Positions 1-64,000 of a stretch of 64,000 nt of DNA are shown here, in pieces; the stretch's first letter is position 1; the number at the start of each line of letters is the position of its first letter. A model generated the notes under the pieces. It saw only the letters and a list, made by a program, of their open reading frames with translations. It did not search any database and was not told where the DNA came from. Both the position numbers and the translations under genes were made by a program. This DNA comes from an uncultured Candidatus Saccharibacteria bacterium. GTDB lineage: Bacteria; Patescibacteriota; Minisyncoccia; HO2-45-28. The stretch is taken from contig CAZNNT010000001.1 of assembly GCA_964574495.1 (NCBI GenBank), positions 5,194 through 69,193 of the forward strand, read 5' to 3'.

Positions 1-855
1 ATCACATTTTCGAGTTCAGCCAGCCCTGGCGCAAGTTTTGGTTCCCATTCAAAAACATCAATGGCCGCGCCGCGTATGGTTTTATTTTTCAACGCTTCCG
101 CCAAAGCGGCTTCATCTATGATCGGCCCGCGGGAAGTGTTTATCAAATACGCAGTCGGCTTCATCTGGCTCAATCTTTCGGCGTTAATCAGATGCTGAGT
201 GGATTCCAAAAGAGGCACATGAATAGAAACATAATCGGCCTCTCGCAATAAATCATCTAATTTTTCTTTGTAAACGGCTCCGTATTCTTTTTCAAAATCG
301 GCGTTGCGATTGGGGTCATAATAAATAACTTTAGCGTCAAAACCTTTAACCGCGTGATGCGCGACGCGAGAGCCAATTCTGCCAAGGCCGACAATACCGA
401 TTGTTTTGCCCGATAAATCGTTTCCCAAAAGCATCATCGGCGCCCAGCCGTCGTATTTTCCCGCTCTTGTGAATTTATCCGCTTCAACCACACGGTGAGA
501 AATCGCAAGCATAAGCGCGAAAGTATGCTCGGCTACGGTATTAGTTAAAACGCCGGGGGTATTGGTAATCATCACTCCGCGCGACTCCGCCGCTTTCAAA
601 TCAATATTATCAAAACCGACGGCATAATTGGCAAAAATTTTTGCGCTTTTGCCTGCCGCGTCCAATACATCTCCGTCAATTTTATCGGTTAAAAGACATA
701 AAACCGCGTCGTATTTATCGGCTTTAAGCGCTTGAATAAGCTCGTCTTTAGCCAAAACCCCGTCTTTAGGGCTTACGACCACCTCATATCCTTTTTCTTT
801 TAATTTGTTTATTCCCGCCTCCGGAATCAAGCGGGTAATAAATATTTTCGGCATA
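1..855 (-). CDS. D-isomer-specific 2-hydroxyacid dehydrogenase (glycerate dehydrogenase/hydroxypyruvate reductase-like), C-terminally truncated by the window edge
   Basis: Minus-strand translation starts MPKIFITRLIPEAGINKL at 855. It carries the NAD Rossmann motif GIVGLGRIGSRVA and the catalytic region of the 2-Hacid_dh family. No stop before position 1, so the ORF is absent from the track because it runs off the edge. Confidence 0.85.
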
Positions 856-877
856 TATTATGGATTATAGACCCGTC

Positions 878-2332
878 CTATCGTTTTGACCATCTGTGCT
901 TGGCCTTACTCACTCTGAAACGCGCATCGCCGAAAGGCGCCAAAATTATATTCGGAAGGGCCTTCACGCCTATGGAGCGATGGAGTTTTCTGTATTCCAT
1001 ATTCATACTGACAAGACCTTCAAAAACGCTTTGGCGTATTTTAAAAATAATAACGGGCGAGGGTTTTAGGCCTCTAGCAAGTTCAACTTCCACAAAAAGT
1101 TTCTGGTCGCGCCCGTTTCTGAAAAGACGAGTGTAGGCGATAAATTTCCCGGAAACGAATTTATAAACATCTTTTTTCTCAAGGCCGGATTTTATGTTTT
1201 CAGGAAAAATGTTTAAAGCGTAGAAAGTGGTGGCGACATCTGAACGCGAACCAAGAAAAATAAAAGGCCGTTTCCATTTGTCAAAGCCGAGTTGTTTAAC
1301 CCTGTCCGACACTCCGGCTTTCTTTAAAATCGCTCGCATCTCTTTATGGCTGACAATGCGTCCCGTGTCGTGAATATTATAACGCAAAAGCGGAATGCCC
1401 GCGCGAGCGCTGAACAGCAATTCCCCGCCGACCATTTCAAAAAAAACCTGTCCGGGATCATATTGCACTATGGTGGGAATAAATTCTTCAAAACCGAGTT
1501 TTTTGGCAAAGGTCTTGTTTTCGGAGGCCAATTTTCTTATAAAAATGCTCGCCGGCGTCTCGTGGCCGATTGCGGCCGCGTCCGCCGTGCCATAGATGCT
1601 CACCGAACCGCTAAAACCGTTGGAGTTGTTGGAGCCGTTTTTAATTCCCGCGATTTTATGCATTATTGAACGGTATTTTTCAGAAAAATTTTCTCCGGCA
1701 AAAAGCAGATTTAACCGCAGATTTTTTATGTTTATTTTTTGAACGAGCGCTTCCTCCAGAACATCCCTTAAAAGCGGCGGATAACCGGCGAGAATCGTGC
1801 GTTTAAAAGACGGCGCGAGGTCTCGCAGAATCATAACCGCGTCCTCTTTTTCGATTGAAGGAGTTATAACTGAAATGTTGTAGCCGCGCCTAGAGAGCCA
1901 CCTTACGGAAGCCATGGTGAAGGTTCCGGCAATCCAGGTGCCCATTGAAAAACAAATCACCACCAAAGTTCTTTCGTTCTTTTTAACGCCGAAAATATCC
2001 CTGAAAATTCTTTCGTGCTGACGGCCCCCGGCTTCCTCCTGCCAATCGCCTCTTGGCCAATAAAACGGCTTGCCGGAAGAACCTGAACTGGCCGAAATCA
2101 TAGGCGGTATTTGTCGCTTTGGGAACAAATCAAAAAAATCAAAAGCCCTTAAATAATTGACCTTGTCCATTGAGGGCACTTTGATAAAATCGGCGTATGA
2201 TTTTATATTCTTTGGGTTTATGCCGCGCTTTCGCAAAAAAAACCTATAAGCCGGCACGACGCGCGCCGACTCCTGAAAAAGTTTTAAGGCCTCTTTAAAG
2301 CCCTCCGGGTTATGCGGACTATTTGAATGCAT
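878..2332 (-). CDS. PaaK/CapK-like adenylate-forming enzyme (phenylacetate-CoA ligase family)
   Basis: 484-aa ORF with an SASSGSSGKPF AMP-binding-like P-loop and the typical PaaK/CapK/F390-synthetase length. CapK-type enzymes are common in capsule/glycan loci. Confidence 0.6.
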   Translation of the reverse strand: MHSNSPHNPEGFKEALKLFQESARVVPAYRFFLRKRGINPKNIKSYADFIKVPSMDKVNYLRAFDFFDLFPKRQIPPMISASSGSSGKPFYWPRGDWQEEAGGRQHERIFRDIFGVKKNERTLVVICFSMGTWIAGTFTMASVRWLSRRGYNISVITPSIEKEDAVMILRDLAPSFKRTILAGYPPLLRDVLEEALVQKINIKNLRLNLLFAGENFSEKYRSIMHKIAGIKNGSNNSNGFSGSVSIYGTADAAAIGHETPASIFIRKLASENKTFAKKLGFEEFIPTIVQYDPGQVFFEMVGGELLFSARAGIPLLRYNIHDTGRIVSHKEMRAILKKAGVSDRVKQLGFDKWKRPFIFLGSRSDVATTFYALNIFPENIKSGLEKKDVYKFVSGKFIAYTRLFRNGRDQKLFVEVELARGLKPSPVIIFKIRQSVFEGLVSMNMEYRKLHRSIGVKALPNIILAPFGDARFRVSKAKHRWSKR

Positions 2333-2364
2333 TGCCCTCTATATTACCATATTATGCGAAAAAT

Positions 2365-3090
2365 TCAAGGCGATAGAATGGTTTTGGCAAAATCCCAAAA
2401 TTCGGGATGGTTTTGCTTAGTTTTTAACCAAAACCACCATTCCGCGCCCCATAAATAATATTCGTCAAAACCGCTGGCTTTGGCGTAATCAATCGTGTTT
2501 TTGAAAAAATCCAAATCAAAATGTTTCAATTGCTCGTCAAGCGCTGTTTCGTAAAGTTGTTCGGGAAGCCACGGCTCGGCCGCGAGCTCTGAGACAATAA
2601 ATTTTTTCTCATGCTCTCCGGTAAGCCGTCTTATTATTTTTTCTTTAAGTCCGAAAAACTCCGGCGGCAGATGATATTCAATAAAGCCGAGCGTATCATT
2701 ATAAATCCTGCGATACATTGTCGTTCCGAAAATATCTCCGCGTTTAACCGCCCCAAACCACAATCCCAATTCGCCGCTATCCGTAATTAAGACCGGGTGA
2801 TTGGAATCCAGGGATTTGACCAGCGTTATTTCTTCATCCAGAAATTCTTTATCCAGCGGCGGACATTCGCCGAATTTTAAAAACGGCTCGTTTTCTACCT
2901 GCCAATATAAAAGCGCCGGATGATTTTTATAGCGATTTACGACGGCTTCGAGCCCATTAGGGCTCATGACATTCGGGCCAGCGCGGCAGTTTCCGGCCAA
3001 CAGCCAAAATAACCCGCGCGCCGGAGAACGCGGCTTCATCCATTTGATAATCCAAATTTTGAAAATCAAACTTGTCTTCCTCCCGTTCAA
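2365..3090 (-). CDS. Glycoside hydrolase catalytic TIM-barrel portion (GH42/GH5-like NEP acid/base motif), 3' portion of the frameshifted gene
   Basis: Contains NRYKNHPALLYWQVENEPF, a catalytic acid/base context. It overlaps the upstream ORF by 134 nt in another frame. The Met start is probably artefactual, and the true gene likely reads through with a frameshift near 2975-3000. Confidence 0.5.
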   Translation of the reverse strand: MNGRKTSLIFKIWIIKWMKPRSPARGLFWLLAGNCRAGPNVMSPNGLEAVVNRYKNHPALLYWQVENEPFLKFGECPPLDKEFLDEEITLVKSLDSNHPVLITDSGELGLWFGAVKRGDIFGTTMYRRIYNDTLGFIEYHLPPEFFGLKEKIIRRLTGEHEKKFIVSELAAEPWLPEQLYETALDEQLKHFDLDFFKNTIDYAKASGFDEYYLWGAEWWFWLKTKQNHPEFWDFAKTILSP

Positions 3091-4213
3091 TCATGTCCCA
3101 ATAAGCGATGAGACGGATGCGCTTCGGCTTTAATTCTTTTATAATCGCGTCATAATTTTCGCGCCAATAAGCCCCCTCACCTACTTTGCCATCTTTTGAA
3201 TTTGCGCTTTGCGCCACGGCAAAGTAGGTGTGGGGGTCAGACCCGAGCTTTTCGGAAAATTTTTGCGAGAATGTAACGCCCCAGACAATCGAGCGGTTTT
3301 CATCCGACGCCCAGTTTACTCGCGTCCATGCGTCTGACTTGTAATATTCGCCGACGGCAAGCCATAAAACGCCGAAAGAAATAATCGCGAAAGCCGTTAT
3401 TTTTCCGGCCAGAATCCAGCCGGAAAACCGCTCGCGAAGTATCAGCCATCCGCCCAAAAAAACAAAAAGGTATTGGAGATTGCGTGTTGATTCAACCAGA
3501 GGCGGCAAACCGGTTGAAATTGCCGCGTAAATTAAAATGGACCCCAAACCGGCGTAAGCGCGGTTAAACAAATAAAGCCGCTTGTTTTTGAACTCGTCTC
3601 TGCCTTCCGGATGAAAAATCTTTTTTCTGAAAGCCGGCACGGCAAGAAAAATAAGCACCGTCAAAAACGAGGTGAACTTTATCCAAATAAGCCCGGAAAA
3701 AAAACCGGAAAAATCGAAAACCATTTTGGTAAGATTGCTCGCGAGCCCAAAACAAAAAGCGGCTATAACCGCAAGCATAATCACTTTTAACCGAACTCCT
3801 TTTTGTTCAATGAAAAATAATATCAGGCCGCCTAAGATTAAAATTATAAAACCGGCTAACTGGTAAAAGGTTAAATTGATGTCCAAAAGCGCGGAACTGA
3901 AAATCAAGGTGAATATCGGCGCCAAAGCCCAGATTAAAATTATTGAACTGGAGGCCTCGCCGTAAAAGAGGGCGGCAAAATAAAAAAATAGCGCGAGTAT
4001 TGAGACCGCACCGGTTAAAAAGGTAAAACCGAATTCGGAAAAATTAAACAATCTGAATCCGAAAGGCGCGAGAAAAACCGTAAAAACGCTCAAAATTCCT
4101 ATCCAAAAAGTATAGCCGATGGGATTGGGATAGGATTTTTTTAAAAGCAGTTTATCTATTACAGCCGAACTTCCGCTCACGAATTGCGAAGCCACCGCGA
4201 ATAAAAACCACAT
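2957..4213 (-). CDS. EamA/DMT-like 10-TM membrane domain fused to the N-terminal part of a glycoside hydrolase (5' portion of a frameshifted gene)
   Basis: Residues 1-290 are polytopic helices with an SSAVIDKLLL motif typical of EamA. The C-terminal 120 aa (YWDMIEREEDKFDFQNLDYQMDEAAFSGARVILAVG) resemble the N-terminus of a TIM-barrel GH. The ORF stops at 2957 inside what should be a continuous GH domain. Confidence 0.55.
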   Translation of the reverse strand: MWFLFAVASQFVSGSSAVIDKLLLKKSYPNPIGYTFWIGILSVFTVFLAPFGFRLFNFSEFGFTFLTGAVSILALFFYFAALFYGEASSSIILIWALAPIFTLIFSSALLDINLTFYQLAGFIILILGGLILFFIEQKGVRLKVIMLAVIAAFCFGLASNLTKMVFDFSGFFSGLIWIKFTSFLTVLIFLAVPAFRKKIFHPEGRDEFKNKRLYLFNRAYAGLGSILIYAAISTGLPPLVESTRNLQYLFVFLGGWLILRERFSGWILAGKITAFAIISFGVLWLAVGEYYKSDAWTRVNWASDENRSIVWGVTFSQKFSEKLGSDPHTYFAVAQSANSKDGKVGEGAYWRENYDAIIKELKPKRIRLIAYWDMIEREEDKFDFQNLDYQMDEAAFSGARVILAVGRKLPRWPECHEP

Positions 4214-4270
4214 AGATTAATTATAAAGCAAACTAACGCAAAGGCATTAAATGAACCATTGCCCGATTAA

Positions 4271-4299
4271 CTTGACTTTTTATTTATAAGGTGCTATAA
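4271..4299 (+). promoter_or_regulatory. Consensus sigma70-type promoter (TTGACT-17 bp-TATAAT)
   Basis: TTGACT at 4271-4276, a 17-bp spacer and TATAAT at 4294-4299, about 95 nt upstream of the 4396 start codon. Confidence 0.6.
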
Positions 4300-4395
4300 T
4301 TAAAAAGTAGTATTAAGTACCTTTCTAAAAAAGTGCCCTTGGAGCTTCGCTGTTCTTGGGGCAGATGTAAAATCCACAAAAAAAGGAGGTGTGTC

Positions 4396-4575
4396 ATGTT
4401 CAGGAATATAGAGAGGGAAGTTTGGGGTTACTGCGTGGCCGTTATCGGGGCTTTCGTGGCCGACTTCTTCTTCTGGTACCAGATATATGCCTACATCGGG
4501 TTCGTCGTGTTCATTTTGGGCTTGACGATGATGTTCGGCCCACCCGAGATCTTCAAGGTCTTCAGGAGAAAATGA
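4396..4575 (+). CDS. Small two-TM membrane protein (59 aa), unknown function
   Basis: ATG at 4396 is preceded by AAAGGAGGTGTGTC, a strong SD with a 7-nt spacer. The product is hydrophobic (VWGYCVAVIGAFVADFFFWYQIYAYIGFVVFILGLTMMFG). The ORF appears more GC-rich than its AT-rich surroundings and is followed by a strong terminator. The track's 80-aa version starts upstream without an SD. Confidence 0.6.
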   Translation: MFRNIEREVWGYCVAVIGAFVADFFFWYQIYAYIGFVVFILGLTMMFGPPEIFKVFRRK

Positions 4576-4617
4576 CAACTGTCCGTATGGCCACAAGCCG
4601 GCCGGACGGAAACAAGC

Positions 4618-4667
4618 GGGGGAATCCGTCCAATCCGGATTCCCTCTTTTTTATTTTTTTTTATTTT
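4618..4667 (+). terminator. Rho-independent terminator
   Basis: Stem GGGGGAATCCG/CGGATTCCCTC with a 7-nt loop, followed by CTTTTTTATTTTTTTTTATTTT. Confidence 0.75.
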
Positions 4668-4779
4668 CTTCACGCAAAGGATTCGCCTTTGCAAGTACTA
4701 TCCTCCCCAAATCCCACGATCGTGGAAATTAGAAAGGATGAAAAACTTTGCAAAATTACAAAATGGTTATTAATTTCAA

Positions 4780-5343
4780 TCAAAAAATAATAATGCTAAC
4801 CACCGTAAAATAAACAAGCAGACTTATTAAATCCTGAATAATGGTCGCCACGGGCCCCGAGCCCAAAGCCGGATCAGAATGTCTTTTGTATAAGAAGCTT
4901 GGAATAATCACGGCTAAAATCGGAGCCAGCGAAAGATTGATCAAAAAGGTCAGTCCTATGACAAATCCAATCGCGGAGGACTTAAGCCAATACGCGGCAA
5001 AAACCGCTAAAATCAAGCCGAAAATAACGCCGAGTCCGACGCCGACTACGCTTTCTTTAAAAATGTAAGTCCAGAAACGGGTTTTTTTGAACGTAAGCGC
5101 CCGCACATAAATAGTTTCGGTCTGCGTGCCCACGGCATCGCTTAGATACACGATAATCGGAATAAAAAAAGCGAGCCTTACATCGGCCGAAAGAATAGCT
5201 TCGTATTTAGAAATAATCAGTGTGGCAAGAATTCCGCCCAAAAGCCCGACAAAAAGCCACGGAACACGGCGTTCAATCAAATGCTCTACGGATTCTTTGG
5301 CGTCGTCTTCGGCCACATACTCTTTTTTTGGCTGTATCTCCAT
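4780..5343 (-). CDS. MgtE-like divalent cation transporter membrane domain protein (stand-alone TM domain)
   Basis: Five TM helices; C-terminal DPALGSGPVATIIQDLISLLVYF matches the MgtE/SLC41 signature (D-P-A-x-x-x-P-x-x-T-x-x-x-D). No N-terminal CBS or MgtE_N domain is present. Confidence 0.55.
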   Translation of the reverse strand: MEIQPKKEYVAEDDAKESVEHLIERRVPWLFVGLLGGILATLIISKYEAILSADVRLAFFIPIIVYLSDAVGTQTETIYVRALTFKKTRFWTYIFKESVVGVGLGVIFGLILAVFAAYWLKSSAIGFVIGLTFLINLSLAPILAVIIPSFLYKRHSDPALGSGPVATIIQDLISLLVYFTVVSIIIF

Positions 5344-5416
5344 ACGTTAAATATACCATATTCAATTTATTTTTATTTTAATACTTTGATGCCCCTCGGG
5401 CTGCGAATTTATATTT

Positions 5417-5959
5417 CTATAATACATACTCCCAGCCTGGTTTCCAGGATTTTGTTTTTCGCCAATCTTCGGCGAACGCCTCATCCCATGTTTTATTTTT
5501 AAGCAAAACTTCAAGGGCGAGCTGCGGGGCTTTATGCGAAACTAAGGCGACGCTTTTGCCGTCGTAATTTTGTTTTAAAAATTCAAGAAAATCGGCAACA
5601 CGCGTTTTTACATCCTCGTAGCTTTCGCCGTCGGGAAATTTTTCGGTTATCATTTTTTCTTGCATCGGCTCGACAATTTCAGACGAGTGGCCGTTAAACT
5701 TGCCGTAATTGCACTCGCGCAATCTTTGGTCGGGGATAATTGGTGCCACTCCTTCAAAAACTAGTTTTGCGGAGTCAACTGCCCGTCTCAAGTCGGAGCA
5801 AAAGACAACATCAAATTTTTTGTCTTTGATTTGGTCTTTTAGTTCAATAGATTGTTTTACACCAAGCTCCGAAAGCCCGACGTCAGACCACCCGGACGAG
5901 ATTCCTTTCTCGTTATCCTTAGTCGTTCCATGTACGAAATAAGTTATTTTGATTGGCAT
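5417..5959 (-). CDS. Histidine phosphatase family protein (phosphoglycerate mutase-like)
   Basis: The N-terminus (ITYFVHGTTKDN) carries the HG catalytic histidine motif variant of PGAM-like phosphatases. Length is 180 aa. Confidence 0.55.
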   Translation of the reverse strand: MPIKITYFVHGTTKDNEKGISSGWSDVGLSELGVKQSIELKDQIKDKKFDVVFCSDLRRAVDSAKLVFEGVAPIIPDQRLRECNYGKFNGHSSEIVEPMQEKMITEKFPDGESYEDVKTRVADFLEFLKQNYDGKSVALVSHKAPQLALEVLLKNKTWDEAFAEDWRKTKSWKPGWEYVL

Positions 5960-6396
5960 TATTTATTAAACTCAATATATTCTTTAACCCCCCTCAGCCA
6001 GCCTCCTTTGAAAAATTTTTCGGGTTTAAAATTGTTTGGGTCAACCCAAAGCAATTCCGAGTGTCTTTCCGAAGTTTTGACTTCGCCACTTTTCAATTCA
6101 CTCTCATAACCGATGGCAAATATTCTAACGGTGGGATTGCCCGGCGCATGTTCGACTCTTTCATGCCTCATAAAAATGATCGGCTCGCCGATGGTGTATT
6201 TGATGTCTTTACCCAGCTCCTCCGTCATTTTGCGTTCGATAATTTCATCCAAAGGTGTTTCGAACTCGTCTTTTTTGATTCGTCCTCCGGGCAAATCCCA
6301 GTCGCCAAAGCTATCTTTAAGTATTAAAAGTTTGCCGTCTTTTTTCAAAAAAACTTTTACCGCCACAAAATATTTTTCTTTTTCTTCTGTATCCAT
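5959..6396 (-). CDS. NUDIX hydrolase
   Basis: LPGGRIKKDEFETPLDEIIERKMTEELG is a Nudix-box-like segment (LPGG...E...ER..TEELG). Confidence 0.75.
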   Translation of the reverse strand: MDTEEKEKYFVAVKVFLKKDGKLLILKDSFGDWDLPGGRIKKDEFETPLDEIIERKMTEELGKDIKYTIGEPIIFMRHERVEHAPGNPTVRIFAIGYESELKSGEVKTSERHSELLWVDPNNFKPEKFFKGGWLRGVKEYIEFNK

Positions 6397-6407
6397 GTTC
6401 CGAAAAA

Positions 6408-6977
6408 TTACTTTGATAAATCCTCAATGGTTTGGATCACCTCGGGAAGTTCTAGACAGGGTTTTTCGCCTTCAATCGCGCCGGAAAAATGGCCCATTTT
6501 GTGTTTGATTATGACTTCCGCGCCGAGTTTTTCCTTAAAAATACCAGCATATTTCAGGTCAACATGCGGGTCGTTGTCGGAATGGATCGCCACAAAGCCG
6601 TTTTTTGATTTTGATTTGATATTTACAAAATCAATCGGCGTCTCAAAAAAGTTTTTGATTTCGTCATAACCCAAATCCTCGGTAAATCCGGCGACAAAGA
6701 CCACGCCGCCCACTCTTTGATTTTTCTGCAAAGTTTCCAAATAGCGCATTATTGTAACGCACCCGACGCTATGACCTATGAGAAATAGGTTTTCGTCAGG
6801 TTGCCCTATTTTTTCGGAAAGGAATGGAACCCACGCGTTTTGCTTAGGATGTTCGGTGTCGGGGAACGCCGGAATTTTCACTTCAAATCCTTTGGATTCA
6901 AGTTCTTTTTTCACTGACGGATACCAGCAATAGTCTGGCGCCCCCTCCCAACAATGGACTATGATTGCTCTTTTCAT
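6408..6977 (-). CDS. Alpha/beta-hydrolase fold serine hydrolase (RBBP9/YdeN-like esterase)
   Basis: GHSVG nucleophile elbow; 189 aa with a compact alpha/beta hydrolase layout and downstream Asp/His candidates (HSDNDPHV, HKMGHF). Confidence 0.6.
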   Translation of the reverse strand: MKRAIIVHCWEGAPDYCWYPSVKKELESKGFEVKIPAFPDTEHPKQNAWVPFLSEKIGQPDENLFLIGHSVGCVTIMRYLETLQKNQRVGGVVFVAGFTEDLGYDEIKNFFETPIDFVNIKSKSKNGFVAIHSDNDPHVDLKYAGIFKEKLGAEVIIKHKMGHFSGAIEGEKPCLELPEVIQTIEDLSK

Positions 6978-7098
6978 ATCCCTATTATGCTACGCAGCAT
7001 ATTACGCAGCAAGGTTTTACCGGGCGGTTTTGTTTAAATCGTTGGTGTAAAATAAATTATTTTTTCTTCACGCAAAGGTTTCGCCTTTACCTACGCCT

Positions 7099-7824
7099 TT
7101 ACTTAAAAAGCAAGACGGCGCCTAGAGCGGCGGCGTAGTTGCCGAGGCGAGATTTTAGAACCGGCGCCGGGATGCCGTTTTTGAAAAACTCCTTTTTTAA
7201 TTTTGAGACGAAATTTTTCCTTTTCATTATTACTCCCCCGCCGATGATTATTGCCCGCGGTTTATATGGCTTGATGAGTTTTGCCAAATTCTTGCCTAAA
7301 AATTCGGCGAGTTTCGTATCGTCTTTTTTATCTCTAATTTTTTGATACTCACCCTCCCAACGCTCCGGATATTCAAATTTTTTGATTTTTAAAATTTTTC
7401 CCTTTCTGCCGGAGGCCCGGCCGATTCCCGTGCCAATAGTCAAAAAAAACGCGTTTTTAAAACCTTTTCCGGCTCCAAGCAAATATTCCCCTCTGGCAAA
7501 ACAGCGCGCGTCGTTATCAAGTTTTAATTGAACTCCCGTCGGGATTATTTTTTGAAAATTAAAATTTTTAACCGCGGGAATATTGGGACTAAAACGCAAA
7601 ACCGCGCCACTAACCACTCCGGCTGTCCCGATGCCGATGCCCGATATTTTTTTGACGCGAAAAAAACCGCCAATAAGTCCTTTAAGTTTATTTTCAAAAC
7701 CGGCGCGGGTTTGAGGGGTCTTTATTTCGCGATTTTGCAAAATTTTTTTCTTATTCCACAAAATCCCCCGAATATTCGTCCCGCCTATATCTATGCCGAT
7801 GATATTTTTCAATTTATTGGTCAT
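7099..7824 (-). CDS. ROK-family sugar kinase (glucokinase/N-acetylglucosamine kinase-like)
   Basis: IGIDIGGTNIRG ATP-binding motif and LDNDARCFARGE. The chosen start is the Met of MTNKLKNIIGIDIGG. The 35 codons upstream in the track ORF translate the tRNA-like element and are probably not coding. Confidence 0.7.
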   Translation of the reverse strand: MTNKLKNIIGIDIGGTNIRGILWNKKKILQNREIKTPQTRAGFENKLKGLIGGFFRVKKISGIGIGTAGVVSGAVLRFSPNIPAVKNFNFQKIIPTGVQLKLDNDARCFARGEYLLGAGKGFKNAFFLTIGTGIGRASGRKGKILKIKKFEYPERWEGEYQKIRDKKDDTKLAEFLGKNLAKLIKPYKPRAIIIGGGVIMKRKNFVSKLKKEFFKNGIPAPVLKSRLGNYAAALGAVLLFK

Positions 7825-7825
7825 T

Positions 7826-7935
7826 TGGCTGCCGGGCTTGGATTCGAACCCCCGCCATAGCGGGACAAGCAAGATGCTCGCCTCTTCATCCCGCCAGAGG
7901 CGGGACAAGAAGGGCGATGTCCTATTCACCCCGCC
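7826..7935 (-). other. Degenerate tRNA-like element / tandem 39-40-nt CCCGCCA-initiated repeats derived from tRNA-Gln
   Basis: Shares GGATTCGAACC (T-loop) and AGGGCGATGTCCTA (anticodon stem region) with the adjacent tRNA-Gln and ends with CCA on the minus strand. It lacks a D-arm and a pairing T-stem. Three direct CCCGCCA repeats begin at 7851, 7890 and 7930. Confidence 0.4.
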
Positions 7936-8281
7936 AAATTTTACTTGATAATTCTCTCCCAGCCGAAGCTGCGGGACTAGGATTCGAACCTAGATACTCG
8001 CCTCCAAAGGGCGATGTCCTACCATTAGACGATCCCGCAGCTTCGGCTATGAGTTTTTTAAAAGCATTACCGCCATGCCAACTTTTTATTTGTTCCTCTC
8101 TCTTTCGCGCGTCTTCATAATTTAAATGCTTTTCTGAATAAACAATATCCCAGGGTTTGCTAAATTTTGTTGCACACACATACCCCTTGTTGTGGCGCTT
8201 TAGCCTTTCAATCGGATTCAAGGCGGTAATGCCAATATAGTACTTATTATTTCTATTTTTCAATATATAAAGATTGACCAT
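7922..8281 (-). CDS. GIY-YIG nuclease domain protein (small stand-alone, YhbQ-like); the 3' end runs through tRNA-Gln
   Basis: Start MVNLYILKNRNNKYYIGITALNPIERLKRHNKG carries GIY-YIG-type YIG and RLKRHN motifs. The domain is complete by about residue 81. The remaining 38 codons to the stop at 7922 overlap the same-strand tRNA-Gln, so the true C-terminus is uncertain. Confidence 0.6.
   Translation of the reverse strand: MVNLYILKNRNNKYYIGITALNPIERLKRHNKGYVCATKFSKPWDIVYSEKHLNYEDARKREEQIKSWHGGNAFKKLIAEAAGSSNGRTSPFGGEYLGSNPSPAASAGRELSSKIWRGE
7969..8039 (-). tRNA. tRNA-Gln (anticodon UUG), 71 nt, CCA not encoded
   Basis: Minus-strand read: TGCGGGA (acceptor), U8, D-arm GTCT/AATGGTA/GGAC, anticodon stem TCGCC/GGCGA with loop CUUUGGA, variable GTAT, T-arm CTAGG/TTCGAAT/CCTAG, acceptor TCCCGCA, discriminator G. 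U1-A72 as in E. coli tRNA-Gln. 8-bp leader/trailer complementarity (GCCGAAGC/GCTTCGGC) extends the acceptor stem. Confidence 0.85.
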
Positions 8282-8382
8282 AAATTCTTGTACCGCCACA
8301 GACGGGATGAAGCGGGGCAAGTTAGACGACCCGGCAATTTATAAATTATACGCTATTTTTTCTGTCTTGACAAAGATAAATC

Positions 8383-9447
8383 TTATGTTTCTCTAATTAT
8401 TCTGGACACCGCGAGCTCCAGAGGCAGTTCGCGATGCGAAGAGTAAAAACGGGCGCTTGCGGTATCAAGCAGAACTAAAAGAACGCGCTCAAGGCGATCG
8501 GCCGTAAAATTCGGGATTTCGGGGCCTCCGCCCAAAACACCAAGAAATTTATTCCTGAAATCGTGTATTAAAATTTTCATAAAGACATTGGGTTCAACCC
8601 CGCTTTTTAAAGACCCGCGCACACATTCAAAAGCCGATTTAAAATCCTTCGCGCCGACTGCTAAAACCAGTTCATTTACAGCGTTTTCAGCGGGAGCTCC
8701 AAAAAAGTCGCGCACATCCTCGGCTTTTATCAACTTGGACTTCGCGCCCGCCAAAACCGAAACCTGCTCCAAAAGATTAAGAGCATCACGCAAAGAACCG
8801 TCGGAAAAAAGCGCGAGTATGCGGGCGGCTTCCGGCTCAATTTCAAAACTCTCGGACCTGCCCACTTTAGAAATGACCGCGCCCGCAACTTCCTCAGGCA
8901 GGCGCCTGAATCTCAAATGCTGGCATCTTGAGATTATGGTTTCCGGCACTTTTTCGGGCTCGGTCGTCGCCAGCATAAAAATAAGATGTTCGGGCGGCTC
9001 CTCAAGCGTTTTTAAAAGGGCGTTTGAGGCCTCTTTAGTCAGCATGTGAACTTCATCAATGATATAAACTTTACGTCTGGCCGAAACCGGCAGGAACGAG
9101 GCGGCGTCTCGAATCGCTCGGATTTCATCAATTCCTCGGTTTGAAGCGGCGTCAATTTCAATCAAATCCAGAGTGCGGCCGGAAATAAATTCTGAACAAA
9201 CATGGCAATTATTGCATGGGGCAGACAATCCATCAGAAATTTTGGCTAAATTGGCGCAATTGATGGCGCGGGCAAGAATGCGGGCAACACTAGTTTTTCC
9301 GGTGCCCCTGGGCCCCGAAAAAAGATAAGCGTGGGCTACGCGATTCAGTGTCAGAGCGTTTTTTAAAATCTTAACCACATGAGGTTGCCCCGCGACTTCA
9401 TCTAAGTTTTTCGGCCGATATTTTCTGTATAAAACCGCGTCGGTCAT
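8383..9447 (-). CDS. dnaX: DNA polymerase III subunit gamma/tau (short form)
   Basis: Walker A GPRGTGKTS; zinc-module cysteines CANLAKISDGLSAPCNNCHVC; box II IIDEVHML; sensor SRC motif; 354 aa. Confidence 0.9.
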   Translation of the reverse strand: MTDAVLYRKYRPKNLDEVAGQPHVVKILKNALTLNRVAHAYLFSGPRGTGKTSVARILARAINCANLAKISDGLSAPCNNCHVCSEFISGRTLDLIEIDAASNRGIDEIRAIRDAASFLPVSARRKVYIIDEVHMLTKEASNALLKTLEEPPEHLIFMLATTEPEKVPETIISRCQHLRFRRLPEEVAGAVISKVGRSESFEIEPEAARILALFSDGSLRDALNLLEQVSVLAGAKSKLIKAEDVRDFFGAPAENAVNELVLAVGAKDFKSAFECVRGSLKSGVEPNVFMKILIHDFRNKFLGVLGGGPEIPNFTADRLERVLLVLLDTASARFYSSHRELPLELAVSRIIRET

Positions 9448-9486
9448 TTGGATATGATAGCAGAAATAATTGGTTTTATAAATTTA

Positions 9487-9515
9487 TTGACATAAACACT
9501 TTTTTAATTTAAAAT
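9487..9515 (+). promoter_or_regulatory. Putative sigma70 promoter (TTGACA-17-TAAAAT) for the 9570 gene
   Basis: TTGACA at 9487-9492, a 17-bp spacer and TAAAAT at 9510-9515. The downstream SD TTAAGGAGG sits 8 nt before the ATG. Confidence 0.5.
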
Positions 9516-9569
9516 ACCTTGGGAATTGATTTTTGAAATAACCCTCAACCCTTAAGGAGGCATTAACAG

Positions 9570-10628
9570 ATGCATGTAACGCTTGCCGGCAATATGATGG
9601 CTCCGTCAGTCGCGTTTACTATGCTTAGCCAGCATTTGGCCGCCCTCGGCATTCAAACTATTTCGTTGCTTGGATGCGGAAAAGAAATAGATTTATCCTC
9701 TAACGCTCTCCGCGACTTAGTTTATCTGGCAGATGTGATTCTTGTTGGCATGTCCGGGCCGGAAAAACTTGCTCAAACGGAGCTGGAAATTGCTAAAAAG
9801 GCGCTGGGACAAGACGTCCCTTTCGGCTTCTACTCCGACACTTATGATGTCTTTCGCAGGCCGTGGATTCCAGAATTTTTGAGAAAAGAAGCATCGTTTT
9901 TGTTCGTATCCCAAGAAGAAGAAAAAGAAGAAGCCCAAAAACTCTTCCCAAAAGCCAAAATCGTGGCCTCGGGCAATCCGACCTGGGAAGATTTTTTCTC
10001 GCCGCGATTTTCCAGAGATGAAATTCGTTCGCGCTTCTACATCCCAACCCAAAAAAAAGTTATTCTATGCTCTCTCGGCACTGCGCTTGAACCAAATTTA
10101 ACAATGCTGAAAAATCTGAATAATGCTTTGTTCAAAGAACATTTCTCGTGGACGATTCTCATCGGCATTCATCCTGGAGATCAAAATTATAGAAACGACC
10201 CGAGGATTTACGCAAAAAGTCTTGAACCAAATATTCAACTTGAACCAAACATTCAAATGGAGTTCGTCCCCAGAAACGAAATGCCGACAATGGACATTAT
10301 CCCGGGCGCGGATTATGTGGTGGATACGCCGGGCAGTTCCATCGGTATCAACGCGGCCTGCCTGCGAGTGCCCGTCATATGTTACTGTTCAAAAGAAGCG
10401 TTAGACAACTTGGAAGAATCAATCGGCAAAAGGTCGTGGAGACCATGTGAGAACGGCGTTGTTCTTCCTGTTTACAACCCCGACGATCTCTACTTGGCCT
10501 TTAGACAAGATTTTACGGATATTATTGATAGACAGAAATATATTTTTCCCAAACCCTTCGAAAAAGGCCAAGCAATAAGAATCATAACTGAAATCTTGCA
10601 AAAATACGGCTCTGATAAAAAGAGCTGA
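9570..10628 (+). CDS. GT-B fold glycosyltransferase-like protein (MurG/GT28-like C-terminal domain), function uncertain
   Basis: Strong SD (AAGGAGG). The N-terminus (MHVTLAG, beta-strand/helix) and the C-terminal half (KVILCSLGTALEP ... DYVVDTPGSSIGINAACLRVPVICY) resemble the two Rossmann halves of GT-B enzymes. No diagnostic family motif found. Confidence 0.35.
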   Translation: MHVTLAGNMMAPSVAFTMLSQHLAALGIQTISLLGCGKEIDLSSNALRDLVYLADVILVGMSGPEKLAQTELEIAKKALGQDVPFGFYSDTYDVFRRPWIPEFLRKEASFLFVSQEEEKEEAQKLFPKAKIVASGNPTWEDFFSPRFSRDEIRSRFYIPTQKKVILCSLGTALEPNLTMLKNLNNALFKEHFSWTILIGIHPGDQNYRNDPRIYAKSLEPNIQLEPNIQMEFVPRNEMPTMDIIPGADYVVDTPGSSIGINAACLRVPVICYCSKEALDNLEESIGKRSWRPCENGVVLPVYNPDDLYLAFRQDFTDIIDRQKYIFPKPFEKGQAIRIITEILQKYGSDKKS

Positions 10629-10636
10629 AAACCAAA

Positions 10637-10666
10637 CCGCCCCGACAGTTGTCGGGGCGGTTTTTT
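10637..10666 (+). terminator. Rho-independent terminator (bidirectional, between convergent genes)
   Basis: CCGCCCCGAC-AGTT-GTCGGGGCGG followed by TTTTTT. The reverse strand is also T-rich after the stem. Confidence 0.8.
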
Positions 10667-10686
10667 CGTCAGAGTATCAAAATCGT

Positions 10687-12072
10687 CTAGGGAGCCGGAA
10701 CCATCCCCTGAAGCCAAAATGGAGCATTTTGGTCAATTGGCGCAGGAGTTGGCGGAGGTGTATAGACATTAGCCGAACCCGGGGTAGCCGGAGTCAGTTG
10801 CAACCAGAATGGAACCGGCGCAGGAGCGGCTGGAGCCGGGGTTGGAGCGGGAGTTACGGCGGGCGCTGGCGTTACTTCCGGTGTTACGGCCGGAGTTACT
10901 GGAGCGGCTGGAACCGCCGCGGCTCCAAACACTTCAGCCAGTTTCGCTCTTGTTTTCGGCCCGACAAATCCGTATCCGGCATCGCCTGCTTTGGCTACGC
11001 CATATTTAACCTGGAATTTTTCAACGGCGCGGGTTGTAAGAGAGCCGAAAAATTCTGTTTCATTTCCTGCTGAACCCACACCAGATGAAGCAATCGCCGT
11101 ATCGGCATCGGAGTTAAGCAATTGCTGGATACGCTTAACATCTTCTCCTTTTGAACCAATCGTGAGAGCGCGGTTAAAGACAGGGCTGACCGCGGCAGCG
11201 ACCGGCGAGGGTGCGGCCGGCACTACCGGCAACTCTGGAGCCGCCGGAGCCGCGGCCTCTGCAAACACTTCAGCCAGTTTCGCTCTGGTTTTCGGCCCGA
11301 CAAGTCCGTATCCGGCATCGCCTGCTTGAGCTACGCCATATTTAACCTGGAATTTTTGGACGGCTTTTTCAGAAAGCGAACCGAAGAATTCGGTTTCATT
11401 TCCTGGAGAACCAACGCCTGACGCCGCAATTACGGTGTCAGAATCAGAGTTTAACAACTGTTGAAGGCGCTTAACGTCTTCACCTTTAGAACCGATGGTT
11501 AAAGCCCTATTAAAAGCTGGGCTTACAGCCAATGCCTGGGCTGATGGCTGGGCCGCTGACGACGGAACCGCGGGTGTAGCCGGCGTTACGGTCGGTACTG
11601 CGGGTACAGCCGCAACTGCTGCGGTCTGCGAGGGAATGCTCGGCGCGCTACTTCCTCCGCCACCCCCTCCTCCGCCACCGCCTCCTCCGCCACCGCCTCC
11701 GGCAGCGCAGGTATCAGCTGAAACACTTATAGTGGAAGTTCCGAAAGGCGCGTTAGTCGGGTTGGTAACAGTTATTTTTGAACTACTGGTGGTGCAGGAA
11801 AACCCGGCCGTAATTGACCCGACTACCGTGGCGGTCAGTTTTCTGCGATTAGTTGAAGTAACTTCATAGCTTGCCCCCGGCGACATACCGACATCAAAAG
11901 AAGTGGAATTCACATCAATGTAATCGGCGTTAAAACCCGTGCCCGTAACATTTAAAGTTACGCTATTAACATCTAGATCAACATTAGTGTCAAAAGTAAA
12001 GTCGCCCAAAGCGGCCAACGCGAACATCGGTATAAAGCTGGCAGTTAAAATCGTTAGATAGATTTTTTTCAT
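10687..12072 (-). CDS. Secreted low-complexity protein with two peptidoglycan-binding-like (PG_binding_1-type) repeats and a 16-residue poly-Gly tract
   Basis: N-terminal signal/anchor (MKKIYLTILTASFIPMFALAA). Two ~115-aa repeats contain FNRALTIGSKGEDVKR(L/I)QQLLNSD ... KFQVKYGVA(Q/K)AGDAGYG(L/F)VGPKTRAKLAEVF. Pro/Ala-rich linkers and a G16 stretch are present. Confidence 0.6.
   Translation of the reverse strand: MKKIYLTILTASFIPMFALAALGDFTFDTNVDLDVNSVTLNVTGTGFNADYIDVNSTSFDVGMSPGASYEVTSTNRRKLTATVVGSITAGFSCTTSSSKITVTNPTNAPFGTSTISVSADTCAAGGGGGGGGGGGGGGGGSSAPSIPSQTAAVAAVPAVPTVTPATPAVPSSAAQPSAQALAVSPAFNRALTIGSKGEDVKRLQQLLNSDSDTVIAASGVGSPGNETEFFGSLSEKAVQKFQVKYGVAQAGDAGYGLVGPKTRAKLAEVFAEAAAPAAPELPVVPAAPSPVAAAVSPVFNRALTIGSKGEDVKRIQQLLNSDADTAIASSGVGSAGNETEFFGSLTTRAVEKFQVKYGVAKAGDAGYGFVGPKTRAKLAEVFGAAAVPAAPVTPAVTPEVTPAPAVTPAPTPAPAAPAPVPFWLQLTPATPGSANVYTPPPTPAPIDQNAPFWLQGMVPAP
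10920..11600. repeat. Two tandem ~345-bp intragenic repeats encoding the PG-binding-like modules
   Basis: A near-identical DNA segment (cttcagccagtttcgctct.gttttcggcccgacaa.tccgtatccggcatcgcctgct...) occurs at about 10935-11040 and 11270-11375, with flanking similarity. Confidence 0.6.
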
Positions 12073-12106
12073 GGGCGATAATTTAGTTTTTAATTAAACC
12101 GCTAAA

Positions 12107-12922
12107 TTATCGCGTTGCCCAAAAGTTAAGAGTGCCCCGTGGAGTAAAGGCGGCGCCGGCAAGATTGGTCAATTCAACTCCAATGGTTGCCGAACCCGTG
12201 GATGAAGCGCTGGCAATTACCATACCTACGTTATTAGGAGTGGCAGCTACAATCAGCGAGCTTGTCGCCTGAACAAAAACTCGGGTAAAGCTTGTAGTTA
12301 TTCCCGTGGCGCCAGAGCAAATAATGCCTGTTGTTGTGGTTGCAGGTATAGAAATCTGCGCGAGGTTGCAAGTTCCGAAAACCATACTTGTCAAAGCGGT
12401 TCCATCGCCAACCGTTAAAGTACCTTTCGTCGCAAAGTCGCCGTTTGAGCCGGTTGTGGTCGCAAAGCCGTTAACATATAAATTTTTGCCGACCTCAAAC
12501 TCATTCGTTGTGGAAGCGTTGCCGGTGATGATAATGTTGTCAACCGCGGCATTGCCCAAAGTGACATTGCCGTTAAGATTTGAGGCTCCGGTCACAGTCA
12601 AAGTGCCCGCAGTCTCAAAATTTCCGTTCGCGCCTGTTGTAGTGGCAAAACCGTTAACATAAAAGTTGCTGCCGACCTCAAATTCATTCGTTGTTGAAGC
12701 GTTGCCGGTGATGATAATGTTATCAGCCGCGGCATCGCCCAAAGTTACATTGCCATTTAAAGTCGTGGCTCCGGAAGCCGTAAGCGTCCCGCCCGTGTTA
12801 ACGTTTGAACCAATAGTGGTTACGCCGTAAGTGGTGAGAGCAACCAGTAAAAACGACAAAATTGTCGCCGCAATTATGCCGCTGACCTGACGAGTATCTA
12901 AAAAACTTGAAACCTTTTGCAT
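12107..12922 (-). CDS. Cell-surface tandem-repeat protein (Thr/Gly/Asn-rich, beta-helix/adhesin-like) with an N-terminal membrane anchor
   Basis: N-terminal hydrophobic anchor IIAATILSFLLVALTTYG, then two ~61-aa tandem repeats (TLT..GA..LNGNVTLG.AA.DNIIITGNASTTNEFEVG.N.YVNGFATTTG.NG.F.T.G). Confidence 0.55.
   Translation of the reverse strand: MQKVSSFLDTRQVSGIIAATILSFLLVALTTYGVTTIGSNVNTGGTLTASGATTLNGNVTLGDAAADNIIITGNASTTNEFEVGSNFYVNGFATTTGANGNFETAGTLTVTGASNLNGNVTLGNAAVDNIIITGNASTTNEFEVGKNLYVNGFATTTGSNGDFATKGTLTVGDGTALTSMVFGTCNLAQISIPATTTTGIICSGATGITTSFTRVFVQATSSLIVAATPNNVGMVIASASSTGSATIGVELTNLAGAAFTPRGTLNFWATR
12440..12805. repeat. Two tandem ~183-bp intragenic repeats
   Basis: Near-identical DNA copies (ccgttaacata.aa.tt..tgccgacctcaaa.tcattcgttgt.gaagcgttgccggtgatgataatgtt...) encode the repeated protein module. 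Confidence 0.6.
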
Positions 12923-13084
12923 ATTTTTATGCTTTTATTAACTAATAATTAATAATAAAAATTAACAATTTATTATTTAAACTAGACCGTTTCAGGACAT
13001 AAAAAATGCCCTTTAATTTATTATCCCTTTAAACAAAAATAGCCGCAAATACGGCCTGTGGATAAGTGCCTTATGAAATTTTCC

Positions 13085-15322
13085 CTACTTGGAAACCGGA
13101 TTTCTTCCGGCCATTATTTCATTAATAAAATATTCTCCAGATGCCTTAAAACCGGTGTCAAGTTCAATGGCGCGCTTAAGCTCCGCGATTGCCTTATTCG
13201 GCTCCCCAAGCTCCATATAAGTCGCGCCTAAATTAATATGATATTGGGCCTTGTTTGGCTCATTTTTAATGAATTCCAGCCAAAGATCGCGTACCCTGCC
13301 GTACTTTCCGACGCGGGCGTAAGCGTTAATCAATTGCTGGTCAGCCACAATAATAGTGCCAAAACGGTTCGTCAAAGCCCTTTCTCCCTCTTCTTGGCGG
13401 CCGCTGAAAATGGCTATTGTCGCAAAATTTTTAACGGCCTGGTCGTATTCGGGAGCAAGCTCATAGGCCTCTTTTACCGCCTCGTAGGCCTTTTGCTGAT
13501 TACCGAGATTAATATAACTATCTGCCAGCAAAAAAAGAATCTGCTGTTTTTTGGGCGAAAGCTCAAGCGCTTTTTCAACCGAATGTAAAGCGTCTTCATT
13601 ACGGCCCGCGTTGGCATACATAGCCGACAAAAAAAGATACCCCCTTGCGTCATGCGGAAACGCCTCAACTTGACGCTCAAGCTCACTTACGGAAAATTGA
13701 TTAAGTTTGTCCTTTAAATGTTGGGCGATATTTGCCTTAACAACCGAGTTAGCATAAGCGCTTAACTGTTCTCGTGCTTCTCCTGTCCCAAATGTCCGAT
13801 AACCAAATACCTTTTCGAAATCGGACAAAATTAAATCAACATTTTGTCTTTGAATATTAATGTCCTTTAAGGCCTGTAAAAGCCCCGTATTGGCCGATAT
13901 GGGTTTGATATTTAAAAAATATAAAGAGAATATCAGCGCGAAAATCACAAACGCGGACGCAAACGAACGCGCCGGCGTTATCTCAAGCATGCCAAGAGCT
14001 AAGCTCTCCCCATTTTTGCCAAGAGCTAAGCTCTTGGCGCTTTTGGTATCATTAGTAGAAAGATGGTGAATAAAGGCCAAAACCGAAAAAAATAAAATGT
14101 AGGATATGAGATTATCAAAAACAAATAAATTATGGAAAAAATAAGCCGCCAAAAGAGAGGTGAAGATGCCGGCAAACATTAAGTTTTCAGAGTTTTTTTC
14201 AAGGGCGTATTTCTTCCAAAGAAAGTAAATCGCAAAGGCAAATAAAGACAAGTAGGACAATAGCCCCAAAATGCCGCCGCTAGTCAGCCAGTCAAAAATT
14301 ATATTATGCGACCTGTCAAACCACGGCTCTTGCGGCCAAAGTTCGGGCTCATAATACTTGTTAAATACCTGACCGTAATTATCAAGCCCCCATCCCAATA
14401 ACGGCCTTTCCAAAAAACCCTTAAAAGACATCTCCCAAATAGTAAAGCGCGACTGAACCGTCCTGTCCTGCAAAGACAAATTACTGAACCGCGAAATAAC
14501 CGGATTCTCAAGAATAAAATTCTTGTTTTGGACCAATAAAAATAAGCCCGCTAAAATAATTATTCCGGCAATCGCGCTAAAAGAAACTATTTTTATCCGT
14601 TTGTCTTTGGAAAACAGCGACAAAAGCAAAGCAAGCAGAATAATCCCAGACATAAGTCCCAAAATAGCCCCCCTTGTTGCCGTCAAAAAAATGACCGGTA
14701 TTTCCAAGAGCGCCGCGACTCCAAAAACATTTTTTAACCATTTTTTGGGTTCAAAAAAATAAAGAAACGCCGCGATAAAAATATTGAAAAGCATGAAAAC
14801 GGCCATATAGCTCGCGTTGCCGAATGTCCCGTCGGCGCGCGGGCCGCTTTGAACCGATATGGCCAGAACGCCCAGCGCCTGGAGATAGCCGTATAGCCCC
14901 ATCCCCGCGCCGGAGGCGGCAATGGCGTAGAAAAATCTGCGCCAATCCCGTCCGGATTTCAAAACGCTTATCAAAACCAAAAAATAGGCGAAAAGATGCA
15001 GATGGGTTATGAGCCCTTCCATTCGCTCGAAATTAGACCAAAAACTCCGGTAAGGATCGGTGCTGAAAATAGTTGAGAGAGTTAAAACCGCGACAACCGC
15101 CGTAAGAGCCCAGAGAACCGGCGAGGACTTTGGCCGATAATTTTTGTCAACCATTGCCAAAATCAGCCACAAAGCAAAAATTATCTCAACAAAGATGCGG
15201 AAAAAAAATCCCTTTCCCGCAATAAACGGGAAAAACATAACCTTGGAAACAAAAAAAGGCGCTATAAGCACGATTGCCAAAAGGCCGGCCCAAATCGCCC
15301 ATTTCAGATATTTAGACAACAT
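13085..15322 (-). CDS. O-antigen ligase/polymerase-like (Wzy_C) polytopic membrane protein with C-terminal TPR repeats
   Basis: Roughly 12 TM helices with a large periplasmic loop of the Wzy_C/WaaL type (ATRGAILGLMSGIILLALL). The C-terminal ~300 aa contain several TPR-like 34-aa repeats (ALELSPKKQQ..., YELAPEYDQA..., AIELDTGFKA...). Confidence 0.6.
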   Translation of the reverse strand: MLSKYLKWAIWAGLLAIVLIAPFFVSKVMFFPFIAGKGFFFRIFVEIIFALWLILAMVDKNYRPKSSPVLWALTAVVAVLTLSTIFSTDPYRSFWSNFERMEGLITHLHLFAYFLVLISVLKSGRDWRRFFYAIAASGAGMGLYGYLQALGVLAISVQSGPRADGTFGNASYMAVFMLFNIFIAAFLYFFEPKKWLKNVFGVAALLEIPVIFLTATRGAILGLMSGIILLALLLSLFSKDKRIKIVSFSAIAGIIILAGLFLLVQNKNFILENPVISRFSNLSLQDRTVQSRFTIWEMSFKGFLERPLLGWGLDNYGQVFNKYYEPELWPQEPWFDRSHNIIFDWLTSGGILGLLSYLSLFAFAIYFLWKKYALEKNSENLMFAGIFTSLLAAYFFHNLFVFDNLISYILFFSVLAFIHHLSTNDTKSAKSLALGKNGESLALGMLEITPARSFASAFVIFALIFSLYFLNIKPISANTGLLQALKDINIQRQNVDLILSDFEKVFGYRTFGTGEAREQLSAYANSVVKANIAQHLKDKLNQFSVSELERQVEAFPHDARGYLFLSAMYANAGRNEDALHSVEKALELSPKKQQILFLLADSYINLGNQQKAYEAVKEAYELAPEYDQAVKNFATIAIFSGRQEEGERALTNRFGTIIVADQQLINAYARVGKYGRVRDLWLEFIKNEPNKAQYHINLGATYMELGEPNKAIAELKRAIELDTGFKASGEYFINEIMAGRNPVSK

Positions 15323-15393
15323 CTATGTATAATACGCCTCTATCAAAAATAAACAAACCCGCCACATCTGTGGCGGGTTAACGCTGAAATTTA

Positions 15394-16542
15394 TTACAAA
15401 AAATTCACATGCAGCGGCTTCGGTCCTGTCGCGGGCTGAATCCGCTTAATACCTCTCACATGCTCATCAAGCGCCACGCTCACATAGTGCTGAATGGGCA
15501 GTGTGCCCATCATTGTCTGGGCGTTAAAAGCGGGAGACGCCAGATAAGCCATGGCTCTCCAGTAGCGCTCCGACCGAAAGATGTCAATGAATCTCTCTTC
15601 GGTAAAGTTGCCGATATGCAGTTTTGAATATCGGGCGTTGAAAAACATCCCCGAAGGCGCCACAAGGCCGCTGCCGCTGATTTGCAGGAGAAACGCCGGC
15701 CCGTAGAAACGCCTGTACGGCATATTTCCTCCGTCGCGTATTTTATCCCATTTAACGATGACCTTCGTCTGTTCCGTGCTCATTCTTTCCGCTTGAGTCA
15801 GAAGGCCGTATAATTCCTGATATTTACTGTAATCAATGCCCAGCGAGCCCACTTCATCGTCCGAGCAATGTTTAATCACGGCATAGTCAGCGCCGAGATC
15901 CAAACCCAATTGCGCGAACGGTATGATTTCCTCTCCGAATCGGGGCATAAGCACCATCTGAATCCCAAGAGTCACTTTCAAGCCCAGTTTCCTTTTTAAT
16001 TCAACGGCGTATCTGATGTTATTCATCGCGCGGTCAAATACATATGTGTGATCTTTCGCCGGCTTTTTATGGTACATAATGGAGGTGTAACTTTCGGGCC
16101 GGCCTGCGGCAACGGTGAATCGCACCCATGTAAGATACGGGAGGACTTGCTCAATTTTATCCGGTTCCCACTCCCAGCCATTTGTCGCGTTAGCCACATC
16201 AATGCCGAGATCGGCCAGATACCGGATAAAAGGCGCGTATGCCTTTGACAAAGTGCTTTCGCCGTCCGAAACCAAAGATACGCTACGCACGCCGATTTCT
16301 TTAAAATCGTCCGCCAGACGCAGCGCAAGGTCGGGCGTGATACGTTCACGCGTCTGTGATTCCTGCATCATCGCGTAACAAAATTCGCACGAAGACCCGC
16401 AAGCGCGGGTTAACGCCATATCAACGCCCACGGGCGCTATGCGCTCGCCGGCTTCCCAGGCCTCCACGCGGTCAAAGTGATAAGCCAACTTATGCGAATC
16501 AAGAATTAAAGCGCCTTCGCGCGTCTGAACGGCTAAACTCAT
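15394..16542 (-). CDS. Radical SAM enzyme, unknown substrate
   Basis: CGSSCEFCY (CxxxCxxC) at residues 47-54, followed by the glycine-rich SAM-binding segment VSLVSDGES. No SPASM-type C-terminal cysteine cluster. The gene looks GC-rich relative to its neighbours. Confidence 0.7.
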   Translation of the reverse strand: MSLAVQTREGALILDSHKLAYHFDRVEAWEAGERIAPVGVDMALTRACGSSCEFCYAMMQESQTRERITPDLALRLADDFKEIGVRSVSLVSDGESTLSKAYAPFIRYLADLGIDVANATNGWEWEPDKIEQVLPYLTWVRFTVAAGRPESYTSIMYHKKPAKDHTYVFDRAMNNIRYAVELKRKLGLKVTLGIQMVLMPRFGEEIIPFAQLGLDLGADYAVIKHCSDDEVGSLGIDYSKYQELYGLLTQAERMSTEQTKVIVKWDKIRDGGNMPYRRFYGPAFLLQISGSGLVAPSGMFFNARYSKLHIGNFTEERFIDIFRSERYWRAMAYLASPAFNAQTMMGTLPIQHYVSVALDEHVRGIKRIQPATGPKPLHVNFL

Positions 16543-16877
16543 GACTTCACCTCCACTCCGCGCAGATTGCGCAAGGAATTGCGATCCCCCAGCGGATTCA
16601 GCCAGACAACAAGGCCCGGGTCAATATTTTCTTTCAGAAACGCTTCCAGATCCAAGAGCAAAGTGCCGCGCTTGCCGGCTGGCAGCGCCTCTCTAAGTTC
16701 CACGATAATCTCGCCGTTTTTCTTTGCCCTGATTACATTGACACTGCCTTTAAAATCTGCCGACCCGTCAATCAAAGCATCAGAAATTTTGCAGAGCCGC
16801 TCTTCATCCGTCAACCCCTGCCACTCGAAACTCGCAGATGGCGTCTCGACGTCTGCGTACTTTAGTATTTCATTCAA
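16539..16877 (-). CDS. Small hypothetical protein (112 aa), translationally coupled to the radical SAM gene
   Basis: Its stop overlaps the radical SAM start as ATGA (16539-16542). Same apparently GC-rich composition. No recognisable motif. Confidence 0.45.
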   Translation of the reverse strand: MNEILKYADVETPSASFEWQGLTDEERLCKISDALIDGSADFKGSVNVIRAKKNGEIIVELREALPAGKRGTLLLDLEAFLKENIDPGLVVWLNPLGDRNSLRNLRGVEVKS

Positions 16878-16993
16878 CGCTCATTTACCCCTTTTGAAAA
16901 AAAACTCCTCTATTAATTTAACAGCAAAAAAGAGCCGAGTGATATCTTGACAAAATATAAAAAAATATTTTAGTTTTTTTCAAGACTTTATTT

Positions 16994-17500
16994 CTAAAAT
17001 TTCAAGGTGGTTCCATTAATAGCGGCTCTTAATATTTCGGATGCGTGTGTAAAGCAACGGACAAATTTTAGCTTTCCACCTAAAGATTCGATAATTCGCT
17101 TATCTTTATTTAAACCGCTCTTTGGATTTTTTAGCCGCGGCTTTGCATCATCGCCTTTTACATAAACATCCGGTTGAATCGCTTTCATAACCTTCCACGG
17201 ACCAATATCTCCACAGATTGTAACAAAATCTACGACCTCTAATTCCGCCAGCCATTTTAACCTAATAATTTCTGGAAAAATCAATGGTCGCCTTTTAACA
17301 TCTATTTTTTTAATATATCTATCGTCCACAACCGAAACCACTAACACTTCGCCATATTTCTTGGCGTCTTGAAAATATTGAATATGGCCCCAGTGAATTA
17401 AATCAAAAACCCCATGGCAAAGAACTATGCGTTTTTTCTCACTATGAAGTTTAATAGCTATCTTTTTAAGCTGGGAAATATTCTTAATTTTGGATTTCAT
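16994..17500 (-). CDS. HIGH-motif nucleotidyltransferase (cytidylyltransferase-like; RfaE/HldE domain II-type sugar-phosphate adenylyltransferase)
   Basis: IVLCHGVFDLIHWGH is the (T/H)xGH nucleotidyltransferase signature. 168 aa. Paralogous to 25690..26178 and to the N-terminus of 18337..19863. Confidence 0.7.
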   Translation of the reverse strand: MKSKIKNISQLKKIAIKLHSEKKRIVLCHGVFDLIHWGHIQYFQDAKKYGEVLVVSVVDDRYIKKIDVKRRPLIFPEIIRLKWLAELEVVDFVTICGDIGPWKVMKAIQPDVYVKGDDAKPRLKNPKSGLNKDKRIIESLGGKLKFVRCFTHASEILRAAINGTTLKF

Positions 17501-17628
17501 AAATTATCGTTCACAAAAGGGAATAATTTCTAAATACCATATTAAACTCTAACAAAAATAAACTCCCGATACAATATCGGGAGAAATTTTGAATAAAACA
17601 CACTTATTAGAACTGCTTTAATAAACCA

Positions 17629-18279
17629 TTAATAAGATATTTTTAAAATCCCCACCTCCTTTGCCACCTCATCAAGCATCCTGGAAGAAATTAGGTCAAA
17701 TTTTTTTCTACCATCATCCCTATCTTTTAAAATGTCCGTCAAATCAAAAATGCAATTTATAGAATATTCACACAAACCCCACTCTCCTCTTATACCATCT
17801 TCAGGAATATCTTCTGAATTGATCTGTACAATGCCACCAAAAAAAGTATTGTTCAGTAAAGAGTTTAAAATCCATTCAACAAGAACGATTTTAATTTTTG
17901 AGGGATGAACTACCAAACCAATTTCTTCCTCCATCTCCCTTGCCATTGCGTTTTTTGCTAGATCTTTTGAAAAACAAATGAGCGGATCTTCAGAAATCCT
18001 TCCACCCGCCGGCTCAATTGTCTCACTTTCAACTGCAACCCTAAACTGTTTAACCATTACTATCTTCCACCTATTATCAAAAGGATCGTGAAAATAAGGA
18101 ACAACCACGCAACCATCAGCCCCATAAGCAACGCCGCGACTAGAAATGAATGTTCTTTTTAAAGTGCCGGAATTTACTTCAACCGTCATTTGGGGCCATC
18201 TATAAGTTATAAATTTATCTTGAAACCCAGGCTTATTGGAACACAAAGTTGTTTCTCCAACCTTCCTAAAACTACCCAT
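17629..18279 (-). CDS. NUDIX hydrolase (ADP-sugar/nucleotide-sugar pyrophosphatase-like)
   Basis: Nudix box PAGGRISEDPLICFSKDLAKNAMAREMEEEIG. Confidence 0.7.
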   Translation of the reverse strand: MGSFRKVGETTLCSNKPGFQDKFITYRWPQMTVEVNSGTLKRTFISSRGVAYGADGCVVVPYFHDPFDNRWKIVMVKQFRVAVESETIEPAGGRISEDPLICFSKDLAKNAMAREMEEEIGLVVHPSKIKIVLVEWILNSLLNNTFFGGIVQINSEDIPEDGIRGEWGLCEYSINCIFDLTDILKDRDDGRKKFDLISSRMLDEVAKEVGILKISY

Positions 18280-18336
18280 TCCACATCCTCCCCTTATTTA
18301 GGCAGCAAAGAGCTCCTATAAGCATAGCACTTTTTT

Positions 18337-19863
18337 CTATTCAAGCAAGTAGCCGATTCTGCCGAATAGTTCTTCGCGCTCAACCGAGTTTTTGTTGCCG
18401 ACAATATCCACCGCGATTGACGCGGCAACGCTTCCCACAAACGAGGTTAAATCAATATCAAATCCCGCCGCGACGCACGGCGCGGAAATGCACAAAAAGG
18501 CATCACCAGCTCCAACGGCGTCAGTAATTCTGCCCGCAAGCGAGGGAATTCTTTTTATTTTTCCGTTTTTATCGCGAGCTATAAGGCCGAGGTGGCCCAA
18601 AGTTACAACCATCTGCTTTGGAGATATCTTTTCAAAAAGTTTCTCGGCAACTCTTTCAACGGGTGAATAATCGTCGTGCGCCGCGAGCCGCGCCTCCAAT
18701 TCATCCATAGAGACATAATCGGCTTTTGAATATTTCGTAATATAGTTAAAACCGGCATTTCCGCTGTTTGTCTGCGCGGTTGCCGCAAGAAATTTGGACT
18801 TAGACAAAATAAGTTTTATTAAATCGGGCGAGAATAAGCCGTGTCCGTAGTCCACCGCCACAACCAAATCAAAGTCGGCTATTTTATTTGAGAGATAACT
18901 TTTTATTTTATCTTTTACCGAGGCCGGGATGAACCCCTTGTCAAACTCGTATTCTTCAAAAAATTTCACAAAAGAACCCTCGTCAAGAAAACGCCTCTTG
19001 ACGATTGAGCGTTGGTTGGGATAAGAAAAAATTTTTGTTTTTATGTTCGGCTTCAACCTTTTAAGCGCGTTCTTTTCGGAACTGCCGTCTCCAAACATTG
19101 TTACCAGCTCAACATTTCCGCAAACAGAAGCAAGGTGGTTGGCGCACGCCAAAATGCCGCCGGCGAATTCTTCTTTTTTCTTGAAGTGAGTGCTTACAAC
19201 ATGCGATTTTGCCGGTTTGCCCAAAGGGGAAACATACCTGTATTCGTCTATTATGGACTCTCCGATTACCAGCGCTTTTATTTTCTTTAATTTTTCCAAA
19301 TTCATTAAAATATCCGCGACATTGTATTTTTTCTTAAAATTGGAAAGGAAGGCGGTTGCCTCGTCCGGCACCGCTCCAAAATGCTTGTTCAAAATGTTTT
19401 CTGAAGGAATTTGCAGGGTTTTGGTAAAAACCATTTTCCCGCCAAAACCCTCAACTATTCTCTTATCCAAACCAACGCCGCTTTCGGGAGTAGTAAGCTG
19501 TGATTTGGAATCGGCGCCTTTAACATAAATATCGGGCCGCAGTTTTTTAATAATTTCCCACGGGCCGAAGTCATTGCAAAAAACGGCGTAATCAACGCAG
19601 TCCAATAAGGCGATTGAATTGGCTCGCACAATTTCGTTAAAAACCGGGCGCTTCAATCCTTTGCGGACAAAGTCATCCGAAATAATTGAGACAATTAAAA
19701 TATCTCCCAGTTTTTTGGCATTAGCCAGATAATGAAGATGGCCGTGATGGAACAAATCAAAAGCGCCGTGAGCCAAAACAATTTTTTTGCCCGCGTCTTT
19801 ATATTTGCGAATAAGCGGCTTTAGATTTTCTATGTTTTTAATCTTTGAATTAAATTCGGGCAT
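18337..19863 (-). CDS. Bifunctional sugar-phosphate nucleotidyltransferase (N-terminal) / PfkB-family sugar kinase (C-terminal); HldE-like with inverted domain order
   Basis: The N-terminus has IVLAHGAFDLFHHGH (HxGH). The C-terminal ~330 aa are a ribokinase/PfkB fold with the DAVGAGDAF anion-hole motif. Confidence 0.7.
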   Translation of the reverse strand: MPEFNSKIKNIENLKPLIRKYKDAGKKIVLAHGAFDLFHHGHLHYLANAKKLGDILIVSIISDDFVRKGLKRPVFNEIVRANSIALLDCVDYAVFCNDFGPWEIIKKLRPDIYVKGADSKSQLTTPESGVGLDKRIVEGFGGKMVFTKTLQIPSENILNKHFGAVPDEATAFLSNFKKKYNVADILMNLEKLKKIKALVIGESIIDEYRYVSPLGKPAKSHVVSTHFKKKEEFAGGILACANHLASVCGNVELVTMFGDGSSEKNALKRLKPNIKTKIFSYPNQRSIVKRRFLDEGSFVKFFEEYEFDKGFIPASVKDKIKSYLSNKIADFDLVVAVDYGHGLFSPDLIKLILSKSKFLAATAQTNSGNAGFNYITKYSKADYVSMDELEARLAAHDDYSPVERVAEKLFEKISPKQMVVTLGHLGLIARDKNGKIKRIPSLAGRITDAVGAGDAFLCISAPCVAAGFDIDLTSFVGSVAASIAVDIVGNKNSVEREELFGRIGYLLE

Positions 19864-19975
19864 AAATTAAATAAATACGGTTAAAATAAAAATACCGCAT
19901 ATTTAATCTATCATGAAATCTTTTCACAAATCAATATTAACAAAATGTCAATTTTATGACCTTATATAAAAGAGA

Positions 19976-20007
19976 AAGCCGTCCCTTTGGGACGGCTTTA
20001 TTTTCTT
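19976..20007 (-). terminator. Rho-independent terminator downstream of the E1-beta gene
   Basis: AGCCGTCCC-TTT-GGGACGGCT stem-loop flanked by T-rich runs on both strands. Confidence 0.65.
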
Positions 20008-20013
20008 AATTCC

Positions 20014-20994
20014 TTAGCGGTTGGCGGCAAGCCGGAACGCCCGCGTCGCGATATCCGAAGAGCTCGGATGGTAATTTCCAACAAGATATTTGCTCGCGGG
20101 GCAAGGCCAGCCCGGAAGGCCGATGCGCGCCGGCGGAGCTTTCAACTTATCAAGAGCGCCTCTTTCCAAAACCGCGCAAATGACCTCGCTTGAAACCCCG
20201 AATTCCTTCCAGCCGATATCAACTACGAGCAGTCGCCCCGTTTTATGCGCTGATTCCGCAATCGTATCAATATCCAGAGGCCTGACCCAGCGCAAATCTA
20301 TCACTTCGGCCGAGACGCCTTTTTCTTTAAGAATTTCGGCCGCCTTAAGCGCGTCTTTAACAGCAACGGACAAGGCGACGATCGTCACATCGTCTCCCTC
20401 CGCAACAACGCTGGCGCCGAACGGAGCCCGATAATACGCTTCCGGCACAAATCCCTCTTCATCAAGAAGCAGACAGTGCTCCAAAATGATTACCGGCTCA
20501 TCGTCGCTAATAGCCGTTATAATCATCCCTTTGGCATCGGCCGGGGTTGCCGGCATTCCGACTTTAACTCCCGGAAAATGGGCAAAGATTGCCTGCAAAC
20601 TCTGCGAATGCTGAACTCCTTCCCCGGTTTTTCGGGCGATGAAGCTCAAAATGGCAATCGGAATTTTATGCTTTCCGCCGGAAGCAAAGCCGAGTTTGGC
20701 CGCCTGGTTAAACATCTGATCCATAGCCAGAAGCATAAAATCGTTACGCTGGTGAATTAAAACCGGCCGAAGGCCGTTTAAAGCCGCGCCAATCGCAATG
20801 CCGGTCAAACCGTTTTCGGAAAGAGGCGTATCAACCACCCTATGCTCTCCGAACCTTTTGAAAGCCGGCAGCACTTGTCCGTAAACGCCCCGAATTCCAT
20901 CAACTCCCTCGCCCATCAAAAAGACGTTTTCATCTCTTTCCATAGACATAAGGAGCCCCGAAGAGGCCGCTTCTTTATAGGTCATTTTAGCCAT
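20014..20994 (-). CDS. Thiamine-diphosphate-dependent E1 component beta subunit (pyruvate/acetoin dehydrogenase E1-beta, transketolase-like)
   Basis: Start MAKMTYKEAASSGL chosen; it overlaps the E1-alpha stop by 8 nt. Typical E1-beta/transketolase pyrimidine-binding and C-terminal domains (GEGVDGIRGVYG, PIAILSFIARKTGEGVQHSQS, EVIDLRWVRPLD). Confidence 0.8.
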   Translation of the reverse strand: MAKMTYKEAASSGLLMSMERDENVFLMGEGVDGIRGVYGQVLPAFKRFGEHRVVDTPLSENGLTGIAIGAALNGLRPVLIHQRNDFMLLAMDQMFNQAAKLGFASGGKHKIPIAILSFIARKTGEGVQHSQSLQAIFAHFPGVKVGMPATPADAKGMIITAISDDEPVIILEHCLLLDEEGFVPEAYYRAPFGASVVAEGDDVTIVALSVAVKDALKAAEILKEKGVSAEVIDLRWVRPLDIDTIAESAHKTGRLLVVDIGWKEFGVSSEVICAVLERGALDKLKAPPARIGLPGWPCPASKYLVGNYHPSSSDIATRAFRLAANR

Positions 20995-21958
20995 GGCGCT
21001 TGCCACAAACATCCGGCGGCGACGGTTCTGGGCTTCCCAAAGCAAATTTCTCCGCACGATTGATCTCGTCATTGATTTCGGCCTCCATGTCCCGCGTCTC
21101 TTTTTCTGAAAAAGCGCCGCTATGCATTTTTAAAGGATCTCGAGCCAGCCATTTTTCGCCTTCCTCACGGCTTCTATACCCCAAGTCCCAGTCCTCGCCA
21201 ACGCCCCAATGCTCTTTCGAACGGTAAGTACAAATTTCCAAAAAAGCCGGAGCGCGTCCTCTGGCGCGCGCCGCCAGTTCTTGTGCCGCTTTGTAAACGG
21301 CCAAGACATTATTTCCGTCTTCTTCTCCGACTCTCAAAGCCATGATGCCGTGCGGCCGCACCCGCTCAATGATTGAGGCGTACGGCTGACGTTTTAATAT
21401 CGGCGAGTGGGTCGCGTAAAGATTGTTTTCGCAAACAAACAATACCGGCAGGCGATGAACGGAAGCAAAATTCAAACTTTCCCAAAAAATCCCTTCTTCC
21501 ACCGCGCCGTCGCCAAAAAAGGCCGCCGCGATTTTATCTTCTTTTTTGATTTTAAAAGCAAGGGCAATGCCCACGGCAATCGCGATACTCGCGCCGACTA
21601 TGGGGGCCGCGACCGTAAAACCCGCTTCGTCATCGGTCAGATGCATCGTTCCGCCGTATCCTCCGGCGCAGCCGGTAGCGCGTCCGCAAAGTTCGGCTAG
21701 CATGTTGGCCAAATCGCCGCCTTTGGCGAGGTAATGCCCGTGGCAGCGATGAGTTGAGACAACTTTATCCTGTTTATCCAGTACGCTCATCACGCCCACG
21801 GCGGCCGCTTCCTGACCGATGGAAAGGTGCACCGGAGCTATAATATGTCCGGATTTAAAAAGTTCGGTTATTTTCTCTTCAGCTCTTCGTATGCGAAGCA
21901 TCCGGTAAAAAAGGACTTTTAGAATTTCTTTCGGCATTACATGACTCTCCTTTTTCAA
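20987..21958 (-). CDS. Thiamine-diphosphate-dependent E1 component alpha subunit (pyruvate/acetoin dehydrogenase E1-alpha)
   Basis: TPP-binding motif GDGAVEEGIFWESLNFASVHRLPVLFVCENNLYA; upstream HRCHGHYLAKGG and GGYGGTMH. SD AAAGGAGAG precedes the ATG. Confidence 0.85.
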   Translation of the reverse strand: MKKESHVMPKEILKVLFYRMLRIRRAEEKITELFKSGHIIAPVHLSIGQEAAAVGVMSVLDKQDKVVSTHRCHGHYLAKGGDLANMLAELCGRATGCAGGYGGTMHLTDDEAGFTVAAPIVGASIAIAVGIALAFKIKKEDKIAAAFFGDGAVEEGIFWESLNFASVHRLPVLFVCENNLYATHSPILKRQPYASIIERVRPHGIMALRVGEEDGNNVLAVYKAAQELAARARGRAPAFLEICTYRSKEHWGVGEDWDLGYRSREEGEKWLARDPLKMHSGAFSEKETRDMEAEINDEINRAEKFALGSPEPSPPDVCGKRHG

Positions 21959-21974
21959 GCTAATCTTGCCTTAA

Positions 21975-22010
21975 AATAATAAAAAAGGGCAGCCAAGTCA
22001 ATGGCTGCCG
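21975..22010 (-). terminator. Rho-independent terminator downstream of the DegT gene
   Basis: Minus-strand read GGCAGCC-ATTGACTT-GGCTGCC followed by CTTTTTTATTATTTT. Confidence 0.7.
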
Positions 22011-22020
22011 CGCGCAAAAT

Positions 22021-23154
22021 TTATTTCTGCATATTTACAAAATCGGCGATGCATTCGGCAACATAGACAATCTGAGCTTTAGTCAAATACTGATGCACCG
22101 GCAGGGTAAGGATTTCAAACGACTGGCGCTCGCAATTCGGAAAATCCCCGAGCTTATAACCAAGATGGCCTGCCGCTTCCTGCAGGTGAATAGGTATCGG
22201 GTAATGCACCTTAGTATCAATACCGCGCTCTTCTAAAAGAAACTTTTGCAGCTCATCGCGTTTGCCGTCAAGAACCCTGATTACATAAGTGTGATAAACT
22301 TGCTTTTTGTTCGCGGGCCTCGGGGGCAAAACAACATGTGGATGAAACGGCTTGAGCAGCTCATCATAAAGCGCGGCGTTGGCAATTCTTTTTTCGGTAA
22401 TATCCTCGGCATGTCCCACGAGACAATTTAAAACGGCGGCCGCGGTTGAATGCATTCGCTCGTTTACGGAAAAAAATTCAACCTCATCACGGTTTTTCAT
22501 GCCGTGATTGCGCCATTTGGCGACCTTATCCGCGAGCCATTTGTGGTCGGTTACAACCGCTCCGGCATCGCCCCATCCGTTAAGATTTTTCAGCGGGTGG
22601 AAACTGAACTCTCCGGCGATACCGAGATGGCCGACTCTTTTTCCGTCAACTTCGGCGCAAACCGCCTGAGCCGCGTCCTCAACGACATAAAGATTCCGCC
22701 TTTCGGCAATATTGTTGATCGCGGTCATGTCGGCCGGACAACCGGTCAAATGCACGGGAAGAATTGCTTTTGTGCGCCCGGTTATCGCTTTCTCAATCTT
22801 GCTGACGTCAATTTGATACTGCTCGTCAACATCCACAAAAACAACTCTTGCTTTGACCAAATCAATGGCCGCCGCGGTTGCGATAAAACTATTGGGAACG
22901 GTAATCACCTCATCTCCCGGGCCGATTTCAAGCGCCTCTAAAATAGCGATAAGAGCGGCCGTGCCTGAGTTTAAGCCAATGGCGTATTTCGCGCGGCATA
23001 GCGCGGCAAATTTTTCTTCAAACTCGCCAACCGAACGGCCTAAAGTGAAATCGCCTCTTTTGGCTACTTTATCAATGGCCGCAAGAATTTCTGCTCTTTT
23101 CTCCTTACAAAACTGAGTCGTCAGATACGAATACGGGACTTTTATTTTACTCAT
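22021..23154 (-). CDS. DegT/DnrJ/EryC1/StrS-family PLP-dependent sugar aminotransferase
   Basis: N-terminal LGRSVGEFEEKFAALC, a glycine-rich SGTAALIAILEAL segment and a DAAQA-type site; 377 aa. Confidence 0.85.
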   Translation of the reverse strand: MSKIKVPYSYLTTQFCKEKRAEILAAIDKVAKRGDFTLGRSVGEFEEKFAALCRAKYAIGLNSGTAALIAILEALEIGPGDEVITVPNSFIATAAAIDLVKARVVFVDVDEQYQIDVSKIEKAITGRTKAILPVHLTGCPADMTAINNIAERRNLYVVEDAAQAVCAEVDGKRVGHLGIAGEFSFHPLKNLNGWGDAGAVVTDHKWLADKVAKWRNHGMKNRDEVEFFSVNERMHSTAAAVLNCLVGHAEDITEKRIANAALYDELLKPFHPHVVLPPRPANKKQVYHTYVIRVLDGKRDELQKFLLEERGIDTKVHYPIPIHLQEAAGHLGYKLGDFPNCERQSFEILTLPVHQYLTKAQIVYVAECIADFVNMQK

Positions 23155-24185
23155 ACTTTTCCCTCCAGGATTAGATTTTTCATCACCGCGATATTGCGGT
23201 ATTTCGGGTTTTCCGGATCGGGAATGCGCCCGTCAAAAAACGCCCGGCATAAATTGTGAATGGCTGATTTGATTCCGAATTCCGGCAGCCAGCCAAGCTC
23301 CCGCTTGATTTTTTCAGAGGAAATGTGATAAGAACGCAAATCGTTTGTCGAAACAACTTCAATCTCAACAGTTCCTCTGCCGGTATATCTTTGCACGATT
23401 TCTTTGACCGTTTCGGCTATTTGCATGACGGTAAAATTATCAAAGCCGGCGTTATAAACCTTTCCGCCGATTATTTCACGCGGCTCGCTGACCAATCGCG
23501 CGTAAAGGTTGGCCATATCCTCAATATGGATATTCGGCCTTTTCTGCTCCCCGCCAGAAACCTTAATTTTATTTTCGGTCAAAGCCGAAATCGTCAGATC
23601 GTTAACCACGACATCCAGACGCAGGCGCGGCGACCAGCCGCAAACGGTTGCCGGACGCAAAATCACCCATTCTATTCTATCCTGCGGAATCATTTGCAAT
23701 TCCATCTCGCAAAACGCTTTGAATTTGGAATAATCGGTTATCGGCTCAAGCGCCAAATCCTCCGTAACTTCAACATCTCCCTTAACCCCGTAAACGCTGG
23801 AAGACGAGGCGTAAATAAAACGCCTGACTTTTGCCGCAAGCGCGGCGTCCAAAACCCGCCGGAAAGCGTCATAGTTTATGGAACGCCCAAGTCGGCGATC
23901 AAGCTCAAAGCTCGGATCATTTGAAAGGCAGGCCAGATGAATAACCGCGTCGCAATCGAACATCAAATTTTGCAAGTCGCAATTTCGGATATCTCCTTTA
24001 AAAAGCTGGAGAGAACTATCGGTGTCATACGGACCTATCGGCCTTGTCAAACCGTTAAAAACGTTTTCACCGAACCAAAAAGTGTCAATTACGCTTACAG
24101 GATAATGAAGAGCCAAAAGTTTTGGCACAAGAGCGCTGCCGACATAGCCGGCTCCGCCGGTAATTAAGACCCTTTTTCTTTCCAC
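23151..24185 (-). CDS. NAD-dependent epimerase/dehydratase (extended SDR)
   Basis: TGGAGYVGS Rossmann motif, a catalytic SSS...YxxxK region (YSKFKAF), 344 aa. A 4-nt overlap with the downstream DegT gene suggests an operon. Confidence 0.8.
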   Translation of the reverse strand: MERKRVLITGGAGYVGSALVPKLLALHYPVSVIDTFWFGENVFNGLTRPIGPYDTDSSLQLFKGDIRNCDLQNLMFDCDAVIHLACLSNDPSFELDRRLGRSINYDAFRRVLDAALAAKVRRFIYASSSSVYGVKGDVEVTEDLALEPITDYSKFKAFCEMELQMIPQDRIEWVILRPATVCGWSPRLRLDVVVNDLTISALTENKIKVSGGEQKRPNIHIEDMANLYARLVSEPREIIGGKVYNAGFDNFTVMQIAETVKEIVQRYTGRGTVEIEVVSTNDLRSYHISSEKIKRELGWLPEFGIKSAIHNLCRAFFDGRIPDPENPKYRNIAVMKNLILEGKV

Positions 24186-24325
24186 TGCCGTGTCCTCCTT
24201 TATTTTTAGTGAACGAACCCGAAATCAGGTTAGCAAAAAACCGCCCCCATATCAAGAGGCGGCAATTCAAAATATTATTAATCGTTTTTCACCAAATATC
24301 AGAATATCTAAAAAATCAGCTTGAT

Positions 24326-24913
24326 TTATTCGCCTCTAAATTTGTCAACAAAATCCAAAATCCAATTGCATATGAAAAGATGCGCGCTTTCCACGTGGCG
24401 GTATGAATCGGACGGAATGTAAAAATTAATATCGCCCAGTTTCCGCAAAGGATTGTCCTGGCCGAATCCCGACATGGTTACGACGCCCGCGCCCTTGCCC
24501 CGCATTGCGCCAACGGCGTTGATAATGTTTTGCGACTTGCCGGAGCTGGATATGGCAATTAAAAGGTCTTTTTTTGTTCCCAGAATTTTAAGGGGCTGGG
24601 AAAAAATATTTTCATACCCGACATCATTTCCCATACAGGTAAGCAAAGAATGTTCCGTTGGCGAAAAAGCCGCGATGCCGTGCGTCCGCATAAAATCTGT
24701 CGCTTGATGGCTCGCAATGGCGGCGCTTCCGCCGTTGCCAACGAACACAATCCGCCCCCCTTCTTTATTTGCCTGCAAAATTGACTTAATAGAGCCCTTG
24801 ACCGCATCAGCCAGATCCATATCAAAGCCACTCTTGTCCGTTGTTTTAACGCTTCGTAAACACTCTGCGAATCCATCCAGGTATGAGTGCAAATCCTTTT
24901 TACTAAAATCCAT
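24326..24913 (-). CDS. gmhA: SIS-domain sedoheptulose-7-phosphate isomerase (phosphoheptose isomerase)
   Basis: GGRIVFVGNGGSAAIASH SIS motif about 40 aa from the chosen start (MDFSKKDL). About 195 aa. A second SIS-typical ISSSGKSQNIINA segment is present. The longer track ORF would overlap the GT2 gene. Confidence 0.7.
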   Translation of the reverse strand: MDFSKKDLHSYLDGFAECLRSVKTTDKSGFDMDLADAVKGSIKSILQANKEGGRIVFVGNGGSAAIASHQATDFMRTHGIAAFSPTEHSLLTCMGNDVGYENIFSQPLKILGTKKDLLIAISSSGKSQNIINAVGAMRGKGAGVVTMSGFGQDNPLRKLGDINFYIPSDSYRHVESAHLFICNWILDFVDKFRGE

Positions 24914-24924
24914 AATATAAATAA

Positions 24925-25683
24925 TTAAACCGTCGTCCCCGGCTTTTTGTTTCCTGATTTCGAGGGAAAATATACGCGAAAAAATAGTTTTCTCGCAGTG
25001 CCGGCAATTTCCAAAACATTTTTCCATTTTAAAAGTCGTGATTTTCTCAAACCCATTTTTCCATAACCTTGTTCTCTTATATACATCGGCACCTCAATAT
25101 AAGAAGCATTCTTAATTTTAAGCAACTGCACCAATATCTCCATCATAAAAGACGGGCCGTTGCTTGACATCGCGACATTTTCCAAAAGAGGCCTTCTAAA
25201 AAAACATGTTCCGTTAAAATATTTAAGATTGGCGCCGAACATTATATTAAATATCGCGGTGTATGCTAAAGAAAGAATCCTTCGCGAGAACGGCCTAACC
25301 TGCGGGTTTGCGGTATAAGGAATAATAATATCTTTTTGACCGATTTGGCTAAAAATATTATCCATAGTTTCCGAAAGAGTCTCATTGTCCCCCGGAAAAT
25401 ACCCAACATAATTTTTTGAGGATTCTAAAACTCCGCGCCGAAAACAATATCCGATTCCTTGATTTGGATTATTGCGGATTTTCAAAATTCGGCTGTCTTT
25501 GGCGCATAGGCCATCCATAATTTCGCCGGTTCTGTCTTTACTGCCGTCATCAATTAAAATAATTTCAAAGTCGTCAAAACCGTTTTTTTTAAGATGTTCC
25601 GTAACCATGTTCACGGTATCCGGCACATTTTTTTCTTCATTGAGCGCGGGAATAATAACCGATATTGAGGGCTTCAGAGCCAT
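24925..25683 (-). CDS. Family 2 glycosyltransferase (polyprenyl-phosphate sugar transferase/DPM1-like)
   Basis: VIIPALNEE and IILIDDGSKD (DxD context) are typical of GT2_2 enzymes; 252 aa. Confidence 0.75.
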   Translation of the reverse strand: MALKPSISVIIPALNEEKNVPDTVNMVTEHLKKNGFDDFEIILIDDGSKDRTGEIMDGLCAKDSRILKIRNNPNQGIGYCFRRGVLESSKNYVGYFPGDNETLSETMDNIFSQIGQKDIIIPYTANPQVRPFSRRILSLAYTAIFNIMFGANLKYFNGTCFFRRPLLENVAMSSNGPSFMMEILVQLLKIKNASYIEVPMYIREQGYGKMGLRKSRLLKWKNVLEIAGTARKLFFRVYFPSKSGNKKPGTTV

Positions 25684-25689
25684 AAATAA

Positions 25690-26178
25690 TTATTTATTCT
25701 CCAAAATCCGGTTAATAATATCCGTTGTGGATAATTTTTCATCTTTGGTGTATAAAATTTCTCCGCCTATAGAACGCATCGCTTCTCTTTCTACCGCTAT
25801 GCCCGGCGTATCTTTATTTATATAATCCGGCCCCTTAATGTAATAATCGGGCTTAAAAATTTTTATTAACTCAACGGCCGTTTTGTAAGGGCTTACCATC
25901 GTAAAATCCACTGCTTTGATATTTGATACCATATAAGCTCTTTGCTCTTCATTAAAAATGGGTCTATAAGGGCCTTTTCTTTTATTTACAAATTTATCGC
26001 AGGTAACGGCCGCCACCAAAACATCGCAAAGTTTTTTTGCCGAATTAAAGTGCATTATATGCCCCGCGTGCAGCAGGTCATAGCCGCCGCAGCATAAACC
26101 CACGGTTTTGCCCTCTTTTTTTAAATTTCCGATAACTTTTTTTAATTCCTGGAGCTTGAGTGAGCCCAAAAATTTCAT
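25690..26178 (-). CDS. HIGH-motif nucleotidyltransferase (RfaE domain II/cytidylyltransferase-like), third paralog
   Basis: VGLCCGGYDLLHAGH signature; 162 aa. Confidence 0.7.
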   Translation of the reverse strand: MKFLGSLKLQELKKVIGNLKKEGKTVGLCCGGYDLLHAGHIMHFNSAKKLCDVLVAAVTCDKFVNKRKGPYRPIFNEEQRAYMVSNIKAVDFTMVSPYKTAVELIKIFKPDYYIKGPDYINKDTPGIAVEREAMRSIGGEILYTKDEKLSTTDIINRILENK

Positions 26179-26231
26179 ATAGATATAATACGGTTTTTCT
26201 TAAAAAACGCAAGAAACAGCTTAATAAAAAA

Positions 26232-26269
26232 ACACCCGTGATAAAAACGGGTGTTCCTTTTTTTATTTT
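26232..26269 (-). terminator. Rho-independent terminator (bidirectional)
   Basis: ACACCCGT-GATAAAA-ACGGGTGT flanked by A6 upstream and TCCTTTTTTTATTTT downstream. Confidence 0.75.
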
Positions 26270-27270
26270 CCCAGATGTTGGAACCACGCTTTGGTGGCTT
26301 TCTCAATTCCTTTGGGTGTCCAGACCGGAGCGCCGCGCCAATAATCAATGTTTTTCAGAAGTTCTTTAACGCCTTCCTCAAACGAAACCTCCGGCGACCA
26401 GCCAAGCTTTGATTTAATCTTTGCGATATCGGCGCAAGTTACATCCGGCTCACCGGGCCTTTTCGGCAAATTCACGGTTTCTTTCGCCCCCAAAAGCCGG
26501 ACTATTTCATTTACGCTCCGAGGCGCGCCCGAGCCGACATTGAAAATTTCTCCCGAAATATCCGATTCAGCCGCGGCCAGAAACGCGCGAGCGACATCTG
26601 AAACGAAAACAAAATCCCTTTTTTGCTCCCCGTCGCCGACCACTGTCAGCGGCTTATTATAAATCAATTGCGCCAGAAATATTCCGAAGACCGCGCCGTA
26701 AGCTCCGGAAGTGCGCGATCGCGGACCGTAAACATTGAACATACGCAAAGAAATTGCCGGCAAGCCGTAAACCTTGTTCCACTGCATCACCAATTCTTCG
26801 CCAAGACGCTTGGTCAAAGCATAGGGATATTGCGGTGAAATTTCAGCGCTTTCCGGAGTCGGATAAATATCGGGAATGCCGTAGCAGGAAGAGGAGGCCG
26901 CGTAGATAAATCTTTTAACACCGTACTGGATAGAGGCCTCTAAAACGTTCAGCGTTCCCTCAACATTGTTTTCAAAGTAATGTCTCGGAAACTCAATGGA
27001 CGGTACTATATCGGCTAGGCCGGCCAGATGAAAAACCCAATCGGCTCCGGCAAATGCCGACGCCACTGTCATATCGCGAATACTCATTCTAATAAAGCTC
27101 ATATTCTTGGCTTCAGGCAAAAGTTCCATCTGCCGAATATTTTCAAAACGGCCCGTAGTCAGACTATCCACCACAATAACTTTATGGCCTTTTTTAAGAA
27201 GCAGTTCAACCAAGTGGCTGCCGATAAAACCGGCCCCGCCCGTCACAACAGCTGTTTTCCGCTCTTCCAT
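26263..27270 (-). CDS. NAD-dependent epimerase/dehydratase (extended SDR; possible nucleotide-sugar 4,6-dehydratase or 4/6-epimerase)
   Basis: Start MEERKTAVVTGGAGFIGSHLV is preceded by AGGAAAGGAGAAGAA. SSSCYG...YALTKRLGEE (SxnYxxxK). The 32 upstream codons in the track ORF lack an SD. Confidence 0.8.
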   Translation of the reverse strand: MEERKTAVVTGGAGFIGSHLVELLLKKGHKVIVVDSLTTGRFENIRQMELLPEAKNMSFIRMSIRDMTVASAFAGADWVFHLAGLADIVPSIEFPRHYFENNVEGTLNVLEASIQYGVKRFIYAASSSCYGIPDIYPTPESAEISPQYPYALTKRLGEELVMQWNKVYGLPAISLRMFNVYGPRSRTSGAYGAVFGIFLAQLIYNKPLTVVGDGEQKRDFVFVSDVARAFLAAAESDISGEIFNVGSGAPRSVNEIVRLLGAKETVNLPKRPGEPDVTCADIAKIKSKLGWSPEVSFEEGVKELLKNIDYWRGAPVWTPKGIEKATKAWFQHLGK

Positions 27271-27423
27271 TTCTTCTCCTTTCCTGATGAAAAGAACTTT
27301 GAAAACTAGCGGCCTCGGTGGCCGCGAATCCCCAACAAACCTATCACAAAAGGCGGATTTTATCAATCAAAATCTTTAATATTTACGGATTACTGCTTAT
27401 TTGTTCATCCAGTTCCAAAATAA

Positions 27424-27458
27424 GAGCAGTGGAGAAATTCCTCCACTGCTTTTGTTTT
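27424..27458 (-). terminator. Rho-independent terminator (bidirectional)
   Basis: AGCAGTGGAG-AAATTC-CTCCACTGCT followed by TTTTGTTTTA. The minus strand is T-rich too. Confidence 0.7.
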
Positions 27459-27477
27459 ATTAGCGAACTTTCGGCGC

Positions 27478-28575
27478 TTAAACGCGCTCAAGCACCTGAA
27501 AAAACCACTGTGACCTGTTTGGAACGGCTAGCTCTTCGGGTGTTACCGAAGCCAACAGTCGCGAACGAACTTCCCGGCCCAGCTTCATCTTTTCTTCAAA
27601 CGGAATATCCACCGACCCCATCATCATTGGGAAGCCCGCGAATATTGAATCCAAATAGTTTACGCAGACATTTTCCAAATGATGGAATCTCTCGAGCTTA
27701 AACCCGTTTTCCGCAAAAATACTCTTGAGCGTGCTTCTTGGAAACAAATTGCTTCTTTTCGGCACGTCATTCTCTATGCCATATCTCTTCTTCAGGAGTC
27801 CTGCGAAAATAGAGTGGAACTTCAGAAAAACTGGGTGTTCAACTGCCACGTTTCCGCAGAAATCCTGTTCTTCTTCAGGCGCGTCGTCAAACGTAATGAA
27901 ATCCTCGCCCTCCATCAGCACCATAATTCCGCCCGGCTTCATAACTTTGGCCAACGGCCTAAGCGCCACGGAACAAGCGGACTTCAGGAGGATTTCAGTC
28001 GGAATTTCAGGCGACTTTTTTTTCATTTCGGCAAGCGATTGGATTACCGGCCAGTGCAGGTAATTGCTCCCGACAATAAGGTCTATCGGGTCCAACCCCA
28101 AAGAATCCACCCGAAGGCCGTCGGCCTTGATGGCTTCCAGTTTTCCTCCGCGCCTCAAAAAAATACCTCCGCGAAAAGCATTTCTCATAGCTAAAAGGTG
28201 GCGCAGAGTCGGCTCAAAATACTCGCCTAGGACTTCGCGCGCTCCTTCTTTGCCGGACATCCAATCTGACAAATTTTTGTTCCCGACCAACGCCTCTTTC
28301 AAAAGCTCAATCATTCCTCCTGAATTATCAACGGCATAAATCTTTTCTGGCGCGTAAGCGGCTGCCGCGAGGGCGACCGTTCCGAAACCGCACCCTATGT
28401 CCAGCACTGTTCTATCTCTGATGCCGAGGTGAGCGTCAGCAAGGGCCGCAATTATCGCGGCAACTCCTTCATAACCTCCGCTTGTGGGACTTATAGACGC
28501 GTAAAGCAGAGGGTAAATACTTGAAAAAACCTTATCCGCTTTCTCTCCTTGCCTGCTTCCCGCGCTATCAGCCAT
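27478..28575 (-). CDS. Class I SAM-dependent methyltransferase
   Basis: VLDIGCGFGTVALAAAAYAP (motif I GxGxG) and a post-I acidic residue (AVDNSG). Start MADSAG chosen, overlapping the upstream gene's stop by 8 nt. Confidence 0.7.
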   Translation of the reverse strand: MADSAGSRQGEKADKVFSSIYPLLYASISPTSGGYEGVAAIIAALADAHLGIRDRTVLDIGCGFGTVALAAAAYAPEKIYAVDNSGGMIELLKEALVGNKNLSDWMSGKEGAREVLGEYFEPTLRHLLAMRNAFRGGIFLRRGGKLEAIKADGLRVDSLGLDPIDLIVGSNYLHWPVIQSLAEMKKKSPEIPTEILLKSACSVALRPLAKVMKPGGIMVLMEGEDFITFDDAPEEEQDFCGNVAVEHPVFLKFHSIFAGLLKKRYGIENDVPKRSNLFPRSTLKSIFAENGFKLERFHHLENVCVNYLDSIFAGFPMMMGSVDIPFEEKMKLGREVRSRLLASVTPEELAVPNRSQWFFQVLERV

Positions 28576-29266
28576 CGCCGTTCTCCTTCCTTGGGGTGAG
28601 ATTTCGGTTCTTCCTGTACGCGAACCAAAGAAGAACAATTGAGCCGTAAAGTAAAAACGCGATTGAATTCACGATCCCCAATATCAGTCCCACCTCGGCG
28701 GAATGCGCTTCAGACGAGCGGCCGACAAAAAAGCCGTAACTCGCCCAAAAAAACACACCGAGGGTAAAAACAATCATTGAACGAATATCCACGTCGCCCG
28801 CGTTCTTGTTGCGCCATATTTCCAACGGCTGAGCGACCAGAGCCGTCAATCCTGCCAACATAAAAACAAAGAACATTTCCCCCTTCCACGGCAAAAAAAA
28901 CATTGCCGGAATCATCAGCGAGAAGAGCGCGCAACAGATTTTTTCCCCCTTCCTCAGGCGCTTGAACTTGAACATACCGTGAAAAATTGGAATAATGCTG
29001 TACCCGAGAATCAGCCCGTTGAAAAGAATCGCCATACTGCCGACAAAAACAGCGTAGATCGCGTACGAGTAGCAAAGAAAAGCTTCGTAGAAAAAAGTGA
29101 TTGCCGACACGGACTCCGCGGATCTGTTTTTCCAGATTGTCTCGCCTTGCTTTTTGTAACCCCATCCGTCAATGAGGGTAAATAAAATAGTGAGCAAGAA
29201 GGTCAACGTGACCGGATTCCACCCCCACGACCGCCACTCAATGGTCTGCTTTAATATGTCAAACAT
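28568..29266 (-). CDS. Polytopic membrane protein, unknown function
   Basis: About 6 predicted TM helices, aromatic-rich. No diagnostic motif. Confidence 0.45.
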   Translation of the reverse strand: MFDILKQTIEWRSWGWNPVTLTFLLTILFTLIDGWGYKKQGETIWKNRSAESVSAITFFYEAFLCYSYAIYAVFVGSMAILFNGLILGYSIIPIFHGMFKFKRLRKGEKICCALFSLMIPAMFFLPWKGEMFFVFMLAGLTALVAQPLEIWRNKNAGDVDIRSMIVFTLGVFFWASYGFFVGRSSEAHSAEVGLILGIVNSIAFLLYGSIVLLWFAYRKNRNLTPRKENGDG

Positions 29267-29375
29267 CTGTCCTTGCCTCCAAATTCAGCCCAAATATCTC
29301 TTTTGCTTTAATCGGGCATCCACTAGAAATAAATCACAACAAAGCCGTGTTGTCAATACATTTGGTATACGAGAT

Positions 29376-30182
29376 TTATATCGCGGTCCAGCCGCCGTCA
29401 ACTATGAGATTATGGCCGGTGACATATCGGGATTCGTCCGATAAAAGAAAAATCAGCGGCCCGCAAATTTCTTCGGGACGGGCAAAACGCCCCAGGGGCA
29501 CTCTTTTGGAAAAATTGCTCACGAACGCTTTATTTCGCATTCTTTGGTCTTCGTCAAAAAAAATCCCGCCGGGGCTCAAGGCGTTCACGCGGATATTGTG
29601 CCTGCCGAGAAGCGCGGCAAGATATCTCGTAAAATTGATAAGACCGCCTTTGTGAAAAGCGTAATATTCGGCGTTGGCTTCTTTCGCGCCGGGATAAATT
29701 GAGGGGTCGTGCGCCACCACGCCGTAAATGGAGCCGATCTTGACTATGACTCCGGATTTTTGTTTTTTCATTATTTTAGCCGCTTCGCGCGTCATTAAAA
29801 AATTTCCGTTGACATTGACGTCCGTCGCCTTTCTGAAATTGGCCAAACTTCGCGAGGTAAAACTTTCAGCCGTCGGACGATGCACCGCGTTATTCACCAG
29901 GCCGTCAAGGCGCTTAAATTTTTTGATGGCGGCGTCCAGACATTCTTTAACCGATTTTTCATCGGTTATATCAAGCTCGCGGGCAAATAAACGCCGGCTG
30001 TCCTTCGCGATTTTATTTTTCAGTTTTAGGCATCCGGCATAATCAAGGTCGGCCAGAATCACATTGGCTCCGGCATTATATAAAGCTCCGGCAAAATGGC
30101 TGCCGAGCATGCCCGACGCTCCGGTCAGCAGGATTGTTTTGCCGCCCAAACGATAATCAGACGAGATGCGTTTCATTTTCAA
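29376..30182 (-). CDS. Classical short-chain dehydrogenase/reductase (SDR)
   Basis: TGASGMLGSHFA cofactor motif, NNAV, and the catalytic YAFHKGG (YxxxK). Confidence 0.8.
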   Translation of the reverse strand: MKMKRISSDYRLGGKTILLTGASGMLGSHFAGALYNAGANVILADLDYAGCLKLKNKIAKDSRRLFARELDITDEKSVKECLDAAIKKFKRLDGLVNNAVHRPTAESFTSRSLANFRKATDVNVNGNFLMTREAAKIMKKQKSGVIVKIGSIYGVVAHDPSIYPGAKEANAEYYAFHKGGLINFTRYLAALLGRHNIRVNALSPGGIFFDEDQRMRNKAFVSNFSKRVPLGRFARPEEICGPLIFLLSDESRYVTGHNLIVDGGWTAI

Positions 30183-31209
30183 TTTCTTTTAATAGTTTTA
30201 AAATTTCTTTTTCCTTTAATTTTCTGGCGTGCTCCGAAGAAAAAACGCGGCTTGCGGTTTTAAGCGCCGAGCCGTAACCGCTCGGATGGCTATAGCCCCA
30301 AACCTCTTTTCGCGGAGTCAAAATATACATATCTTTGGTTTCCAAGACGCCGCGAACCTCGTGGTCGGCCAGCAATTGCTCGTGCTTTTTTTCTCCCGCG
30401 CGCAGTCCCATAATTTTGGTTTTAATTTCCGAGCGTTTTTTTCCCAAAACTCCGGAGTAATATTGAATTGCCGCGCTCACGAGATTTTTCAATTTAACCG
30501 CCGGCATTTTAAAAACGAAAATCTCCTGGCCCTTGGTTAAAACGGCCGCGCGCAAAACCAAACCGACCGCCTGCGGAATGGTCATTATAAATCTGGTCAT
30601 TTCCGGATTGGTTACGGTTACTGACGAACCCTGGATAATTTGATTTTTAATCAACGGGAGTATGCTTCCGGAAGAGCCCAAAACATTTCCGAAGCGCACG
30701 CAGGTATACTTTGTTTTTTTGTCGCCGCGGTAATAATAAGAATTTAAAATCAGTTTTTCGGCCATCAGTTTAGACGCGCCTAAAACACCTTCGGGATTTA
30801 CGGCTTTATCGGTGGAAATGGAAACAACTTTATCCACGTTAAATTCCCTCGCGACATCAATAACATTCTGGGTTCCTAAAATATTCGTGGCTACGGCCTC
30901 AAAAGGGTCGTTGTCGCATATGTCCACATGCTTCATGGCTGCCGCGTGAAAAACAATGTCTATGCCCTCCATGGCTAGACGCAAACGGTTTTTATCCCGA
31001 ATGTCGCCGACAATAAAACGGACGGGATGTTCTTGTTCAAATCCTATTTCCTGCCTGAATTTATGGTGTCCATACTCGCCCCTCGCAAAAACCCGTACGC
31101 TTCTGGGACCGAAAGGAATGAGTTGCCTGACGATCTCCGAGCCGATAGAGCCGGTGCCGCCGGTCACCAAAATTCTTTTATCCTTGAACTCTTTAATAAA
31201 ATCGTTCAT
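30157..31209 (-). CDS. UDP-N-acetylglucosamine 4,6-dehydratase-like (PseB/FlaA1/CapD/LegB family)
   Basis: ILVTGGTGSIGSEIV Rossmann motif and the STDKAVNP signature typical of the CapD/PseB polysaccharide-biosynthesis dehydratase family. 350 aa. Confidence 0.75.
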   Translation of the reverse strand: MNDFIKEFKDKRILVTGGTGSIGSEIVRQLIPFGPRSVRVFARGEYGHHKFRQEIGFEQEHPVRFIVGDIRDKNRLRLAMEGIDIVFHAAAMKHVDICDNDPFEAVATNILGTQNVIDVAREFNVDKVVSISTDKAVNPEGVLGASKLMAEKLILNSYYYRGDKKTKYTCVRFGNVLGSSGSILPLIKNQIIQGSSVTVTNPEMTRFIMTIPQAVGLVLRAAVLTKGQEIFVFKMPAVKLKNLVSAAIQYYSGVLGKKRSEIKTKIMGLRAGEKKHEQLLADHEVRGVLETKDMYILTPRKEVWGYSHPSGYGSALKTASRVFSSEHARKLKEKEILKLLKEIENETHLV

Positions 31210-31331
31210 ATCTATACTTTATTTTCTACCACACCGACGGGTCTTTGCAAATACTTGCATTATTTTTTATGTATGGTAATATGTGAACGAAACAACGGCA
31301 GATGAACTAACGCCGCACAAGGAGGCAAAAT

Positions 31332-31733
31332 ATGAAAATAGACATGAAGGCAGCAGTTGAACTCATCCGAAAATTAAGTTCTTCGCATAAACCAAAAAGC
31401 AAACAAAGAAAAACCAAAATTACCGGAGCCGCAAAAGAAATGTTGCCGCATATTAAAACTCTGCCGCAAAAAACAATAGAAAAATTTGTCAGAAAAATCG
31501 CCCTAACCGAACCATGGATAGAAATCCACAGCACTAGTATTGCGGTCGCGTACGGTAGTGAAGGACCGATGTTTTTTAGGTGCATCTTCTGTGGCCTTGC
31601 AACCGAGGCACATTTAAACGGTCATTCTATACCTGAATCCAAAATCCGGCATAAAAAAGATTGCCCGCAACGCATGGCCCTGGAAATCATCGGCTTAGTC
31701 CGACGTACACGAAACACGCATACACGAGTCTGA
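31332..31733 (+). CDS. Hypothetical small protein (133 aa) with a CxxC pair
   Basis: Strong SD ACAAGGAGGCAAAAT before the ATG. FRCIFCGL ... KKDCPQ cysteines. Its stop codon lies inside the solo REP-like palindrome. Alternative antisense ORFs lack an SD. Confidence 0.4.
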   Translation: MKIDMKAAVELIRKLSSSHKPKSKQRKTKITGAAKEMLPHIKTLPQKTIEKFVRKIALTEPWIEIHSTSIAVAYGSEGPMFFRCIFCGLATEAHLNGHSIPESKIRHKKDCPQRMALEIIGLVRRTRNTHTRV

Positions 31734-31739
31734 CTTGTG
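31723..31739. repeat. Solo REP-like 17-bp palindrome (CACGAGTCTGACTTGTG), one mismatch from the RAYT-flanking copies
   Basis: Matches CACAAGTC-T-GACTTGTG at 48531 and 49305 except A to G at position 4. Confidence 0.6.
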
Positions 31740-31772
31740 TATCACGCCTCGGCGATTTGTTGCCGGGGTTTT

Positions 31773-32891
31773 TTATGTGCTATTTTTTACCATTTCGGCC
31801 AATCTCTGGCAAATATATTCAATATCCGATTTTTCAAGGCCGATATAAAAAGGCAGGGCGATTGATGAAGAACTGATTGATTCCGAAACCGGAAAATCGC
31901 CCTCGCGAAACCCGAAGGCCTTACGATAAAAATCAAAAAGATGGATTGAGGGCAAATAGGGCTTGGTTGAAATGCCGAGACCGGCTAATTTTTTAATGAC
32001 TCCGTCGCGGTCCGCTCCCGTCTTAATTCTCGCGACATAAACGAACCAGGAATGGGTATTATCGGGATGAATTTCGGGAGCCGAAATCGTTTCGCCGTAT
32101 TTTCCCAATTCTTCCGAATACCATGAAGCGATTTTTCGCCGCTCCTCTATAATTTTGGGGAGTTTTTTAAGCTGAACGATTCCCAAAGCCGCGCTTAACT
32201 CATTCATCCGGTAGTTATAGCCGAGCCGTTCGTGGTCAAGCCATTGCATATTTTCGGAACGACCTTGATTACGCAAAGACCGACAAAGGGCGTCAATCTT
32301 TTGGTCATTGGTCGTAATGACGCCGCCTTCGGTGGTGGTCATTTGCTTATTGGGATAAAAAGAAAACACCGCGGCGTCGCCGAAAGTTCCGACTTTTTTA
32401 TTTTTATGTTCGGCCATAATGCTTTCACAAGCGTCTTCCACGACTACCAGAGCGTGTTTTTTGGCAAATGCCGTTATCGGGTCCATATCGCAGGATTGGC
32501 CGAAAATATGCACCGGCAAAATCGCTTTTGTTTTGGATGTTATTTTTTTCTCAACTTCTTTGGGGTCAATATTAAAAGTGAGCGGATTGATATCGGCAAA
32601 AACCGGCTTCGCGCCAACATATAAAATCGCGTTGGCTGACGCAATAAAAGAAAAAGGCGAGGTTATAACTTCGTCTCCCGCTTTTATGCCGGAGGCGATT
32701 AAAGCCAGGTGCAGCCCGGCCGTTCCGCTTGAAACCGCGCAGGCGTAATCGGAACCGATGAGTTTAGCGAATTTATTCTCAAACTCCTCTATTTTCGGGC
32801 CGATGCTTAAAACGCCGGAACGCAAAACTTCCAGAATAATTTTTTCTTCTTCTTCGTCAAAATGCGGTTTTGCCATTGGATATTTCGGCAT
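31773..32891 (-). CDS. DegT/DnrJ-family PLP-dependent aminotransferase (PseC/LegC/PglE-like nonulosonate-pathway transaminase)
   Basis: DegT-type N-terminus (KIILEVLRSGVLSIGPKIEEFENKFAKLIGSDYACAVSSGTAGLHLAL); 372 aa; operon position next to the PseB-like gene. Confidence 0.8.
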   Translation of the reverse strand: MPKYPMAKPHFDEEEEKIILEVLRSGVLSIGPKIEEFENKFAKLIGSDYACAVSSGTAGLHLALIASGIKAGDEVITSPFSFIASANAILYVGAKPVFADINPLTFNIDPKEVEKKITSKTKAILPVHIFGQSCDMDPITAFAKKHALVVVEDACESIMAEHKNKKVGTFGDAAVFSFYPNKQMTTTEGGVITTNDQKIDALCRSLRNQGRSENMQWLDHERLGYNYRMNELSAALGIVQLKKLPKIIEERRKIASWYSEELGKYGETISAPEIHPDNTHSWFVYVARIKTGADRDGVIKKLAGLGISTKPYLPSIHLFDFYRKAFGFREGDFPVSESISSSSIALPFYIGLEKSDIEYICQRLAEMVKNST

Positions 32892-32897
32892 ATGAAT

Positions 32898-34574
32898 TTA
32901 AAAAATATTTATATCGGATTCCGAGCGTTCTTTTCTTTGGCCGGCAGCAGCCGTTTTCTCCACCTCTTTTGACGGTATGAAAACCTCGTTCCAATAGCGG
33001 AAAAGATGCGCCGGCCGAAAGACCAACGGCCTAAAAGGACGATTAAAAAATAATTTTTGCAAAATCGCGTTGACGGGGTTAAACCCCAGAAAGCTCGCGG
33101 CCCCCGTCGTTCCTGAAAAACGGCAGTTTATTTCAAAAATTTTCGCGAGCCCGCCGGATTTTCTCAATTGAAAATTGCACGGCCCTTCAACCTTCAAGGC
33201 CTTGCCGACATTCGTCACAAGTTCCTCTATTTCTTTATCGCGAACCGCCACCGCTTTATAAGTATCGCCGTCCCGCAGCCACCGGTTCATCACAATTACT
33301 CCGTAGCAGACGCCGTTATCAAAAAACGACCCGCAGGTGTATTCCTGGTCTTTTTCGGAAAGATATTCCTGAACTATAAGGTCCGGATTTTTTGATAAAG
33401 CCCCGAGCAAAGCCGGTTCATCCGAGACCAGTTGAAAACCGATTGATCGCGCGCCGATTCTCGGCTTTAAAACCAAAGGGAAGCCGGCCTCCTTCAAAAA
33501 TTCTCCAGCCCTATCCGCCAAAGCCGAGCGGACATAAGGGAAATTATGCGATTTTAAAAACTCCGCTGTTTTCCATTTATCGTCTGATATGGCCACGGCT
33601 TCGAGATTGCCAACCACCACCTTGGCGCCCGATCGCATTTCAAAATCATCTCTATTTTGGGAGAGTATCTTTAACTCCGTGTCGGTGCCGATAAAAACGG
33701 CTTCCACTCCTTCGCCCTTGCAAATTTTTTCCAAAACGCCCAAATAAGTCGGGTCGTCCGGACCGGGAACTATGTAGGCGGCATCCGCCCGGTATAGCCC
33801 CGCGGCCAGATGATTCATATCGGTCGCGATAATTCTTGTTTTTACTTTAGAAAGTTTGAGCGATTTAATAATGCTCTGACCCACGCCGGCTCCCGCGCCC
33901 GTAACCAAGACCGTGATTAAACGGGTCAAATCAAAAGCCGAATCGCCTATTTCCCGCAAGTCATTATGGACATCGCTGCCAAAAGAAAAATTATCTATAT
34001 TGCCTTTGGCGATTTCTTCCGAGACCAGATTTTTGAGCGGTTCGGCCGCGTGCTTGGCGTTGAATTCAAATTTAACGCCGTTAGCCGCGCATAATTTATA
34101 AACCTCTTCTACATATTCCCGAGGGGGAGAGTAGTTATAAAAGCGTTTGCTCATGCTGAAAGGGTGACCCAAAATATCAATTTTCGGATGGCGCGCGAGC
34201 GCCTTGGTCAATTCGTATTCTTTTTCCAAAAGTTCTTCCCGACTCATTGATTTGATGCCTTCAAAATGATGAACGCTGCCGACAATGACTTCCGCGGCGT
34301 CCAAAATGTCGTCTCGTGTGTTTAAAGAGCCGTCGTCAAGTATTTTTACTTCGCACCCCGCTCTAACGCTAAAGCCGGGGTAATTTAGACGGAGTTTTTT
34401 GATTTCGGCGACATAGTCGGAAAACCAATCCGTATTTTTATCCACGTGGTCGGCAAAAATAAGATTCAGTTGATCGCGCAAATGATTATGCTCTAATAAT
34501 TCGGCGATGGAATGCCGGCCGTCGCTGTAAGAAGAATGCATATGATTTTCCTCAAAACGGGTCTTTATGGACAT
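32898..34574 (-). CDS. Fusion protein: N-terminal PHP-domain phosphoesterase + C-terminal ATP-grasp ligase
   Basis: The N-terminal HMHSSYSDG ... H/D-rich ladder (HVDK, HHFEG, GHPF, GSDVHND) is a PHP fold. Residues 230-558 have a pre-ATP-grasp Rossmann (VLVTGAGAGVGQS) and an ATP-grasp core (DKWKTAEFL, GFPLVLKPRIGARSIG, IVQEYL, EINCRFSGTTG). Confidence 0.7.
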   Translation of the reverse strand: MSIKTRFEENHMHSSYSDGRHSIAELLEHNHLRDQLNLIFADHVDKNTDWFSDYVAEIKKLRLNYPGFSVRAGCEVKILDDGSLNTRDDILDAAEVIVGSVHHFEGIKSMSREELLEKEYELTKALARHPKIDILGHPFSMSKRFYNYSPPREYVEEVYKLCAANGVKFEFNAKHAAEPLKNLVSEEIAKGNIDNFSFGSDVHNDLREIGDSAFDLTRLITVLVTGAGAGVGQSIIKSLKLSKVKTRIIATDMNHLAAGLYRADAAYIVPGPDDPTYLGVLEKICKGEGVEAVFIGTDTELKILSQNRDDFEMRSGAKVVVGNLEAVAISDDKWKTAEFLKSHNFPYVRSALADRAGEFLKEAGFPLVLKPRIGARSIGFQLVSDEPALLGALSKNPDLIVQEYLSEKDQEYTCGSFFDNGVCYGVIVMNRWLRDGDTYKAVAVRDKEIEELVTNVGKALKVEGPCNFQLRKSGGLAKIFEINCRFSGTTGAASFLGFNPVNAILQKLFFNRPFRPLVFRPAHLFRYWNEVFIPSKEVEKTAAAGQRKERSESDINIF

Positions 34575-34583
34575 GCCGGCATT

Positions 34584-35699
34584 CTATAGGTTTTTTAAAA
34601 ATTTTTCAATCGCTTTAGCGATGCCGTCGGCGACTCGTCCGCCGCGATAGACCGACGGCTTACGCCTTAAATTCAAACGAAAACGCGGCGATATCGCCTT
34701 ACGGACCCCTTTTAAAATGTCGTCCGGGTCATAATCGCTGAAAATCACGTTTGATCCGGCTTCGCGGTTTTGCTGGCGACGGCCGACATTCACAAAAGGC
34801 GTTTTTAAATAATCCCCCTCCATAAGCCCCGAACTGCTGTTGCCGATTAAAGCCGCGCTTTCTTTCATCAATCCCAGATAATCCGCGCGTTCAATATGCC
34901 GATAAACGCGGAAATGGGGATTTTTGCGAAGCGCCTCTATTTTTTTTATGAAATATCCGCTGCCTTCGTCGGAATTGGGATACAAAACTATTTTTTCGTC
35001 TTGAAAATCAAGGCGCCGAAGCGCGGATACGACCGAATTAATCTGTTTGAAGATCGGCGCGCCGTCAAGAATCGTCGGATGATGAACGACAAGAAACCAC
35101 CGTTTCGCGATATCAAGATGAAAACGCGAGGACAATTCTTTTCTTTTGGGCAAGGAATTCCGGTTAAGCCGGTCTAATCCGGCGGAACCGACTACTTTTA
35201 CTAAAGCGGGGTTGGCGCCAAGAGCAATTATATTTTTTTTGCTTTTGGCCGTCTGCACCAAATGGAGTTTAGAAAAAAGAGTGATGGCGTTACGCAAATA
35301 CTGATCCACCGTCGGCCCGGAAACATCTCCGCCGGAGACATGAATAACCGGAATTCCGAGATGCAGTCCCGCGACGGCCGCGGCAAAACCCTCGTCGCGA
35401 TCGGCAATAACCAAAAGCGCGTCAACTTTGCGGCGCTTAAGATAGCGCCCTATGCCGGCAATCTCCTTGCTTAGCGCTTCAAGTTGATTGTCAAATTCTC
35501 CGACCCGAACCACGGCGTCAACGCGCGCGTCTTTTTTCACCTCGTTTAAAGTCAACCCGAACCGACGCTGGGTATGCATGCCGGTCGCGAGTATTTTTAA
35601 ATTTATTTTTGGACTTTTAAGCAGGCGAAAAATAGTTGACCTGAAAAGCCCCCATTCCGCGCGCGTTCCGGTAACGAATAAAATTGTTTTTTTATTCAT
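34584..35699 (-). CDS. UDP-N-acetylglucosamine 2-epimerase family, hydrolysing type (NeuC/LegG-like)
   Basis: ILFVTGTRAEWGL, HVSGGDVSG and a GNSSSGL-type C-terminal motif are characteristic of Epimerase_2 (WecB/NeuC). 371 aa. Confidence 0.8.
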   Translation of the reverse strand: MNKKTILFVTGTRAEWGLFRSTIFRLLKSPKINLKILATGMHTQRRFGLTLNEVKKDARVDAVVRVGEFDNQLEALSKEIAGIGRYLKRRKVDALLVIADRDEGFAAAVAGLHLGIPVIHVSGGDVSGPTVDQYLRNAITLFSKLHLVQTAKSKKNIIALGANPALVKVVGSAGLDRLNRNSLPKRKELSSRFHLDIAKRWFLVVHHPTILDGAPIFKQINSVVSALRRLDFQDEKIVLYPNSDEGSGYFIKKIEALRKNPHFRVYRHIERADYLGLMKESAALIGNSSSGLMEGDYLKTPFVNVGRRQQNREAGSNVIFSDYDPDDILKGVRKAISPRFRLNLRRKPSVYRGGRVADGIAKAIEKFLKNL

Positions 35700-36747
35700 A
35701 GTGGCCTTTTTTTATAAGCGTCTCTGCAGGAATGTCAATTTTTGCCGCCTTGCCGATTATTTTTCGCAGGTATTTGGGTTCCAGACCCGTGCCCGGGCGT
35801 TTAATGGCCAGATTACTGCGGCTGAATATTTCGCCTTTTTTAATGTCGCGTAAAACAACAACGCTTTTTCTCGCAAGCGCTTTATAGGCCGATTCGCTTT
35901 TAGAAGGCCTTTTTTCGGCCGAACCCTTAAGTAAGGGAATCATTCTTATCTGCCTGACCATTTCTTTAAATTCTTCCGGCTCCAAAGACGCTTTATGGTC
36001 GGGTCCCGGCAGATTTTTGTTTAAAGTCAGATGCTTTTCAATAATTTCCGCGCCCATGGCCGCGGCCAAAACCGAAGCGAACGCGCCGAGCGTGTGGTCG
36101 GAATAACCGGCCAAAACCCCAAACTTTTTACGAAATGTCTCCAAAACCCGCAGATTGGCTTCCTCCGGCTTTGAGGGATAATCGGTGGTGCACTGCAAAA
36201 GAATAATTTTATTGTTTCCGGATTTTCTGATAGTTTTTACGGCTTCTTTAACTTCGGACATTGTTGCCATTCCGGTTGAAATTATCATCGGTTTTTTGAA
36301 GCGCGCGGCGTATTCCAAAACCGGCAGATTGGTCAGTTCCCCCGAGCCGAATTTAAAAGCCGTAGCGCCCAAAGCGCGGACTCTGTCTACGCTCGCGAAT
36401 CCGCCGTGGGGCGAGGAAAGAAAAATAATTTTTTCCCCGCGGCAATACTCCGCGACTTTTTTAAAATCCTCATCGCTTAATTCCAACCTTTTAATCATTT
36501 CCAGCTGATTCTCGCTTCTGCCGATATTCTTTTTTTGGTAAGAGGCCATTTTTCCCGCCGAAGTTACCACCTCTTCGGCTTTAAAATCCTGAAATTTTAC
36601 GGCATCCGCGCCGGCTTTTTTTGCCGCTTTAACGAGTTTCAGCGCCAGCGATAATTTACCGTTATGGTTTACTCCGGCTTCGGCTATCACGAAAACCGGC
36701 TGTCCCTGGCCGATGAACTTTCCGCCTATTTTGAGATTAGAAACCAT
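35692..36747 (-). CDS. N-acylneuraminate (nonulosonate) synthase, NeuB/LegI/PseI family with a C-terminal SAF domain
   Basis: VFVIAEAGVNHNGKLSLALKLVKAAKKAGADAVKFQ is the NeuB TIM-barrel N-terminus. The C-terminal ~60 aa are SAF/antifreeze-like (KKGEIFSRSNLAIKRPGTG). Confidence 0.85.
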   Translation of the reverse strand: MVSNLKIGGKFIGQGQPVFVIAEAGVNHNGKLSLALKLVKAAKKAGADAVKFQDFKAEEVVTSAGKMASYQKKNIGRSENQLEMIKRLELSDEDFKKVAEYCRGEKIIFLSSPHGGFASVDRVRALGATAFKFGSGELTNLPVLEYAARFKKPMIISTGMATMSEVKEAVKTIRKSGNNKIILLQCTTDYPSKPEEANLRVLETFRKKFGVLAGYSDHTLGAFASVLAAAMGAEIIEKHLTLNKNLPGPDHKASLEPEEFKEMVRQIRMIPLLKGSAEKRPSKSESAYKALARKSVVVLRDIKKGEIFSRSNLAIKRPGTGLEPKYLRKIIGKAAKIDIPAETLIKKGHYE

Positions 36748-37714
36748 GAAAATATGCCCTCTTTAAAGCTAAAGCGTTTTTTAAGTCCGAAGCGGATTCT
36801 TCCAAATTACTGTACCCCTTTTTCTCGCGCGTTTTTTTTATAAAAAACGCGAGTTCTTTGCGGTACATATCATTGCCTCCGGCTTTGATTTTAAAAATCT
36901 TTGTTCTCTTGTCGGTATGAAGTTTTATTTCATTATCTTCACTGCCTCGCCGCAGAATCTTCTCCCAGATTAGCGTCCCGCGGCTCCCCAAAATCTCGCA
37001 GTATCTTTTTCCCGGAACCTGAAAATAATCCTGATGAACCGAAATTATTTTGCCCTTTTCGGAAACAAAAAGACCTTCAGCCATGTCTTCGGATTTAATT
37101 TTCAGGTCTGAAATATTTCCGGAAAATCCTTTAACGAACCGCAATTTTTCTCCGAGAAGCCAGGCGGGATAATTTATCTCGTGAATTAAATCCAAAGTTA
37201 CGCCTCCGCCTTTTTTGGAGTCGCCGGAATAGCTTTTTCGGTAATCCCCCTTTCTCCAAGTTCTCAAATCCTTTCCGGCCGAAACGCGCATGGAAAGTAT
37301 GACGCTGATTTTTTTTTGCTTGATCATTTTTTTCAAAAATACGAGCGGCTTAAAAAATTGGAGGCAGTAAGCCACGAAAAACACCGGCTTTCGCTTTTTA
37401 ATTTCTTTTCGTATTTTGGCGATGTCTTTTAAAGAATGGGATATCGGTTTTTCCACGAAAATGCCCGCGGGATTATGACGGAGGCAGCGCAAAATCGTCG
37501 CGGCGTGCTTGTGAGTTTCGTTGGTTATGAAAAAAATATCCGGGCCGGCGGCGTAAAATTTTTTTTCCGAAGAAAAAAACCGGATATTCTTATCCGAACT
37601 TTTCACATCCTTTCTTTTGGTCAGCACGTTAAGGATTGAGCGCGGGAAAAGTTCGCGGATGTTGGCCGCGTGCCTCTGGCCGATTGAACCGTAACCGATA
37701 AGCCCCATGTTCAT
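36737..37714 (-). CDS. Gfo/Idh/MocA-family NAD(P)-dependent oxidoreductase
   Basis: MNMGLIGYGSIGQRHAANI Rossmann N-terminus and an EKP motif (FVEKPIS). Confidence 0.7.
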   Translation of the reverse strand: MNMGLIGYGSIGQRHAANIRELFPRSILNVLTKRKDVKSSDKNIRFFSSEKKFYAAGPDIFFITNETHKHAATILRCLRHNPAGIFVEKPISHSLKDIAKIRKEIKKRKPVFFVAYCLQFFKPLVFLKKMIKQKKISVILSMRVSAGKDLRTWRKGDYRKSYSGDSKKGGGVTLDLIHEINYPAWLLGEKLRFVKGFSGNISDLKIKSEDMAEGLFVSEKGKIISVHQDYFQVPGKRYCEILGSRGTLIWEKILRRGSEDNEIKLHTDKRTKIFKIKAGGNDMYRKELAFFIKKTREKKGYSNLEESASDLKNALALKRAYFHGF

Positions 37715-37718
37715 AAAA

Positions 37719-38453
37719 TTATTTTAAGTTCTTAATTCTATTTTTTATAACCCCTTTCTTTTTGTATAAAATTTCGGCCAGCGCCCAGTCCTCCGGCGCG
37801 TCCAAATCCACCGACCTCCATTTATCGCAAACCACGGCTTTGGTTTTTTTGGTCAAAACCGTTTTTTCTTTCAGAAGCGCGGATGTTTTAACAATGTAGA
37901 CAAAACAGCCGTTGAGGAGATAAGCGACATTCCAATCCTGAATGTTGGACGACTTGAATTTAACCTTATTTGCTAAAATGATATTTTTATTTTTATCCAG
38001 CCAATAAAGCCGGGGGTGGGTTGGAGCTACAGTTAAAACCGTCGTGGCGTCGGTTCGTTTCATCAAATCCCACGAGGCCTCAATGTCTCTATTTTCGCGA
38101 AGGGGCGAGGTGGTCTGCAAAATTACAATATGAGTCGGCTCATATTTTTCATCTTTTTTTAGACGTTTTAACAGAAACACTATGGCGTCAATCACCTGCG
38201 CCTTATCGCCCGCTAAACTTTTCGGCCTTAAATACGGAACTTCGGCGCCGTATTTTTTGGAAATGGAGGCGATTTTGGGCGAGTCGGTATCAACCACCAC
38301 GCGGTCAATCCATGGAATTTTTTTGGCCTGCAAAATCGTGTAAGCAATCAGCGGTTTGCCCAGAAAATTTCTTATGTTTTTATTGCGGATTCTTTTTGAA
38401 CCGGCTCTGGCGGGAATTACGGCTAAAACCGTTTTATTTTTCTTAATTTTCAT
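37719..38453 (-). CDS. Acylneuraminate cytidylyltransferase (CMP-nonulosonate synthetase, NeuA/LegF/PseF family)
   Basis: AVIPARAGSKRIRNKNIRNFLGKPLIAYTI is the canonical CTP_transf_3 N-terminus. 244 aa. Confidence 0.85.
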   Translation of the reverse strand: MKIKKNKTVLAVIPARAGSKRIRNKNIRNFLGKPLIAYTILQAKKIPWIDRVVVDTDSPKIASISKKYGAEVPYLRPKSLAGDKAQVIDAIVFLLKRLKKDEKYEPTHIVILQTTSPLRENRDIEASWDLMKRTDATTVLTVAPTHPRLYWLDKNKNIILANKVKFKSSNIQDWNVAYLLNGCFVYIVKTSALLKEKTVLTKKTKAVVCDKWRSVDLDAPEDWALAEILYKKKGVIKNRIKNLK

Positions 38454-38458
38454 GGCTA

Positions 38459-39763
38459 TTAAACCAGGCCTTTGAGCGGCGTTTGATTTTCGCCGGGATC
38501 TTCGCCTGCCGGACCGCCGTTAGACACTACTTTTTTCAACCGCCATAAATCGTCTTCTCCCTTTTTCCAAACATGGGGCATTCTGTATTTATCCATAATT
38601 TTCCAGAAATGCTCTTCGCTGATTCCCAGATAATCCAAAAAATTCTGAAAATATTTTTTAGGAAATTCGTGGTCGTATCTATGCACCAGCGAAACCGCCT
38701 CTTCCCTTGTGATGTGGCCGCATCTGATTTCACTGCAGGCCTCGCGGGTAGCCCGCCCGTAGCCGAATTTAATATAGGCCAAGAGCCAATGGAACGGGTC
38801 CAATTGGTCGTCAATGCTGCAGTGCTTGGTATAAGTGCCTTCGGTACGTTCGGTGTTGGCTTCAAATCCGGTGTGTTTTGAAGCGTAGTAAAAATTTTCC
38901 TGCGGCACCCAGAGTTTATAGTAAGACCACCAGTGCATCTGCAAATCAAGTTTTTTAATTTCATCAAGCGCCGGCGGACGGTAAAAATCAAACTGATTAT
39001 CTTTAAGCTCGGAAGCCGAAAAAATTCCCATTTTAAAACCTTCCGCGAGCAAAACATCCACTCCGGCTCCTTTAAAATAAAGCTCGTCCCAATCCTCGGG
39101 CGATTCATAGGGTTTGTTTTCGTTTTTAAACGACCCGCCGTATTCAATCTCGCCGTTTTCGCCGTAAAAAATCAGGGGGATTTTAAAGCGATGGGCCATC
39201 TGAAAAGCCAGCGCTTTTTGCCCGAAAGTGAACGGCTCCCACGGATCGCCCTTCAATTCAAAAGCCACGCGGGCAAGTTTGCGATGCAAAATTCCGTTCG
39301 GCCAAACGAGCACTCCGTCAAGCCCGCTCTGAATAAAATTAAAATAATTCTGCCAGCCGATATCGGTATAAATAAACGGCGCCCAGGTTACGGCTAAAGG
39401 ATGCATTCCGCGGGCTTTCAATTGATGCGTTACCAAAGCGCTGTCTTTTCCCGCGCTGCCCGGAACAATGACGTCAAAACCGCCGTTTTTAGACCGGTGT
39501 TTGTCCAGAAGCGCTTCCAATTCTTTTTCCCGTTTAGCCCAATCAATTACTCCGCCGAATTTTTTTTCGGCGTATTTGCAGGCGTTGCAGATGCCGTCGG
39601 CGTCAAACTCGGTTCTGGGACGCTGATTGGATATGACGCATTTTTTGCAAAATAAAATTTTTTGAGGCAGTAACTTCAGCTGCCGGTCCTTGGTCTTAAA
39701 TTCATACTGCCGATATTTTGTTTCATCTATGTTTAATTTAGGAAATTTATATTTCATGACCAA
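38459..39763 (-). CDS. N-acetyl sugar amidotransferase (PP-loop ATPase; PseA/WbpG/LfnA family)
   Basis: PP-loop-like VPGSAGKDS, an N-terminal Cys cluster (CKKC ... CNAC) and ~430 aa are typical of the LPS/flagellin-glycan amidotransferase family that makes acetamidino groups. Confidence 0.7.
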   Translation of the reverse strand: MVMKYKFPKLNIDETKYRQYEFKTKDRQLKLLPQKILFCKKCVISNQRPRTEFDADGICNACKYAEKKFGGVIDWAKREKELEALLDKHRSKNGGFDVIVPGSAGKDSALVTHQLKARGMHPLAVTWAPFIYTDIGWQNYFNFIQSGLDGVLVWPNGILHRKLARVAFELKGDPWEPFTFGQKALAFQMAHRFKIPLIFYGENGEIEYGGSFKNENKPYESPEDWDELYFKGAGVDVLLAEGFKMGIFSASELKDNQFDFYRPPALDEIKKLDLQMHWWSYYKLWVPQENFYYASKHTGFEANTERTEGTYTKHCSIDDQLDPFHWLLAYIKFGYGRATREACSEIRCGHITREEAVSLVHRYDHEFPKKYFQNFLDYLGISEEHFWKIMDKYRMPHVWKKGEDDLWRLKKVVSNGGPAGEDPGENQTPLKGLV

Positions 39764-39774
39764 TCCAAACTATA

Positions 39775-41307
39775 TCATAAATTACGCTCTTTGCAAAACG
39801 CTTCCAGAATTTTTAATCCGGCTTGTCCGCTTCGCTCCGGATGAAACTGGGTCGCAAAAATATTGTCTTTTTTTACCGCGGAGCAGAATCTTTGGCCTCC
39901 GTATTCCGAAACGGCGGCCACCACGCTTTGGTCTTCCGGTTCCGGATAATAAGAGTGCACGAAATAGACCATTTCATCGCCGCCGGCGTTTTGGCGCTTC
40001 GGATTTTTCAAATAATTCCATCCTATATGAGGCAGTTTATATCTGTTTAAATTAACTTCGGACGGTTTTTTAAAAGATACGACCCGGCCGCCAATCAAAT
40101 CAAGGCCTTTGTGCAAGCCGAACTCTTCGCTTTCCGAAAAAAGAAGCTGCATACCCAGACATATCCCTAAAAACGGTTTGCCGGATTTAACTTCTTCCAC
40201 AAGCGGCTCAATAAGACCCATATTTTTCAGGGCGTTCATTCCGTGCTCATACGCTCCGACTCCGGGCAAAACCAGACATTTGACATTTTTAAATTCCGAA
40301 GGACTTTCAATTACTTTTACGCTTTTTCCCAGACGCTCAAACGCTTTCAAAACGCTTTTTACATTATTAAGTTTGTAATTAATCACGCCGATGTCGCGCT
40401 TTTGGCCGATTTTTAACAAGTCCTCGCGGCTTTCCTTGCCTATGTCAATTCCCAAATTTTCGTCTCCCAGCTGCCTTAAAGTGAATCGATTATAGTCAAA
40501 GATGCCGGCCGCGGACGCCGACCCCGACTTTTTTTTCGCGTCCGAAACATTCCTCACCTTAATTCCGGCTTTCAAAAGCGCGGTTTTGACATCATCAATA
40601 TCCGCTTCTTTATAGTGAAAAATGGAGGCCGCGGCCACCGCGTCGGCGTCAGTCGTCTTGAAACAATCAACAAAATCCTCCGGTTTAGCCGCGCCGCCCG
40701 AAGCAATGACCGGAATTGAAACGGCTCCAGACACTTCTTTTACAAGCTCCAGATCAAGCCCGTTTTTAGCGCCTTCCATATCAACCGAGGTCAATAAAAT
40801 CTCGCCCGCGCCCAATTCTTCGCCTCTTTTGGCCCACGAAACGGCATTCAGGCCGGTTGTTTGCCGGCCGTTATCGGTGTAGGCCTCCCATTTGCCCGGC
40901 GATATTTTTTTGGCTTCAATTGAAAGCACGACGCACTGCGACCCGAAACGCTCCGAGGCCTCCTTAATCAATCGCGGATTTTTGGTGGCGGCCGTGTTTA
41001 CGGCCACCTTGTCGGCTCCGGCTCGCAATAAATTTTCTATGTCTTCAATCGTACGAACTCCGCCGCCGGCGGTAAAAGGAATAAATATTTTTTCGGTCGC
41101 GCGCTCCACAATATTTAAAAGATTCTTACGGCCGTATAAACTGGCGACGGTATCTAAATAAATCAATTCATCAGCGCCCTGCAAATAATATTCCTCGGCT
41201 ATGTCTTCCGGCCTGCCCATCACGCGCAAACATTCAAACTGGACGCCCTTAACCACATTGGGGCCCTTAATATCCAGTCGGGCAATGACGCGTATGTTTT
41301 TGTCCAT
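39775..41307 (-). CDS. Fused imidazole-glycerol-phosphate-synthase-like protein: HisF-like cyclase (N-terminal) + HisH-like glutamine amidotransferase (C-terminal); WbuZ/WbuY-type partner of the amidotransferase
   Basis: N-half: ARLDIKGPNVVKGVQFE ... FTAGGGVRTIEDIENLLRAGADKVAVNTAA (HisF barrel). C-half: class I GATase with GICLGMQLL (catalytic Cys) and FHPERS (His). Confidence 0.8.
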   Translation of the reverse strand: MDKNIRVIARLDIKGPNVVKGVQFECLRVMGRPEDIAEEYYLQGADELIYLDTVASLYGRKNLLNIVERATEKIFIPFTAGGGVRTIEDIENLLRAGADKVAVNTAATKNPRLIKEASERFGSQCVVLSIEAKKISPGKWEAYTDNGRQTTGLNAVSWAKRGEELGAGEILLTSVDMEGAKNGLDLELVKEVSGAVSIPVIASGGAAKPEDFVDCFKTTDADAVAAASIFHYKEADIDDVKTALLKAGIKVRNVSDAKKKSGSASAAGIFDYNRFTLRQLGDENLGIDIGKESREDLLKIGQKRDIGVINYKLNNVKSVLKAFERLGKSVKVIESPSEFKNVKCLVLPGVGAYEHGMNALKNMGLIEPLVEEVKSGKPFLGICLGMQLLFSESEEFGLHKGLDLIGGRVVSFKKPSEVNLNRYKLPHIGWNYLKNPKRQNAGGDEMVYFVHSYYPEPEDQSVVAAVSEYGGQRFCSAVKKDNIFATQFHPERSGQAGLKILEAFCKERNL

Positions 41308-41322
41308 TGGCTTGCCTTACGT

Positions 41323-43101
41323 TTATTTTTTGATAATAAGAGTTCTATTAAGCAGTAAGGCATCCAAGTCGGATTCAATAAAAGTGTGCCAGGCGTCTTC
41401 GGCGTTCCTGACAATCGGCTCGCCGTGCAGATTAAACGAGGTGTTTAAGAGCGCTCCCACACCGGTCTGTTTTTCAAATTCCTGAATCAAGGCGTAATAT
41501 TCGGGGTTGGACTCTTCTTCCAAAATCTGGGGACGCGCCGTAAAATCAGCCGGATGAATCGCGGCTTTCAGGTGTTCTTGCCCTAAAAGCGTAGTATCAA
41601 AAGCCATTGTCATAAAGGGCGACTTTAAATTTTTGGGATTAACCAGGTAATCATTCGCGCGATAATCAAGAATTGAAGGCGTAAAAGGCATCCAGAAATC
41701 ACGGTATTTTATTTTGTCGTTGATTAAACGGATGTTGTCAAAATTGGATGGATGGCAAAGAATGGAACGATTGCCCAGAGCTCTCGCCCCAAACTCGCCC
41801 CTCCCCGCGCATCTTGCCACAATTTTGTTTTTAGCGAGCAGGTCCGCGATTTGCTTATTTGACGCTTCGTAAACTATCTCGTAACCGGCAATATCATATT
41901 TCGCGATAAGTTTTTTTATTTCGTCATCGGTTATAGCGTAGCCCAGATAAACATTGGTTGGCGTTTTTGGAGCAATCCCCTTTTCCGCAAAAAGCGCGAA
42001 TGCCGCCCCTATCGCCGTTGATTCATCCCCGCCCGATGCCGGCACAAAAAAATAATTCAATCCGTCAATTTCGGCAAGCGTCTTATTGGCCTTAACATTC
42101 ATAGCGAGCCCTCCGCTAAAAACAAGCGAGTCAACCCGCAGATGGTTTAAAACATTTTTCGCCCAGACGGCTAAAACCTCTTCCACCCATTTCTGGAGGC
42201 CGCCGGCAATGCCGTCAAAACGGACGCCTTCCAGCTTGTCTTTGAAATAAAAATACATGTCCGACGGCTTTTTATTCCATTTAAAATCCAGGCCGTCGGC
42301 GACCAGGGTTTCCTTAAAGACATCGTAGGCCGGCTTTAAAACATAGTCCTTGGCGTAGGGCGCTAAACCCATAACTTTATATTCGTGCTCAAAAGGCCTC
42401 ATTCCGAGAAGTAAAGTAATATAGCGATAGATTCTTGCCAGATTGCACATGGCGCTTCCATGAATTTTTTCAAGTTTCCCGTTTTCGGCGACATAAATAG
42501 AGGCGTTTTCGCCGTCGCCCCAGCCGTCGGCCGTAATTACGCCGATTCTTTTTGAGCGCTCCAAGGGCGAGGCGTAATAAGCGTAACCGGCGTGAGCCAA
42601 ATGATGATTGACGAATATAACCTTTCCTGGATCAATGCCCAATTGCTTGACGGCAACTTTGATTCTTTCCTTATTAAATGCCTCGCTCCATTTTTCTTTC
42701 GGCTCGGTTTTCATAAAGCCGAAATCGTAATATTCTTTTTCGGGAAAATTAAAACGCTTTTCCTGCATCACGTTTTCCCAAAAAGACGATTCTTTATTTT
42801 CAAGTAAAACCGGCTTCCAGTATTCATTCATTTCGCGAAGGTAATCTGAAACGCGAAATCTGGTGATTCTTTTTATTTTTAACTGCGCGGGGTCCGTAAT
42901 CTGGCAGGTATAGGCGACAAAATCCACCTCTTCCGGCTTTACGCCCGTAAGACGAAAGGCCTCTTCCACGCTTTTGAAGGGATAGCCAACTTCGTTTTTG
43001 GACCTCTCAATCCGCTCTTCGGAAGAGGCGTATAAAACTTCGCCGTCTTTTATCAGCGCGGCTGTCGCGTTATGGTCCTCATTTATTCCCAGGATAATCA
43101 T
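41323..43101 (-). CDS. Carbamoyltransferase (NodU/CmcH/TobZ family)
   Basis: MIILGINEDHNATAALIKDGEVLYASSEERIERSKN is the Kae1/YgjD-like N-terminus of Carbam_trans_N. The C-terminal domain is Carbam_trans_C-like. 592 aa. Confidence 0.8.
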   Translation of the reverse strand: MIILGINEDHNATAALIKDGEVLYASSEERIERSKNEVGYPFKSVEEAFRLTGVKPEEVDFVAYTCQITDPAQLKIKRITRFRVSDYLREMNEYWKPVLLENKESSFWENVMQEKRFNFPEKEYYDFGFMKTEPKEKWSEAFNKERIKVAVKQLGIDPGKVIFVNHHLAHAGYAYYASPLERSKRIGVITADGWGDGENASIYVAENGKLEKIHGSAMCNLARIYRYITLLLGMRPFEHEYKVMGLAPYAKDYVLKPAYDVFKETLVADGLDFKWNKKPSDMYFYFKDKLEGVRFDGIAGGLQKWVEEVLAVWAKNVLNHLRVDSLVFSGGLAMNVKANKTLAEIDGLNYFFVPASGGDESTAIGAAFALFAEKGIAPKTPTNVYLGYAITDDEIKKLIAKYDIAGYEIVYEASNKQIADLLAKNKIVARCAGRGEFGARALGNRSILCHPSNFDNIRLINDKIKYRDFWMPFTPSILDYRANDYLVNPKNLKSPFMTMAFDTTLLGQEHLKAAIHPADFTARPQILEEESNPEYYALIQEFEKQTGVGALLNTSFNLHGEPIVRNAEDAWHTFIESDLDALLLNRTLIIKK

Positions 43102-43124
43102 AAAATATTTTTTATAATACGATA

Positions 43125-45701
43125 TTGATGGACGGCGGTCAATATGATATTATTTTGGGCATGGTAAAAATTGAAGAACTAAAACGTTGGCAGTACGGGT
43201 TATTCGCGGCTCTGGTCATGCTTGCGGGATTTGTGATTTTATTTTGGCCGGAAATTACCGGAAAAAACTTGCCGCCGATAGGAAACATAGGCCTATACCA
43301 CTACATATATTTCACGGCTACGAGTTTTTTCATAAATATCCTTAATATGCTGCCGAACTGGTGGCCGGCCTATAATTCGGGGTACCCCATAAACCTTACT
43401 TTGGACGGCTTTCTTAATCCCTTTTTTCTTTTGGCGCTAAAATTCATTCCTCCGTTTTTAGCCAACAATTTGGCGATTATTTTTCTTTTCGTCATAAACG
43501 GCTTGAGTTTTTACGCGCTGGCGAGAGCGCTGAAATTAAGCAGGACGGCAGGCCTTATCAGCGCGATTTCATACGCTTTTAGCGGCGTTATTGTTCACTT
43601 CTCGGTGGTAACCACGATTGCCGCCTTAATGCCTTTTCTGCCGCTTTCTTTTTTATGCTGTCTTAAAATTTTTGAAGGCCGGACAAAATGGTTCTGGGCG
43701 TGGCTGGCTCTGATGACTTATTCCTGGTTCGGGGGATGGTCTGAAATGATTGTTTACGCCTTAACTGCCGTGGGATTTTTTGCGGTATATTTAATATTCA
43801 AAAACAGGAAGTCGGAAAATTTCAGTTTTTATTATCCCCTGCTTTTTTTCGGCGCCATTCCCTTGAGTATGCTGATTTTATCTCCGTGGTTTTTATCAAT
43901 TTTGCATTTTGTTTCTTACTCCGAAAGAGCCGGGGGAACGGGAGAGGCGGGCAAATACATGCCGACGACTCTCTCTCATCTTCTTCATATGCTAAATCCC
44001 CGCATTTCCGTTCTTTACGGCGACCTCTTGCCGTTTTTCTCTTTAGGCAATCATCCCTATTTTTTGTTTTTTGGCACTTTGCCGTTTCTGTTGGCGCTCT
44101 CGGCCTTTTTTATAAAAAATCTCAAGGAAAATAAAAACCTGTTATTTTTTATGGGATTGTCCGCCGGCGCCATTTTTATGACCGTGAACAACTCGCCTCT
44201 GTTCTGGCTGTTTCATCAGATTCCGGTGCTGAAGTGGTTTGGAGGATACTGGAAATGGTCGTTTGTCATTGTTTTTTCGCTGGCAATGCTGGCCGGCTAC
44301 GGTTTTGACAACATTGGAGATTTTTTCCGGCGTAAATTTTCTAAACGCGCGATTGCGGTTTTGTGGATATTTTTTGCCGTAGCTTTAATCGGCGCCGGAA
44401 CTATCGCCATTTTTGACCGCAAAATCCAATCAACGATTACCTCTTACGGCGTGGCTCACTACCAGAACGCAAGCGGTCGGGTTTTTGTCCGGCCGGCGGC
44501 CTATTACGAAAGGACGGTAAAAGAAATAGCCGAAAGTTTAACCTACAATTTCTCTTTAAAAAACAAGTGGATTATTCTTATGACCGTTTTGTGGTTTATG
44601 ACTCTGCTTTATTTCACCCTCGGCAGGAAGTATGGCGAAATAAACCTCCAAAGGTGGAAGGCCTTTGCGATTCTGGTGGCTTTTGCCGGAAGCGTTCTTC
44701 CTTGGTACGGATTTCTAAAGGGGCCCCCCATATCTTATCTTAGAAATGAACCCGAAACGGCAAAATTTCTGCACTCAATCGAGGCCTACGCTTCAAACAA
44801 ATTGCCGCTTAGCGGCCCGTCAAAAGATCTGGTGCCATATAGAATTTTTCTTTATGTGCCGGAACAATATGTCGCTGAAATTTCCGAAAAATACGGCAGT
44901 AAATTCGCTTTTGGAGAAGCCAATTACGATTTATTTAAAGAAATGATGGATGATAACGCCCATGTATTTTTCAATTTTGACACTTTTCAAAACCATCAAA
45001 CGCTCTCGCTCCAGCGCCTTATGGATGTTTATTTTTTAGTCAGGCGCCAGGACTTAAACTACCAAAACCGCTTTACGGCTACTACGCCTTTTGAAAAATT
45101 CGTGGAGGATTTTTCAAAAGAAAAAAATATGCGGCTTTTGGGGGCGTTAAACGTAAAATACATTCTGTCGTTTTTTGAATTAAAAACGGGGATGAAGCCG
45201 ATTTTTACGAATTACATCAGGGGTATAGTTCCGATTTATATTTATAAAAACCCTTATTTTATGCCGAGATGGCATTTTGCCGATAAAATTTTGTGGGCGG
45301 ATGGCGGCAAGGAGGACCCTCTAAAGACGCTTGACGGCGTAGAAAATCTTTCATCTATAACCCTCCTTGAAACGCAGACCTCGGGCGATCCGGCGCTCCT
45401 GACTAAATCAAATCCGAACGACAAAATAGAATTGGAACTTTATACCGCGGGCGCCTTACGTTTAAAAACAAAAACGGAAAATTACCGCTTTTTGGTATTT
45501 TCTGAAAGCCGTTTTCCCGACTTTTGGCAAGCGACGATTAACGGGCAAAAGACCCCGATTTATACCGCCAATTATCTTTATCAGGCGATTTTGGTCCCTC
45601 CCGGAGAAAACATCGTTGAATTTCGCTATCCTAAACTAATGGAGCAAAGCGCCATTGCGCTAAATAAACGCATTGAAAGCTTGCTTAAAATAAATAATTA
45701 A
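43125..45701 (+). CDS. YfhO-family polytopic membrane protein (putative GT-C-type glycosyltransferase)
   Basis: 858 aa, about 13 N-terminal TM helices followed by a large C-terminal extracytoplasmic domain. This matches YfhO size and architecture. The start is 24 nt after the divergent carbamoyltransferase gene. Confidence 0.5.
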   Translation: MMDGGQYDIILGMVKIEELKRWQYGLFAALVMLAGFVILFWPEITGKNLPPIGNIGLYHYIYFTATSFFINILNMLPNWWPAYNSGYPINLTLDGFLNPFFLLALKFIPPFLANNLAIIFLFVINGLSFYALARALKLSRTAGLISAISYAFSGVIVHFSVVTTIAALMPFLPLSFLCCLKIFEGRTKWFWAWLALMTYSWFGGWSEMIVYALTAVGFFAVYLIFKNRKSENFSFYYPLLFFGAIPLSMLILSPWFLSILHFVSYSERAGGTGEAGKYMPTTLSHLLHMLNPRISVLYGDLLPFFSLGNHPYFLFFGTLPFLLALSAFFIKNLKENKNLLFFMGLSAGAIFMTVNNSPLFWLFHQIPVLKWFGGYWKWSFVIVFSLAMLAGYGFDNIGDFFRRKFSKRAIAVLWIFFAVALIGAGTIAIFDRKIQSTITSYGVAHYQNASGRVFVRPAAYYERTVKEIAESLTYNFSLKNKWIILMTVLWFMTLLYFTLGRKYGEINLQRWKAFAILVAFAGSVLPWYGFLKGPPISYLRNEPETAKFLHSIEAYASNKLPLSGPSKDLVPYRIFLYVPEQYVAEISEKYGSKFAFGEANYDLFKEMMDDNAHVFFNFDTFQNHQTLSLQRLMDVYFLVRRQDLNYQNRFTATTPFEKFVEDFSKEKNMRLLGALNVKYILSFFELKTGMKPIFTNYIRGIVPIYIYKNPYFMPRWHFADKILWADGGKEDPLKTLDGVENLSSITLLETQTSGDPALLTKSNPNDKIELELYTAGALRLKTKTENYRFLVFSESRFPDFWQATINGQKTPIYTANYLYQAILVPPGENIVEFRYPKLMEQSAIALNKRIESLLKINN

Positions 45702-47228
45702 ATGGCAAAGGCCTGTATTTTATTACAACGTAGGTTTGCTTATGTCGGCCACGCTATCGCCGTTATGCTTCAAGAAAAATACGGCGTTCGGGATTTTTGC
45801 GGCTATGTATATTTAAGAGACAGTTTGAATTTTTTAAAAACGCAAAAAGACATAAACTACTCTGAATTGATTTTAGACGAGGATATACATAACCAATATA
45901 AAAGCGAGCCGCTTGACCCCGATTATTTGCGTTTGCTTGAAAAAAAATACGGCATACCGAATCTTTGGCCCTATATAGAAATAGACCGGGTGGCGCGTCA
46001 CGGACAACTGGTAAGAGAATACCCGTATGATTCCCCCAAATATTCCCACGAAGAAATGATGAAAATAGTGCAGGTAAAAGCCAGGTCTATGATTGATTTT
46101 TTAGAAAGGCAAAAACCTGATTTTATAATTTTTTCGGTGGTCGGCGACATCGCGACTATGCTTATGTACCATGTGGCCAAAAAAATGGGCATAAAAACCC
46201 TACTTATACAAACCGCGCGCGTGGGAAACAGATATTCGCTCACCCAAAACTACGAAGATTTAAATTACATCAATGACGCTTTTTTAACCCTTCAAAAAAA
46301 TGCCGTAAGCACTTCGGAAGAAATAAAAATGGCGGAGAAATTTTTAGAGGACTTCAGATCCAAACCCCGCCCCCACTCTCCGACCGATTTGCCCAAATAT
46401 CGGCCGATCGGCAGAAGGAAGCAATTTAAATTCTTGCGGCCGGAAAATATTGTTCAATCCATCAAATGGAATTTTAAAATAGTTTACGACTACCTCAAAA
46501 ATCCGCATAAAGACGATTTCAACGCGATAAAACCGTGGCATCATTTCATTGACAGAATTAAAAGAAAATTCAGGGTGCTCGTCGGTTTTAACGATTTATA
46601 CGACGCCCCCGATTTAAACGAGGAGTTCGCCTTCTTTCCTCTGCACCTTGAGCCGGAAATGTCTATTTCGCTTTTTGCCCCCTTCTACACCGACCAGCTC
46701 TGGCTGACAAAACAAATCGCGCGCTCGCTACCGATAACCCATAAACTATATATCAAAGAACATCCGGCAATGTTCGGCTATAGGACGCGAAATTTCTATA
46801 AAGAATTAAAAAAGATACCGAATGTCAAACTTATAGACCCGTCTTTAGAAAGCTTTCCGTTAACCAAAAACGCGAAACTTATAATCACCATCAACGGCAC
46901 TGCCGGCTGGGAGGGTATTTTATTGAAAAAACCAGTAATAACTTTCGGCAATGTGTTTTACAACGCCCTGCCAATGGTGAAAAAATGCGTTTCCATCAGC
47001 GATTTACCTTATATAGTCAAGGAACAGCTTGAAAATTTTCATCATGACGACCCGGCGCTTATAAATCTTATCGCCGCGATTTTCAGAGAAAGCTTTGATT
47101 TGGATTTAGTTCAAATTTGGGACATTGAAGGAGGAGCCAACCAGCAAAAAAAACAAGAAGAGGTGGCGCCTCTCGTTGATTATCTGGCAAAGAAACTAAA
47201 TTTAACTCCCGAATCGGCGCGTTTATAA
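45702..47228 (+). CDS. Capsule_synth-family protein (KpsS/KpsC-like retaining ulosonic-acid transferase fold)
   Basis: FFPLHLEPE matches the conserved F-P-L-Q-V-E-x-D motif of KpsS/KpsC (PF05159). LYIKEHPAM resembles the family's K-x-HP motif. The start abuts the YfhO stop. Confidence 0.5.
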   Translation: MAKACILLQRRFAYVGHAIAVMLQEKYGVRDFCGYVYLRDSLNFLKTQKDINYSELILDEDIHNQYKSEPLDPDYLRLLEKKYGIPNLWPYIEIDRVARHGQLVREYPYDSPKYSHEEMMKIVQVKARSMIDFLERQKPDFIIFSVVGDIATMLMYHVAKKMGIKTLLIQTARVGNRYSLTQNYEDLNYINDAFLTLQKNAVSTSEEIKMAEKFLEDFRSKPRPHSPTDLPKYRPIGRRKQFKFLRPENIVQSIKWNFKIVYDYLKNPHKDDFNAIKPWHHFIDRIKRKFRVLVGFNDLYDAPDLNEEFAFFPLHLEPEMSISLFAPFYTDQLWLTKQIARSLPITHKLYIKEHPAMFGYRTRNFYKELKKIPNVKLIDPSLESFPLTKNAKLIITINGTAGWEGILLKKPVITFGNVFYNALPMVKKCVSISDLPYIVKEQLENFHHDDPALINLIAAIFRESFDLDLVQIWDIEGGANQQKKQEEVAPLVDYLAKKLNLTPESARL

Positions 47229-47232
47229 CTAT

Positions 47233-47991
47233 ATGGAACGGGAATATCCGGATTTAACGCAAAAAATATCAGGCATACAAGGATGCGTCTCAACAAAAGA
47301 AGCCGTATTTCTTTATGAAGCGGCAAGAAATTGCGGAAATGGCGTAATAGTGGAACTCGGCTCGTGGAAGGGCAAATCAACAATCTGCCTCGGGCTTGGT
47401 TCAAAAAACGGACGGGGCGTCAAGGTCTACGCCGTTGACCCGCATAGCGGGAGTCCGGACCAAAAGGGATTTGAAAAAGAAAACACATTTGAAGAATTCA
47501 AGAAAAATATTAAAAACGCGGGGCTTGAGAATATAGTTGAACCGATTGTTTCCACCTCTTTTGAAGCCGCAAAAACATGGGACAAGCTGGCGGGCCTTAT
47601 ATTCGTGGACGCGAATTATCACGACTATGAAAACACAAAAAAAGATTTTTTCCAGTGGTCAAAATATTTAATTGACGGCGGCATCTACGCGCTCCATAAC
47701 ACCGTGCCGTCGGTTTCCGGAATCTTGGAAGGAATTCCGCTTCACGGATGCGAAGCGCCCCGCAAATTTATGAATGATTTTATTTTTGGCTCTAAAAATT
47801 TCAAAGTGTTGAAAATCCAAGGCACGATAACCGCGATACAAAAATTAGAAAAATTGTCGCTTTTAGACAAAATAAAAAATAGGGCCGCCGAAATCAAAAG
47901 CGCCCTATCTTACTCAAACCATAAAATCTATTTAGCCCTAGCTTCCCTGCCGCCATCAATAAAAAAACCAATAAAGACCCTCTTCAACTAG
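47233..47991 (+). CDS. Class I SAM-dependent methyltransferase (Methyltransf_24-like, sugar/macrolide O-methyltransferase type)
   Basis: VIVELGSWKGKST (motif I) and VDANYHDYENT (acidic motif) resemble TylF/MycF-like glycan O-MTases. 252 aa. Confidence 0.6.
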   Translation: MEREYPDLTQKISGIQGCVSTKEAVFLYEAARNCGNGVIVELGSWKGKSTICLGLGSKNGRGVKVYAVDPHSGSPDQKGFEKENTFEEFKKNIKNAGLENIVEPIVSTSFEAAKTWDKLAGLIFVDANYHDYENTKKDFFQWSKYLIDGGIYALHNTVPSVSGILEGIPLHGCEAPRKFMNDFIFGSKNFKVLKIQGTITAIQKLEKLSLLDKIKNRAAEIKSALSYSNHKIYLALASLPPSIKKPIKTLFN

Positions 47992-48415
47992 GAATCGGTG
48001 GGAGCGAAATTTTTTCATGTGGGTCACTCGAAGGATACGCGTCAATGGCCCCCGGAGCCGATTTTACTATTGGACGATCGCCGAAATCCCTATCCCAATC
48101 CGCACACGCTCTTGCGTGAGCCATTAATGCCCGGGGAAGTGTCTGCTGGTAGCGACGTTTTATACCTCTAAATGCCGATAAGGCTTTCTGTCTCGTTTCA
48201 TAAAACCGAATCTGTTCGGTTCTTGTCCGATAAACAACAGCATCTTTAACCCCCCTTGGCGTCGCAACACAATCATCCGGATACATCCTTGAAAACGGCC
48301 ACTCCAATTTCAATAATTTTGTTGTTTTATTATAAGATAAAACCCTGGCAACTATAGCGTACTCCTTGTGTTCGTGCTGCATCAAAACGAAGCGCTTTCT
48401 TTCTCTACTCGTCAT
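47984..48415 (-). CDS. Hypothetical protein (143 aa); appears GC-rich; next to the RAYT element
   Basis: Strong SD GGGGGAAGGAGGTTTCAGC before the ATG at 48415. Basic, no recognised motif. Composition looks distinct from its neighbours. Confidence 0.45.
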   Translation of the reverse strand: MTSRERKRFVLMQHEHKEYAIVARVLSYNKTTKLLKLEWPFSRMYPDDCVATPRGVKDAVVYRTRTEQIRFYETRQKALSAFRGIKRRYQQTLPRALMAHARACADWDRDFGDRPIVKSAPGAIDAYPSSDPHEKISLPPIPS

Positions 48416-48530
48416 GCTGAAACCTCCTTCCCCCTCGGGTTAACTACCTCCTCACTGATTTCAAGGAGCCTAAATCGCAACCTAGCACATTTTAATAATT
48501 ATGTAAAGTAAAGCCCATCAACCCATCATA

Positions 48531-49321
48531 CACAAGTCTGACTTGTGGTTTACCAATCTTCTAAAAGAAACTGCGCTACGTCTTCTCTCTTTTCCGCGTG
48601 CGATATCAACATGTCGCGCGCGGCTTGTTTGAAATCGGCGTCTGGCAAACCAAGATCTGCGAATACTTTTGCGTCAATAATTGGCGACAATTTACCAAAT
48701 GCCGCTGTTTGAAAACTGGAAAATGAGTAAGTTTTCGCCCATTCCCATGCTTTGTTAAATTCTTTGACAGCTTTTGCGAAACCGCCGGGATAAAGCTCAA
48801 ATACGTTTTTCACAACAATATAAGCCAGAATATAGTTTAGATCTGCGTCATCATGTATAGTACGACTTTTATAGGAACCCTGAAAAATGCTTCCTTTTTC
48901 ATTGTATTTTTCATTAAAAGACAGGGTCATGCTCCCGCATAAACGTTGTAAAAACTTAGAAATTCCTCCCTCATGAATTTCGTAAAGCAACAAATGAAAA
49001 TGATTTGGCATTAGTGTCCACGCCAATACCGCCGCCAGAGGATCACGCTCTGGCCAATGTTCCGACCGCGAAAAAAGTGGCAAATCTTGTTCATCTTTTG
49101 TCCAATTGCGATTTTGAAAATCATCATTAAGAAGATAAAGCGTTTTGACATAACGCCAATGATCGGCTTTATCGCGTACAATTTCCATTCCGCGCGCACC
49201 GCGTTTTACAACATGCACAACCGAACCAACCGAAAATGGTTCTACTCTCATATTTACATATGTAACATTATTCTATACATACACAAGTCAGACTTGTGGT
49301 GGTCCACAAGTCTGACTTGTG
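48531..49321 (-). mobile_element. REP/RAYT-type unit: HUH Y1 transposase gene flanked by 17-bp palindromic REP-like sequences (one downstream, an inverted pair upstream)
   Basis: CACAAGTCTGACTTGTG at 48531-48547, CACAAGTCAGACTTGTG at 49282-49298 and CACAAGTCTGACTTGTG at 49305-49321 bracket ORF 48550..49251. A fourth, diverged copy lies at 31723. Confidence 0.65.
48550..49251 (-). CDS. HUH-motif Y1 transposase-like protein (REP-associated tyrosine transposase/IS200-TnpA-like)
   Basis: LMPNHFHLLL is an HUH motif (H-hydrophobic-H in a hydrophobic strand). The downstream tyrosine-rich segment DADLNYILAYIVVKN resembles the Y1 catalytic-Tyr helix. 233 aa. The gene appears AT-rich and is flanked by palindromes. 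Confidence 0.55.
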   Translation of the reverse strand: MRVEPFSVGSVVHVVKRGARGMEIVRDKADHWRYVKTLYLLNDDFQNRNWTKDEQDLPLFSRSEHWPERDPLAAVLAWTLMPNHFHLLLYEIHEGGISKFLQRLCGSMTLSFNEKYNEKGSIFQGSYKSRTIHDDADLNYILAYIVVKNVFELYPGGFAKAVKEFNKAWEWAKTYSFSSFQTAAFGKLSPIIDAKVFADLGLPDADFKQAARDMLISHAEKREDVAQFLLEDW

Positions 49322-50502
49322 GGAAGATTTAAAAGCTTTTCGTTAATTCTTAAAATCTGCTTGCGGTAATTATGGTCGTCATCCGCAAGGCGCAAATAGC
49401 AATTACGCGACAACTCGCTCCTTAATTCGTGATTTGAGCCGAGTTCTTCAATACGGCGGGCGAAACTTTCGTCATCATTGTCTTTGAAATATACCGCGCT
49501 TTTTTGCGACACCCATTCAAGTCCTCCTCCCCCCGGAAGAATTGACGGCAGGCCGAAAGTCATTGCTTCAAGTAAAGAAATGGAAGTCATATCTCCTCGC
49601 CATTTCGGCTGAATAAAAATATCGGCATTTTTATAAAAATCGTAGACCTTTTCTTTTTCCACCCATCCGGGCATAAAAACATATTTCTCTAAATCCAAAT
49701 CGCGAACCATCTTTTTTAATTTTTCTTCCTCGGGTCCGGTTCCACCCAGAATCAGTTTAAAATCACTTTTATTCTTCACTTTGGAAAACGCCGACAAAAG
49801 CAGTTCAAACCCTTTTCCGGGAACCATCCGGCCCGAGTAAAATAAATTTATAACGCCGCCTTTTTTATTTCTCTCTTGATATGAATTTTCAGCGATATTT
49901 AAATCGCGCATCATTTTTTTATAATCGAAACAATCGCCCACAATCAAACTTTTGTCTTTTGTTTTCAAACCAAAATCGGAATAGGCCTTTTTTAAAAACG
50001 GGTTGGTAAAAGTCATTAAATCCAGACCATCCGCAAACGGCATGCCGATATATTTTTCGATAATCCACCGGAGTTTCTTTTTTAAAACGCGCAAATACGC
50101 ACCCTTTTCCATTTTAAATTCCGAAAAAGCGGATGTATTTTGAGGCCATGAGAGCAGTTCGCGGTTAAAGCAGGCCACAACCGGAACTCTGCCTCCGAAT
50201 TTACGATAAACGGAGCCCGCGTAAAAATACTGGCCGTCTATGTAAAAAATATCGGCTTCGCCCGAATAAGCCCTTAAAACCTTAAAAACGCCCTTCTGAA
50301 TGCCAAAAAGCCGCCTTGACTTTATGTCTTTTTCAATCGTATTATAAGGTAAGTTGGAATAATGATTCGCGCCTGAAAAAACAGTGATGACATTAACGTC
50401 GGAGCCCAAATCCAGAAAAGCCCGCGCCCTTAAATCAAGATCGGCCACCGAGCCGCCGGCGCGCTCAAAATTGAGCTTTGAGGTAACAAAATAAATTTTC
50501 AT
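49288..50502 (-). CDS. Family 1 (GT4-type) glycosyltransferase
   Basis: C-terminal GT-B domain with the ExFGxxxxEAM-like motif (SISLLEAMTFGLPSI). 404 aa. The last ~11 codons are encoded by the REP pair. Confidence 0.8.
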   Translation of the reverse strand: MKIYFVTSKLNFERAGGSVADLDLRARAFLDLGSDVNVITVFSGANHYSNLPYNTIEKDIKSRRLFGIQKGVFKVLRAYSGEADIFYIDGQYFYAGSVYRKFGGRVPVVACFNRELLSWPQNTSAFSEFKMEKGAYLRVLKKKLRWIIEKYIGMPFADGLDLMTFTNPFLKKAYSDFGLKTKDKSLIVGDCFDYKKMMRDLNIAENSYQERNKKGGVINLFYSGRMVPGKGFELLLSAFSKVKNKSDFKLILGGTGPEEEKLKKMVRDLDLEKYVFMPGWVEKEKVYDFYKNADIFIQPKWRGDMTSISLLEAMTFGLPSILPGGGGLEWVSQKSAVYFKDNDDESFARRIEELGSNHELRSELSRNCYLRLADDDHNYRKQILRINEKLLNLPTSQTCGPPQV

Positions 50503-50541
50503 AGTTTAATTATTTATAATATTTAATGTTTAATAAATCAA

Positions 50542-51807
50542 ATGGGAGGTTTTAAAAATAAAAAACCGAATATCGGCCCGATCACGGAATGCCAGATCTG
50601 CTCCGCGAGAAACCTGAAAACAATCCTTTCATTGGGGCACCAGGCGCGCGTCCACGGCCACCTTACGCCAAAAACGAATAATGAACCGGAAACAAAATAT
50701 CCGCTGGACTTGAATTACTGCCCTAAATGCCATCTTATCCAGCTCGGTTACGCCATTGACCCGAAAGTGGTTTTCTTTCCCGACTACCCCTACCATAGCG
50801 GAACAACAAATATGCTTGTGAAAAATTTCCGGTCCCTGGCGGAAATGACCGTAAAAAAATACGATCTAAATTCAAAGGATTTGGTGATTGACATCGGTTC
50901 AAATGACGGAACCCTGCTTCAGGGGTTTAAAGAAAAAGGCGTCAGGGTCTTGGGAATTGAACCGACCAATGTCGCGAAATTCGCGAGGCGAGCCGGCATA
51001 CCGACCATTCAGGAATTTTTTAGTGAAAAAGTCGCCAAAAAAATAGCGCGTCGGTACGGTAGGGCGAAAATAATTGCGGCAGCGAATGTTTTCGCGCACA
51101 TAAACCACCTCCGTGATTTTATGAGGGGCGTTTCAGCGCTCTTGGAAAAAGACGGGGTTTTTATCACGGAGTCGCAATACATCACGGACATAATCAAAAA
51201 ACTTGAAGTGGACACCATTTATGACGAACATTTAAGATACTACACGCTAAAGCCCATGCAAAAACTTTTTTCTCTTTCAGGATTTAGTTTGGTGGATGCC
51301 GAAAGAATATCCGCCGCCGGAGGATCCATCAGGGTATACGCCATGAAAGGAGAAAAACAGGCAAGTTCTCGGGTAAATAAAATCATAGCCCAGGAAAAAA
51401 GAGCGGGCGTTTATAATTTTAAAACCCTTCAAAAATTCGGGCAAAAAACAGTACAGGCAAAATACGGCCTTTTGGAATTGCTGATTAAGTGTAAAAAAGA
51501 AGGCGCGCGTATAGCGGGATTGGGGGCGCCGGGACGATCCAATACCCTGCTCGGCTTTAATAAAATAGACCATCACATTCTGGATTATCTTTGCGAAAAA
51601 AATACTTCTCCGAAAATCGGGCTTTTTGCTCCCGGCACTCACCTGCCGATAGTTGATGAAAAAAAACTCATAGAAGAGCAGCCCGAATACGCCCTTGTCC
51701 TTTCATGGCATATCGGAAAAGAACTTATGAAAAAAACCCGACTGGCCGGCTATAAAGGAAAATTTATAATGCCCCTGCCCAAGCCCCGCATAGTTAAAAC
51801 CATATAG
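50542..51807 (+). CDS. NDP-hexose C-methyltransferase-like (TylCIII/EvaC-type; Zn-ribbon + class I MTase + C-MT C-terminal domain)
   Basis: N-terminal CQIC...CPKC zinc ribbon (Methyltransf_13-type), MTase motif I VIDIGSNDGTL, and a C-terminal ~150-aa domain as in C-methyltransferases. 421 aa. Confidence 0.7.
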   Translation: MGGFKNKKPNIGPITECQICSARNLKTILSLGHQARVHGHLTPKTNNEPETKYPLDLNYCPKCHLIQLGYAIDPKVVFFPDYPYHSGTTNMLVKNFRSLAEMTVKKYDLNSKDLVIDIGSNDGTLLQGFKEKGVRVLGIEPTNVAKFARRAGIPTIQEFFSEKVAKKIARRYGRAKIIAAANVFAHINHLRDFMRGVSALLEKDGVFITESQYITDIIKKLEVDTIYDEHLRYYTLKPMQKLFSLSGFSLVDAERISAAGGSIRVYAMKGEKQASSRVNKIIAQEKRAGVYNFKTLQKFGQKTVQAKYGLLELLIKCKKEGARIAGLGAPGRSNTLLGFNKIDHHILDYLCEKNTSPKIGLFAPGTHLPIVDEKKLIEEQPEYALVLSWHIGKELMKKTRLAGYKGKFIMPLPKPRIVKTI

Positions 51808-51808
51808 T

Positions 51809-52921
51809 ATGTCTGAAAATAAAAAAATTCCGTGGTGGGAACCGCAAATAGGCGAAGAAGATATACGCAGAGTTACCGAAGTTCTTAAAAGCAATTTTAT
51901 TAACGAGGGCAAAGTTACGGCTGAATTTGAAAAGGCCGTATCCGAGACACTCGGATGCAAATACGCGGTTGCCGTCCCAAGCTGCACTATGGGCCTTTTT
52001 GCCGCCTTAAAAGCGGCGGGAATCGGGCAGGGAGACGAAGTTATAATTCCCGACCTGACTTGGATAGCCACCGCTAACGCCGCCCAGCTCGCGGGCGCTA
52101 CGCCAGTTTTTGCCGATATTAACCCCGAAAATCTGACATTAGACCCGAAAGCCGCGGAGAAAGCCATTACAAAGCGCACCCGGGCCATTATGCCGGTTCA
52201 CGTTACCGGGCGCGCTTCCGATATGGAAGCGTTTATGGCTCTGGCTTCGCGTTATAATCTCGCGGTCATTGAAGACGCCGCGGAGGCCTTTTTTTCAAAA
52301 CACAAGGGAAAATACTTGGGAACATGGGGAACGGCCGGCGCTTTTTCGCTTCATCCCTATAAACTCATAACTTCGGGGCAGGGAGGATTCGTCACAACCA
52401 ATGACGACGAAATTTATTTTCGCTTAAAAATGCTCAAAAATCAGGGGAAAACCGAAGCGGGCACCGGAGGCGATGATGTTTTTGAATCCATCGGCTACAA
52501 TTTGAAATTTACGAATGTCCAAGCGGCCATCGCGTTAGCGCAGCTTGAACATTTAAATTTCCGCGCGGACCGCATCAGAAGGACCAGAAAATTATATTTG
52601 GAGAACCTGGCTCCGGGAACCGTTAATCTTTTTCCTTTTGATATTGAAGGCGGAGAACTCCCTTTATGGATTGACGGCTGGACCTTAAAGCGGGACGGCC
52701 TGCACGATTATCTGCACGCCAATAATATCGTCTGTCGGAAATTCTGGCATCCCGTACATCGCCAAAAAATTTATAAAGCCGGATCTGATTCTGATTTTCC
52801 GCAAAGCACCCGTATGGCTTACCAGTCAATTTGGCTGCCGTCCGCCTTCACAATGTCCGATGAAGATGTTATAACGGTTTGCAGGCGCATTAACGATTTT
52901 TTCGCAAAAAATCATGGATAA
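51809..52921 (+). CDS. DegT/DnrJ-family PLP-dependent sugar aminotransferase (perosamine-synthetase-like)
   Basis: EFEKAVSETLGCKYAVAVPSCTMGLFAAL is a DegT N-terminal domain. Starts 2 nt after the C-MT gene. Confidence 0.85.
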   Translation: MSENKKIPWWEPQIGEEDIRRVTEVLKSNFINEGKVTAEFEKAVSETLGCKYAVAVPSCTMGLFAALKAAGIGQGDEVIIPDLTWIATANAAQLAGATPVFADINPENLTLDPKAAEKAITKRTRAIMPVHVTGRASDMEAFMALASRYNLAVIEDAAEAFFSKHKGKYLGTWGTAGAFSLHPYKLITSGQGGFVTTNDDEIYFRLKMLKNQGKTEAGTGGDDVFESIGYNLKFTNVQAAIALAQLEHLNFRADRIRRTRKLYLENLAPGTVNLFPFDIEGGELPLWIDGWTLKRDGLHDYLHANNIVCRKFWHPVHRQKIYKAGSDSDFPQSTRMAYQSIWLPSAFTMSDEDVITVCRRINDFFAKNHG

Positions 52922-53918
52922 TAAAAAACGCGTGGCATTTATCACCGGCATTACGGGACAAGACGGCTCTTACTTGGCCGAATTTTTGCTTACTAAAGGA
53001 TACATAGTGCACGGCTTGGTCAGGCGCACTTCGCTTTTTAACCGTTCGCGCATTGAACACTTTTTTAATTACCCCCATAACACCGATGTGTTTCTCCACT
53101 ACGGGGATATGACCGATTCGGTTTCTTTAACCAACATTCTGGCCGAAGTGCGGCCAGACGAAATTTACAATCTGGCCGCCCAATCGCACGTCCGCATATC
53201 GTTTGACACGCCCCTTTACACGGCGCACACAACCGGCATCGGGGTCTTAAACCTGCTGGAAGCCGTGAGGGCCCTGGGGCTTAAGTCCAGAATCTATCAG
53301 GCCTCAACTTCGGAACTTTTTTCAGGAGACCCTTCTGAAGCGCCGCAAAACGAACTGACGCCCTTCAGGCCAAAAAGCCCCTACGGAGTCGCCAAACTTT
53401 ATGGATACGAAATAGCGCGGATTTATCGCGAATCATACGGCATGTTTGTCTCAAACGGCATTCTTTTTAACCATGAGTCGGAGCGCAGGGGCGAATCGTT
53501 TGTAACCAGAAAAATAACTTTGGGCATACGCGACATACTTTCCGGAAAAGAAAAATTCATACTTCTCGGAAATCTGGACGCTTGCCGGGACTGGGGCTAC
53601 GCGCCGGAATACATACAAAGCATGTGGCTGATGCTCCAGCAGCCGAAGCCGGACGATTTTGTGATTGCCACCGGCGAGACGCATTCAGTCCGGGAATTTT
53701 TAAACGAGTGCTGTAAACTTGCGGGGCTCGATCCGGAACGCATAGTAAAAATTGATCCGGCGTTTATGAGACCGAATGAAGTCAGCCACCTTTGCGGCGA
53801 CTACTCCAAAGCCAAACGCGTTCTCGGTTGGGAGCCGAAAACAAAGTTCAAAGACGTGGTAAAAATTATGCTAAAAGCCGAGCTGAAAAATACCGACTTC
53901 CCCGCCATTACGCGGTAA
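52914..53918 (+). CDS. gmd: GDP-mannose 4,6-dehydratase
   Basis: ITGITGQDGSYLAEFLL, ASTSE and YGVAKLY (catalytic YxxxK), plus the full-length Gmd pattern (NHESERRGESFVTRKIT). 334 aa. 8-nt overlap with the upstream gene. Confidence 0.9.
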   Translation: MDNKKRVAFITGITGQDGSYLAEFLLTKGYIVHGLVRRTSLFNRSRIEHFFNYPHNTDVFLHYGDMTDSVSLTNILAEVRPDEIYNLAAQSHVRISFDTPLYTAHTTGIGVLNLLEAVRALGLKSRIYQASTSELFSGDPSEAPQNELTPFRPKSPYGVAKLYGYEIARIYRESYGMFVSNGILFNHESERRGESFVTRKITLGIRDILSGKEKFILLGNLDACRDWGYAPEYIQSMWLMLQQPKPDDFVIATGETHSVREFLNECCKLAGLDPERIVKIDPAFMRPNEVSHLCGDYSKAKRVLGWEPKTKFKDVVKIMLKAELKNTDFPAITR

Positions 53919-53928
53919 CGCCAAATCC

Positions 53929-54807
53929 TTATCTAAATATTTTCAATTCGTTAAGCGCCGAGCGATAATTTTTCACGGCCACCCCCAACCGCTTCAAGTC
54001 GGCGGCGGTATCAAACGTTTTCAGTTTTTTAAGGCCGAGCGTATTTTCGGAAGTTATCGGAAGGCGTATTCCCAGCGCCTCCATAAACCGCAAAATAAAA
54101 TAAACAAAAGAAACGGGGAGGGGAATAAAAAATATTTTTTTATTCATCCTTTTCGCTATCTCAATATAAAGTTCTTTCATGGAAATTATTTCCGGGTTTG
54201 CCGCCATGAATTTACCGCTGATATTCTTATTTATCCCCAATTCTATAATTCGGCATAAATCATCCGCGGCGATTACCTGTATTTGCTGCTTTCCTCCCCC
54301 CACAAGCGGAATTATTCTTGCCTTTTTCAATATAGAGACAATTTTTCCGAATACGCCTCCGTCTCTGCCTAAAACAAGACCCGGTTTTAACACAAGGTCT
54401 TTTTGGAGGTCAAACAAGCTTTCCATTGCCAATTTTTGCCGCCCGTAATTTGACTCCGCTTCTGGATGGGCGGACAAGGTTGAAAGAAATATGATTTTTA
54501 TCCCGTATTTCCTGCATATAGCTATGATTTTTTTCGTGCCTTCCATATTGACATTGGATCCGCGATTTTTGCCGATTAAAATCTGATAGGCGCAGTGCAC
54601 CAAATAATCGGCGCCGCGGAATTGCTCGTCTTTTATGTCGGAAAGCTCAAAATGAAAATACGACACAAGAGGATTATTGCCGGCGCCGGCTTTTCTTTGA
54701 AATGCCCGGATATTAAAACCCAGTCCCGCAAAATAGGCGACTAAATTGGAGCCGATAAAGCCGCTGCTTCCGGTTATTATAATGGTTGGTTTTTTATCCA
54801 TGGCCAA
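53929..54807 (-). CDS. NAD(P)-dependent epimerase/dehydratase-family protein (atypical short extended SDR)
   Basis: TGSSGFIGSNLV Rossmann motif and SNYGRQKLAME (YxxxK). 292 aa. Confidence 0.65.
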   Translation of the reverse strand: MAMDKKPTIIITGSSGFIGSNLVAYFAGLGFNIRAFQRKAGAGNNPLVSYFHFELSDIKDEQFRGADYLVHCAYQILIGKNRGSNVNMEGTKKIIAICRKYGIKIIFLSTLSAHPEAESNYGRQKLAMESLFDLQKDLVLKPGLVLGRDGGVFGKIVSILKKARIIPLVGGGKQQIQVIAADDLCRIIELGINKNISGKFMAANPEIISMKELYIEIAKRMNKKIFFIPLPVSFVYFILRFMEALGIRLPITSENTLGLKKLKTFDTAADLKRLGVAVKNYRSALNELKIFR

Positions 54808-56419
54808 AAGACCTCAAAGCACTATGCGAAACAATATGGGCATTTGCCATTAACGTCAAAGTCGGGCCTTTCGCGGGCATATACCGGAAACCCGACCCGT
54901 CGGCGACATAAACATTCTGCGCGCCGTTCAATTTTCCGTCCGCGGATAAAGTGAGCGGCTTGCCGGCGTCATCAAACGGCAAAGTTCCTCCGTAATGGAT
55001 GCTTGATCCGTAGCCGGGATCTATTCGCTTAACCGGATAGCACCCCAGCCGGCGCAGGGCTCTTTTTATAACCTTTTCGCGCTCCATATTTTCCAGCATC
55101 TCGCTATCGGATAGTTCGTAATGAACAAATAATTTATCTCCCGTCGGACTGGATTCGTCTTTTATCAATTGAATATATCTGTCCGGAGAACCCTTATCGA
55201 AATGATGCAGTCCGGCTATTACCAAACTGGGGTAACCAAGTTTAAGAAGACGCAGCGTGTCGGAAAAATCAAAAGGCAATTCATTGGCCAATCGGAATAA
55301 CATCAATGAAGAATATGTGTAAAACATAACGGTGGTAATATCAAATCCATTTTTATCCTTATCGTAAAAAAGAGACAGCGGGCTATAGCTTATTTTTTTG
55401 GTCTCCGCCTCTTTCCCGAACATCCTTGGCTGAAAACAGGCATAATAATAATAACCGCCGCTAAGGATGGGGAGTTTATTTTGAATATGACCGAGAGACC
55501 GTAAAACAATGCGCGCGCTGCCCAACGCTCCGGCGGCTAATATTAATTTCTTGCAATAAAATTTTTCGTCTTTCGTCTCGTCAACTCTTCTGACCGTAAT
55601 TTCAACGCCTTCATCTTGGTCTAAAAACCGCATGGCTAAACGATCTTTGTAGTAAGAAAAATTAGGTTGCTTTCTTAAATTATCCAGCGTAATGGCCGGA
55701 CGGTACGCGGAATTTCCGTGATTGGCCCAGAAATCCATGTCGGTATATCCGGTGGATTTTCGTTCTTTCAAATCAGTCGTTAATATAGCCAGCGGAGTTC
55801 TGCCGATAAAGATTCCATCGTTGTTTAACAAAAGCCGTTTTTTTTGATAGCAGGAATAAATTCCGTTTAAAGCGGGCTCGAGGCGCGGCGCATTCTGGAT
55901 GTTTTCCAGTCCTTGAAGACAATAGGGCAGCCCATCGTCGCGCGCTCCGGAAATTCCAATCCTGTCGGCGATAACGCGGTAAGCGTCAAAAAGAAACTTT
56001 TCATTAAGACCCGTTGCTTTTATTTCCGGCTTGGAATAAACAAAACAAGCCAGACCCCAAGCTCCGCCGAGTCCCCCGTAAGCCAGCGATTCCATGGGAT
56101 GGAAATTATCCGATACGACGGGGAGCCAAGTTTCTGTTCCCCGGGAGACGAAATGCCGCGGCGGAGTAAGCTGGGGTCCGGTTTTTATTTTTCCGAAAGA
56201 TATCCCCTCAAAATTCCTGCCTAAAAAATATTCATGCTGAGTTAAATCCGATTTGCGCGCTGATACAAAATCGGTTTCGGGTATCTTACCGTCATAAGAT
56301 TTGTCGTAAAAGCCGACATCAATCATGCCGACATCAGCGCCGGCCTCCACCAAACTTTGAGCCGCCATCGCTCCGCTGGGGCCGGAACCGATAACAATAA
56401 AATCGTGATAGGTCTTCAT
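54794..56419 (-). CDS. GMC-family FAD-dependent oxidoreductase
   Basis: Start MKTYHDFIVIGSGPSGAMAAQSL is an FAD ADP-binding GxGxxG motif. The C-terminus (VYVADGSGFRYMPAKGPTLTLMANAH) resembles the GMC_oxred_C active-site region. The track ORF extends 35 codons further upstream; either start is possible. Confidence 0.65.
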   Translation of the reverse strand: MKTYHDFIVIGSGPSGAMAAQSLVEAGADVGMIDVGFYDKSYDGKIPETDFVSARKSDLTQHEYFLGRNFEGISFGKIKTGPQLTPPRHFVSRGTETWLPVVSDNFHPMESLAYGGLGGAWGLACFVYSKPEIKATGLNEKFLFDAYRVIADRIGISGARDDGLPYCLQGLENIQNAPRLEPALNGIYSCYQKKRLLLNNDGIFIGRTPLAILTTDLKERKSTGYTDMDFWANHGNSAYRPAITLDNLRKQPNFSYYKDRLAMRFLDQDEGVEITVRRVDETKDEKFYCKKLILAAGALGSARIVLRSLGHIQNKLPILSGGYYYYACFQPRMFGKEAETKKISYSPLSLFYDKDKNGFDITTVMFYTYSSLMLFRLANELPFDFSDTLRLLKLGYPSLVIAGLHHFDKGSPDRYIQLIKDESSPTGDKLFVHYELSDSEMLENMEREKVIKRALRRLGCYPVKRIDPGYGSSIHYGGTLPFDDAGKPLTLSADGKLNGAQNVYVADGSGFRYMPAKGPTLTLMANAHIVSHSALRSFGHG

Positions 56420-56826
56420 CAACTTTTTAATTGCTCCGAGCGCCGCATCAATGCCACTATGAAAAAACCCGCGATTGCCCGAAACAAAGCCCGCAGGCCA
56501 AACCAAAAAACGCTTACAATCCAAAAACCGCGCTTTTTATATATAAAAAGGTCGGAATATAAAGGGTCTGTTTCAAGAACGGCGAACATAATATATAATT
56601 TTTGCCGGATCGTATTTTTCGGCTCAATAAGAGCAAACCCCGCGTCGATATACGGCAACAAAAAAGGATGGTTCAAAACAAGGTCCCAGATTTGCCGATC
56701 GTTCCGGCCAGCCGTCACATTTAACTTTTTTAGCGCCTGATTGAAAAGATCTTTATTCATCCGGGTCGGCGCTCTGCCTATTAAATATTTGGTTATTATT
56801 TCCGCTTTTTTTTCTTGAAAATCCAT
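56419..56826 (-). CDS. Small hypothetical membrane-associated protein (135 aa)
   Basis: Hydrophilic N-terminus with 1-2 C-terminal TM helices (FWIVSVFWFGLRALFRAIAGFFIVALM). Its stop overlaps the GMC start (TGATG). Confidence 0.4.
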   Translation of the reverse strand: MDFQEKKAEIITKYLIGRAPTRMNKDLFNQALKKLNVTAGRNDRQIWDLVLNHPFLLPYIDAGFALIEPKNTIRQKLYIMFAVLETDPLYSDLFIYKKRGFWIVSVFWFGLRALFRAIAGFFIVALMRRSEQLKS

Positions 56827-56830
56827 ACAT

Positions 56831-57535
56831 TTAAAACTTCCTAAATCGATATTTCAAAAGCGTCAGTATGGCTTTAAAACCGTCTTTTAAGGATATCTTC
56901 TTTCCTTCCTCAACCCTTCTTGCTTGATACTGGATGGGAACTTCAACAATTTCAATCTTTTTCAAAGAAAGTTTCGCTGTTACTTCGGGACAAAATTCAA
57001 ATCCCCTGCACTCAAGATTTAATTTCTCCAAAACATCTTTTTTAAAGGCCTTATAGCAAGTCGCTTCATCGGTAATACGTATGTTATATAAGACATTAGC
57101 CAGTGAAGTGAGCAATTTATTGGCAAAGTAGTACGCTAATTTCATGTTTGCGGGATATTTATTTTTAAGAAAACGGGAGCCGTAGACAACTTCCGCCTTT
57201 TTTTCAATGAAAGGTTTGAGAATAGTCGGATAATCAAGCGGAGAATACTCCAGGTCCGCATCCTGAATAATGACGATATCACCCATAGCGACGGCCAAAC
57301 CGGAACGGATCGCGAAACCTTTCCCCATATTTTTTTCATGCCTGATGAGTTTTATCCGGTATTCTTTTTGAAGACCGGAAAGTATATCCCATGTGCGATC
57401 GCTTGAACCATCATCTACCGCGATAAATTCTTTTTGGATTCCTAAATTATCCAATTGCAGAGTTTCTACTTTTTTCAGCGCCTCCGAAACCGTATTCTCC
57501 TCATTAAAACACGGGATGATAATAGAAAGAATCAT
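56831..57535 (-). CDS. Family 2 glycosyltransferase (polyprenyl-phosphate glycosyltransferase, DPM1/ArnC-like)
   Basis: LSIIIPCFNEE, AVDDGSSD, VIIQDADLEY (DxD). 234 aa. Confidence 0.8.
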   Translation of the reverse strand: MILSIIIPCFNEENTVSEALKKVETLQLDNLGIQKEFIAVDDGSSDRTWDILSGLQKEYRIKLIRHEKNMGKGFAIRSGLAVAMGDIVIIQDADLEYSPLDYPTILKPFIEKKAEVVYGSRFLKNKYPANMKLAYYFANKLLTSLANVLYNIRITDEATCYKAFKKDVLEKLNLECRGFEFCPEVTAKLSLKKIEIVEVPIQYQARRVEEGKKISLKDGFKAILTLLKYRFRKF

Positions 57536-57573
57536 ATATGTTGTTTATACCCTTTATAGCAATTATATTCCGG

Positions 57574-58962
57574 TCATGTCAACAAGAATGCGGAGCGGAT
57601 ATTTTTATGAAATCTTAGATAAATTAACCGAATGCCGTCAAAAGCAAGGATTAAAATAAGCGGATAAATGGGGACACGGTACCTTTGTTGTCCCAGAGGG
57701 GAAACCATGACCGCGTATAAAAAGATAAAAAGAAGAAAAAATAAAGAAATTTTTAAGAATCCGGCGCCAAGTTTCCACCTTAAGAAAAAATTTAAAAAAG
57801 CCAGCAAACTCAGCGATAAAATCGTCAGTTTCAAAAAAATGGAAACGAGCCAAATCGGATGACTCCGAAATTCGCTCCAAGCCGAATAAAATTTTCCATT
57901 AAAAATATCTTTAATGATGTCAATATCCGTACGCGGGCCGAGCACAACGCTCCGAATGCCAAAACTTCGAGCAATACTTCCTATCGTATTGTCGTGCCAA
58001 AAAAGCCGGGGTATGCGCGTAATGTGGTAAAAAGCAAATGAAAAAGGCCTTTCTATTATGAATTTGAAACCCAAATCAGCCAATTCTTTAGCTCGATGCG
58101 GTTCAAAAAGCTGCGCGTCATAACGGACTCCGAAACGCTGTCTAGCCCGATCCCACGTATAATCATTATATTCCGGGCCATGCCCGCCCTTTAGAAACTC
58201 TTGAAAAAAGCCCACGCTTTGATAGAAAGCCGCGTATGGGTTGGACGAAAATTGAAAAACTTTCAAAGTAAAAAAATTGTAATAAAGCCATGGCGAGAGC
58301 AGCGTAAAAAAGATCAATCCGGAAGCCGCGAATTGCCGAAAGTTTCTATGCTCGCCGGCAAGAAAAACAGCCAAAAAGATAAAAAAGCCGAAAATAAAAA
58401 ATTGGGGTTTGATTAAAGCAGTCAAAGCAAGAAAAAACGAACCCCAGTAGAGATTGGGGGGCGTTTTTTCCCTTATGTAAATTCCCAGGTTGAAAAGTGA
58501 AACAATCAGGAAAAAAACAGCAAAGGCCTCGGTCATAATCGCCTTAGAAACAAAAGGAGAAGCGAGATACGGATCCAGAGCAAAAAAAACCGCGGCGAAA
58601 AATGCCGCTGTTTCAAAAAATATCTTGCGGCCTAAAATATAAATCAAAACGGCTGTAAGCGCCATGATTAAATCCTGGATAAGACCAACGTATTCCAAAG
58701 AGATGTTAAATTTGTGAAAAAACATCAGGAAAAACGGGTAAATCGGCGCTCTAAAATTGTCCGGCTCGGGGTTTTCGGCTGGCGAAGAGGACCAAATTCC
58801 TTTATCAAGAAAATTACTCGCGGTATAAAGGTAATCCTGCGCGTCCCCTGTAACGGAAATCAACGGATTGTGGTTTAAAACGAGCCCGAAACTGAATAAC
58901 AGCCGCATGATAACGGCTAAAATAAAAATAACGGCTGCTTTATGTTTCGTTTCCAGCGTCAT
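57574..58962 (-). CDS. GT-C fold glycosyltransferase (ArnT/PMT_2-like, dolichyl/undecaprenyl-phosphate-sugar dependent)
   Basis: 462 aa, about 11 TM helices, with an early extracytoplasmic loop containing an acidic motif (VTGDAQDY) as in ArnT/PMT families. The gene order GT2 then GT-C is the usual lipid-linked sugar donor and transferase pairing. Confidence 0.55.
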   Translation of the reverse strand: MTLETKHKAAVIFILAVIMRLLFSFGLVLNHNPLISVTGDAQDYLYTASNFLDKGIWSSSPAENPEPDNFRAPIYPFFLMFFHKFNISLEYVGLIQDLIMALTAVLIYILGRKIFFETAAFFAAVFFALDPYLASPFVSKAIMTEAFAVFFLIVSLFNLGIYIREKTPPNLYWGSFFLALTALIKPQFFIFGFFIFLAVFLAGEHRNFRQFAASGLIFFTLLSPWLYYNFFTLKVFQFSSNPYAAFYQSVGFFQEFLKGGHGPEYNDYTWDRARQRFGVRYDAQLFEPHRAKELADLGFKFIIERPFSFAFYHITRIPRLFWHDNTIGSIARSFGIRSVVLGPRTDIDIIKDIFNGKFYSAWSEFRSHPIWLVSIFLKLTILSLSLLAFLNFFLRWKLGAGFLKISLFFLLFIFLYAVMVSPLGQQRYRVPIYPLILILAFDGIRLIYLRFHKNIRSAFLLT

Positions 58963-60644
58963 TTATGAATTACTCTTAAAACTCCGGCGCCGTCCGGTGA
59001 AAAATCAACGGTTTCGTCTACAGAGGCGTAATCCCTCATATCCTTCATTTTCTCAAGCGTTTCTCTATACTCTCGGTCCGGCATAACCAATAGAAAATTA
59101 ACTTTCCCGGGTATGACGGAGTAAATCTTATCCATATATTCTAATAATGTTTCGGGGTCGGGAAGAAAAAGCATTATACGGTCGGCATAGAACTCGGAAA
59201 TATGGCGGTTTTCAATACTGTTGATGACAAGAATCATTGTTGAAGAATCGGATATTTTATTTAAATTTTTCAAGAAAGCAATTTTATTTCCGGCCTCGTC
59301 TCTGGAATACAGAGCATTCGGCCATTTTTTGGCGTAACTTAAACTTGTCGAAAAATTTGCCGTCCAAAAAAAGATAACGCAAAGCAGCAAAACAAAAAAC
59401 TTGAGATTGAATTGCTTTTCTTTTATTTTCTCCCACAATTTCCACGAGATAAGCGAAAGAATTAAGAGCATGGCCGGCGCCATTTGCCTGCCCTGATACC
59501 CAAAAGTTCCCGCAACCGGAAAAATTAAAGGAAAAATGAAACCGCTGACGGATAACGCGTAGAAATATTGCCATTGCTTTCTGTCCAGCAATCTTAAACG
59601 CCAGACGACATAGATTAAAACCAATAAAAGAGGCAGAGCGTAACGCGTCCGCGCGCCGCTAAAATAACCGATTGTTGAAAGGGAAGCCGCGATATTTTTT
59701 ATTATGGGGGGCAAGTGCCCCAAAACCGCCGGCGCCTCGCCGCTACGATGCAAAAAATCTCCCCAAAAATCAAGTGCCGCGCCCTTAAAACTCAGATAGC
59801 CGGAATTTTGCGTAAACTGGATAGCAAAAGCCAAAACGGGAGCCGTTGCCCAATAAAAATATTCTTTGAGATTTATTTTTCTGGTTTCTATGAAGTTCAA
59901 AATACAAAGCCATAAAAATACGAAAATTGTTGAATCAAGGGAAACGGAGGCCAGAACGAAATACAAAATCCACATCGCAATTTTTATTCTTCGCTTTGCG
60001 GTTATGCTATCGGCCGCCTTCCAATAGCAAACGCTTAAAAACAGGATTAAATTCCTGAAAAAATCGTCCAGCGGAGTATTGTTTAGAGCGTCGGCATAAC
60101 TAAGAAAATTTGATGAAATTACATAGTAAAAAACGGCGAGCAAAGCAATCCAACGGCTGCGGTTTGCCAACATATAAATGAAGCCGGCCAGAAATAAAAC
60201 CGACCCTAAGGAAAAAATAATGGATAATAATCTGAATAAAAATCTGTCTCCCAGATCCGCCAATTTTCCGAGCAGAGCGTAAGGAATAACGTAGTTTGAC
60301 GGATAGTGGTTATAGTAAAGACGGTTGCCTACCAGGCCGCCCGTAAGCGTGTCGTTGGTCAGAAACTGAAATTCCGGTTTGTCTAAAATTCTTACTTCGG
60401 GATGATAACCTTTTAATAGAAAAAACATTCTGTGGTTTAAAAATCCGTCTCTAACCCAATAACGCACTGTGAGCATCGTTTGCGCCGAACCCCAACTCCA
60501 GCCGTCCCAGCTGTCAATTTGGGTGGAACGCGAAACCAAAAAAATTATGGAGGGCAAAATAACCAAAATCGCCAGACCCGCAAAAATTAAATTATTTTTG
60601 TTTCTTAAAATTTTCATCGGAAACAGTTTATTTTTGGCATACAA
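58959..60644 (-). CDS. Large polytopic membrane protein (paralog A), probable GT-C-like glycosyltransferase of unknown family
   Basis: 561 aa, about 12 TM helices plus a C-terminal soluble domain. Clearly paralogous to 61601..63262 (WSWGSAQTMLTVRYWVRDGF / WGFGSAQTMLTARFWGRDGF; GNRLYY.HYPS.Y.IPY). Confidence 0.45.
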   Translation of the reverse strand: MYAKNKLFPMKILRNKNNLIFAGLAILVILPSIIFLVSRSTQIDSWDGWSWGSAQTMLTVRYWVRDGFLNHRMFFLLKGYHPEVRILDKPEFQFLTNDTLTGGLVGNRLYYNHYPSNYVIPYALLGKLADLGDRFLFRLLSIIFSLGSVLFLAGFIYMLANRSRWIALLAVFYYVISSNFLSYADALNNTPLDDFFRNLILFLSVCYWKAADSITAKRRIKIAMWILYFVLASVSLDSTIFVFLWLCILNFIETRKINLKEYFYWATAPVLAFAIQFTQNSGYLSFKGAALDFWGDFLHRSGEAPAVLGHLPPIIKNIAASLSTIGYFSGARTRYALPLLLVLIYVVWRLRLLDRKQWQYFYALSVSGFIFPLIFPVAGTFGYQGRQMAPAMLLILSLISWKLWEKIKEKQFNLKFFVLLLCVIFFWTANFSTSLSYAKKWPNALYSRDEAGNKIAFLKNLNKISDSSTMILVINSIENRHISEFYADRIMLFLPDPETLLEYMDKIYSVIPGKVNFLLVMPDREYRETLEKMKDMRDYASVDETVDFSPDGAGVLRVIHK

Positions 60645-61578
60645 GAAATAAATTATCGGGGGTTTCTTCTTCGTTTTCTTTCCCGATTTTATTAGCTATT
60701 ATGATATCAAAAAAACTGGCGCCCGAAAACCTCATTTGCGCCGAAATCCCGAAACGAACCAGCGCGTCAAAAATCTTCCGCGGAAGCGCGTCTCTTGCGA
60801 AGGCGTAGACCGCATTGATGACCTTTTTTGCCGCGCCGCCGTTTGGTTTAAATCTTTTTATACTGGAATTGAAAATACGGCAGAACAGGGGGTTATATAA
60901 CGCGTCTATTTTTACTTGTTGAGGCAAAAACACTTTCTCTGCGGCATTTCTTAATTCCGACAGAGTATATTCATGCTCATGCGGAGGAATGAGCCGATAT
61001 TTTTTCTCGTCTTTTGGATTTTCCGCATAAAGATTCTGGCATTTTTTCCTTTCGGGAGTGCCGATAAAAGCATACCCCTCGGGCGTTAAAATGCGTCTTA
61101 CCTCTTCCAAAAAACGCCTGCCGTCCCGCTCCTTAATATGTTCAATGACGTGAGAAGACAAAACAACATCAAAAGACGAGGAAGAAAATTGAGTGCTTGC
61201 GGCGGACTCAATATGTATAAACTGAACTCCGAATTTTCCGTAAGCGGACTTCGCGTAATCTATAACTCCTTTTGAATAATCCGCCCCGAAAATTTCCATA
61301 TCCGGGAATACCGTTTTTATGTAAGACAGCGCTCTTCCCGTGCCGCATCCAAGCTCAATTAATTTTGTTCCTCTTGGAAGACGCAGCGTCTTTAAGTAGC
61401 GTATAGCTGCCAAATATACCGGCATTACAGCGCCGTAATGCATTAACGGGGTGCGCAATTCAGAACCCGCCCCCTCTCTCGCAATGGATTGGGTAACCGG
61501 AAAAGGGGGATTCGCAATGCTCCATTGCCAATAGTCCTTTGCTTCTTCTTTTAAAGTAGAATAATGAATATCAATCAC
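60628..61578 (-). CDS. Class I SAM-dependent methyltransferase
   Basis: LIELGCGTGRALSYI (motif I), FGADYS (acidic post-I) and FDVVLSSHVIEHI (motif II/III). Confidence 0.75.
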   Translation of the reverse strand: MIDIHYSTLKEEAKDYWQWSIANPPFPVTQSIAREGAGSELRTPLMHYGAVMPVYLAAIRYLKTLRLPRGTKLIELGCGTGRALSYIKTVFPDMEIFGADYSKGVIDYAKSAYGKFGVQFIHIESAASTQFSSSSFDVVLSSHVIEHIKERDGRRFLEEVRRILTPEGYAFIGTPERKKCQNLYAENPKDEKKYRLIPPHEHEYTLSELRNAAEKVFLPQQVKIDALYNPLFCRIFNSSIKRFKPNGGAAKKVINAVYAFARDALPRKIFDALVRFGISAQMRFSGASFFDIIIANKIGKENEEETPDNLFLVCQK

Positions 61579-61600
61579 TGATTACGTAGATGATTTTTTA

Positions 61601-63262
61601 CTATTTATGAAAAACACTGAGATAAAAAATATCTTCTTGCCCATACGCGCCGTCTTTTAATGCGTAGCCGAACTGATTTTCGCGCGCATGCTCAATAATA
61701 GCATCTTTTTTATTTTTCGGCGCCACAACCAGAAATTCCCCGCCGCTGACAACGGCGCCGATTTTCGTCAAATAATCCAAAAGTTCTCCTGTGTCGTTAA
61801 AAACAAAAGCCGGCCTATCCATATAAAACTGCTCAAAAAATTCGCTCGTGCCGACTTCAAGCGATTCTTTTGTTCCCATCACGATCGTATTCGGAGCGGT
61901 AATGTTTTTGATCTCCTGCCAATAGTTTATTTTTTCTTCCGCGATGGCGCCGTTCGGCCAGTTTTTTACATAGGAAACCGTTTCTTTGGCATGGACCGCC
62001 CAGAAGACAAAAATGGCGGCGAATAAAAGAACGGCGGTTTTTGAAATATCTTTTTTGGCAAACCTTAGAATTATTTCGTAAGTGGCGTAAGAAAAAACCA
62101 AAAGAAACGCCGGAGCCATTTGCCTGCCCTGATATCCGTAAACACCAACCCCCGGAAGCAAAAAACCCAACATTAGGCCGGCCGCAAACAGAGCAACCGT
62201 CACTTTCCATTTTTTAGAATCAAAAAATTTACCGCGATAAAGCAACAACGCAAAAATGGCGACGAGCGGAAGGGCGAATCGGGCGCGCATATCGGTGAGA
62301 TACCCCACTTCGGCCAAAGACACAACGGCGTTTTTAATCACTAACGGCAACTCGTTTGCGCTGCCCATAACCTGACTTAAACGGAATATAAATGCGCCCA
62401 AAAAGTCAAGAAGCATGTTTTTAAATCCCAGATACCAGGCATTTTGCGCTATCTGCATAGCGAAAGCCAAAATTGGGGCAGAGGCCCAAAATATGTATTT
62501 TTTGAAATTTAATCTGCGTTTCGTTATATAATCCAGCGCGCAAAGCCAAAAAAATATAAAAAAGGTGGAATCATAAGAACTCAAAGCCAGAACAAAAAAC
62601 AAGAACCAAACTGTTTTATCAACCCATTTTTTCGGTTCTCCTGCCTCAATCTTAGAAACCCCGTATATGCTTAAAAACAAAATCAGCCATTTGAAAAAAT
62701 CATCCACGGGTATATTTGACAAAGAATCGGCGTAAGCCAAAAAAGTTTCCGAGGTTGAATAATAAAACGCGGCTATCGCCGGAATCCACAAATTACGGTC
62801 AAAAATCAAATATAAAAATCCCGCCAAAAATAAAACCGAAGCGAAGGAAAATAAAAGAGCTAAAAACCTGAAGAAAAATCTGTTCTCTACGCCGAATTTG
62901 GCCAAAAGGCCGTAGGGAATCAAATAACCCGAGGGGTAATGCGTATAGTAAAGCCGGTTGCCGATAAGCCCTCCCGCTTTAGTACCGTCAGCCAGAAATC
63001 TGAATTCCGGCTCATCCAAAAATTCTATTTCCGGATTATAACCTGATGGAATAAAGAAAAATTTATGCTGAATAAATCCGTCCCGTCCCCAAAAGCGGGC
63101 CGTAAGCATTGTTTGGGCCGAGCCGAATCCCCAATCGTCCCATCCCCGCTCATCGGCCGCTTTCCAAACCAAATAAATAAAGAACGGGAGTAAAATAACG
63201 CCGATTACGATTATAAATTTAGCGGTAGATGATGAAATCATCTGTTTCATAAACTTTTTCAA
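61601..63262 (-). CDS. Large polytopic membrane protein (paralog B), probable GT-C-like glycosyltransferase of unknown family
   Basis: 553 aa, with the same architecture as 58959..60644 and extended sequence similarity. Confidence 0.45.
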   Translation of the reverse strand: MKKFMKQMISSSTAKFIIVIGVILLPFFIYLVWKAADERGWDDWGFGSAQTMLTARFWGRDGFIQHKFFFIPSGYNPEIEFLDEPEFRFLADGTKAGGLIGNRLYYTHYPSGYLIPYGLLAKFGVENRFFFRFLALLFSFASVLFLAGFLYLIFDRNLWIPAIAAFYYSTSETFLAYADSLSNIPVDDFFKWLILFLSIYGVSKIEAGEPKKWVDKTVWFLFFVLALSSYDSTFFIFFWLCALDYITKRRLNFKKYIFWASAPILAFAMQIAQNAWYLGFKNMLLDFLGAFIFRLSQVMGSANELPLVIKNAVVSLAEVGYLTDMRARFALPLVAIFALLLYRGKFFDSKKWKVTVALFAAGLMLGFLLPGVGVYGYQGRQMAPAFLLVFSYATYEIILRFAKKDISKTAVLLFAAIFVFWAVHAKETVSYVKNWPNGAIAEEKINYWQEIKNITAPNTIVMGTKESLEVGTSEFFEQFYMDRPAFVFNDTGELLDYLTKIGAVVSGGEFLVVAPKNKKDAIIEHARENQFGYALKDGAYGQEDIFYLSVFHK

Positions 63263-64000
63263 ACGCGTTAACTAAATCGCTTTCTTGTCGCGTAATTTTA
63301 CCGTTTATTAAAATGTAGTCCAGACGATATTTTTTAAGTTCGGATATAATATTTTTCTTGAAGAATTCTTTATATTTATCCGGCAATTCAACAAACCTTT
63401 TCTCAAGCCCTCCGTCTTTAAAATCGGGGAAATCCTTTACATTAAAAAGCTCTTTAAAATTGGTAAATAGCCGGCTGCCGACTTCGCCCGGGTTTCGAGC
63501 GATATATTCTTCAATATTTTCCGGAGTTATTCCGTTTAAAAACAAACGCGTAAAATAGTTGTGATAAATCCGCTCTTCGGGCATAAGCGAAAACACCCAC
63601 TTGGAATCATATAAATCGCAGTGGGTAAAAGCGGGTATATAGTTATCAAAATTATCAAACTCCTTGCCCTCTCCAATCTCCAAAACAACACAACCGTTCT
63701 TTTGCGAATTCAGCCAATCAAAAAGCGAAGCATATCTCTGCAACGGAATATAACGGGAATAGGATTTATTGAGCGCGTTTAATTGCGTGTACGCGCCTAA
63801 AGACAAAGAAGAAACCGCGATAACCGACACAAAAACTTTCCAGACATACTTATTTTTCTCGCGGATAATATTGTAAAGCAGCGTCATGAAAATAACCATT
63901 GCCAAAGGTATGGTATATTGCACAAAATGATACGGCCAAATGGTTCGACCGGTCAAAATTTGCTGATTATAAGCAAGTAGGCCTCCGAAAACGAGCGCGA
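63219..64000 (-). CDS. Membrane protein with a C-terminal soluble domain, N-terminally truncated by the window edge
   Basis: The reading frame is open to the window end (…ALVFGGLLAYNQQILTGRTIWPY…). TM helix content is high near the edge. The track ORF begins at an internal Met. Confidence 0.4.
   Translation of the reverse strand, partial: ALVFGGLLAYNQQILTGRTIWPYHFVQYTIPLAMVIFMTLLYNIIREKNKYVWKVFVSVIAVSSLSLGAYTQLNALNKSYSRYIPLQRYASLFDWLNSQKNGCVVLEIGEGKEFDNFDNYIPAFTHCDLYDSKWVFSLMPEERIYHNYFTRLFLNGITPENIEEYIARNPGEVGSRLFTNFKELFNVKDFPDFKDGGLEKRFVELPDKYKEFFKKNIISELKKYRLDYILINGKITRQESDLVNAFEKVYETDDFIIYR

Follow-up and report, generated by a model that had tools for sequence, protein, structure and literature searches.

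The window, a stretch of 64,000 nucleotides of DNA analysed as a whole, contains a glycan island in which one gene joins a nucleotidyltransferase (NTase) to a PfkB kinase, and it raises the question of whether this gene and its neighbours form a route of heptose activation and what they would make from it. The gene models named in an earlier note on this DNA are all present at the coordinates used below, on the minus strand like every feature described here. Public NCBI gene calls are identical for the fusion, the two stand-alone NTases, a 216-aa ORF, a SIS-type isomerase, the extended SDR called SDR344 and the histidine phosphatase.

The HldE-like fusion (508 aa, 18337..19863) consists of an NTase domain (about residues 25-160; 19384..19791), a family-specific helical linker (about residues 161-195; 19279..19383) and an HldA-like PfkB kinase domain (about residues 196-508; 18340..19278). 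Pfam places CTP_transf_like (PF01467) at residues 31-123 and PfkB (PF00294) at the C-terminus; the HHGH motif occupies residues 39-42 (19738-19749) and DAVGAGDAF residues 448-456, with GAGD at 18502-18513. The order of HldE, with an N-terminal PfkB kinase and a C-terminal NTase, is not that of the fusion, where the NTase precedes the kinase. In tblastn the C-terminal NTase domain of E. coli HldE (residues 326-438) aligned with window positions 19830-19498, the N-terminus of the fusion, and its kinase (3-285) with 19305-18439, so that the domain order is truly reversed, as the earlier note had read it. Against the full-length HldE model (NCBIfam NF008454) the fusion reached 156.4 bits in two stretches, below the cut-off of 521. 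The architecture is not a product of chance or assembly, since all 120 best database homologues share the same Pfam order. The linker has the consensus YPxEAxxFLxxFRxxY in an alignment of the family (A1) and no counterpart in HldE; the AF2 model (pLDDT 85.4, below 50 at residues 153-163) places helices at 167-179 and 182-194.

The fusion is not peculiar to this DNA: its family is large and spread over several phyla, with at least 1,000 protein clusters in NTase-then-PfkB order, and it sits within a conserved cassette. Hosts of the cassette include Patescibacteria, Elusimicrobiota, Omnitrophota, Nitrospirota, Desulfovibrionales and Alphaproteobacteria. Genes for an SDR367-like protein, the fusion, the SIS isomerase and an SDR344-like protein occur together in more than 20 loci (numbered with an L below) from at least six phyla, annotated plasmids of Azospirillum oryzae and Solidesulfovibrio among them, and cultured carriers are A. 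oryzae KACC 14407, Bradyrhizobium sacchari p9-20 and Solidesulfovibrio carbinolicus DSM 3852. To this core of SDR, fusion, SIS and second SDR are added variable genes for DegT, TPP-dependent E1αβ, radical-SAM, GT2 and NUDIX proteins. We know of no characterised member of the enzyme family or of the cassette. The family would seem, on balance, to be a large uncharacterised HldE-like bifunctional group composed of an HldC-like NTase, a helical linker of about 35 aa and an HldA-like kinase.

The kinase half is closest to heptose kinases, both by HMM score and by fold. Over residues 189-500 it scores 98.1 bits against rfaE_dom_I (TIGR02198), still the best kinase family although below the cut-off of 345, whereas ribokinase (TIGR02152, cut-off 299) gives 35.3 bits with its C-terminal third alone matched. 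In Foldseek, B. cenocepacia HldA accounts for each of the seven best PDB folds (E 6e-21 to 1e-19, target TM-score 0.79-0.84, sequence identity 17-19%), and a ribokinase follows at 1.8e-16. A grouping with ribokinase rather than with heptose kinases, which the earlier note had named as the outcome that would count against it, was thus not found. DAVGAGDAF is intact in the fusion, and alignment A1 shows no variation at D454. The kinase domain also carries a QTNSxNxGFN motif, near-invariant across the fusion family, where HldE has LIDPKG.

The isomerase had been read as a phosphoheptose isomerase, and this assignment agrees with what was found. The GmhA-like SIS_2 protein (195 aa, 24326..24913) scores 91.5 bits against gmhA (TIGR00441), below the cut-off of 209, and phosphoheptose isomerases make up all of its 13 best PDB matches (best E 6e-23). 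With respect to E. coli GmhA, the phosphate- and sugar-binding residues N52-S55, N93-D94 and S119-S124 are conserved, and E65 is replaced by D, Q172 by E and H180 by N. E65 and H180 are catalytic positions of GmhA, and their replacement speaks against the heptose reading; the latter position is variable among the SIS proteins of the cassettes.

The lack of a HAD-type GmhB phosphatase likewise holds. No GmhB homologue was detected by tblastn with the E. coli protein (E<=1) in the window or in cassette loci L003-L024, L046 and L047, and none of the about 60 window ORFs scanned contains a HAD domain. When L050-L052 were added, a jackhmmer search matched the HAD genes of these loci alone. A gene for a 7-phosphatase is missing from the island and from most cassettes, a further point against the heptose reading; some relatives have a His_Phos_1 gene adjoining SIS, or a HAD gene, within the cassette. 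The second NUDIX gene reported next to a histidine phosphatase (5417..6396) was recovered by Pfam as a pair of NUDIX (5959-6396) and His_Phos_1 (5417-5959) genes that lie outside the glycan island, with dnaX (8383-9447) between; this His_Phos_1 protein is 29-30% identical to the one adjoining SIS in L003. Given its place beyond dnaX, it is at most a putative stand-in for GmhB, the role that the earlier note had raised for this PGAM-like phosphatase.

The two stand-alone NTases are also present as described. Against rfaE_dom_II (TIGR02199), NTase1 (16994..17500, with HWGH) scores 100.7 bits, NTase3 (25690..26178, with canonical HAGH and LSTT) 116.2 bits over the whole model and the fusion 109.4 bits, all below the cut-off of 181.5. 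Partial matches of 31.9-39.4 bits to TagD (TIGR01518, cut-off 165) gave no sign of the grouping with glycerol-3-phosphate cytidylyltransferases that had been named as the other adverse outcome. The best PDB match of the fused NTase domain by sequence is 5x9q, which we take to be HldC. NTase3 is 34% identical to E. coli HldE-II, and the fused domain 45% identical to NTase1.

The three NTases are nevertheless not the three equivalent paralogs implied by the "triplication" of the earlier note. In the tree, NTase3 lies near the fusion-type (FSST-type) clade, whereas the fused domain and NTase1 fall in a Patescibacteria-specific "HST" lineage, from whose phosphate-binding motif they have drifted to PSE and HAS, respectively. 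The motifs of heptose-1-P nucleotidyltransferases (HENases) are HxGH and (F/L)xxGxSTT (PMC11461863). HxGH is intact in all three window proteins, and STT is found in NTase3 only (KLSTT, without the Gly). The position that reads FSS[ST] in most family members and STT in E. coli HldE is IPSEN in the fusion (19396-19410); HPGH together with FSS[ST] is present in 88 of 118 family members, against HHGH and IPSE here. About 50 stand-alone homologues of NTase1 were found, and the strong conservation of HST in about 45 stand-alone proteins suggests that HST-type NTases are probably active, "decay" then being limited to the local PSE and HAS. In the window clade the mean identity is 55% for the NTase domain and 58% for the kinase, and the former has not evolved much faster than the latter.

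In related loci, a fused NTase that has lost the second histidine of HxGH (HPGI or HPGV) is always accompanied by an intact extra NTase, stand-alone or fused. In three loci with two paralogs, one is kinase-dead (GAGS, GAGN or GAGC) and the other retains GAGD; the dead-kinase paralog L005_B has canonical NTase motifs, and in L052_B HxGH is altered to HRAH. These patterns point to subfunctionalisation by complementary decay, with no multiplication of products. Three active NTases that each make their own NDP-sugar, or that put one heptose on different nucleotides or make different isomers of it, as the earlier note suggested, therefore seem unlikely, if still worth some weight. The intact HxGH motifs would fit such a scheme, as would the maintenance of two NTase lineages side by side in Patescibacteria cassettes and the use of CTP and UTP besides ATP by HldE-type NTases, described in two commentaries on the study of Tang et al. 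2024 (PMC11461863, PMC11573728). On the other side, the fused domain and NTase1 deviate from the HST of their own lineage, related loci display complementary loss of catalytic residues and no added functions, and one isomerase and one kinase only would feed three NTases. In the preferred reading, the NTase step of the window is probably split among proteins: NTase3 would be the likeliest heptose-1-P NTase, and the fused N-domain and NTase1, whose HST lineage goes together with a NUDIX hydrolase of about 200 aa, probably either act in a second step of nucleotide handling or have decayed in part.

Directly downstream of the fusion lies the 216-aa ORF (17629..18279), a probable divergent NUDIX protein. 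Its earlier assignment as NUDIX hydrolase is sub-threshold in the direct Pfam match (PF00293, 13.4 bits for a gathering score of 21.1) and is supported by its homologues and by the retained core REMEEEIGL of the Nudix box (consensus used: GX5EX7REUXEEXGU), upstream of which there is a 9-residue insertion. The ORF aligns, along most or the whole of its length, with proteins of about 200-218 aa in L050, L051, L053 and L054 at 33-43% identity (E 1e-35 to 1e-40); Pfam NUDIX hits are on record for those of L051, L053 and L054. All four homologues directly adjoin a fusion gene or a stand-alone NTase, which in L053 and L054 is of the HST type. No hairpin was found between the fusion and the NUDIX gene, and the two are probably co-transcribed. 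A more elaborate proposal, which we regard as doubtful, is that Patescibacteria have a GmhB-independent heptose pathway in which the nucleotide is handled twice. A type-I NTase would yield the NDP-heptose, to be oxidised and aminated; the NUDIX protein of about 200 aa would cleave the modified NDP-heptose to the sugar-1-phosphate; and the HST NTase would re-activate the latter by joining it to another nucleotide, as a substrate for the glycosyltransferases. At the same time, the bifunctional enzyme would have been split repeatedly into kinase-only and NTase-only pseudo-bifunctional paralogs.

The other island genes are suggestive of sugar tailoring. SDR344 (23151..24185), an extended SDR that belongs to the core of the cassette, shares about 50-53% identity with the SDRs of Alphaproteobacterial cassettes and of L008 and L023, and its best PDB match is 6vo6/6vo8 at 124 bits, followed by a match at 81. 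We take 6vo6 (with 6vo8) to be Cj1427. This enzyme is a GDP-heptose C4-dehydrogenase (PMC10680097, PMC9978623), and SDR344 is a candidate NDP-heptose C4-dehydrogenase. Enzymes of the Cj1427 type are marked by tightly bound NAD and by turnover that depends on α-ketoglutarate. A 4-nt overlap links it to a DegT/PseC-type sugar aminotransferase (22021..23154; PF01041, 3.9e-102; PseC, 224 bits) with homologues of 47-51% identity in L008, L018, L020, L021 and L022. Two public gene calls encode a TPP-dependent enzyme, with an E1 alpha-like subunit (20987..21937; PF00676, 2e-59) that has homologues in many cassettes and an E1 beta or transketolase-like subunit (20014..21045; PF02779 and PF02780). It is annotated as a split transketolase in L006, L047 and L053, and is absent, within the DNA covered there, from several Alphaproteobacterial loci that have the four-gene core.

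The most conserved cassette partner is SDR367 (26263..27366, true start codon uncertain), a GalE-like extended SDR that is 56-64% identical across phyla and whose best PDB matches are GalE-type epimerases (197 bits). A small GT2 glycosyltransferase (252 aa, 24925..25683; PF00535, weak ArnC-like match), recurrent among cassettes, is likely a polyprenyl-phosphate sugar synthase. A radical-SAM protein (382 aa; PF04055), which together with an overlapping upstream ORF of 112 aa occupies 15394..16877, is 47% identical to an ORF of L010 and 29-33% to rSAM-SPASM proteins of the cassettes. At the island end, an O-antigen-ligase-like Wzy_C protein with TPR repeats (13085..15322; PF04932) has an ortholog of 65% identity in L003/L004, where one ORF separates it from the fusion gene upstream.

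Taken together, the cassette rather probably represents an uncharacterised NDP-heptose pathway, probably one for a 4-amino-heptose, with the fusion and SIS as its front end; every step is proposed from homology. SIS would isomerise a ketose phosphate, for which sedoheptulose-7-P is the likeliest candidate, to the aldoheptose-7-P, and the kinase domain, with its intact GAGD, would phosphorylate the anomeric O1. There is no GmhB, and the 7-phosphate would be removed by a phosphatase encoded away from the cassette genes before the NTase produces the NDP-heptose. The Cj1427-like SDR344 would then oxidise C4 and the translationally coupled DegT protein would transaminate it, giving NDP-4-amino-4-deoxy-heptose. 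Further tailoring could fall to SDR367, TPP-dependent E1αβ and radical-SAM enzymes, and GT2 and GT-C/Wzy_C-type proteins would put the sugar onto a cell-surface polymer. Of the non-canonical HldE-like heptose route put forward in the earlier note, the swapped order, the GmhA-like isomerase and the missing GmhB stand, whereas the heptose itself is still something we infer, because all family scores lie below the curated cut-offs.

The front-end proteins seem to form distinct subfamilies, and their substrates may differ from those of the heptose enzymes. The same isomerase-kinase-NTase logic could accordingly apply to a non-heptose ketose phosphate, e.g. octulose-8-P or one of another chain length, built by the E1αβ/transketolase of the cassette. 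The octose pathway of the lincosamides would be an analogue. This would be in keeping with the distance of all three front-end proteins below the heptose equivalog cut-offs, with QTNSxNxGFN in place of LIDPKG in the kinase, with the Q172 to E change and variable H180 position in the SIS family, and with a recurrent TPP enzyme that could supply the ketose. It is rendered improbable by the nearest characterised relatives of SIS, kinase and NTase, which are heptose enzymes (for the kinase by fold too), by the nearest solved relative of SDR344, presumably a heptose-nucleotide enzyme, and by the several Alphaproteobacterial loci that keep the four-gene core without E1αβ in the DNA covered. Very unlikely is a scheme in which TagD-like NTases supply a teichoic-acid-like phosphodiester polymer with a CDP-polyol or CDP-sugar-phosphate donor and PfkB is an ordinary sugar kinase. 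It would suit a host that is probably one of the Gram-positive-like CPR bacteria, the TagF-like Glyphos_transf genes that adjoin SIS in L051 and L052, and the use of primary phosphate esters as substrates by most of the cytidylyltransferase-like superfamily, but TagD scores 32-39 bits against 101-116 for rfaE_dom_II, ribokinase 35 against 98 for heptose kinase with HldA as the nearest fold, the window contains no Glyphos_transf gene, and Gram-negative Alphaproteobacteria have the cassette too.

The preferred heptose pathway has parallels in several known systems. E. coli HldE, which is both a D-glycero-β-D-manno-heptose-7-P kinase and a heptose-1-P adenylyltransferase, belongs to the best-scoring curated family for each half of the fusion, combines a PfkB kinase with GAGD and an HxGH NTase and likewise has a GmhA-like isomerase partner. 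Unlike it (identity 21% in the kinase, 40% in the NTase), the fusion is reversed, has the helical linker and no GmhB partner, and lies in a tailoring cassette, not among LPS core genes. Among solved structures, Burkholderia HldA and HldC (PDB 4e84, 5x9q) come closest, HldA to the kinase domain by fold and 5x9q to the NTase domain by sequence. HldC is a separate small NTase, as are NTase3 and NTase1, but the window kinase is fused to an NTase and additional NTases coexist with it. For the activation of heptose, Campylobacter relies on a GHMP kinase together with GmhB and a GlmU-type guanylyltransferase, and not on HldE-type domains. In the capsule GDP-heptose pathway of C. jejuni, as proposed here, an extended SDR oxidises the NDP-heptose at C4 before tailoring, with Cj1427 as C4-dehydrogenase followed by epimerases and reductases (PMC10680097). 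That pathway is devoid of aminotransferase, TPP and radical-SAM steps. To our knowledge, the septacidin pathway is the only documented route to 4-amino-4-deoxy-heptose; its activating enzyme is a tridomain isomerase/kinase/NTase and not an NTase-kinase. This L-heptosamine pathway of Streptomyces starts from an HldE-type ADP-heptose pathway and proceeds by 4-oxidation of the heptose and DegT-type transamination (PMC9978623). The oxidation, however, is due to a GMC flavoenzyme oxidase and follows transfer of the heptose to adenine, and the product is a natural product, not a surface glycan.

Activated heptoses are found mainly in the LPS cores of Gram-negative bacteria, in some capsules and S-layers and in a few antibiotics, and they are innate-immune agonists sensed by ALPK1. 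If the proposed pathway is true, a large unstudied enzyme family would bring heptose activation to ultra-small CPR bacteria without LPS, and a widely shared cassette would make a probably amino-modified and further elaborated heptose. We know of no report of such a sugar from surface glycans. As A. oryzae, B. sacchari and S. carbinolicus are cultured and carry the cassette, pathway and product are directly open to genetic and enzymological tests. In the paralogs, the way in which decay of the kinase and of the NTase half complement each other is a clean natural case of the subfunctionalisation of a bifunctional enzyme.

The gene at 18337-19863 encodes a protein of 508 aa in which Pfam places CTP_transf_like at residues 31-123 and PfkB at the C-terminus, with the motifs HHGH at residues 39-42 and DAVGAGDAF at residues 448-456; the catalytic motif of the kinase (GAGD) is intact. 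The reference genes hldE, gmhA and gmhB were taken from E. coli MG1655. In tblastn, HldE residues 326-438, its C-terminal nucleotidyltransferase (NTase), aligned to the N-terminal part of this gene and residues 3-285, the kinase, to its C-terminal part. The order is therefore reversed relative to HldE, NTase first and kinase second, as the earlier note had claimed and as the Pfam order also indicates. All the genes that it named are present where it placed them, on the minus strand, and domain searches recovered both stand-alone NTases (NTase1, 16994-17500; NTase3, 25690-26178), the GmhA-like SIS isomerase (24326-24913) and the distal pair of NUDIX and His_Phos_1 genes. The models of the fusion, NTase1, NTase3, a 216-aa ORF (17629-18279), the SIS protein, a 344-aa SDR (SDR344, 23151-24185) and the histidine phosphatase are identical to the public gene calls on the 97,933-bp NCBI contig.

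In database, genome and plasmid searches the architecture of the fusion proves to be common and to occur in several phyla. A database search with the fusion gave 1,076 scoring proteins at E<=0.001, and all 120 of those listed show the Pfam order PF01467, PF00294. Those that have a name are annotated as 'PfkB family carbohydrate kinase' or 'rfaE bifunctional protein nucleotidyltransferase chain/domain', and among the matches listed the named ones belong to Patescibacteria, Elusimicrobiota, Omnitrophota, Nitrospirota and Chloroflexota. Scanning one genome per species gave, among the matches listed, many Alphaproteobacteria including the cultured Bradyrhizobium sacchari p9-20, and Azospirillum oryzae KACC 14407 and Solidesulfovibrio carbinolicus DSM 3852 were found in a search of plasmids; this distribution is a lower bound.

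Mapping of the window proteins onto related loci delineated a cassette core made of a GalE-like SDR (56-64% identical to SDR367 of the window, 26263-27366), the fusion, the SIS protein and a second SDR (about 51% identical to SDR344). To this core the loci add, in varying combination, one or two DegT aminotransferases, a TPP-dependent E1αβ or split transketolase, a small GT2, a NUDIX protein, and radical-SAM/SPASM and B12-radical-SAM proteins. The window carries the full set in a rearranged order. On the Azospirillum plasmid every cassette gene bears only a generic name in RefSeq (the A. oryzae orthologues include WP_149200361.1 for SIS, WP_149200362.1 for the fusion, WP_149200360.1 for an SDR and WP_149200354.1 for NUDIX), and literature searches on the combination of cassette enzymes found no publication on the cassette, while those on heptose in Patescibacteria returned nothing relevant. 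The fusion is best described as belonging to an abundant NTase-kinase family, generically annotated and uncharacterised, at the head of a conserved tailoring cassette that is uncharacterised as well.

Some related loci deserve mention in their own right. In a Pseudomonadota MAG (L024, 9845-11455), a distant member with 29% identity has its HxGH wholly replaced by DFST and still adjoins SDR367-like and SIS genes. The cultured rhizobium B. sacchari p9-20 (L020, NZ_LWIG01000014.1, 8105-18191) has two DegT genes in addition to the four-gene core. The biosynthetic genes of bradyrhizose, an unusual Bradyrhizobium sugar, are reported to be unknown (PMC4743980); were bradyrhizose the product of this locus, the cassette aminotransferases would not be needed. 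In two Patescibacteria, genes for TagF-like CDP-glycerol glycerophosphotransferases (Glyphos_transf) adjoin the SIS gene (L051 1-1012 and L052 1383-2750), a hint, from gene neighbourhood, that in these cassettes the acceptor may resemble teichoic acid or the linkage may be a phosphodiester.

Two outcomes had been set against a heptose reading, a ribokinase-like kinase and NTases resembling glycerol-3-phosphate cytidylyltransferases, and neither occurs. The kinase scores 98 bits over the whole domain with rfaE_dom_I, the heptose-7-P kinase model, versus 35 bits over the last third only with ribokinase; in the same way, all three NTases reach 101-116 bits with rfaE_dom_II versus 32-39 bits with the TagD model. 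A confident AlphaFold model of the fusion built from a 22-sequence alignment (pLDDT 85.4, pTM 0.81) has as its seven best solved-structure matches Burkholderia cenocepacia HldA in every case (E 6e-21 to 1e-19), and ribokinases and other PfkB kinases begin at 1.8e-16. For the SIS protein, thirteen phosphoheptose isomerases head the matches among solved structures. Nevertheless, all the scores with heptose families lie far under the curated equivalog cut-offs, so that the fusion, the NTases and the SIS protein are best placed, by sequence, as sister subfamilies of the heptose enzymes and not as members. By homology they are predicted to work in the same way as HldE and GmhA, but they fall outside HldE, rfaE_dom_I, rfaE_dom_II and GmhA by the reversed domain order, the curated scores and partly the motifs. 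In the cassette SIS proteins of the window and 11 loci, Glu occupies the position of GmhA Q172 throughout, the five residues after E65 are missing from all and the position of H180 is variable (H, N, D, Q or M), which suggests that the catalytic base may be relocated in this subfamily.

The three NTases, described earlier as a triplication, are not equivalent: alignment, pairwise identities and a neighbour-joining tree show that their motifs and lineages differ. Among 118 aligned family members, 88 carry HPGH and 84 have FSS[ST] as the phosphate-binding motif matching STT of HldE. In the window fusion and its 23 nearest relatives these motifs are H[HY]GH and mostly [IV]HS[TI], the window fusion itself reading IPSE. 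NTase1 shares 45% identity with the fused NTase domain and 32% with NTase3; it belongs to about 50 stand-alone Patescibacteria proteins of 160-190 aa in which HxGH is intact and [IM]HST strongly conserved, and it reads HAS where its family has HST. NTase3 has canonical HAGH and LSTT motifs. In the tree, whose deep nodes are weak, NTase3 lies near the FSST-type clade and NTase1 with the fused domains of the window clade. Both HST-lineage copies of the window, the fused domain and NTase1, thus have non-consensus motifs, and NTase3 is the best candidate for canonical nucleotidyl transfer. The view of the fused NTase domain as simply dead is weakened by the conservation of HST in about 45 stand-alone proteins and by the mean identity within the window clade, 55% for the NTase domain versus 58% for the kinase, which amounts to slight relaxation only.

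Elsewhere in the family, losses are complementary. The second histidine of HxGH is missing (HPGI or HPGV) from the kinase-adjacent NTase domain of two loci, L010 and L019, and of two tridomain proteins, P0025 and P0026, and wherever this occurs an intact extra NTase lies directly upstream or is fused in front: P0025 and P0026 are NTase-NTase-kinase proteins, and in L010 (806-2808) and L019 (2611-4708) an NTase gene abuts the fusion. Conversely, two fusion paralogs coexist in L005, L050 and L052, one keeping GAGD and the other having GAGC, GAGS or GAGN (L005 6417-7943; L050 15465-16988 and L052 17089-18612, both on the minus strand). The Asp of GAGD is the catalytic base of PfkB kinases, and the altered paralogs are for this reason expected to be kinase-dead. 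Their NTase motifs are canonical in the L005 copy, HRGH is kept in that of L050 and HRAH stands for HxGH in that of L052; these second paralogs look like kinase-dead, NTase-only copies. In the remaining fusions GAGDAF and QTNSxNxGFN are near-invariant. The loss of HxGH beside an intact extra NTase, together with that of GAGD beside an intact paralog, can be read as repeated subfunctionalisation.

The 216-aa ORF (17629-18279) is assigned as a probable NUDIX protein through positional homologues in related cassettes, no direct Pfam match being significant (NUDIX, 13.4 bits). A word-indexed database search for homologues returned the protein itself and no close relative, and its single-sequence AlphaFold model was unusable (pLDDT 31.6). 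It is nonetheless 33-43% identical (E 1e-35 to 1e-40), over most or all of its length, to proteins of 199-218 aa in L050, L051, L053 and L054, the last three with Pfam NUDIX matches, and all four directly adjoin a fusion gene or a stand-alone HST-type NTase gene. RE-x2-EE-x-G is retained in the ORF, whose Nudix loop has 9 inserted residues, and a different, shorter NUDIX type is found in Azospirillum and Elusimicrobiota cassettes. A putative nucleotide-sugar pyrophosphatase is therefore a recurrent, unexplained partner.

The reported lack of a HAD-type GmhB phosphatase in the window was confirmed: E. coli GmhB gave no tblastn match at E<=1 in the window or in the true cassette loci among L003-L024, L046 and L047, and no HAD domain was found among about 60 scanned window ORFs. 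Candidate phosphatases include a His_Phos_1 protein directly beside the SIS gene in L003 and L004 (Patescibacteria) and a HAD_2 protein in the L050 and L052 cassettes. Another possible GmhB substitute is a recurrent ORF of 223-251 aa with no Pfam match, whose RHA…GHSP (RHAPK…GHSP) motifs are reminiscent of histidine phosphatases (L003 11584-12300; L005 15028-15699; L050 2600-3298 and L051 6122-6817, both minus strand). In L003 this ORF immediately follows the fusion, in the position of the window's NUDIX gene. The PGAM-like His_Phos_1 of the window (5417-5959), which the earlier note raised as a possible replacement for GmhB, is 29-30% identical to that of L003 and lies beyond dnaX (8383-9447), outside the island, which dnaX bounds in L003 too.

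The best solved relative of SDR344 is 6vo6/6vo8 (124 bits versus 81 for the next), 6vo6 being presumably Cj1427 of Campylobacter. Cj1427 is a GDP-D-glycero-α-D-manno-heptose C4-dehydrogenase (PMC10680097, PMC9978623). The SDR344 gene overlaps by 4 nt that of a PseC/WecE-type 4-aminotransferase (DegT, 22021-23154), and this likeness and overlap suggest that C4 is oxidised and then transaminated, giving a 4-amino-4-deoxy-heptose nucleotide. Such a sugar is known from the septacidin family (PMC9978623), the only case of 4-amino-heptose biosynthesis in the searchable literature. By homology, the SIS protein would isomerise sedoheptulose-7-P to heptose-7-P, the kinase domain would phosphorylate O1 and nucleotide transfer would follow, most likely by NTase3; C4 would then be oxidised and transaminated, and the sugar transferred via GT2 (24925-25683) and GT-C type enzymes. 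The general scheme, in which an isomerase, an anomeric kinase and an NTase yield an NDP-sugar, is very probable, and that the product is an NDP-heptose is somewhat favoured.

Strong GC-rich hairpins followed by T-runs, resembling terminators, occupy nearly every larger intergenic gap of the window cluster on the coding strand (19975-19999, 15356-15379, 27425-27450, 24240-24263, 21988-22009 and 17563-17583) and suggest several short transcription units rather than one long operon. These may be SDR367, NTase3, GT2 and SIS; SDR344 and DegT; E1α (20987-21937) and E1β (20014-21045); the fusion and NUDIX; NTase1 with orf112 and the radical-SAM gene (15394-16877); and Wzy_C-TPR (13085-15322) alone. 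Third-position GC is 0.31-0.41 for NTase1, the NUDIX-like gene, GT2 and NTase3 (16994-18279, 24925-26178) versus 0.47-0.59 for the core cassette genes, and the cluster is thus compositionally mosaic.

Outside the cassette, the window consists of a large glycan island. Directly upstream of the cassette lies a complete-looking legionaminic/pseudaminic-type nonulosonate set (30157-38453, minus strand) with a PseB/LegB-like dehydratase, DegT, an ATP-grasp/PHP protein, a NeuC-like 2-epimerase, NeuB, a GFO/IDH/MocA oxidoreductase and a CMP-sugar synthetase (CTP_transf_3). The Solidesulfovibrio fusion (L047) likewise lies among pseB, pseC, pseF and neuB genes. A fused HisF/HisH-like amidotransferase of 510 aa and then a carbamoyltransferase are encoded at 39775-43101 (minus strand), a pair characteristic of rare-sugar decoration with acetamidino or carbamoyl groups. 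The island also holds YfhO, PMT_2, Wzy_C, several GT genes, an RmlB-like dehydratase, a sugar C-methyltransferase and an IS200/Y1-transposase-like ORF (48550-49251, minus strand), and between it and the dnaX flank is a 271-aa ORF (12107-12922, minus strand) with a sub-threshold bactofilin match (18.9 bits).

Taken alone, the reversed domain order is a modest surprise. What is worth following up is the cassette, its LPS-less CPR hosts, the pairing of NTase and NUDIX genes and the putatively subfunctionalised paralogs.

Follow-up and report, generated by a model that had tools for sequence, protein, structure and literature searches.

An E1-like ThDP enzyme pair within a conserved heptose-type sugar cassette, a candidate tailoring enzyme for nucleotide-activated sugars

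The E1 alpha/beta pair described here is best explained as a ThDP enzyme of the heterotetramer type that acts outside any 2-oxoacid dehydrogenase complex and modifies a nucleotide-activated sugar. The pair lies in a 12-gene sugar cassette, encoded on the minus strand and spanning 15.4-27.3 kb of the window, by which we designate the whole 64-kb stretch of DNA that was analysed. The features of the cassette and its flanking signals are listed below, with the basis of each assignment in brackets.

15394..16542, minus strand: radical SAM enzyme of the cassette (Pfam)
16994..17500, minus strand: small cytidylyltransferase-like nucleotidyltransferase (Pfam)
17629..18279, minus strand: Nudix-box-like protein, REMEEEIGL (motif only; no Pfam match)
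18337..19863, minus strand: reversed-domain HldE-like protein, with an N-terminal nucleotidyltransferase and a C-terminal PfkB kinase (Pfam and NCBIfam)
19975..19999, minus strand: terminator-like hairpin downstream of E1 beta (11-bp stem, 7 of 11 pairs GC)
20014..20994, minus strand: E1 beta-like subunit, 326 aa, MAKMTYKE... (Pfam Transket_pyr 1e-25 and Transketolase_C 9e-32)
20987..21937, minus strand: E1 alpha-like ThDP-binding subunit, 316 aa from the ATG at 21937 (Pfam E1_dh 1.9e-59)
21947..21952, minus strand: Shine-Dalgarno sequence AAGGAG, 9 nt 5' of the E1 alpha ATG (sequence inspection)
21988..22009, minus strand: terminator-like hairpin and T-run in the gap between DegT and E1 alpha (8 pairs, 6 GC, tail CTTTTTTATT)
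22021..23154, minus strand: DegT-family sugar aminotransferase (Pfam 3.9e-102)
23151..24185, minus strand: Cj1427-like SDR (nearest solved structure 6VO6, E 7e-35, full length)
24326..24925, minus strand: SIS-domain, GmhA-like sugar-phosphate isomerase (Pfam SIS_2; NCBIfam gmhA 92 bits, below cut-off)
24925..25683, minus strand: small GT2 glycosyltransferase, polyprenyl-phosphate sugar synthase-like (Pfam)
25690..26178, minus strand: small cytidylyltransferase-like (HxGH) nucleotidyltransferase (Pfam CTP_transf_like)
26263..27270 (end also placed at 27366), minus strand: 4-epimerase-like SDR (Pfam and cross-locus comparison)

Both reading frames of the pair are intact, and the stop of the alpha gene and the start of the beta gene share 8 nt, ATGGCTAA, the translational overlap on which the original prediction had remarked. 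A TTG at 21958 is the mechanical start of the alpha open reading frame and an alternative to the ATG at 21937. The domain architecture is that of the E1 superfamily as defined in Pfam, with E1_dh in alpha and Transket_pyr plus Transketolase_C in beta. The predicted TPP-binding and beta-subunit motifs are all retained: alpha carries the ThDP/Mg2+ motif GDGAVEEG...ENN (G142-D143-G144 to N171-N172), so that the GDG-X(25-30)-NN pattern is found together with the activating Glu of beta (βE60) and the active-site His of both subunits (αH243, βH129). In alignment with the human enzyme, αH37, R64, H66 and H243 correspond to H63, R90, H92 and H263, and βE60 and βH129 to E59 and H128, the roles of the human residues (activating Glu, active-site His) being those described in the 1NI4 literature. 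By domains and motifs, the pair is thus placed in the heterotetrameric 2-oxoacid dehydrogenase E1 superfamily. A missing catalytic His had been considered as a sign of lost lipoyl acylation, but this was dropped, since both active-site His are conserved and the test is therefore uninformative.

Membership of the superfamily does not make the pair a subunit of a dehydrogenase complex. Against the curated NCBIfam models for pyruvate dehydrogenase, alpha scores 271.3 where the cut-off is 393.85 (TIGR03182) and beta 285.6 where it is 321 (NF006667), so that both fall below. The original prediction had pointed to the lack of an E2, E3 or lipoyl protein nearby, and this was borne out on a wider scale: no Pfam match to any of the three was found in the 58 open reading frames, each 100 aa or longer, that were scanned in the 64-kb window, and no credible E2 or E3 adjoins the pair in 80 related genome loci. 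The gene set of an acetoin dehydrogenase operon (acoC E2, acoL E3, butanediol/acetoin genes) was not found at the window locus, in contrast to the reference aco operons of Enterococcus and C. difficile, both of which lie outside the clade to which the pair belongs. A search of the pair for TPP_enzyme_N/M/C Pfam domains, which mark the single-chain ALS fold of YerE, likewise found none.

Neighbor-joining trees group the pair with other sugar-associated E1 sequences in a clade outside which lie six E2-linked E1 references, Thermus acoA and RenH; bootstrap support is 96% for beta and a moderate 72% for alpha. Because the loci were collected by taking the best matches to the query, recovery of a coherent clade is favoured. 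Phylogeny had been proposed as the test of a catabolic placement, and both subunits came out outside the E2-linked references rather than among them. E1 alpha is 44-49% identical to alpha subunits from sugar clusters, compared to 42% for Priestia PDH and 43% for Thermus acoA. The grouping is accompanied by a residue signature. In alpha, P35 (human F61), Y69, E147, R183-Q184 and G245 occur in all sugar-associated members and in no E2-linked member, with R183-Q184 at the end of phospho-loop B and G245 in loop A. In beta, the clade-specific R83 and R121 flank the equivalents of the active-site F85 and H128 and, like the alpha signature, are absent from every E2-linked reference. βR174 was dropped from the signature, as the window itself has Cys at that position. 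Judged by these trees and alignments, the pair is part of a distinct sugar-associated E1 clade, newly recognised here, in which both loops that give entry to the lipoyl arm are remodelled and have gained arginines. Such changes are consistent with an anionic NDP-sugar as the second substrate.

The genomic settings of other clade members bear on the nature of that substrate. The actinomycete members at loci L138 and L140, which were defined by genomic context and are not the published AviB1 or Pau11, are nested in the clade and carry its signature. The actinomycete subgroup is encoded within TDP-deoxysugar clusters that also contain a 2,3-dehydratase, a thymidylyltransferase, a 3,5-epimerase, a DegT and an EryCIII-like glycosyltransferase, a setting in which an NDP-keto-sugar or its glycoside is the only plausible substrate. 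The clade is not exclusively sugar-directed, since a member on pSGRIFU1 of S. griseofuscus adjoins a condensation-domain protein and ACPs in place of sugar genes. Taken together, the PDH scores below cut-off, the lack of E2 and E3, the separate clade and the relatives in deoxysugar clusters support the view that the pair is not a catabolic pyruvate dehydrogenase or acetoin E1.

The neighbours named in the original prediction (DegT, two SDRs, a GmhA-like SIS protein, a GT2 and nucleotidyltransferases) are all present on the same strand. The nearest solved structures to the DegT protein are nucleotide-sugar 3-aminotransferases, namely 3uwc, QdtB, DesV (presumably 2oga) and WbpE; the best of them, 3uwc, is a C. 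burnetii enzyme. Other phyla likewise have E1αβ flanked by orthologues of the window's DegT, at 41-55% identity. The structure nearest to the SDR at 23151-24185, 6VO6, is one that we take to be Cj1427, a GDP-heptose C4-dehydrogenase. This SDR lies two genes upstream of E1 alpha in the window, and orthologues about 50% identical to it stand directly upstream of E1 alpha in proteobacterial operons, making it the candidate source of a keto acceptor. The reversed HldE-like protein can be aligned end to end with counterparts at more than 40 loci, and its most conserved partner is the 4-epimerase-like SDR, with 54-64% identity across phyla. Homologues of the GT2 are found immediately 3' of E1 beta in many related loci, and proteobacterial cassettes have a radical SAM orthologue, about 50% identical, downstream of DegT-DegT. 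In loci L002, L004 and L006, orthologues of the nucleotidyltransferase at 16994-17500 are located between DegT and NUDIX, and weak-NUDIX reading frames adjoining E1 alpha are 33-44% identical to the Nudix-box-like window protein. The latter showed no detectable similarity to the Azospirillum NUDIX gene, and after this null comparison it was no longer called a firm NUDIX but only Nudix-box-like. NeuB-type nonulosonic-acid genes adjoin the cassette in the window. The reversed HldE, the GmhA-like SIS protein and the Cj1427-like SDR identify the pathway, as predicted from its genes, as heptose-type, a trait absent from the original prediction.

The arrangement is widely conserved. From the 80 related loci, a set of 42 in which 6 kb or more flanks the pair on each side was examined for reversed HldE, SIS, Cj1427-like SDR, epimerase-like SDR and DegT: 33 of the 42 carry at least two of these five genes, and 30 carry at least three. 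The related loci span about 15 phyla, among them Patescibacteria, Planctomycetota, Elusimicrobia, Rokubacteria, Nitrospinae, Chlamydiae, Bacillota, Myxococcota and archaea, with proteobacterial loci from the Alpha-, Beta- and Deltaproteobacteria, and annotated operons are present on plasmids of the cultured Azospirillum oryzae and Solidesulfovibrio magneticus. In every cassette subtype, a carbonyl-forming enzyme (a Cj1427-like SDR or a SPASM radical SAM) is encoded directly 5' of the ThDP enzyme. Viewed from the reversed HldE, E1αβ occurs in 2 of 11 seeded loci. This had suggested that the E1 pair is an optional add-on, a reading that was revised when split transketolases were found in most of the others. 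Gene order and content thus indicate that the E1 pair belongs to a conserved cell-surface sugar pathway of many bacterial phyla. A full-text literature search found no relevant publication describing the cassette, and the literature on aldgamycin offered no usable lead.

Two further claims of the original prediction, concerning expression signals and base composition, were upheld in part. The Shine-Dalgarno sequence and the terminator-like hairpin at 19975-19999 attributed to the pair are present; the case for a promoter of its own is weak, as the sole promoter-like match 5' of the pair scores 9/12 and overlaps the hairpin in the DegT/E1 alpha gap, and the region yields 4 such matches, against 2.5 ± 1.5 obtained in shuffled sequence. 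The GC content of the pair (0.51-0.535) does exceed the window mean of about 0.445. However, the radical SAM gene, DegT and a methyltransferase likewise reach 0.50-0.535, so that the pair is not uniquely GC-rich, and the locus is a compositional mosaic in which some genes go down to 0.32.

Within the sugar pathway, we lean with moderate confidence towards a free-standing ThDP carboligase that would take a C2 unit from pyruvate and join it to an NDP-heptose that has been oxidised. NDP-heptose itself would come from the GmhA-like SIS protein acting with a phosphatase and the reversed HldE-like kinase/nucleotidyltransferase, and the Cj1427-like SDR would convert it to NDP-keto-heptose. E1αβ would then decarboxylate pyruvate to the hydroxyethyl-ThDP carbanion and add it to the carbonyl of the keto-heptose, creating a C-acetyl (two-carbon) branch or extension. 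Further processing may fall to the second SDR, the DegT protein and the radical SAM enzyme, after which the small GT2 would load the sugar onto the lipid carrier used in surface glycosylation. In this scheme, pyruvate as the donor, the carbon that accepts the C2 unit, the sequence of the steps and the product are what we infer. The earlier proposal of a C2-attaching enzyme in branched-sugar synthesis accordingly holds as regards the non-catabolic character of the pair and the presence of deoxysugar-cluster relatives in its clade, while a C2 branch on a 4-keto sugar is what we infer.

The observations also bear on three other readings, of which a catabolic E1 for pyruvate, acetoin or a branched-chain 2-oxoacid, served by an E2 and E3 encoded elsewhere and located in a glycan locus by chance, is very improbable. 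In its favour are the source annotations, in which the entire family is named pyruvate/acetoin dehydrogenase E1, the conservation of every catalytic residue, both His of reductive acylation among them, and the fact that the window covers only 64 kb of the genome; yet the pair falls below the curated PDH cut-offs, its synteny with sugar genes extends over about 15 phyla without E2 or E3, the clade and its signature set it apart from the six E2-linked E1s, and in Azospirillum and Solidesulfovibrio the cassette is plasmid-borne. A role in precursor supply, with E1αβ acting upstream of SIS to condense a ketose phosphate (e.g. sedoheptulose-7-phosphate from a hydroxypyruvate-type donor and an aldose phosphate), appears improbable too, if less so. 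Condensations of the DXS and TK types are well known for aldose phosphates, some two-subunit ThDP enzyme is near-constant beside reversed HldE, and split transketolase N and C pairs occupy the equivalent place in loci L102, L104, L108, L110, L119, L120 and L121. Loci L004 and L010, however, carry both E1αβ and a split transketolase, which argues that the two are not simple substitutes, and many loci consist of E1αβ-DegT(-DegT) or E1αβ-GT2 with no SIS or HldE within 10 kb. Furthermore, the TDP-glucose-derived deoxysugar clusters of the actinomycete members need no ketose phosphate, and with pyruvate as donor the product would be a 1-deoxy-ketose, a compound that GmhA-type isomerases cannot convert.

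A different ThDP reaction within the sugar pathway of the cassette is unlikely but deserves more weight than either of these. The pair might shorten an ulosonic acid (a 2-keto-acid sugar) by decarboxylation, yielding a 2-deoxy-aldose; break a C-C bond of an α-hydroxyketone sugar in an acetoin-type cleavage; form a longer branch by drawing on another 2-oxoacid as donor; or generate the acyl group with which the amino sugar is N-acylated. E1 enzymes are 2-oxoacid decarboxylases, and the NeuB-type genes beside the window cassette recur at loci L001, L012, L070 and L104, but NeuB is found in only 12% of the well-flanked loci, and the actinomycete relatives reside in TDP-deoxysugar clusters without an ulosonic acid. 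The tight coupling of E1αβ to DegT-DegT, sometimes with a PIG-L deacetylase, also speaks for such chemistry; N-acyl transfer from hydroxyethyl-ThDP, for its part, calls for an oxidant and none is evident. The published genetics of such pairs, moreover, point to C2 addition, the chemistry of the carboligase that we favour.

A tailoring role would have consequences for annotation. Every source name among the matches listed (about 8,000 family members scored in each search) reads pyruvate/acetoin dehydrogenase E1, and metabolic reconstructions built on such names credit organisms, including Patescibacteria with reduced genomes, with a PDH capacity that they may lack. The signature αP35/Y69/E147/R183-Q184/G245 and βR83/R121 offers a testable marker to separate sugar-tailoring from complex-bound E1. 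As a soluble and widespread family, these pairs could also serve as an entry point to E1-type carboligation on nucleotide sugars, never reconstituted so far, and possibly as biocatalysts for branched or higher-carbon sugars.

Several known systems resemble the window pair in part. AviB1/AviB2 (avilamycin), Pau11/Pau12 and Plm8/Plm9 (paulomycin) and EvdU5/EvdS3 (everninomicin) are PDH-E1-like pairs proposed to form a C2 branch at C4 of a keto-deoxysugar. For avilamycin and paulomycin, genetics tie the E1-like pairs to a pyruvate-derived C2 branch (PMC4425429, PMC4753412, PMC4802897); the evidence for the AviB1-type reaction is genetic only (PMC4425429, PMC4802897, PMC10338323), and the reaction has never been reconstituted (PMC10338323). 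Like these, the window pair is a two-subunit E1 without E2 or E3 among NDP-sugar genes, and it clusters with the pairs from actinomycete deoxysugar clusters at L138 and L140, to which its alpha subunit is 44-49% identical, the likeness to AviB1/Pau11 being one of genomic context only. No AviB1, Pau11, Plm8 or Coxiella name occurred among the best 120 matches listed (about 8,000 family members scored in each search). The window differs in having a heptose-type surface-glycan cassette, of a type spread over many phyla, where these other pairs serve a TDP-6-deoxyhexose antibiotic sugar. The proposed chemistry, attack of pyruvate-derived hydroxyethyl-ThDP on a sugar C4 ketone, is shared with YerE of yersiniose A biosynthesis, a ThDP/FAD enzyme of the ALS type that transfers acetyl onto CDP-4-keto-3,6-dideoxyglucose and is the only biochemically proven case of such C2 attachment (cited in PMC4753412 and PMC10338323); YerE, however, has a single-chain ALS-like fold, and the window pair belongs to another fold and family. 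With the E1 of pyruvate and acetoin dehydrogenases (human PDHA1/PDHB, 1NI4; Geobacillus PdhA/B, 1W85) the pair shares the fold, the ThDP motif, the activating Glu and both His, with similarity to PDH E1 structures at E 6.7e-45 (alpha) and 5e-65 (beta). It differs from them in its remodelled loops A and B (EHWGxGEDW; R183-Q184), in the extra arginines that line the beta active-site loops, in lacking E2 and E3, in scoring below the equivalog cut-offs and in its separate clade.

The heptose side of the pathway has its own precedents. In Campylobacter jejuni, Cj1427 oxidises a heptose nucleotide at C4 to a reactive 4-keto intermediate (PMC10680097), with epimerases and reductases following in the GDP-heptose modification pathway, and a Cj1427-like SDR acting on a heptose nucleotide is what the two systems would have in common. 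C. jejuni, in contrast, has no ThDP enzyme, uses HddA/HddC instead of a reversed HldE, and its route ends in reduction, not in C-C bond formation or amination. A closer parallel is the O-antigen ('virenose') region of Coxiella burnetii, where CBU0674 is a phosphoheptose isomerase, CBU0676/0677 are SDRs and CBU_0686/0692/0693 are described as pyruvate dehydrogenases, the region being reported as horizontally acquired from Alphaproteobacteria (PMC5843353, PMC5423948, PMC13252051). CBU0678 has the reversed HldE architecture and is essential for phase I LPS (PMC5843353). This literature assigns the E1 genes to fatty-acid/acetyl-CoA metabolism and leaves the role of CBU0678 open (PMC5843353, PMC5423948, PMC13252051). 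By these published descriptions, the region holds the same unusual gene set, reversed HldE and E1-like genes included, an indication that the cassette occurs in Coxiella too. Tentatively, and with some doubt, it is possible that the cassette makes an uncharacterised amino sugar, a branched or chain-extended nine-carbon sugar assembled from a pyruvate C2 unit and an oxidised NDP-heptose without a NeuB-type aldolase, which would be displayed on surfaces in about 15 phyla and might be the product of CBU0674-0678 and CBU0692/0693 in Coxiella, genes required for virulent phase I LPS. The cassette would thereby connect the question of phase I LPS in a risk-group-3 organism (the product of CBU0678 and its neighbours) to the tractable plasmids of Azospirillum and Solidesulfovibrio.

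Both genes of the ThDP (TPP)-dependent, E1-like subunit pair (E1α and E1β) are intact at 20014-21958 on the minus strand. The pair and the neighbouring genes referred to below are:

26263-27270, minus strand: epimerase-like SDR
23151-24185, minus strand: Cj1427-like SDR
21937 (ATG) to 20987 (stop), minus strand: E1α, 316 aa
20994 to 20014, minus strand: E1β, 326 aa
18337-19863, minus strand: HldE-like protein, 508 aa, with reversed domains (nucleotidyltransferase first, PfkB kinase second; reversed HldE)
17629-18279, minus strand: Nudix-box-like ORF, 216 aa, containing REMEEEIGL

E1α matches Pfam E1_dh (1.9e-59) and E1β matches Transket_pyr and Transketolase_C. The ThDP motif GDGAVEEG...ENN is found in E1α, and alignment equates αH37, R64, H66 and H243 with human PDHA1 H63, R90, H92 and H263, and βE60 and βH129 with human PDHB E59 and H128, bearing out the TPP-binding and β-subunit motifs reported in the original prediction. 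The 8-nt translational overlap between the E1α stop and the E1β start can likewise be read in the sequence (ATGGCTAA). The pair had also been credited with a ribosome-binding site, promoter and terminator of its own: AAGGAG lies 9 nt 5' of the E1α ATG, the TTG at 21958 being merely a mechanical ORF start, and terminator-like hairpins flank the pair (21988-22009 and 19975-19999), but the promoter-like match 5' of the pair is weak (9/12), overlaps a hairpin, and such matches near the pair show no enrichment versus shuffled sequence.

Glycan biosynthesis genes make up almost the whole of the window between ~13 kb and 64 kb. Read from upstream, the minus-strand cassette comprises the epimerase-like SDR, a small HxGH nucleotidyltransferase, a small GT2, a GmhA-like SIS protein, the Cj1427-like SDR, DegT, E1α and E1β, followed 3' by the reversed HldE, the Nudix-box-like ORF, a small nucleotidyltransferase, a radical SAM enzyme and a Wzy_C/TPR protein. 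The sugar-gene neighbours predicted for the pair (DegT, two SDRs, GmhA-like, GT2, nucleotidyltransferases) are thus all present on the same strand, and the predicted lack of nearby partners agrees with a scan of the 58 window ORFs of at least 100 aa, in which no E2, E3 or lipoyl domain was found. The Cj1427-like SDR, the second of the cassette, has as its best solved-structure match 6VO6 (E 7e-35, full length), which we take to be Cj1427, a GDP-heptose C4-dehydrogenase. The function of Cj1427 has been described (PMC10680097). The nearest solved relatives of DegT are 3-aminotransferases. The Nudix-box-like ORF has no Pfam hit and no detectable similarity to the Azospirillum NUDIX protein; it is homologous to weak-NUDIX ORFs adjoining E1α in other Patescibacteria. 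The SIS ORF as mechanically called shares ~100 nt with the GT2 gene (24925-25027), and its true start is probably an internal Met near 24925.

The GC-rich block noted originally was recovered in part. The pair, at GC 0.51-0.535, exceeds the window mean of ~0.445, but the radical SAM gene and DegT fall with it in the range 0.50-0.535, a methyltransferase is similar, and the small nucleotidyltransferases, Nudix-box-like ORF and GT2 drop to 0.32-0.39 (16800-18300 and 24900-26200). Hence, the locus is a compositional mosaic in which the pair is no lone GC island, and the strength of this mosaic suggests that the cassette was put together from different sources.

The cassette adjoins a complete-looking nonulosonic-acid (pseudaminic/legionaminic-type) gene set at 29376-43101 (−), encoding an SDR, PseB-like and PseC-like proteins, a PHP and ATP-grasp fusion, a NeuC-like protein, NeuB, a GFO oxidoreductase, a CMP-sugar synthetase-like protein, an unknown 434-aa protein, a HisF and glutamine amidotransferase fusion, and a carbamoyltransferase. 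A second amino-deoxysugar module (sugar C-methyltransferase of Methyltransf_13/14, DegT, GDP-mannose 4,6-dehydratase) occupies 50542-53918 (+), and an IS200-like Y1 transposase lies within the glycan region at 48550-49251 (−). Just beyond the locus, 10687-12922 (−) encodes two secreted or surface-type proteins, possible glycosylation targets, one combining a run of 16 Gly residues with two peptidoglycan-binding-like repeats and Pro/Ala-rich linkers, the other carrying Thr/Gly-rich repeats and an N-terminal TM segment.

Among the matches listed, the closest relatives of the pair are Patescibacteria MAG proteins, and relatives are abundant at 55-73% identity. Long Patescibacteria contigs present a recurring order: SDR, SIS, B12-radical SAM, reversed HldE, SDR, DegT, nucleotidyltransferase, NUDIX, E1α, E1β, GT2. 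A genome scan restricted to one genome per species yielded 80 loci (44-72% identity) in Patescibacteria, Planctomycetota, Elusimicrobia, Rokubacteria/Methylomirabilota, Nitrospinae, Nitrospirae, Alpha-, Beta-, Gamma- and Deltaproteobacteria, Chlamydiae, Bacillota, Chloroflexota, Myxococcota, Omnitrophota, Leptospiraceae, archaea and Streptomyces. Window proteins were compared with all ORFs of these loci, 42 of which were well flanked (at least 6 kb on each side). At least two of the set reversed HldE, SIS, Cj1427-like SDR, epimerase-like SDR and DegT occurred in 33 of the 42, and at least three in 30; E1α preceded E1β in 95%, and no credible E2 or E3 motif-bearing ORF was found beside the pair in the related loci compared. 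Annotated cultured carriers of the same cassette are an Azospirillum oryzae plasmid with a 12-gene operon (SDR, SDR, PfkB [reversed HldE], SIS, SDR, E1α, E1β, DegT, DegT, hypothetical, radical SAM, NUDIX) and Solidesulfovibrio magneticus pDMC1 (GT2, GT2, radical SAM, NUDIX, kinase, E1α, E1β, Fcl-like gene, DegT, SDR, nucleotidyltransferase, one more gene, PMT-like GT-C). One ~640-720 aa polypeptide combines E1α and E1β in a Patescibacteria single-cell genome (L028) and several Myxococcota (L047, L056, L066, L084). In Parvibaculaceae/Xanthobacteraceae, a PIG-L family de-N-acetylase lies directly 3' of E1α-E1β-DegT-DegT (L083 14420-15070, L038, L040), an adjacency that hints at an N-acetylated intermediate.

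Phylogenies used as references E1 pairs physically linked to E2, and mostly also to E3, from Priestia, Enterococcus, C. difficile, S. fungicidicus, Sphingobium and Paenibacillus (annotated plasmids), together with Thermus 'acoA' and the fused RenH. In neighbour-joining (NJ) trees, a simple method applied to related loci picked as best hits, the sugar-associated E1α sequences formed one clade (the sugar clade) with every reference outside, at a moderate 72% (200 bootstraps) and at 77% in a larger tree of 98 sequences (100 bootstraps); E1β gave the same split at 96%. An α-subunit phylogeny of the kind called for originally separates the pair from E2-linked references and Thermus acoA, with moderate NJ support. 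A tree-independent signature, invariant or nearly so in the sugar set and present in none of the references, comprises αP35, Y69, E147 (within GDGAxxEG), R183-Q184 and G245, and βR83 and R121. Placed on human E1p by alignment, αP35 replaces F61, αR183-Q184 closes phosphorylation loop B, αG245 is in loop A adjoining H263, βR83 lies three residues N-terminal of F85, and βR121 is in the loop running to H128. These elements presumably border the channel through which the lipoyl arm reaches the active site, where the added arginines would suit an anionic nucleotide-sugar. E1α (271 vs 394) and E1β (286 vs 321) also score well below the NCBI curated PDH E1 cut-offs, and an ordinary PDH or acetoin E1 is very improbable.

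A metagenome scan seeded with the reversed HldE recovered a constant core of epimerase-like SDR, reversed HldE and SIS. Two long loci (L100, L113) carried E1αβ; in seven others (L102, L104, L108, L110, L119, L120, L121) its place was taken by a split transketolase (N and C, Pfam-confirmed) bordered by SPASM radical SAM enzymes, and L004 and L010 had both, side by side. A two-subunit ThDP enzyme is hence a near-constant companion of the pathway, its type being variable. The split transketolases could simply provide sedoheptulose-7-P, and by analogy E1αβ might build a ketose phosphate as precursor. We consider this unlikely: some loci carry both enzymes, many have E1αβ-DegT-DegT or E1αβ-GT2 without SIS or HldE nearby, actinomycete relatives belong to TDP-glucose-derived pathways, and a GmhA-type enzyme could not isomerise a pyruvate-derived 1-deoxy-ketose. 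Directly 5' of the ThDP enzyme, every cassette subtype has a Cj1427-like SDR or SPASM radical SAM enzyme, a likely carbonyl-former, which fits oxidation followed by C2 addition.

We lean, by a modest degree, towards ThDP carboligation of a pyruvate C2 unit onto an oxidised NDP-heptose by E1αβ; a different ThDP-dependent reaction on this sugar is rather improbable. SIS, reversed HldE and a phosphatase would yield NDP-heptose, which the Cj1427-like SDR would oxidise; E1αβ would decarboxylate pyruvate, and the hydroxyethyl-ThDP carbanion would join the new carbonyl. DegT, the radical SAM enzyme and the epimerase-like SDR would complete the sugar, to be loaded on a lipid carrier by the small GT2 and transferred by a GT-C-type enzyme of the window. 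A candidate product would be a nine-carbon or branched amino-heptose. The branch-attaching role originally proposed is partly supported by clade, signature, synteny and actinomycete deoxysugar context; direct observation covers only these and gene identities, and from them we infer donor, acceptor carbon (ring C4 or terminal aldehyde), step order and product.

Three Streptomyces sequences are nested in the sugar clade, and a search seeded by one returned many actinomycete relatives, of which three contexts were inspected. In Micromonospora (L138), E1αβ is surrounded by an NDP-hexose 2,3-dehydratase, a thymidylyltransferase-type NTP transferase, DegT, a sugar C-methyltransferase, a 3,5-epimerase, a GFO oxidoreductase and an EryCIII-like glycosyltransferase; Microtetraspora (L140) resembles it, and in Streptomyces (L139) the pair lies within a polyketide/glycosyltransferase cluster. 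The actinomycete E1s form a subgroup inside the clade (86.5% for α, 99.5% for β) and have the residue signature. The clade is not strictly sugar-bound, since in S. griseofuscus pSGRIFU1 (L088, 14007-19537) the neighbours of a member are not sugar genes but a 1,103-aa condensation-domain protein, ACPs and type II PKS; this kind of E1 may there serve another purpose. AviB1/AviB2, Pau11/Pau12, Plm8/Plm9 and EvdU5/EvdS3 share the genomic setting of the actinomycete members, a likeness drawn from context. Inactivation and combinatorial work ties these pairs to a two-carbon branch, derived from pyruvate, on C4 of a keto-deoxysugar (PMC4425429, PMC4753412, PMC4802897, PMC10338323), with in vitro proof of the chemistry reported only for the unrelated YerE (PMC4753412, PMC10338323).

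By published gene descriptions, the cassette is also matched by the C. burnetii O-antigen region, which includes a phosphoheptose isomerase (CBU0674), SDRs (CBU0676, CBU0677) and HldE of 'unconventional, reversed domain arrangement' (CBU0678), essential for phase I LPS (PMC5843353) and of a role still called unclear in recent work (PMC13252051, PMC13552124). Horizontally acquired 'pyruvate dehydrogenases' of this region (CBU_0686, 0692, 0693) have been read as acetyl-CoA supply (PMC5423948). By analogy, the Coxiella genes would be orthologous to the cassette. No description of a pan-phylum, heptose-linked E1 clade with a residue signature in surface-glycan loci was found in full-text literature searches; E1-like C2-attaching pairs are already known from a few antibiotic pathways, and the clade probably includes a Coxiella virulence locus.

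Follow-up and report, generated by a model that had tools for sequence, protein, structure and literature searches.

In the lincosamide octose route, LmbR, LmbN, LmbP, LmbK and LmbO are followed by LmbM, LmbL/CcbZ and LmbS, and together a carbon-carbon bond-forming enzyme, a GmhA-like isomerase, a kinase, a phosphatase, a nucleotidyltransferase, SDRs and a DegT enzyme produce an amino higher-carbon NDP-sugar. Compared by gene types, the carbon-carbon step of that route is a transaldolase reaction on sugar phosphates, in contrast to the E1-type ThDP enzyme of the locus described here. A second related system is the ADP-heptose pathway (GmhA, HldE, GmhB, HldD); the physiological roles of many heptose enzymes outside LPS have been called open (PMC11573728). 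In the modification of the Campylobacter jejuni capsular heptose, Cj1427 is a C4-dehydrogenase that converts the NDP-heptose into a stable GDP-4-keto-heptose, which is then diversified (PMC10680097). There, GDP-alpha-heptose arises through a GHMP kinase together with an enzyme of the NTP_transferase family and is diversified by cupin epimerases and reductases; the pathway has no ThDP enzyme, and its sole PLP enzyme is a dehydratase.

Two-carbon branching is known from antibiotic sugars: Plm8/Plm9 (paulomycin) and AviB1/AviB2 (avilamycin) are E1 pairs that extend NDP-4-keto sugars at C4 by two carbons taken from pyruvate (PMC4802897). As here, they are encoded by adjacent alpha/beta E1-fold genes that lie among sugar-nucleotide genes without E2 or E3. 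They act, however, on dTDP-4-keto-2,6- or 2,3,6-deoxyhexoses supplied by a 4,6-dehydratase, whereas the block studied here has no 4,6-dehydratase, combines genes for heptose-type activation with one for a Cj1427-like dehydrogenase, and sits in a surface-glycan island; the link in sequence is made through an uncharacterised Streptomyces lilacinus pair.

The virulence-associated phase I LPS (O-antigen) locus of Coxiella burnetii, which causes Q fever (CBU0673-CBU0693), compared by annotation and not by alignment, contains the same gene types. CBU0674 is phosphoheptose-isomerase-like, CBU0676 and CBU0677 are SDRs of the epimerase/dehydratase family, and CBU0678 is a reversed-domain HldE, essential for phase I LPS, whose described architecture (PMC5843353) is also that of the protein we call NT::PfkB; CBU0686, CBU0692 and CBU0693 are E1-type 'pyruvate dehydrogenase' genes (PMC5843353, PMC5423948). 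The 'precise role remains unclear' for CBU_0678 (PMC13252051), the E1 genes have been read as fatty-acid metabolism (PMC5423948), and all of these genes were horizontally acquired, partly from Alphaproteobacteria (PMC5843353 and its supplement; PMC5423948). Virenose and dihydrohydroxystreptose, the known sugars of the Coxiella O-antigen, lack both an amino group and a two-carbon branch, and Coxiella makes LPS, whereas the organism here probably belongs to the Patescibacteria and lacks it.

Gene content of the block

In the 64,000-nt stretch of DNA that we analysed (the window), a sequence-only reading had marked eight co-oriented genes at 20014-27270, and all eight open reading frames were recovered there on the minus strand, each with a family match (Table 1). 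They are ordered E1beta, E1alpha, DegT, SDR2, SIS, GT2, NTs1 and SDR1, and the arrangement is operon-like, as neighbours overlap slightly or lie at most 140 nt apart. For four genes, ATG starts that match homologue lengths (E1beta 20994, E1alpha 21937, SIS 24913, SDR1 27270) replaced the limits of the open frames (20014-21072, 20987-21958, 24326-25027 and 26263-27366, respectively). The functional unit reaches beyond 20014, downstream to ~15394, and comprises ~12 genes in total, the additions being NT::PfkB (HldE-like, with reversed domain order), a Nudix hydrolase, NTs2 and a radical SAM enzyme.

Table 1. Coordinates of the cassette genes and of two dehydratase genes outside the block
Feature	Position	Strand	Support
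SDR1, GalE/WbpP 4-epimerase-type extended SDR	26263..27270	-	Pfam Epimerase 1e-61
NTs1, HldE/RfaE domain II-like nucleotidyltransferase	25690..26178	-	CTP_transf_like 6e-17
GT2, small glycosyltransferase, 252 aa	24925..25683	-	Glycos_transf_2 7e-19
SIS, GmhA-like sugar-phosphate isomerase, separate subfamily	24326..24913	-	SIS_2 4.8e-12
SDR2, candidate sugar-nucleotide C4 dehydrogenase	23151..24185	-	Epimerase 7e-34
DegT/DnrJ/EryC1-family PLP aminotransferase	22021..23154	-	Pfam 3.9e-102
E1alpha, ThDP-binding alpha subunit, heterodimeric 2-oxoacid E1-like	20987..21937	-	E1_dh 2e-59
E1beta, pyrimidine-binding and C-terminal domains	20014..20994	-	Transket_pyr 1.3e-25, Transketolase_C 1e-31
NT::PfkB, reversed-order HldE domains	18337..19863	-	CTP_transf_like 8.6e-17, PfkB 6.5e-10
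Nudix hydrolase, candidate NDP-sugar pyrophosphatase	17629..18279	-	Nudix box and homologue alignment
NTs2, second small RfaE-domain-II-type nucleotidyltransferase	16994..17500	-	CTP_transf_like 5e-10
Radical SAM enzyme	15394..16542	-	Radical_SAM 3.4e-12
Gmd, dehydratase outside the block	52914-53918		
PseB-like dehydratase outside the block	30157-31209

Because no E2 or E3 subunit is encoded in the window, E1alpha and E1beta score below PDH equivalog cut-offs (271 bits against 394 for TIGR03182 and 285 against 321 for NF006667, NCBIfam), and E1alpha is closer to the S. lilacinus pair (49% identity) than to human PDHA1 (35%), we conclude that the E1 pair does not serve a housekeeping pyruvate dehydrogenase (PDH). 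E2 and E3 were likewise absent from six Pfam-annotated relative loci. E1alpha carries the GDG...NN ThDP motif and belongs to a family whose members, found on many metagenome contigs, show 55-82% identity. In a neighbour-joining tree, built with one outgroup and without support values, the S. lilacinus pair (46-49% identical to that of the window) nests inside the cassette clade; a KR-type SDR adjoins it, an EryCIII-like glycosyltransferase lies ~5 kb off, and no sugar-phosphate genes are found nearby. This grouping with an antibiotic-context pair, far from PDH E1, makes the suggested role in C2 transfer plausible. The accompanying remark that an E1 step is unusual outside antibiotic clusters is not supported, as the subfamily occurs in at least 561 species-representative genomes.

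DegT is, as had been assigned, a true aminotransferase that keeps the PLP lysine (in FSFHPLK), and it scores under every NCBIfam equivalog cut-off. Its best PDB matches are 3uwc (1e-91), presumably a C. burnetii aminotransferase, then 7b0d, QdtB (3frk), DesV (2oga) and WbpE, and the nearest characterised relatives are C3 and not C4 aminotransferases. An exact copy on Logan contig L001 adjoins the same E1 pair. GT2 lacks C-terminal membrane helices and aligns over residues 6-216 with Pyrococcus Dol-P-Man synthase (5mlz, 3.4e-9) and ArnC (9bhc/8vxh, ~2e-8), a weak resemblance with which its earlier designation stands as that of a candidate polyprenyl-phosphate glycosyltransferase.

Sub-family classification of the SDRs altered the picture. 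SDR1 (YxxxK present, motif ASSSSCYG) is GalE/WbpP-like: UDP-hexose and UDP-GlcNAc 4-epimerases are its top PDB matches (4zrm at 4.6e-57, 6dnt, WbpP 1sb8), and NCBIfam gives 176 bits for galE, 155 for dTDP-glucose dehydratase and 141 for heptose_epim, each under its cut-off. SDR2 (ASSSSVYG, YSKFK) is closest in structure to 6vo6 (7.3e-35, runner-up 1e-21), which we take to be the C. jejuni heptose C4-dehydrogenase Cj1427. Cassette homologues are 52-63% identical to SDR1 (in other phyla) and 44-60% to SDR2. Both proteins carry the GalE-type SSS(S/C)xYG motif instead of the Asp/Glu acid/base pair of 4,6-dehydratases, which argues against the view that one of them is such an enzyme and against a 4-keto-6-deoxy intermediate; the real dehydratases of the window belong to other modules.

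The heptose-type genes represent the SIS, PfkB kinase, RfaE-type nucleotidyltransferase and extended SDR functions of the ADP-heptose pathway, but all score below cut-off, the HldE order is reversed, and SDR1 is nearer to GalE than to HldD. The earlier assignment of SIS to GmhA was right in the fold, all best PDB matches being phosphoheptose isomerases (1tk9 at 6e-23), but not in the identity: SIS reaches 92 bits against gmhA models with cut-offs of 209-276 (NCBIfam), and its metal/catalytic tetrad, H-E-Q-H in Burkholderia pseudomallei GmhA and H-D-E-H in most cassette homologues, is H-D-E-N. With the putative catalytic His replaced by Asn, the isomerase may take another substrate or be impaired. 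NTs1 (HxGH as LLHAGH, C-terminal ..KLSTT) matches rfaE_dom_II at 1e-33 (116 bits, cut-off 181). NT::PfkB has an N-terminal nucleotidyltransferase (rfaE_dom_II, 109 bits, residues 18-151) and a C-terminal PfkB kinase (rfaE_dom_I, 98 bits, residues 189-500), and NTs2 (rfaE_dom_II, 6e-29) has homologues, 44-50% identical, that adjoin DegT in Patescibacteria loci. The unit thus holds three nucleotidyltransferase domains, and the two in NT::PfkB and NTs2 lack the STT motif. No GmhB was found, and the block yielded no recognisable phosphatase; the sole His_Phos_1 protein of the window lies 14 kb off and is 26-29% identical to in-cassette ones of relatives.

Recurrence of the cassette across genomes

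Forty-five loci offered 8 kb or more of flank on either side of E1alpha. Of these, 44 carry E1beta next to E1alpha, and the corresponding counts for the other genes are NT::PfkB 34, SDR2 29, SDR1 27, SIS 24, GT2 24, DegT 21 (with two copies in 17) and the radical SAM gene 9. E1beta, SDR2, SDR1 and NT::PfkB occur all together in 25 of the 45. The hosts are Patescibacteria, Planctomycetota, Elusimicrobia, Rokubacteria, Nitrospinae, Alphaproteobacteria, Chlamydiales, Myxococcota, Bacillota and one archaeal carrier, a Thaumarchaeote (Nitrosocosmicus). Since co-occurrence and local gene order recur across many phyla, the genes do form one cassette, as had been supposed, and do not have separate contexts in relatives.

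The gene directly after E1beta is DegT in 25 loci, a small GT2 in 21 and a distant SDR in 7, in line with a product whose carbonyl undergoes either amination or reduction. Directly upstream of E1alpha, SDR2 is the commonest identified cassette gene (11 loci), SIS or NT::PfkB occupies the position in 10 loci, and the neighbour is unidentified in 33. In five loci the E1 pair and two DegTs occur with no heptose-like genes within 10 kb, on the basis of which the E1/DegT sub-module may accept other sugars; this triad also stands alone followed by a PIG-L deacetylase. GT9 (heptosyltransferase-family) genes are found in related loci L005 and L089.

Proposed pathway and its alternatives

From the observed identities of the genes, their placement in families and the conservation of their co-occurrence we infer substrate, regiochemistry and step order, and we propose, with confidence somewhat short of even, that the genes at ~15394-27270 form a single cassette which builds an unusual surface sugar in nucleotide-activated form. 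First, sedoheptulose-7-P or a related ketose phosphate would be turned into an NDP-heptose-like sugar by SIS, the kinase domain of NT::PfkB, a phosphatase and one RfaE-type nucleotidyltransferase. Second, SDR2 would introduce a ketone by oxidising one hydroxyl of the ring, probably that of C4, with no 6-deoxygenation, and SDR1 would epimerise or re-reduce. Third, following the precedent of related E1 pairs in antibiotic deoxysugar pathways, E1alpha/beta with ThDP would decarboxylate pyruvate and place the C2 unit on the keto-sugar, creating a new carbonyl. Fourth, DegT would transaminate a carbonyl, and relatives have two DegTs or a third SDR where this step falls. Fifth, GT2 would load the product on polyprenyl phosphate, and the lipid-linked sugar might then be used outside the membrane by GT-C enzymes whose genes lie close by in the island (YfhO-like and PMT_2 genes are present in the window). 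The pathway retains from the sequence-only reading the single cassette, DegT amination, C2 transfer by the E1 pair and the lipid-carrier GT2, and gives up the 4-keto-6-deoxy intermediate.

Alternatively, the E1 pair could act early on sugar phosphates, as a transketolase- or DXS-like carboligase building a higher ketose phosphate that SIS, kinase, phosphatase and nucleotidyltransferase then activate, the SDRs and DegT working after the NDP-higher-carbon sugar is made. We regard this as unlikely. The logic matches the LmbR/N/P/K/O steps of the lincosamide route, the H-D-E-H tetrad of the SIS subfamily, as opposed to H-E-Q-H, suggests a substrate other than sedoheptulose-7-P, the HldE-like protein is atypical in its reversed domains and missing STT, E1alpha has weak DXP_synthase_N similarity (Pfam), a split transketolase directly follows the E1 pair in relative L087, and SIS or NT::PfkB can lie immediately upstream of E1alpha (above). 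However, E1-type enzymes use 2-oxoacids, and pyruvate would give a 1-deoxy-ketose, which a GmhA-type aldose-ketose isomerase cannot convert; the five loci with E1 and two DegTs have neither SIS nor kinase, and the clade includes the Streptomyces antibiotic-glycosylation pair with no sugar-phosphate genes nearby.

It seems quite improbable that E1 and DegT instead make a non-sugar substituent, for instance from a 2-oxoacid that is decarboxylated to an aldehyde or acyloin and then transaminated, giving an amino-alkyl group that is later attached to a heptose-like sugar or a neighbouring nonulosonic acid. The frequency of DegT directly after E1beta, the stand-alone triad with its PIG-L deacetylase and the window's richness in decoration genes would suit such a route, but all DegT-family enzymes characterised so far act, to our knowledge, on sugar or cyclitol ketones, as does every PDB neighbour of this DegT, 24 of the 45 loci have the E1 pair, SDRs and NT::PfkB with no DegT, and no ligase is conserved along with the cassette. 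Finally, a chance juxtaposition of an ordinary ADP-heptose module, an ordinary amino-sugar module and a housekeeping pyruvate/acetoin dehydrogenase E1, to which the GC mosaic within the block (52% in the E1 genes against 36-39% in those for the nucleotidyltransferases, GT2 and Nudix) and the common family of each protein could point, is largely refuted by the synteny kept across more than ten phyla and is very improbable given also a window without E2 or E3, scores of all proteins under the NCBIfam equivalog cut-offs of the textbook enzymes and invariant motifs particular to the E1 subfamily (HRCHGHYL, FWESLNFA).

In the pathway that we prefer, with C2 transfer to an NDP-keto-sugar, accessory roles would fall to the Nudix hydrolase, the additional nucleotidyltransferase and the radical SAM enzyme, which may serve in nucleotide exchange and in a radical modification. 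The Nudix protein (box GGR...x...REMEEEIG; Pfam NUDIX E 0.08) is 41-45% identical to conserved E1-pair neighbours in L003, L087 and L088, themselves weak NUDIX matches. The radical SAM enzyme has its cluster motif CxxxCxxC as CGSSCEFC and weak NCBIfam matches throughout (best viperin-like, 2.7e-10), and its homologues in the nine cassette loci, from distant phyla, are 47-51% identical. Genes for glycan decoration (ATP-grasp, amidotransferase and carbamoyltransferase) are plentiful in the window.

Extent and conservation of the cassette

The block at 20014-27270 consists of eight ORFs, all on the minus strand and spaced from a small overlap to 140 nt, and Pfam assigns all eight, so that the inventory of eight co-oriented genes drawn up in the sequence-only reading was correct. 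None of the eight proteins reaches a named NCBIfam equivalog cut-off, and although the inventory holds, they are not textbook enzymes. Four further genes follow downstream on the same strand, and the unit is therefore larger than this block (see table). The 4-nt overlap with the start of the radical SAM gene involves an additional minus-strand ORF of 112 aa (16539-16877). Neither Pfam nor NCBIfam matched it and none of the fetched loci held a homologue, so it may encode a small protein particular to this lineage, or may not be a gene at all. An exact-sequence look-up of DegT returned a match, whereas that of the full E1beta ORF was empty because the first ATG of this ORF is not the real start. 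GC content within the cassette (15394-27270) is mosaic, with 51-53% for the radical SAM gene and both E1 genes and 36-39% for the nucleotidyltransferases, GT2 and the Nudix gene (window average ~44%), which suggests that parts of different origin were assembled.

Genes of the sugar cassette and their occurrence near E1alpha in 45 well-flanked related loci
Gene	Position	Strand	Assignment	Loci
SDR1	26263-27270	minus	extended SDR (Pfam)	27/45
NTs1	25690-26178	minus	small nucleotidyltransferase, Pfam CTP_transf_like
GT2	24925-25683	minus	Pfam	24/45
SIS protein	24326-24913	minus	SIS domain (Pfam), GmhA-like	24/45
SDR2	23151-24185	minus	extended SDR (Pfam)	29/45
DegT	22021-23154	minus	Pfam match 3.9e-102	21/45, 17 with two copies
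E1alpha	20987-21937	minus	Pfam E1_dh 2e-59
E1beta	20014-20994	minus	Pfam Transket_pyr, Transketolase_C	44/45
NT::PfkB	18337-19863	minus	HldE-like with domains reversed (nucleotidyltransferase, then PfkB kinase)	34/45
Nudix hydrolase	17629-18279	minus	Nudix box; counterparts conserved beside the E1 pair in related loci
NTs2	16994-17500	minus	second RfaE-type nucleotidyltransferase
Radical SAM enzyme	15394-16542	minus		9/45

The E1alpha family is very large and well conserved, with 7,978 proteins at E <= 1e-20; the best 120 of these share 54-82% identity with E1alpha, bar one identical copy. In data with one genome per species, two subfamily-specific motifs of E1alpha picked out at least 561 relatives; the closest among the matches listed come from Patescibacteria, Saccharibacteria and Parcubacteria MAGs, which makes an organism of this kind the probable source of the window. 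We searched the window proteins against 89 fetched loci and took counts from the 45 in which E1alpha is flanked by 8 kb or more on both sides. E1beta, SDR2, SDR1 and NT::PfkB occur jointly in 25 of these, and the set of E1alpha, E1beta, two extended SDRs, NT::PfkB and SIS, which in the window lies entirely inside 18337-27270, recurs in 17-25 of the 45. One recurrent order (SDR1 - NT::PfkB - SIS - SDR2 - E1alpha - E1beta - DegT - DegT) was seen in Planctomycetota, Elusimicrobia, Rokubacteria, Nitrospinae, SAR116 and other Alphaproteobacteria, as well as in Chlamydiales, Myxococcota, Bacillota and one Nitrosocosmicus archaeon, while Pfam-annotated Patescibacteria-like contigs carry the same set together with B12-radical SAM enzymes, GT9, Bac_transf and Wzy_C. 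Clearly, then, the genes do not sit in separate contexts in relatives, and the earlier proposal that the eight form one cassette is strongly supported. The components belong to known families; their combination is an uncharacterised and widely distributed variant with no product assigned.

The E1 pair and the extended SDRs

Together, E1alpha and E1beta contain the full alpha/beta domain set of a PDH E1 (E1_dh, Transket_pyr and Transketolase_C), and the ThDP-binding motif of E1alpha (FFGDGAVEEG...CENN) is invariant across the family. E1alpha shares 35% identity with human PDHA1 but 45-50% with the cassette E1s from distant phyla. An uncharacterised pair from Streptomyces lilacinus (49% identical to E1alpha) adjoins a KR-type SDR, with an EryCIII-like glycosyltransferase ~5 kb away, and nests within the cassette clade in a neighbour-joining tree rooted on PDHA1. 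The characterised E1alpha/beta-like pairs of antibiotic pathways (AviB1/B2, Plm8/9) transfer a pyruvate-derived two-carbon chain onto C4 of NDP-4-keto sugars (PMC4802897). C2 transfer by the E1 pair, as put forward in the sequence-only reading, is a plausible predicted activity with comparative support. For the sugar-branching pairs a partner enzyme supplies the NDP-4-keto acceptor; the block here is without a 4,6-dehydratase, and SDR2 resembles 6vo6.

SDR1 best matches UDP-hexose and UDP-GlcNAc 4-epimerases (4zrm at 4.6e-57, 6dnt, WbpP). SDR2 has one outstanding solved relative, 6vo6 (7.3e-35), the next match being thirteen orders of magnitude worse (1e-21). We take 6vo6 to be the heptose C4-dehydrogenase Cj1427; enzymes of this type have a tightly bound NAD that is recycled by 2-oxoglutarate. 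The C4-dehydrogenase function of Cj1427 has been described (PMC10680097), and SDR2 is, from its sequence, a candidate sugar-nucleotide C4 dehydrogenase of the same type.

One of the two SDRs had been considered a candidate 4,6-dehydratase. Enzymes of this class (RmlB, Gmd or DmhA type) carry an Asp/Glu acid-base pair after a Ser/Thr, within an STDEVYG-type motif. At the Asp/Glu positions SDR1 and SDR2 have GalE-type motifs instead (ASSSSCYG and ASSSSVYG, respectively), and dehydratase models scored far under cut-off against both. Motif and best matches exclude a 4,6-dehydratase identity for either protein, the sub-family comparison placing SDR1 as GalE/WbpP-like and SDR2 nearest to 6vo6. As both SDRs have the GalE-type motif and neither has the Asp/Glu pair, the 4-keto-6-deoxy route and the intermediate of that kind proposed earlier are unsupported, there being no 4,6-dehydratase in the block. 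The true 4,6-dehydratases of the window belong to other modules (PseB-like at 30157-31209, Gmd at 52914-53918).

SDR2 lies immediately upstream of E1alpha in 11 loci. The three commonest genes next after E1beta are a DegT (25 loci), a small GT2 (21 loci) and a distant SDR (7 loci), as expected if a carbonyl made by the E1 pair is aminated or reduced depending on the lineage. Moreover, five loci combine E1 and two DegTs, followed by a PIG-L deacetylase, with no heptose-like genes, indicating that the E1/DegT sub-module may be portable between sugar scaffolds. In one related contig (L087) a split transketolase (Transketolase_N, then Transket_pyr/C; 12146-13875) directly follows the E1 pair, such that two different ThDP C2-transfer systems adjoin.

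Proposed heptose-type activation and later steps

The SIS protein was originally assigned as GmhA, and its best PDB matches are indeed all GmhA phosphoheptose isomerases (6e-23); on the other hand, it scores 92 bits against gmhA equivalog cut-offs of 209-276 and its active-site tetrad is altered. The metal/catalytic tetrad His-Glu-Gln-His, in B. pseudomallei GmhA H64, E68, Q175 and H183, reads His-Asp-Glu-Asn in the window. Across 29 cassette SIS proteins (that of the window included) Glu is replaced by Asp in 28 and Gln by Glu in 27, whereas the last His is retained in 24, and a single locus (L061) has the canonical tetrad. Asn in place of the last, putatively catalytic His is found in the SIS of the window and of its closest relative, the Patescibacteria contig L002. 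This substitution may have altered the mechanism in that lineage or abolished activity.

HldE combines an N-terminal heptose-7-P kinase with a C-terminal heptose-1-P adenylyltransferase. NT::PfkB has these domains in reverse (rfaE_dom_II at residues 18-151, rfaE_dom_I at 189-500) and as a whole scores 156 bits against the HldE model (cut-off 521). None of the three nucleotidyltransferase domains has the STTR5 nucleotide-promiscuity motif (PMC11573728); NTs1 carries KLSTT. A His_Phos_1 protein at 5417-5959 is a weak candidate for a heptose bisphosphate phosphatase and was set aside, because it shares only 26-29% identity with the His_Phos_1 proteins encoded inside the cassettes of L002 and L089 (another related locus).

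The aminotransferase assignment of DegT holds, with a Pfam score (342.6 bits) far above the gathering threshold (19.8) and the PLP-binding lysine, rather than a dehydrase-type histidine, in place (FSFHPLKNL). Among solved structures it is closest to 3uwc (1e-91), followed by the C3 aminotransferases QdtB, DesV and WbpE. GT2 weakly resembles Dol-P-Man synthase (DPMS, 3.4e-9) and ArnC (~2e-8) over residues 6-216 in PDB comparisons. In polyprenyl-phosphate glycosyltransferases (DPMS, ArnC, GtrB) interface helices follow the GT2 catalytic domain, and bacterial members also have C-terminal membrane helices; GT2, at 252 aa, has no hydrophobic C-terminal segment and is weakly a candidate for this class. 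For the radical SAM enzyme, a DesI/DesII/DesV-type deoxygenation was set aside, since NCBIfam matches were weak and generic (best, viperin-like, 2.7e-10).

The data show the gene identities and their conserved association; the substrate, the regiochemistry and the order of steps below are inferred. A heptose-like ketose phosphate would be isomerised, phosphorylated, dephosphorylated and nucleotide-activated; SDR2 would then oxidise it to a keto-sugar with no 6-deoxygenation, the E1 pair would add a pyruvate-derived C2 unit, DegT would transaminate the product, and GT2 would transfer it to polyprenyl phosphate for use by the GT-C enzymes of the island (YfhO-like, 43125-45701; PMT_2, 57574-58962). 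We consider this pathway as a whole credible at slightly under even confidence. In the literature we found nothing relevant on a heptose pathway combining a thiamine enzyme, an aminotransferase, a radical SAM enzyme and GmhA.

In the main alternative, E1 would act at the level of the sugar phosphate and supply the SIS isomerase, itself atypical, on the model of the lincosamide octose route; we judge this rather unlikely. That E1 and DegT together produce a non-sugar substituent is more improbable still. The E2 (lipoyl acyltransferase) and E3 partners of a PDH E1 are usually encoded close by. Lipoyl, 2-oxoacid_dh and E3 domains were not found within the 64-kb window, nor E2/E3 partners in six annotated related loci, although such partners may lie elsewhere in the genome. 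On this absence from the window, together with sub-threshold scores (E1alpha 271 bits against the TIGR03182 cut-off of 394, E1beta 285 against the NF006667 cut-off of 321) and conserved sugar-gene synteny, a housekeeping PDH or acetoin dehydrogenase was rejected; a reading of the genes as housekeeping PDH or unrelated neighbours is essentially excluded.

Coming back to E1 action on the activated sugar, we tentatively entertain a route, so far undescribed, whose ThDP enzyme, derived from PDH E1, would form a C-C bond on a heptose-like sugar that is already nucleotide-activated. Its products, amino or hydroxy higher sugars either C-branched or chain-extended (C9), would be a new class and would decorate the cell surfaces of more than 10 phyla, CPR bacteria and an ammonia-oxidising archaeon included; this chemistry would also account for what is unexplained in the phase I O-antigen pathway of C. 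burnetii. If the E1 pair does form such a bond on a heptose-type sugar nucleotide, a chemistry known from actinomycete antibiotics alone would extend to surface glycans across many uncultured lineages. The physiological role of 'orphan' NDP-heptose enzymes has been described as open (PMC11573728), and the cassette suggests one for some of them.

The Coxiella locus and neighbouring glycan modules

The phase I LPS locus of Coxiella burnetii contains the same gene types as the cassette, matched by annotation rather than by alignment. CBU0678, without which phase I LPS is not made, is described as an HldE homologue of 'unconventional, reversed domain arrangement'; CBU0674 is a phosphoheptose isomerase, and CBU0676 and CBU0677 are epimerase/dehydratase-family proteins (PMC5843353); according to a 2026 preprint, the role of CBU_0678 'remains unclear' (PMC13252051). 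On the basis of these annotations (reversed HldE, phosphoheptose isomerase, two SDRs), the cassette and this locus seem to be units of one kind. The cassette offers a comparative handle on this locus, the main defined virulence determinant of the pathogen, where CBU0678 and the E1-like genes are unexplained.

A separate, classical deoxysugar module on the plus strand (50542-53918) comprises a DegT aminotransferase, a GDP-mannose 4,6-dehydratase with a strong match (424 bits) and an NDP-hexose C-methyltransferase (Methyltransf_14/13). Its predicted product is a 4-amino-4,6-dideoxy sugar with a C-methyl branch, and a Gmd paired with a C-methyltransferase is also the logic proposed for virenose in Coxiella. 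A complete nonulosonic-acid pathway of the pseudaminic/legionaminic type lies on the minus strand at 29376-43101, with a core of PseB-like dehydratase, PseC/LegC-like DegT, NeuC, NeuB, GFO oxidoreductase and CMP-synthetase, and with a PHP::ATP-grasp fusion, WbuX amidotransferase, fused HisF/HisH and a carbamoyltransferase for decoration. These genes also flank the cassette in L002. An IS200-like Y1 transposase ORF (48550-49251, minus) divides the two halves of the glycan island. For Patescibacteria the cassette points to an elaborate investment in glycan biosynthesis despite their reduced genomes.

At 56831-58962 (minus) a second small GT2 (234 aa) adjoins the PMT_2-type GT-C membrane protein; lipid-phosphate sugar donors and extracytoplasmic transferases are classically paired in this way. 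Several large ORFs nearby (58959-60644, 61601-63262 and others) had no Pfam match. At the other end, following the radical SAM gene, a Wzy_C protein with a long TPR tail (13085-15322, minus) closes the island, as a Wzy_C/TPR protein likewise does in L002 and three other related loci (L087, L088 and L089), where it adjoins a Bac_transf initiating transferase. Where an organism lacks LPS, such a Wzy_C protein may act as an O-oligosaccharyltransferase rather than an O-antigen ligase.
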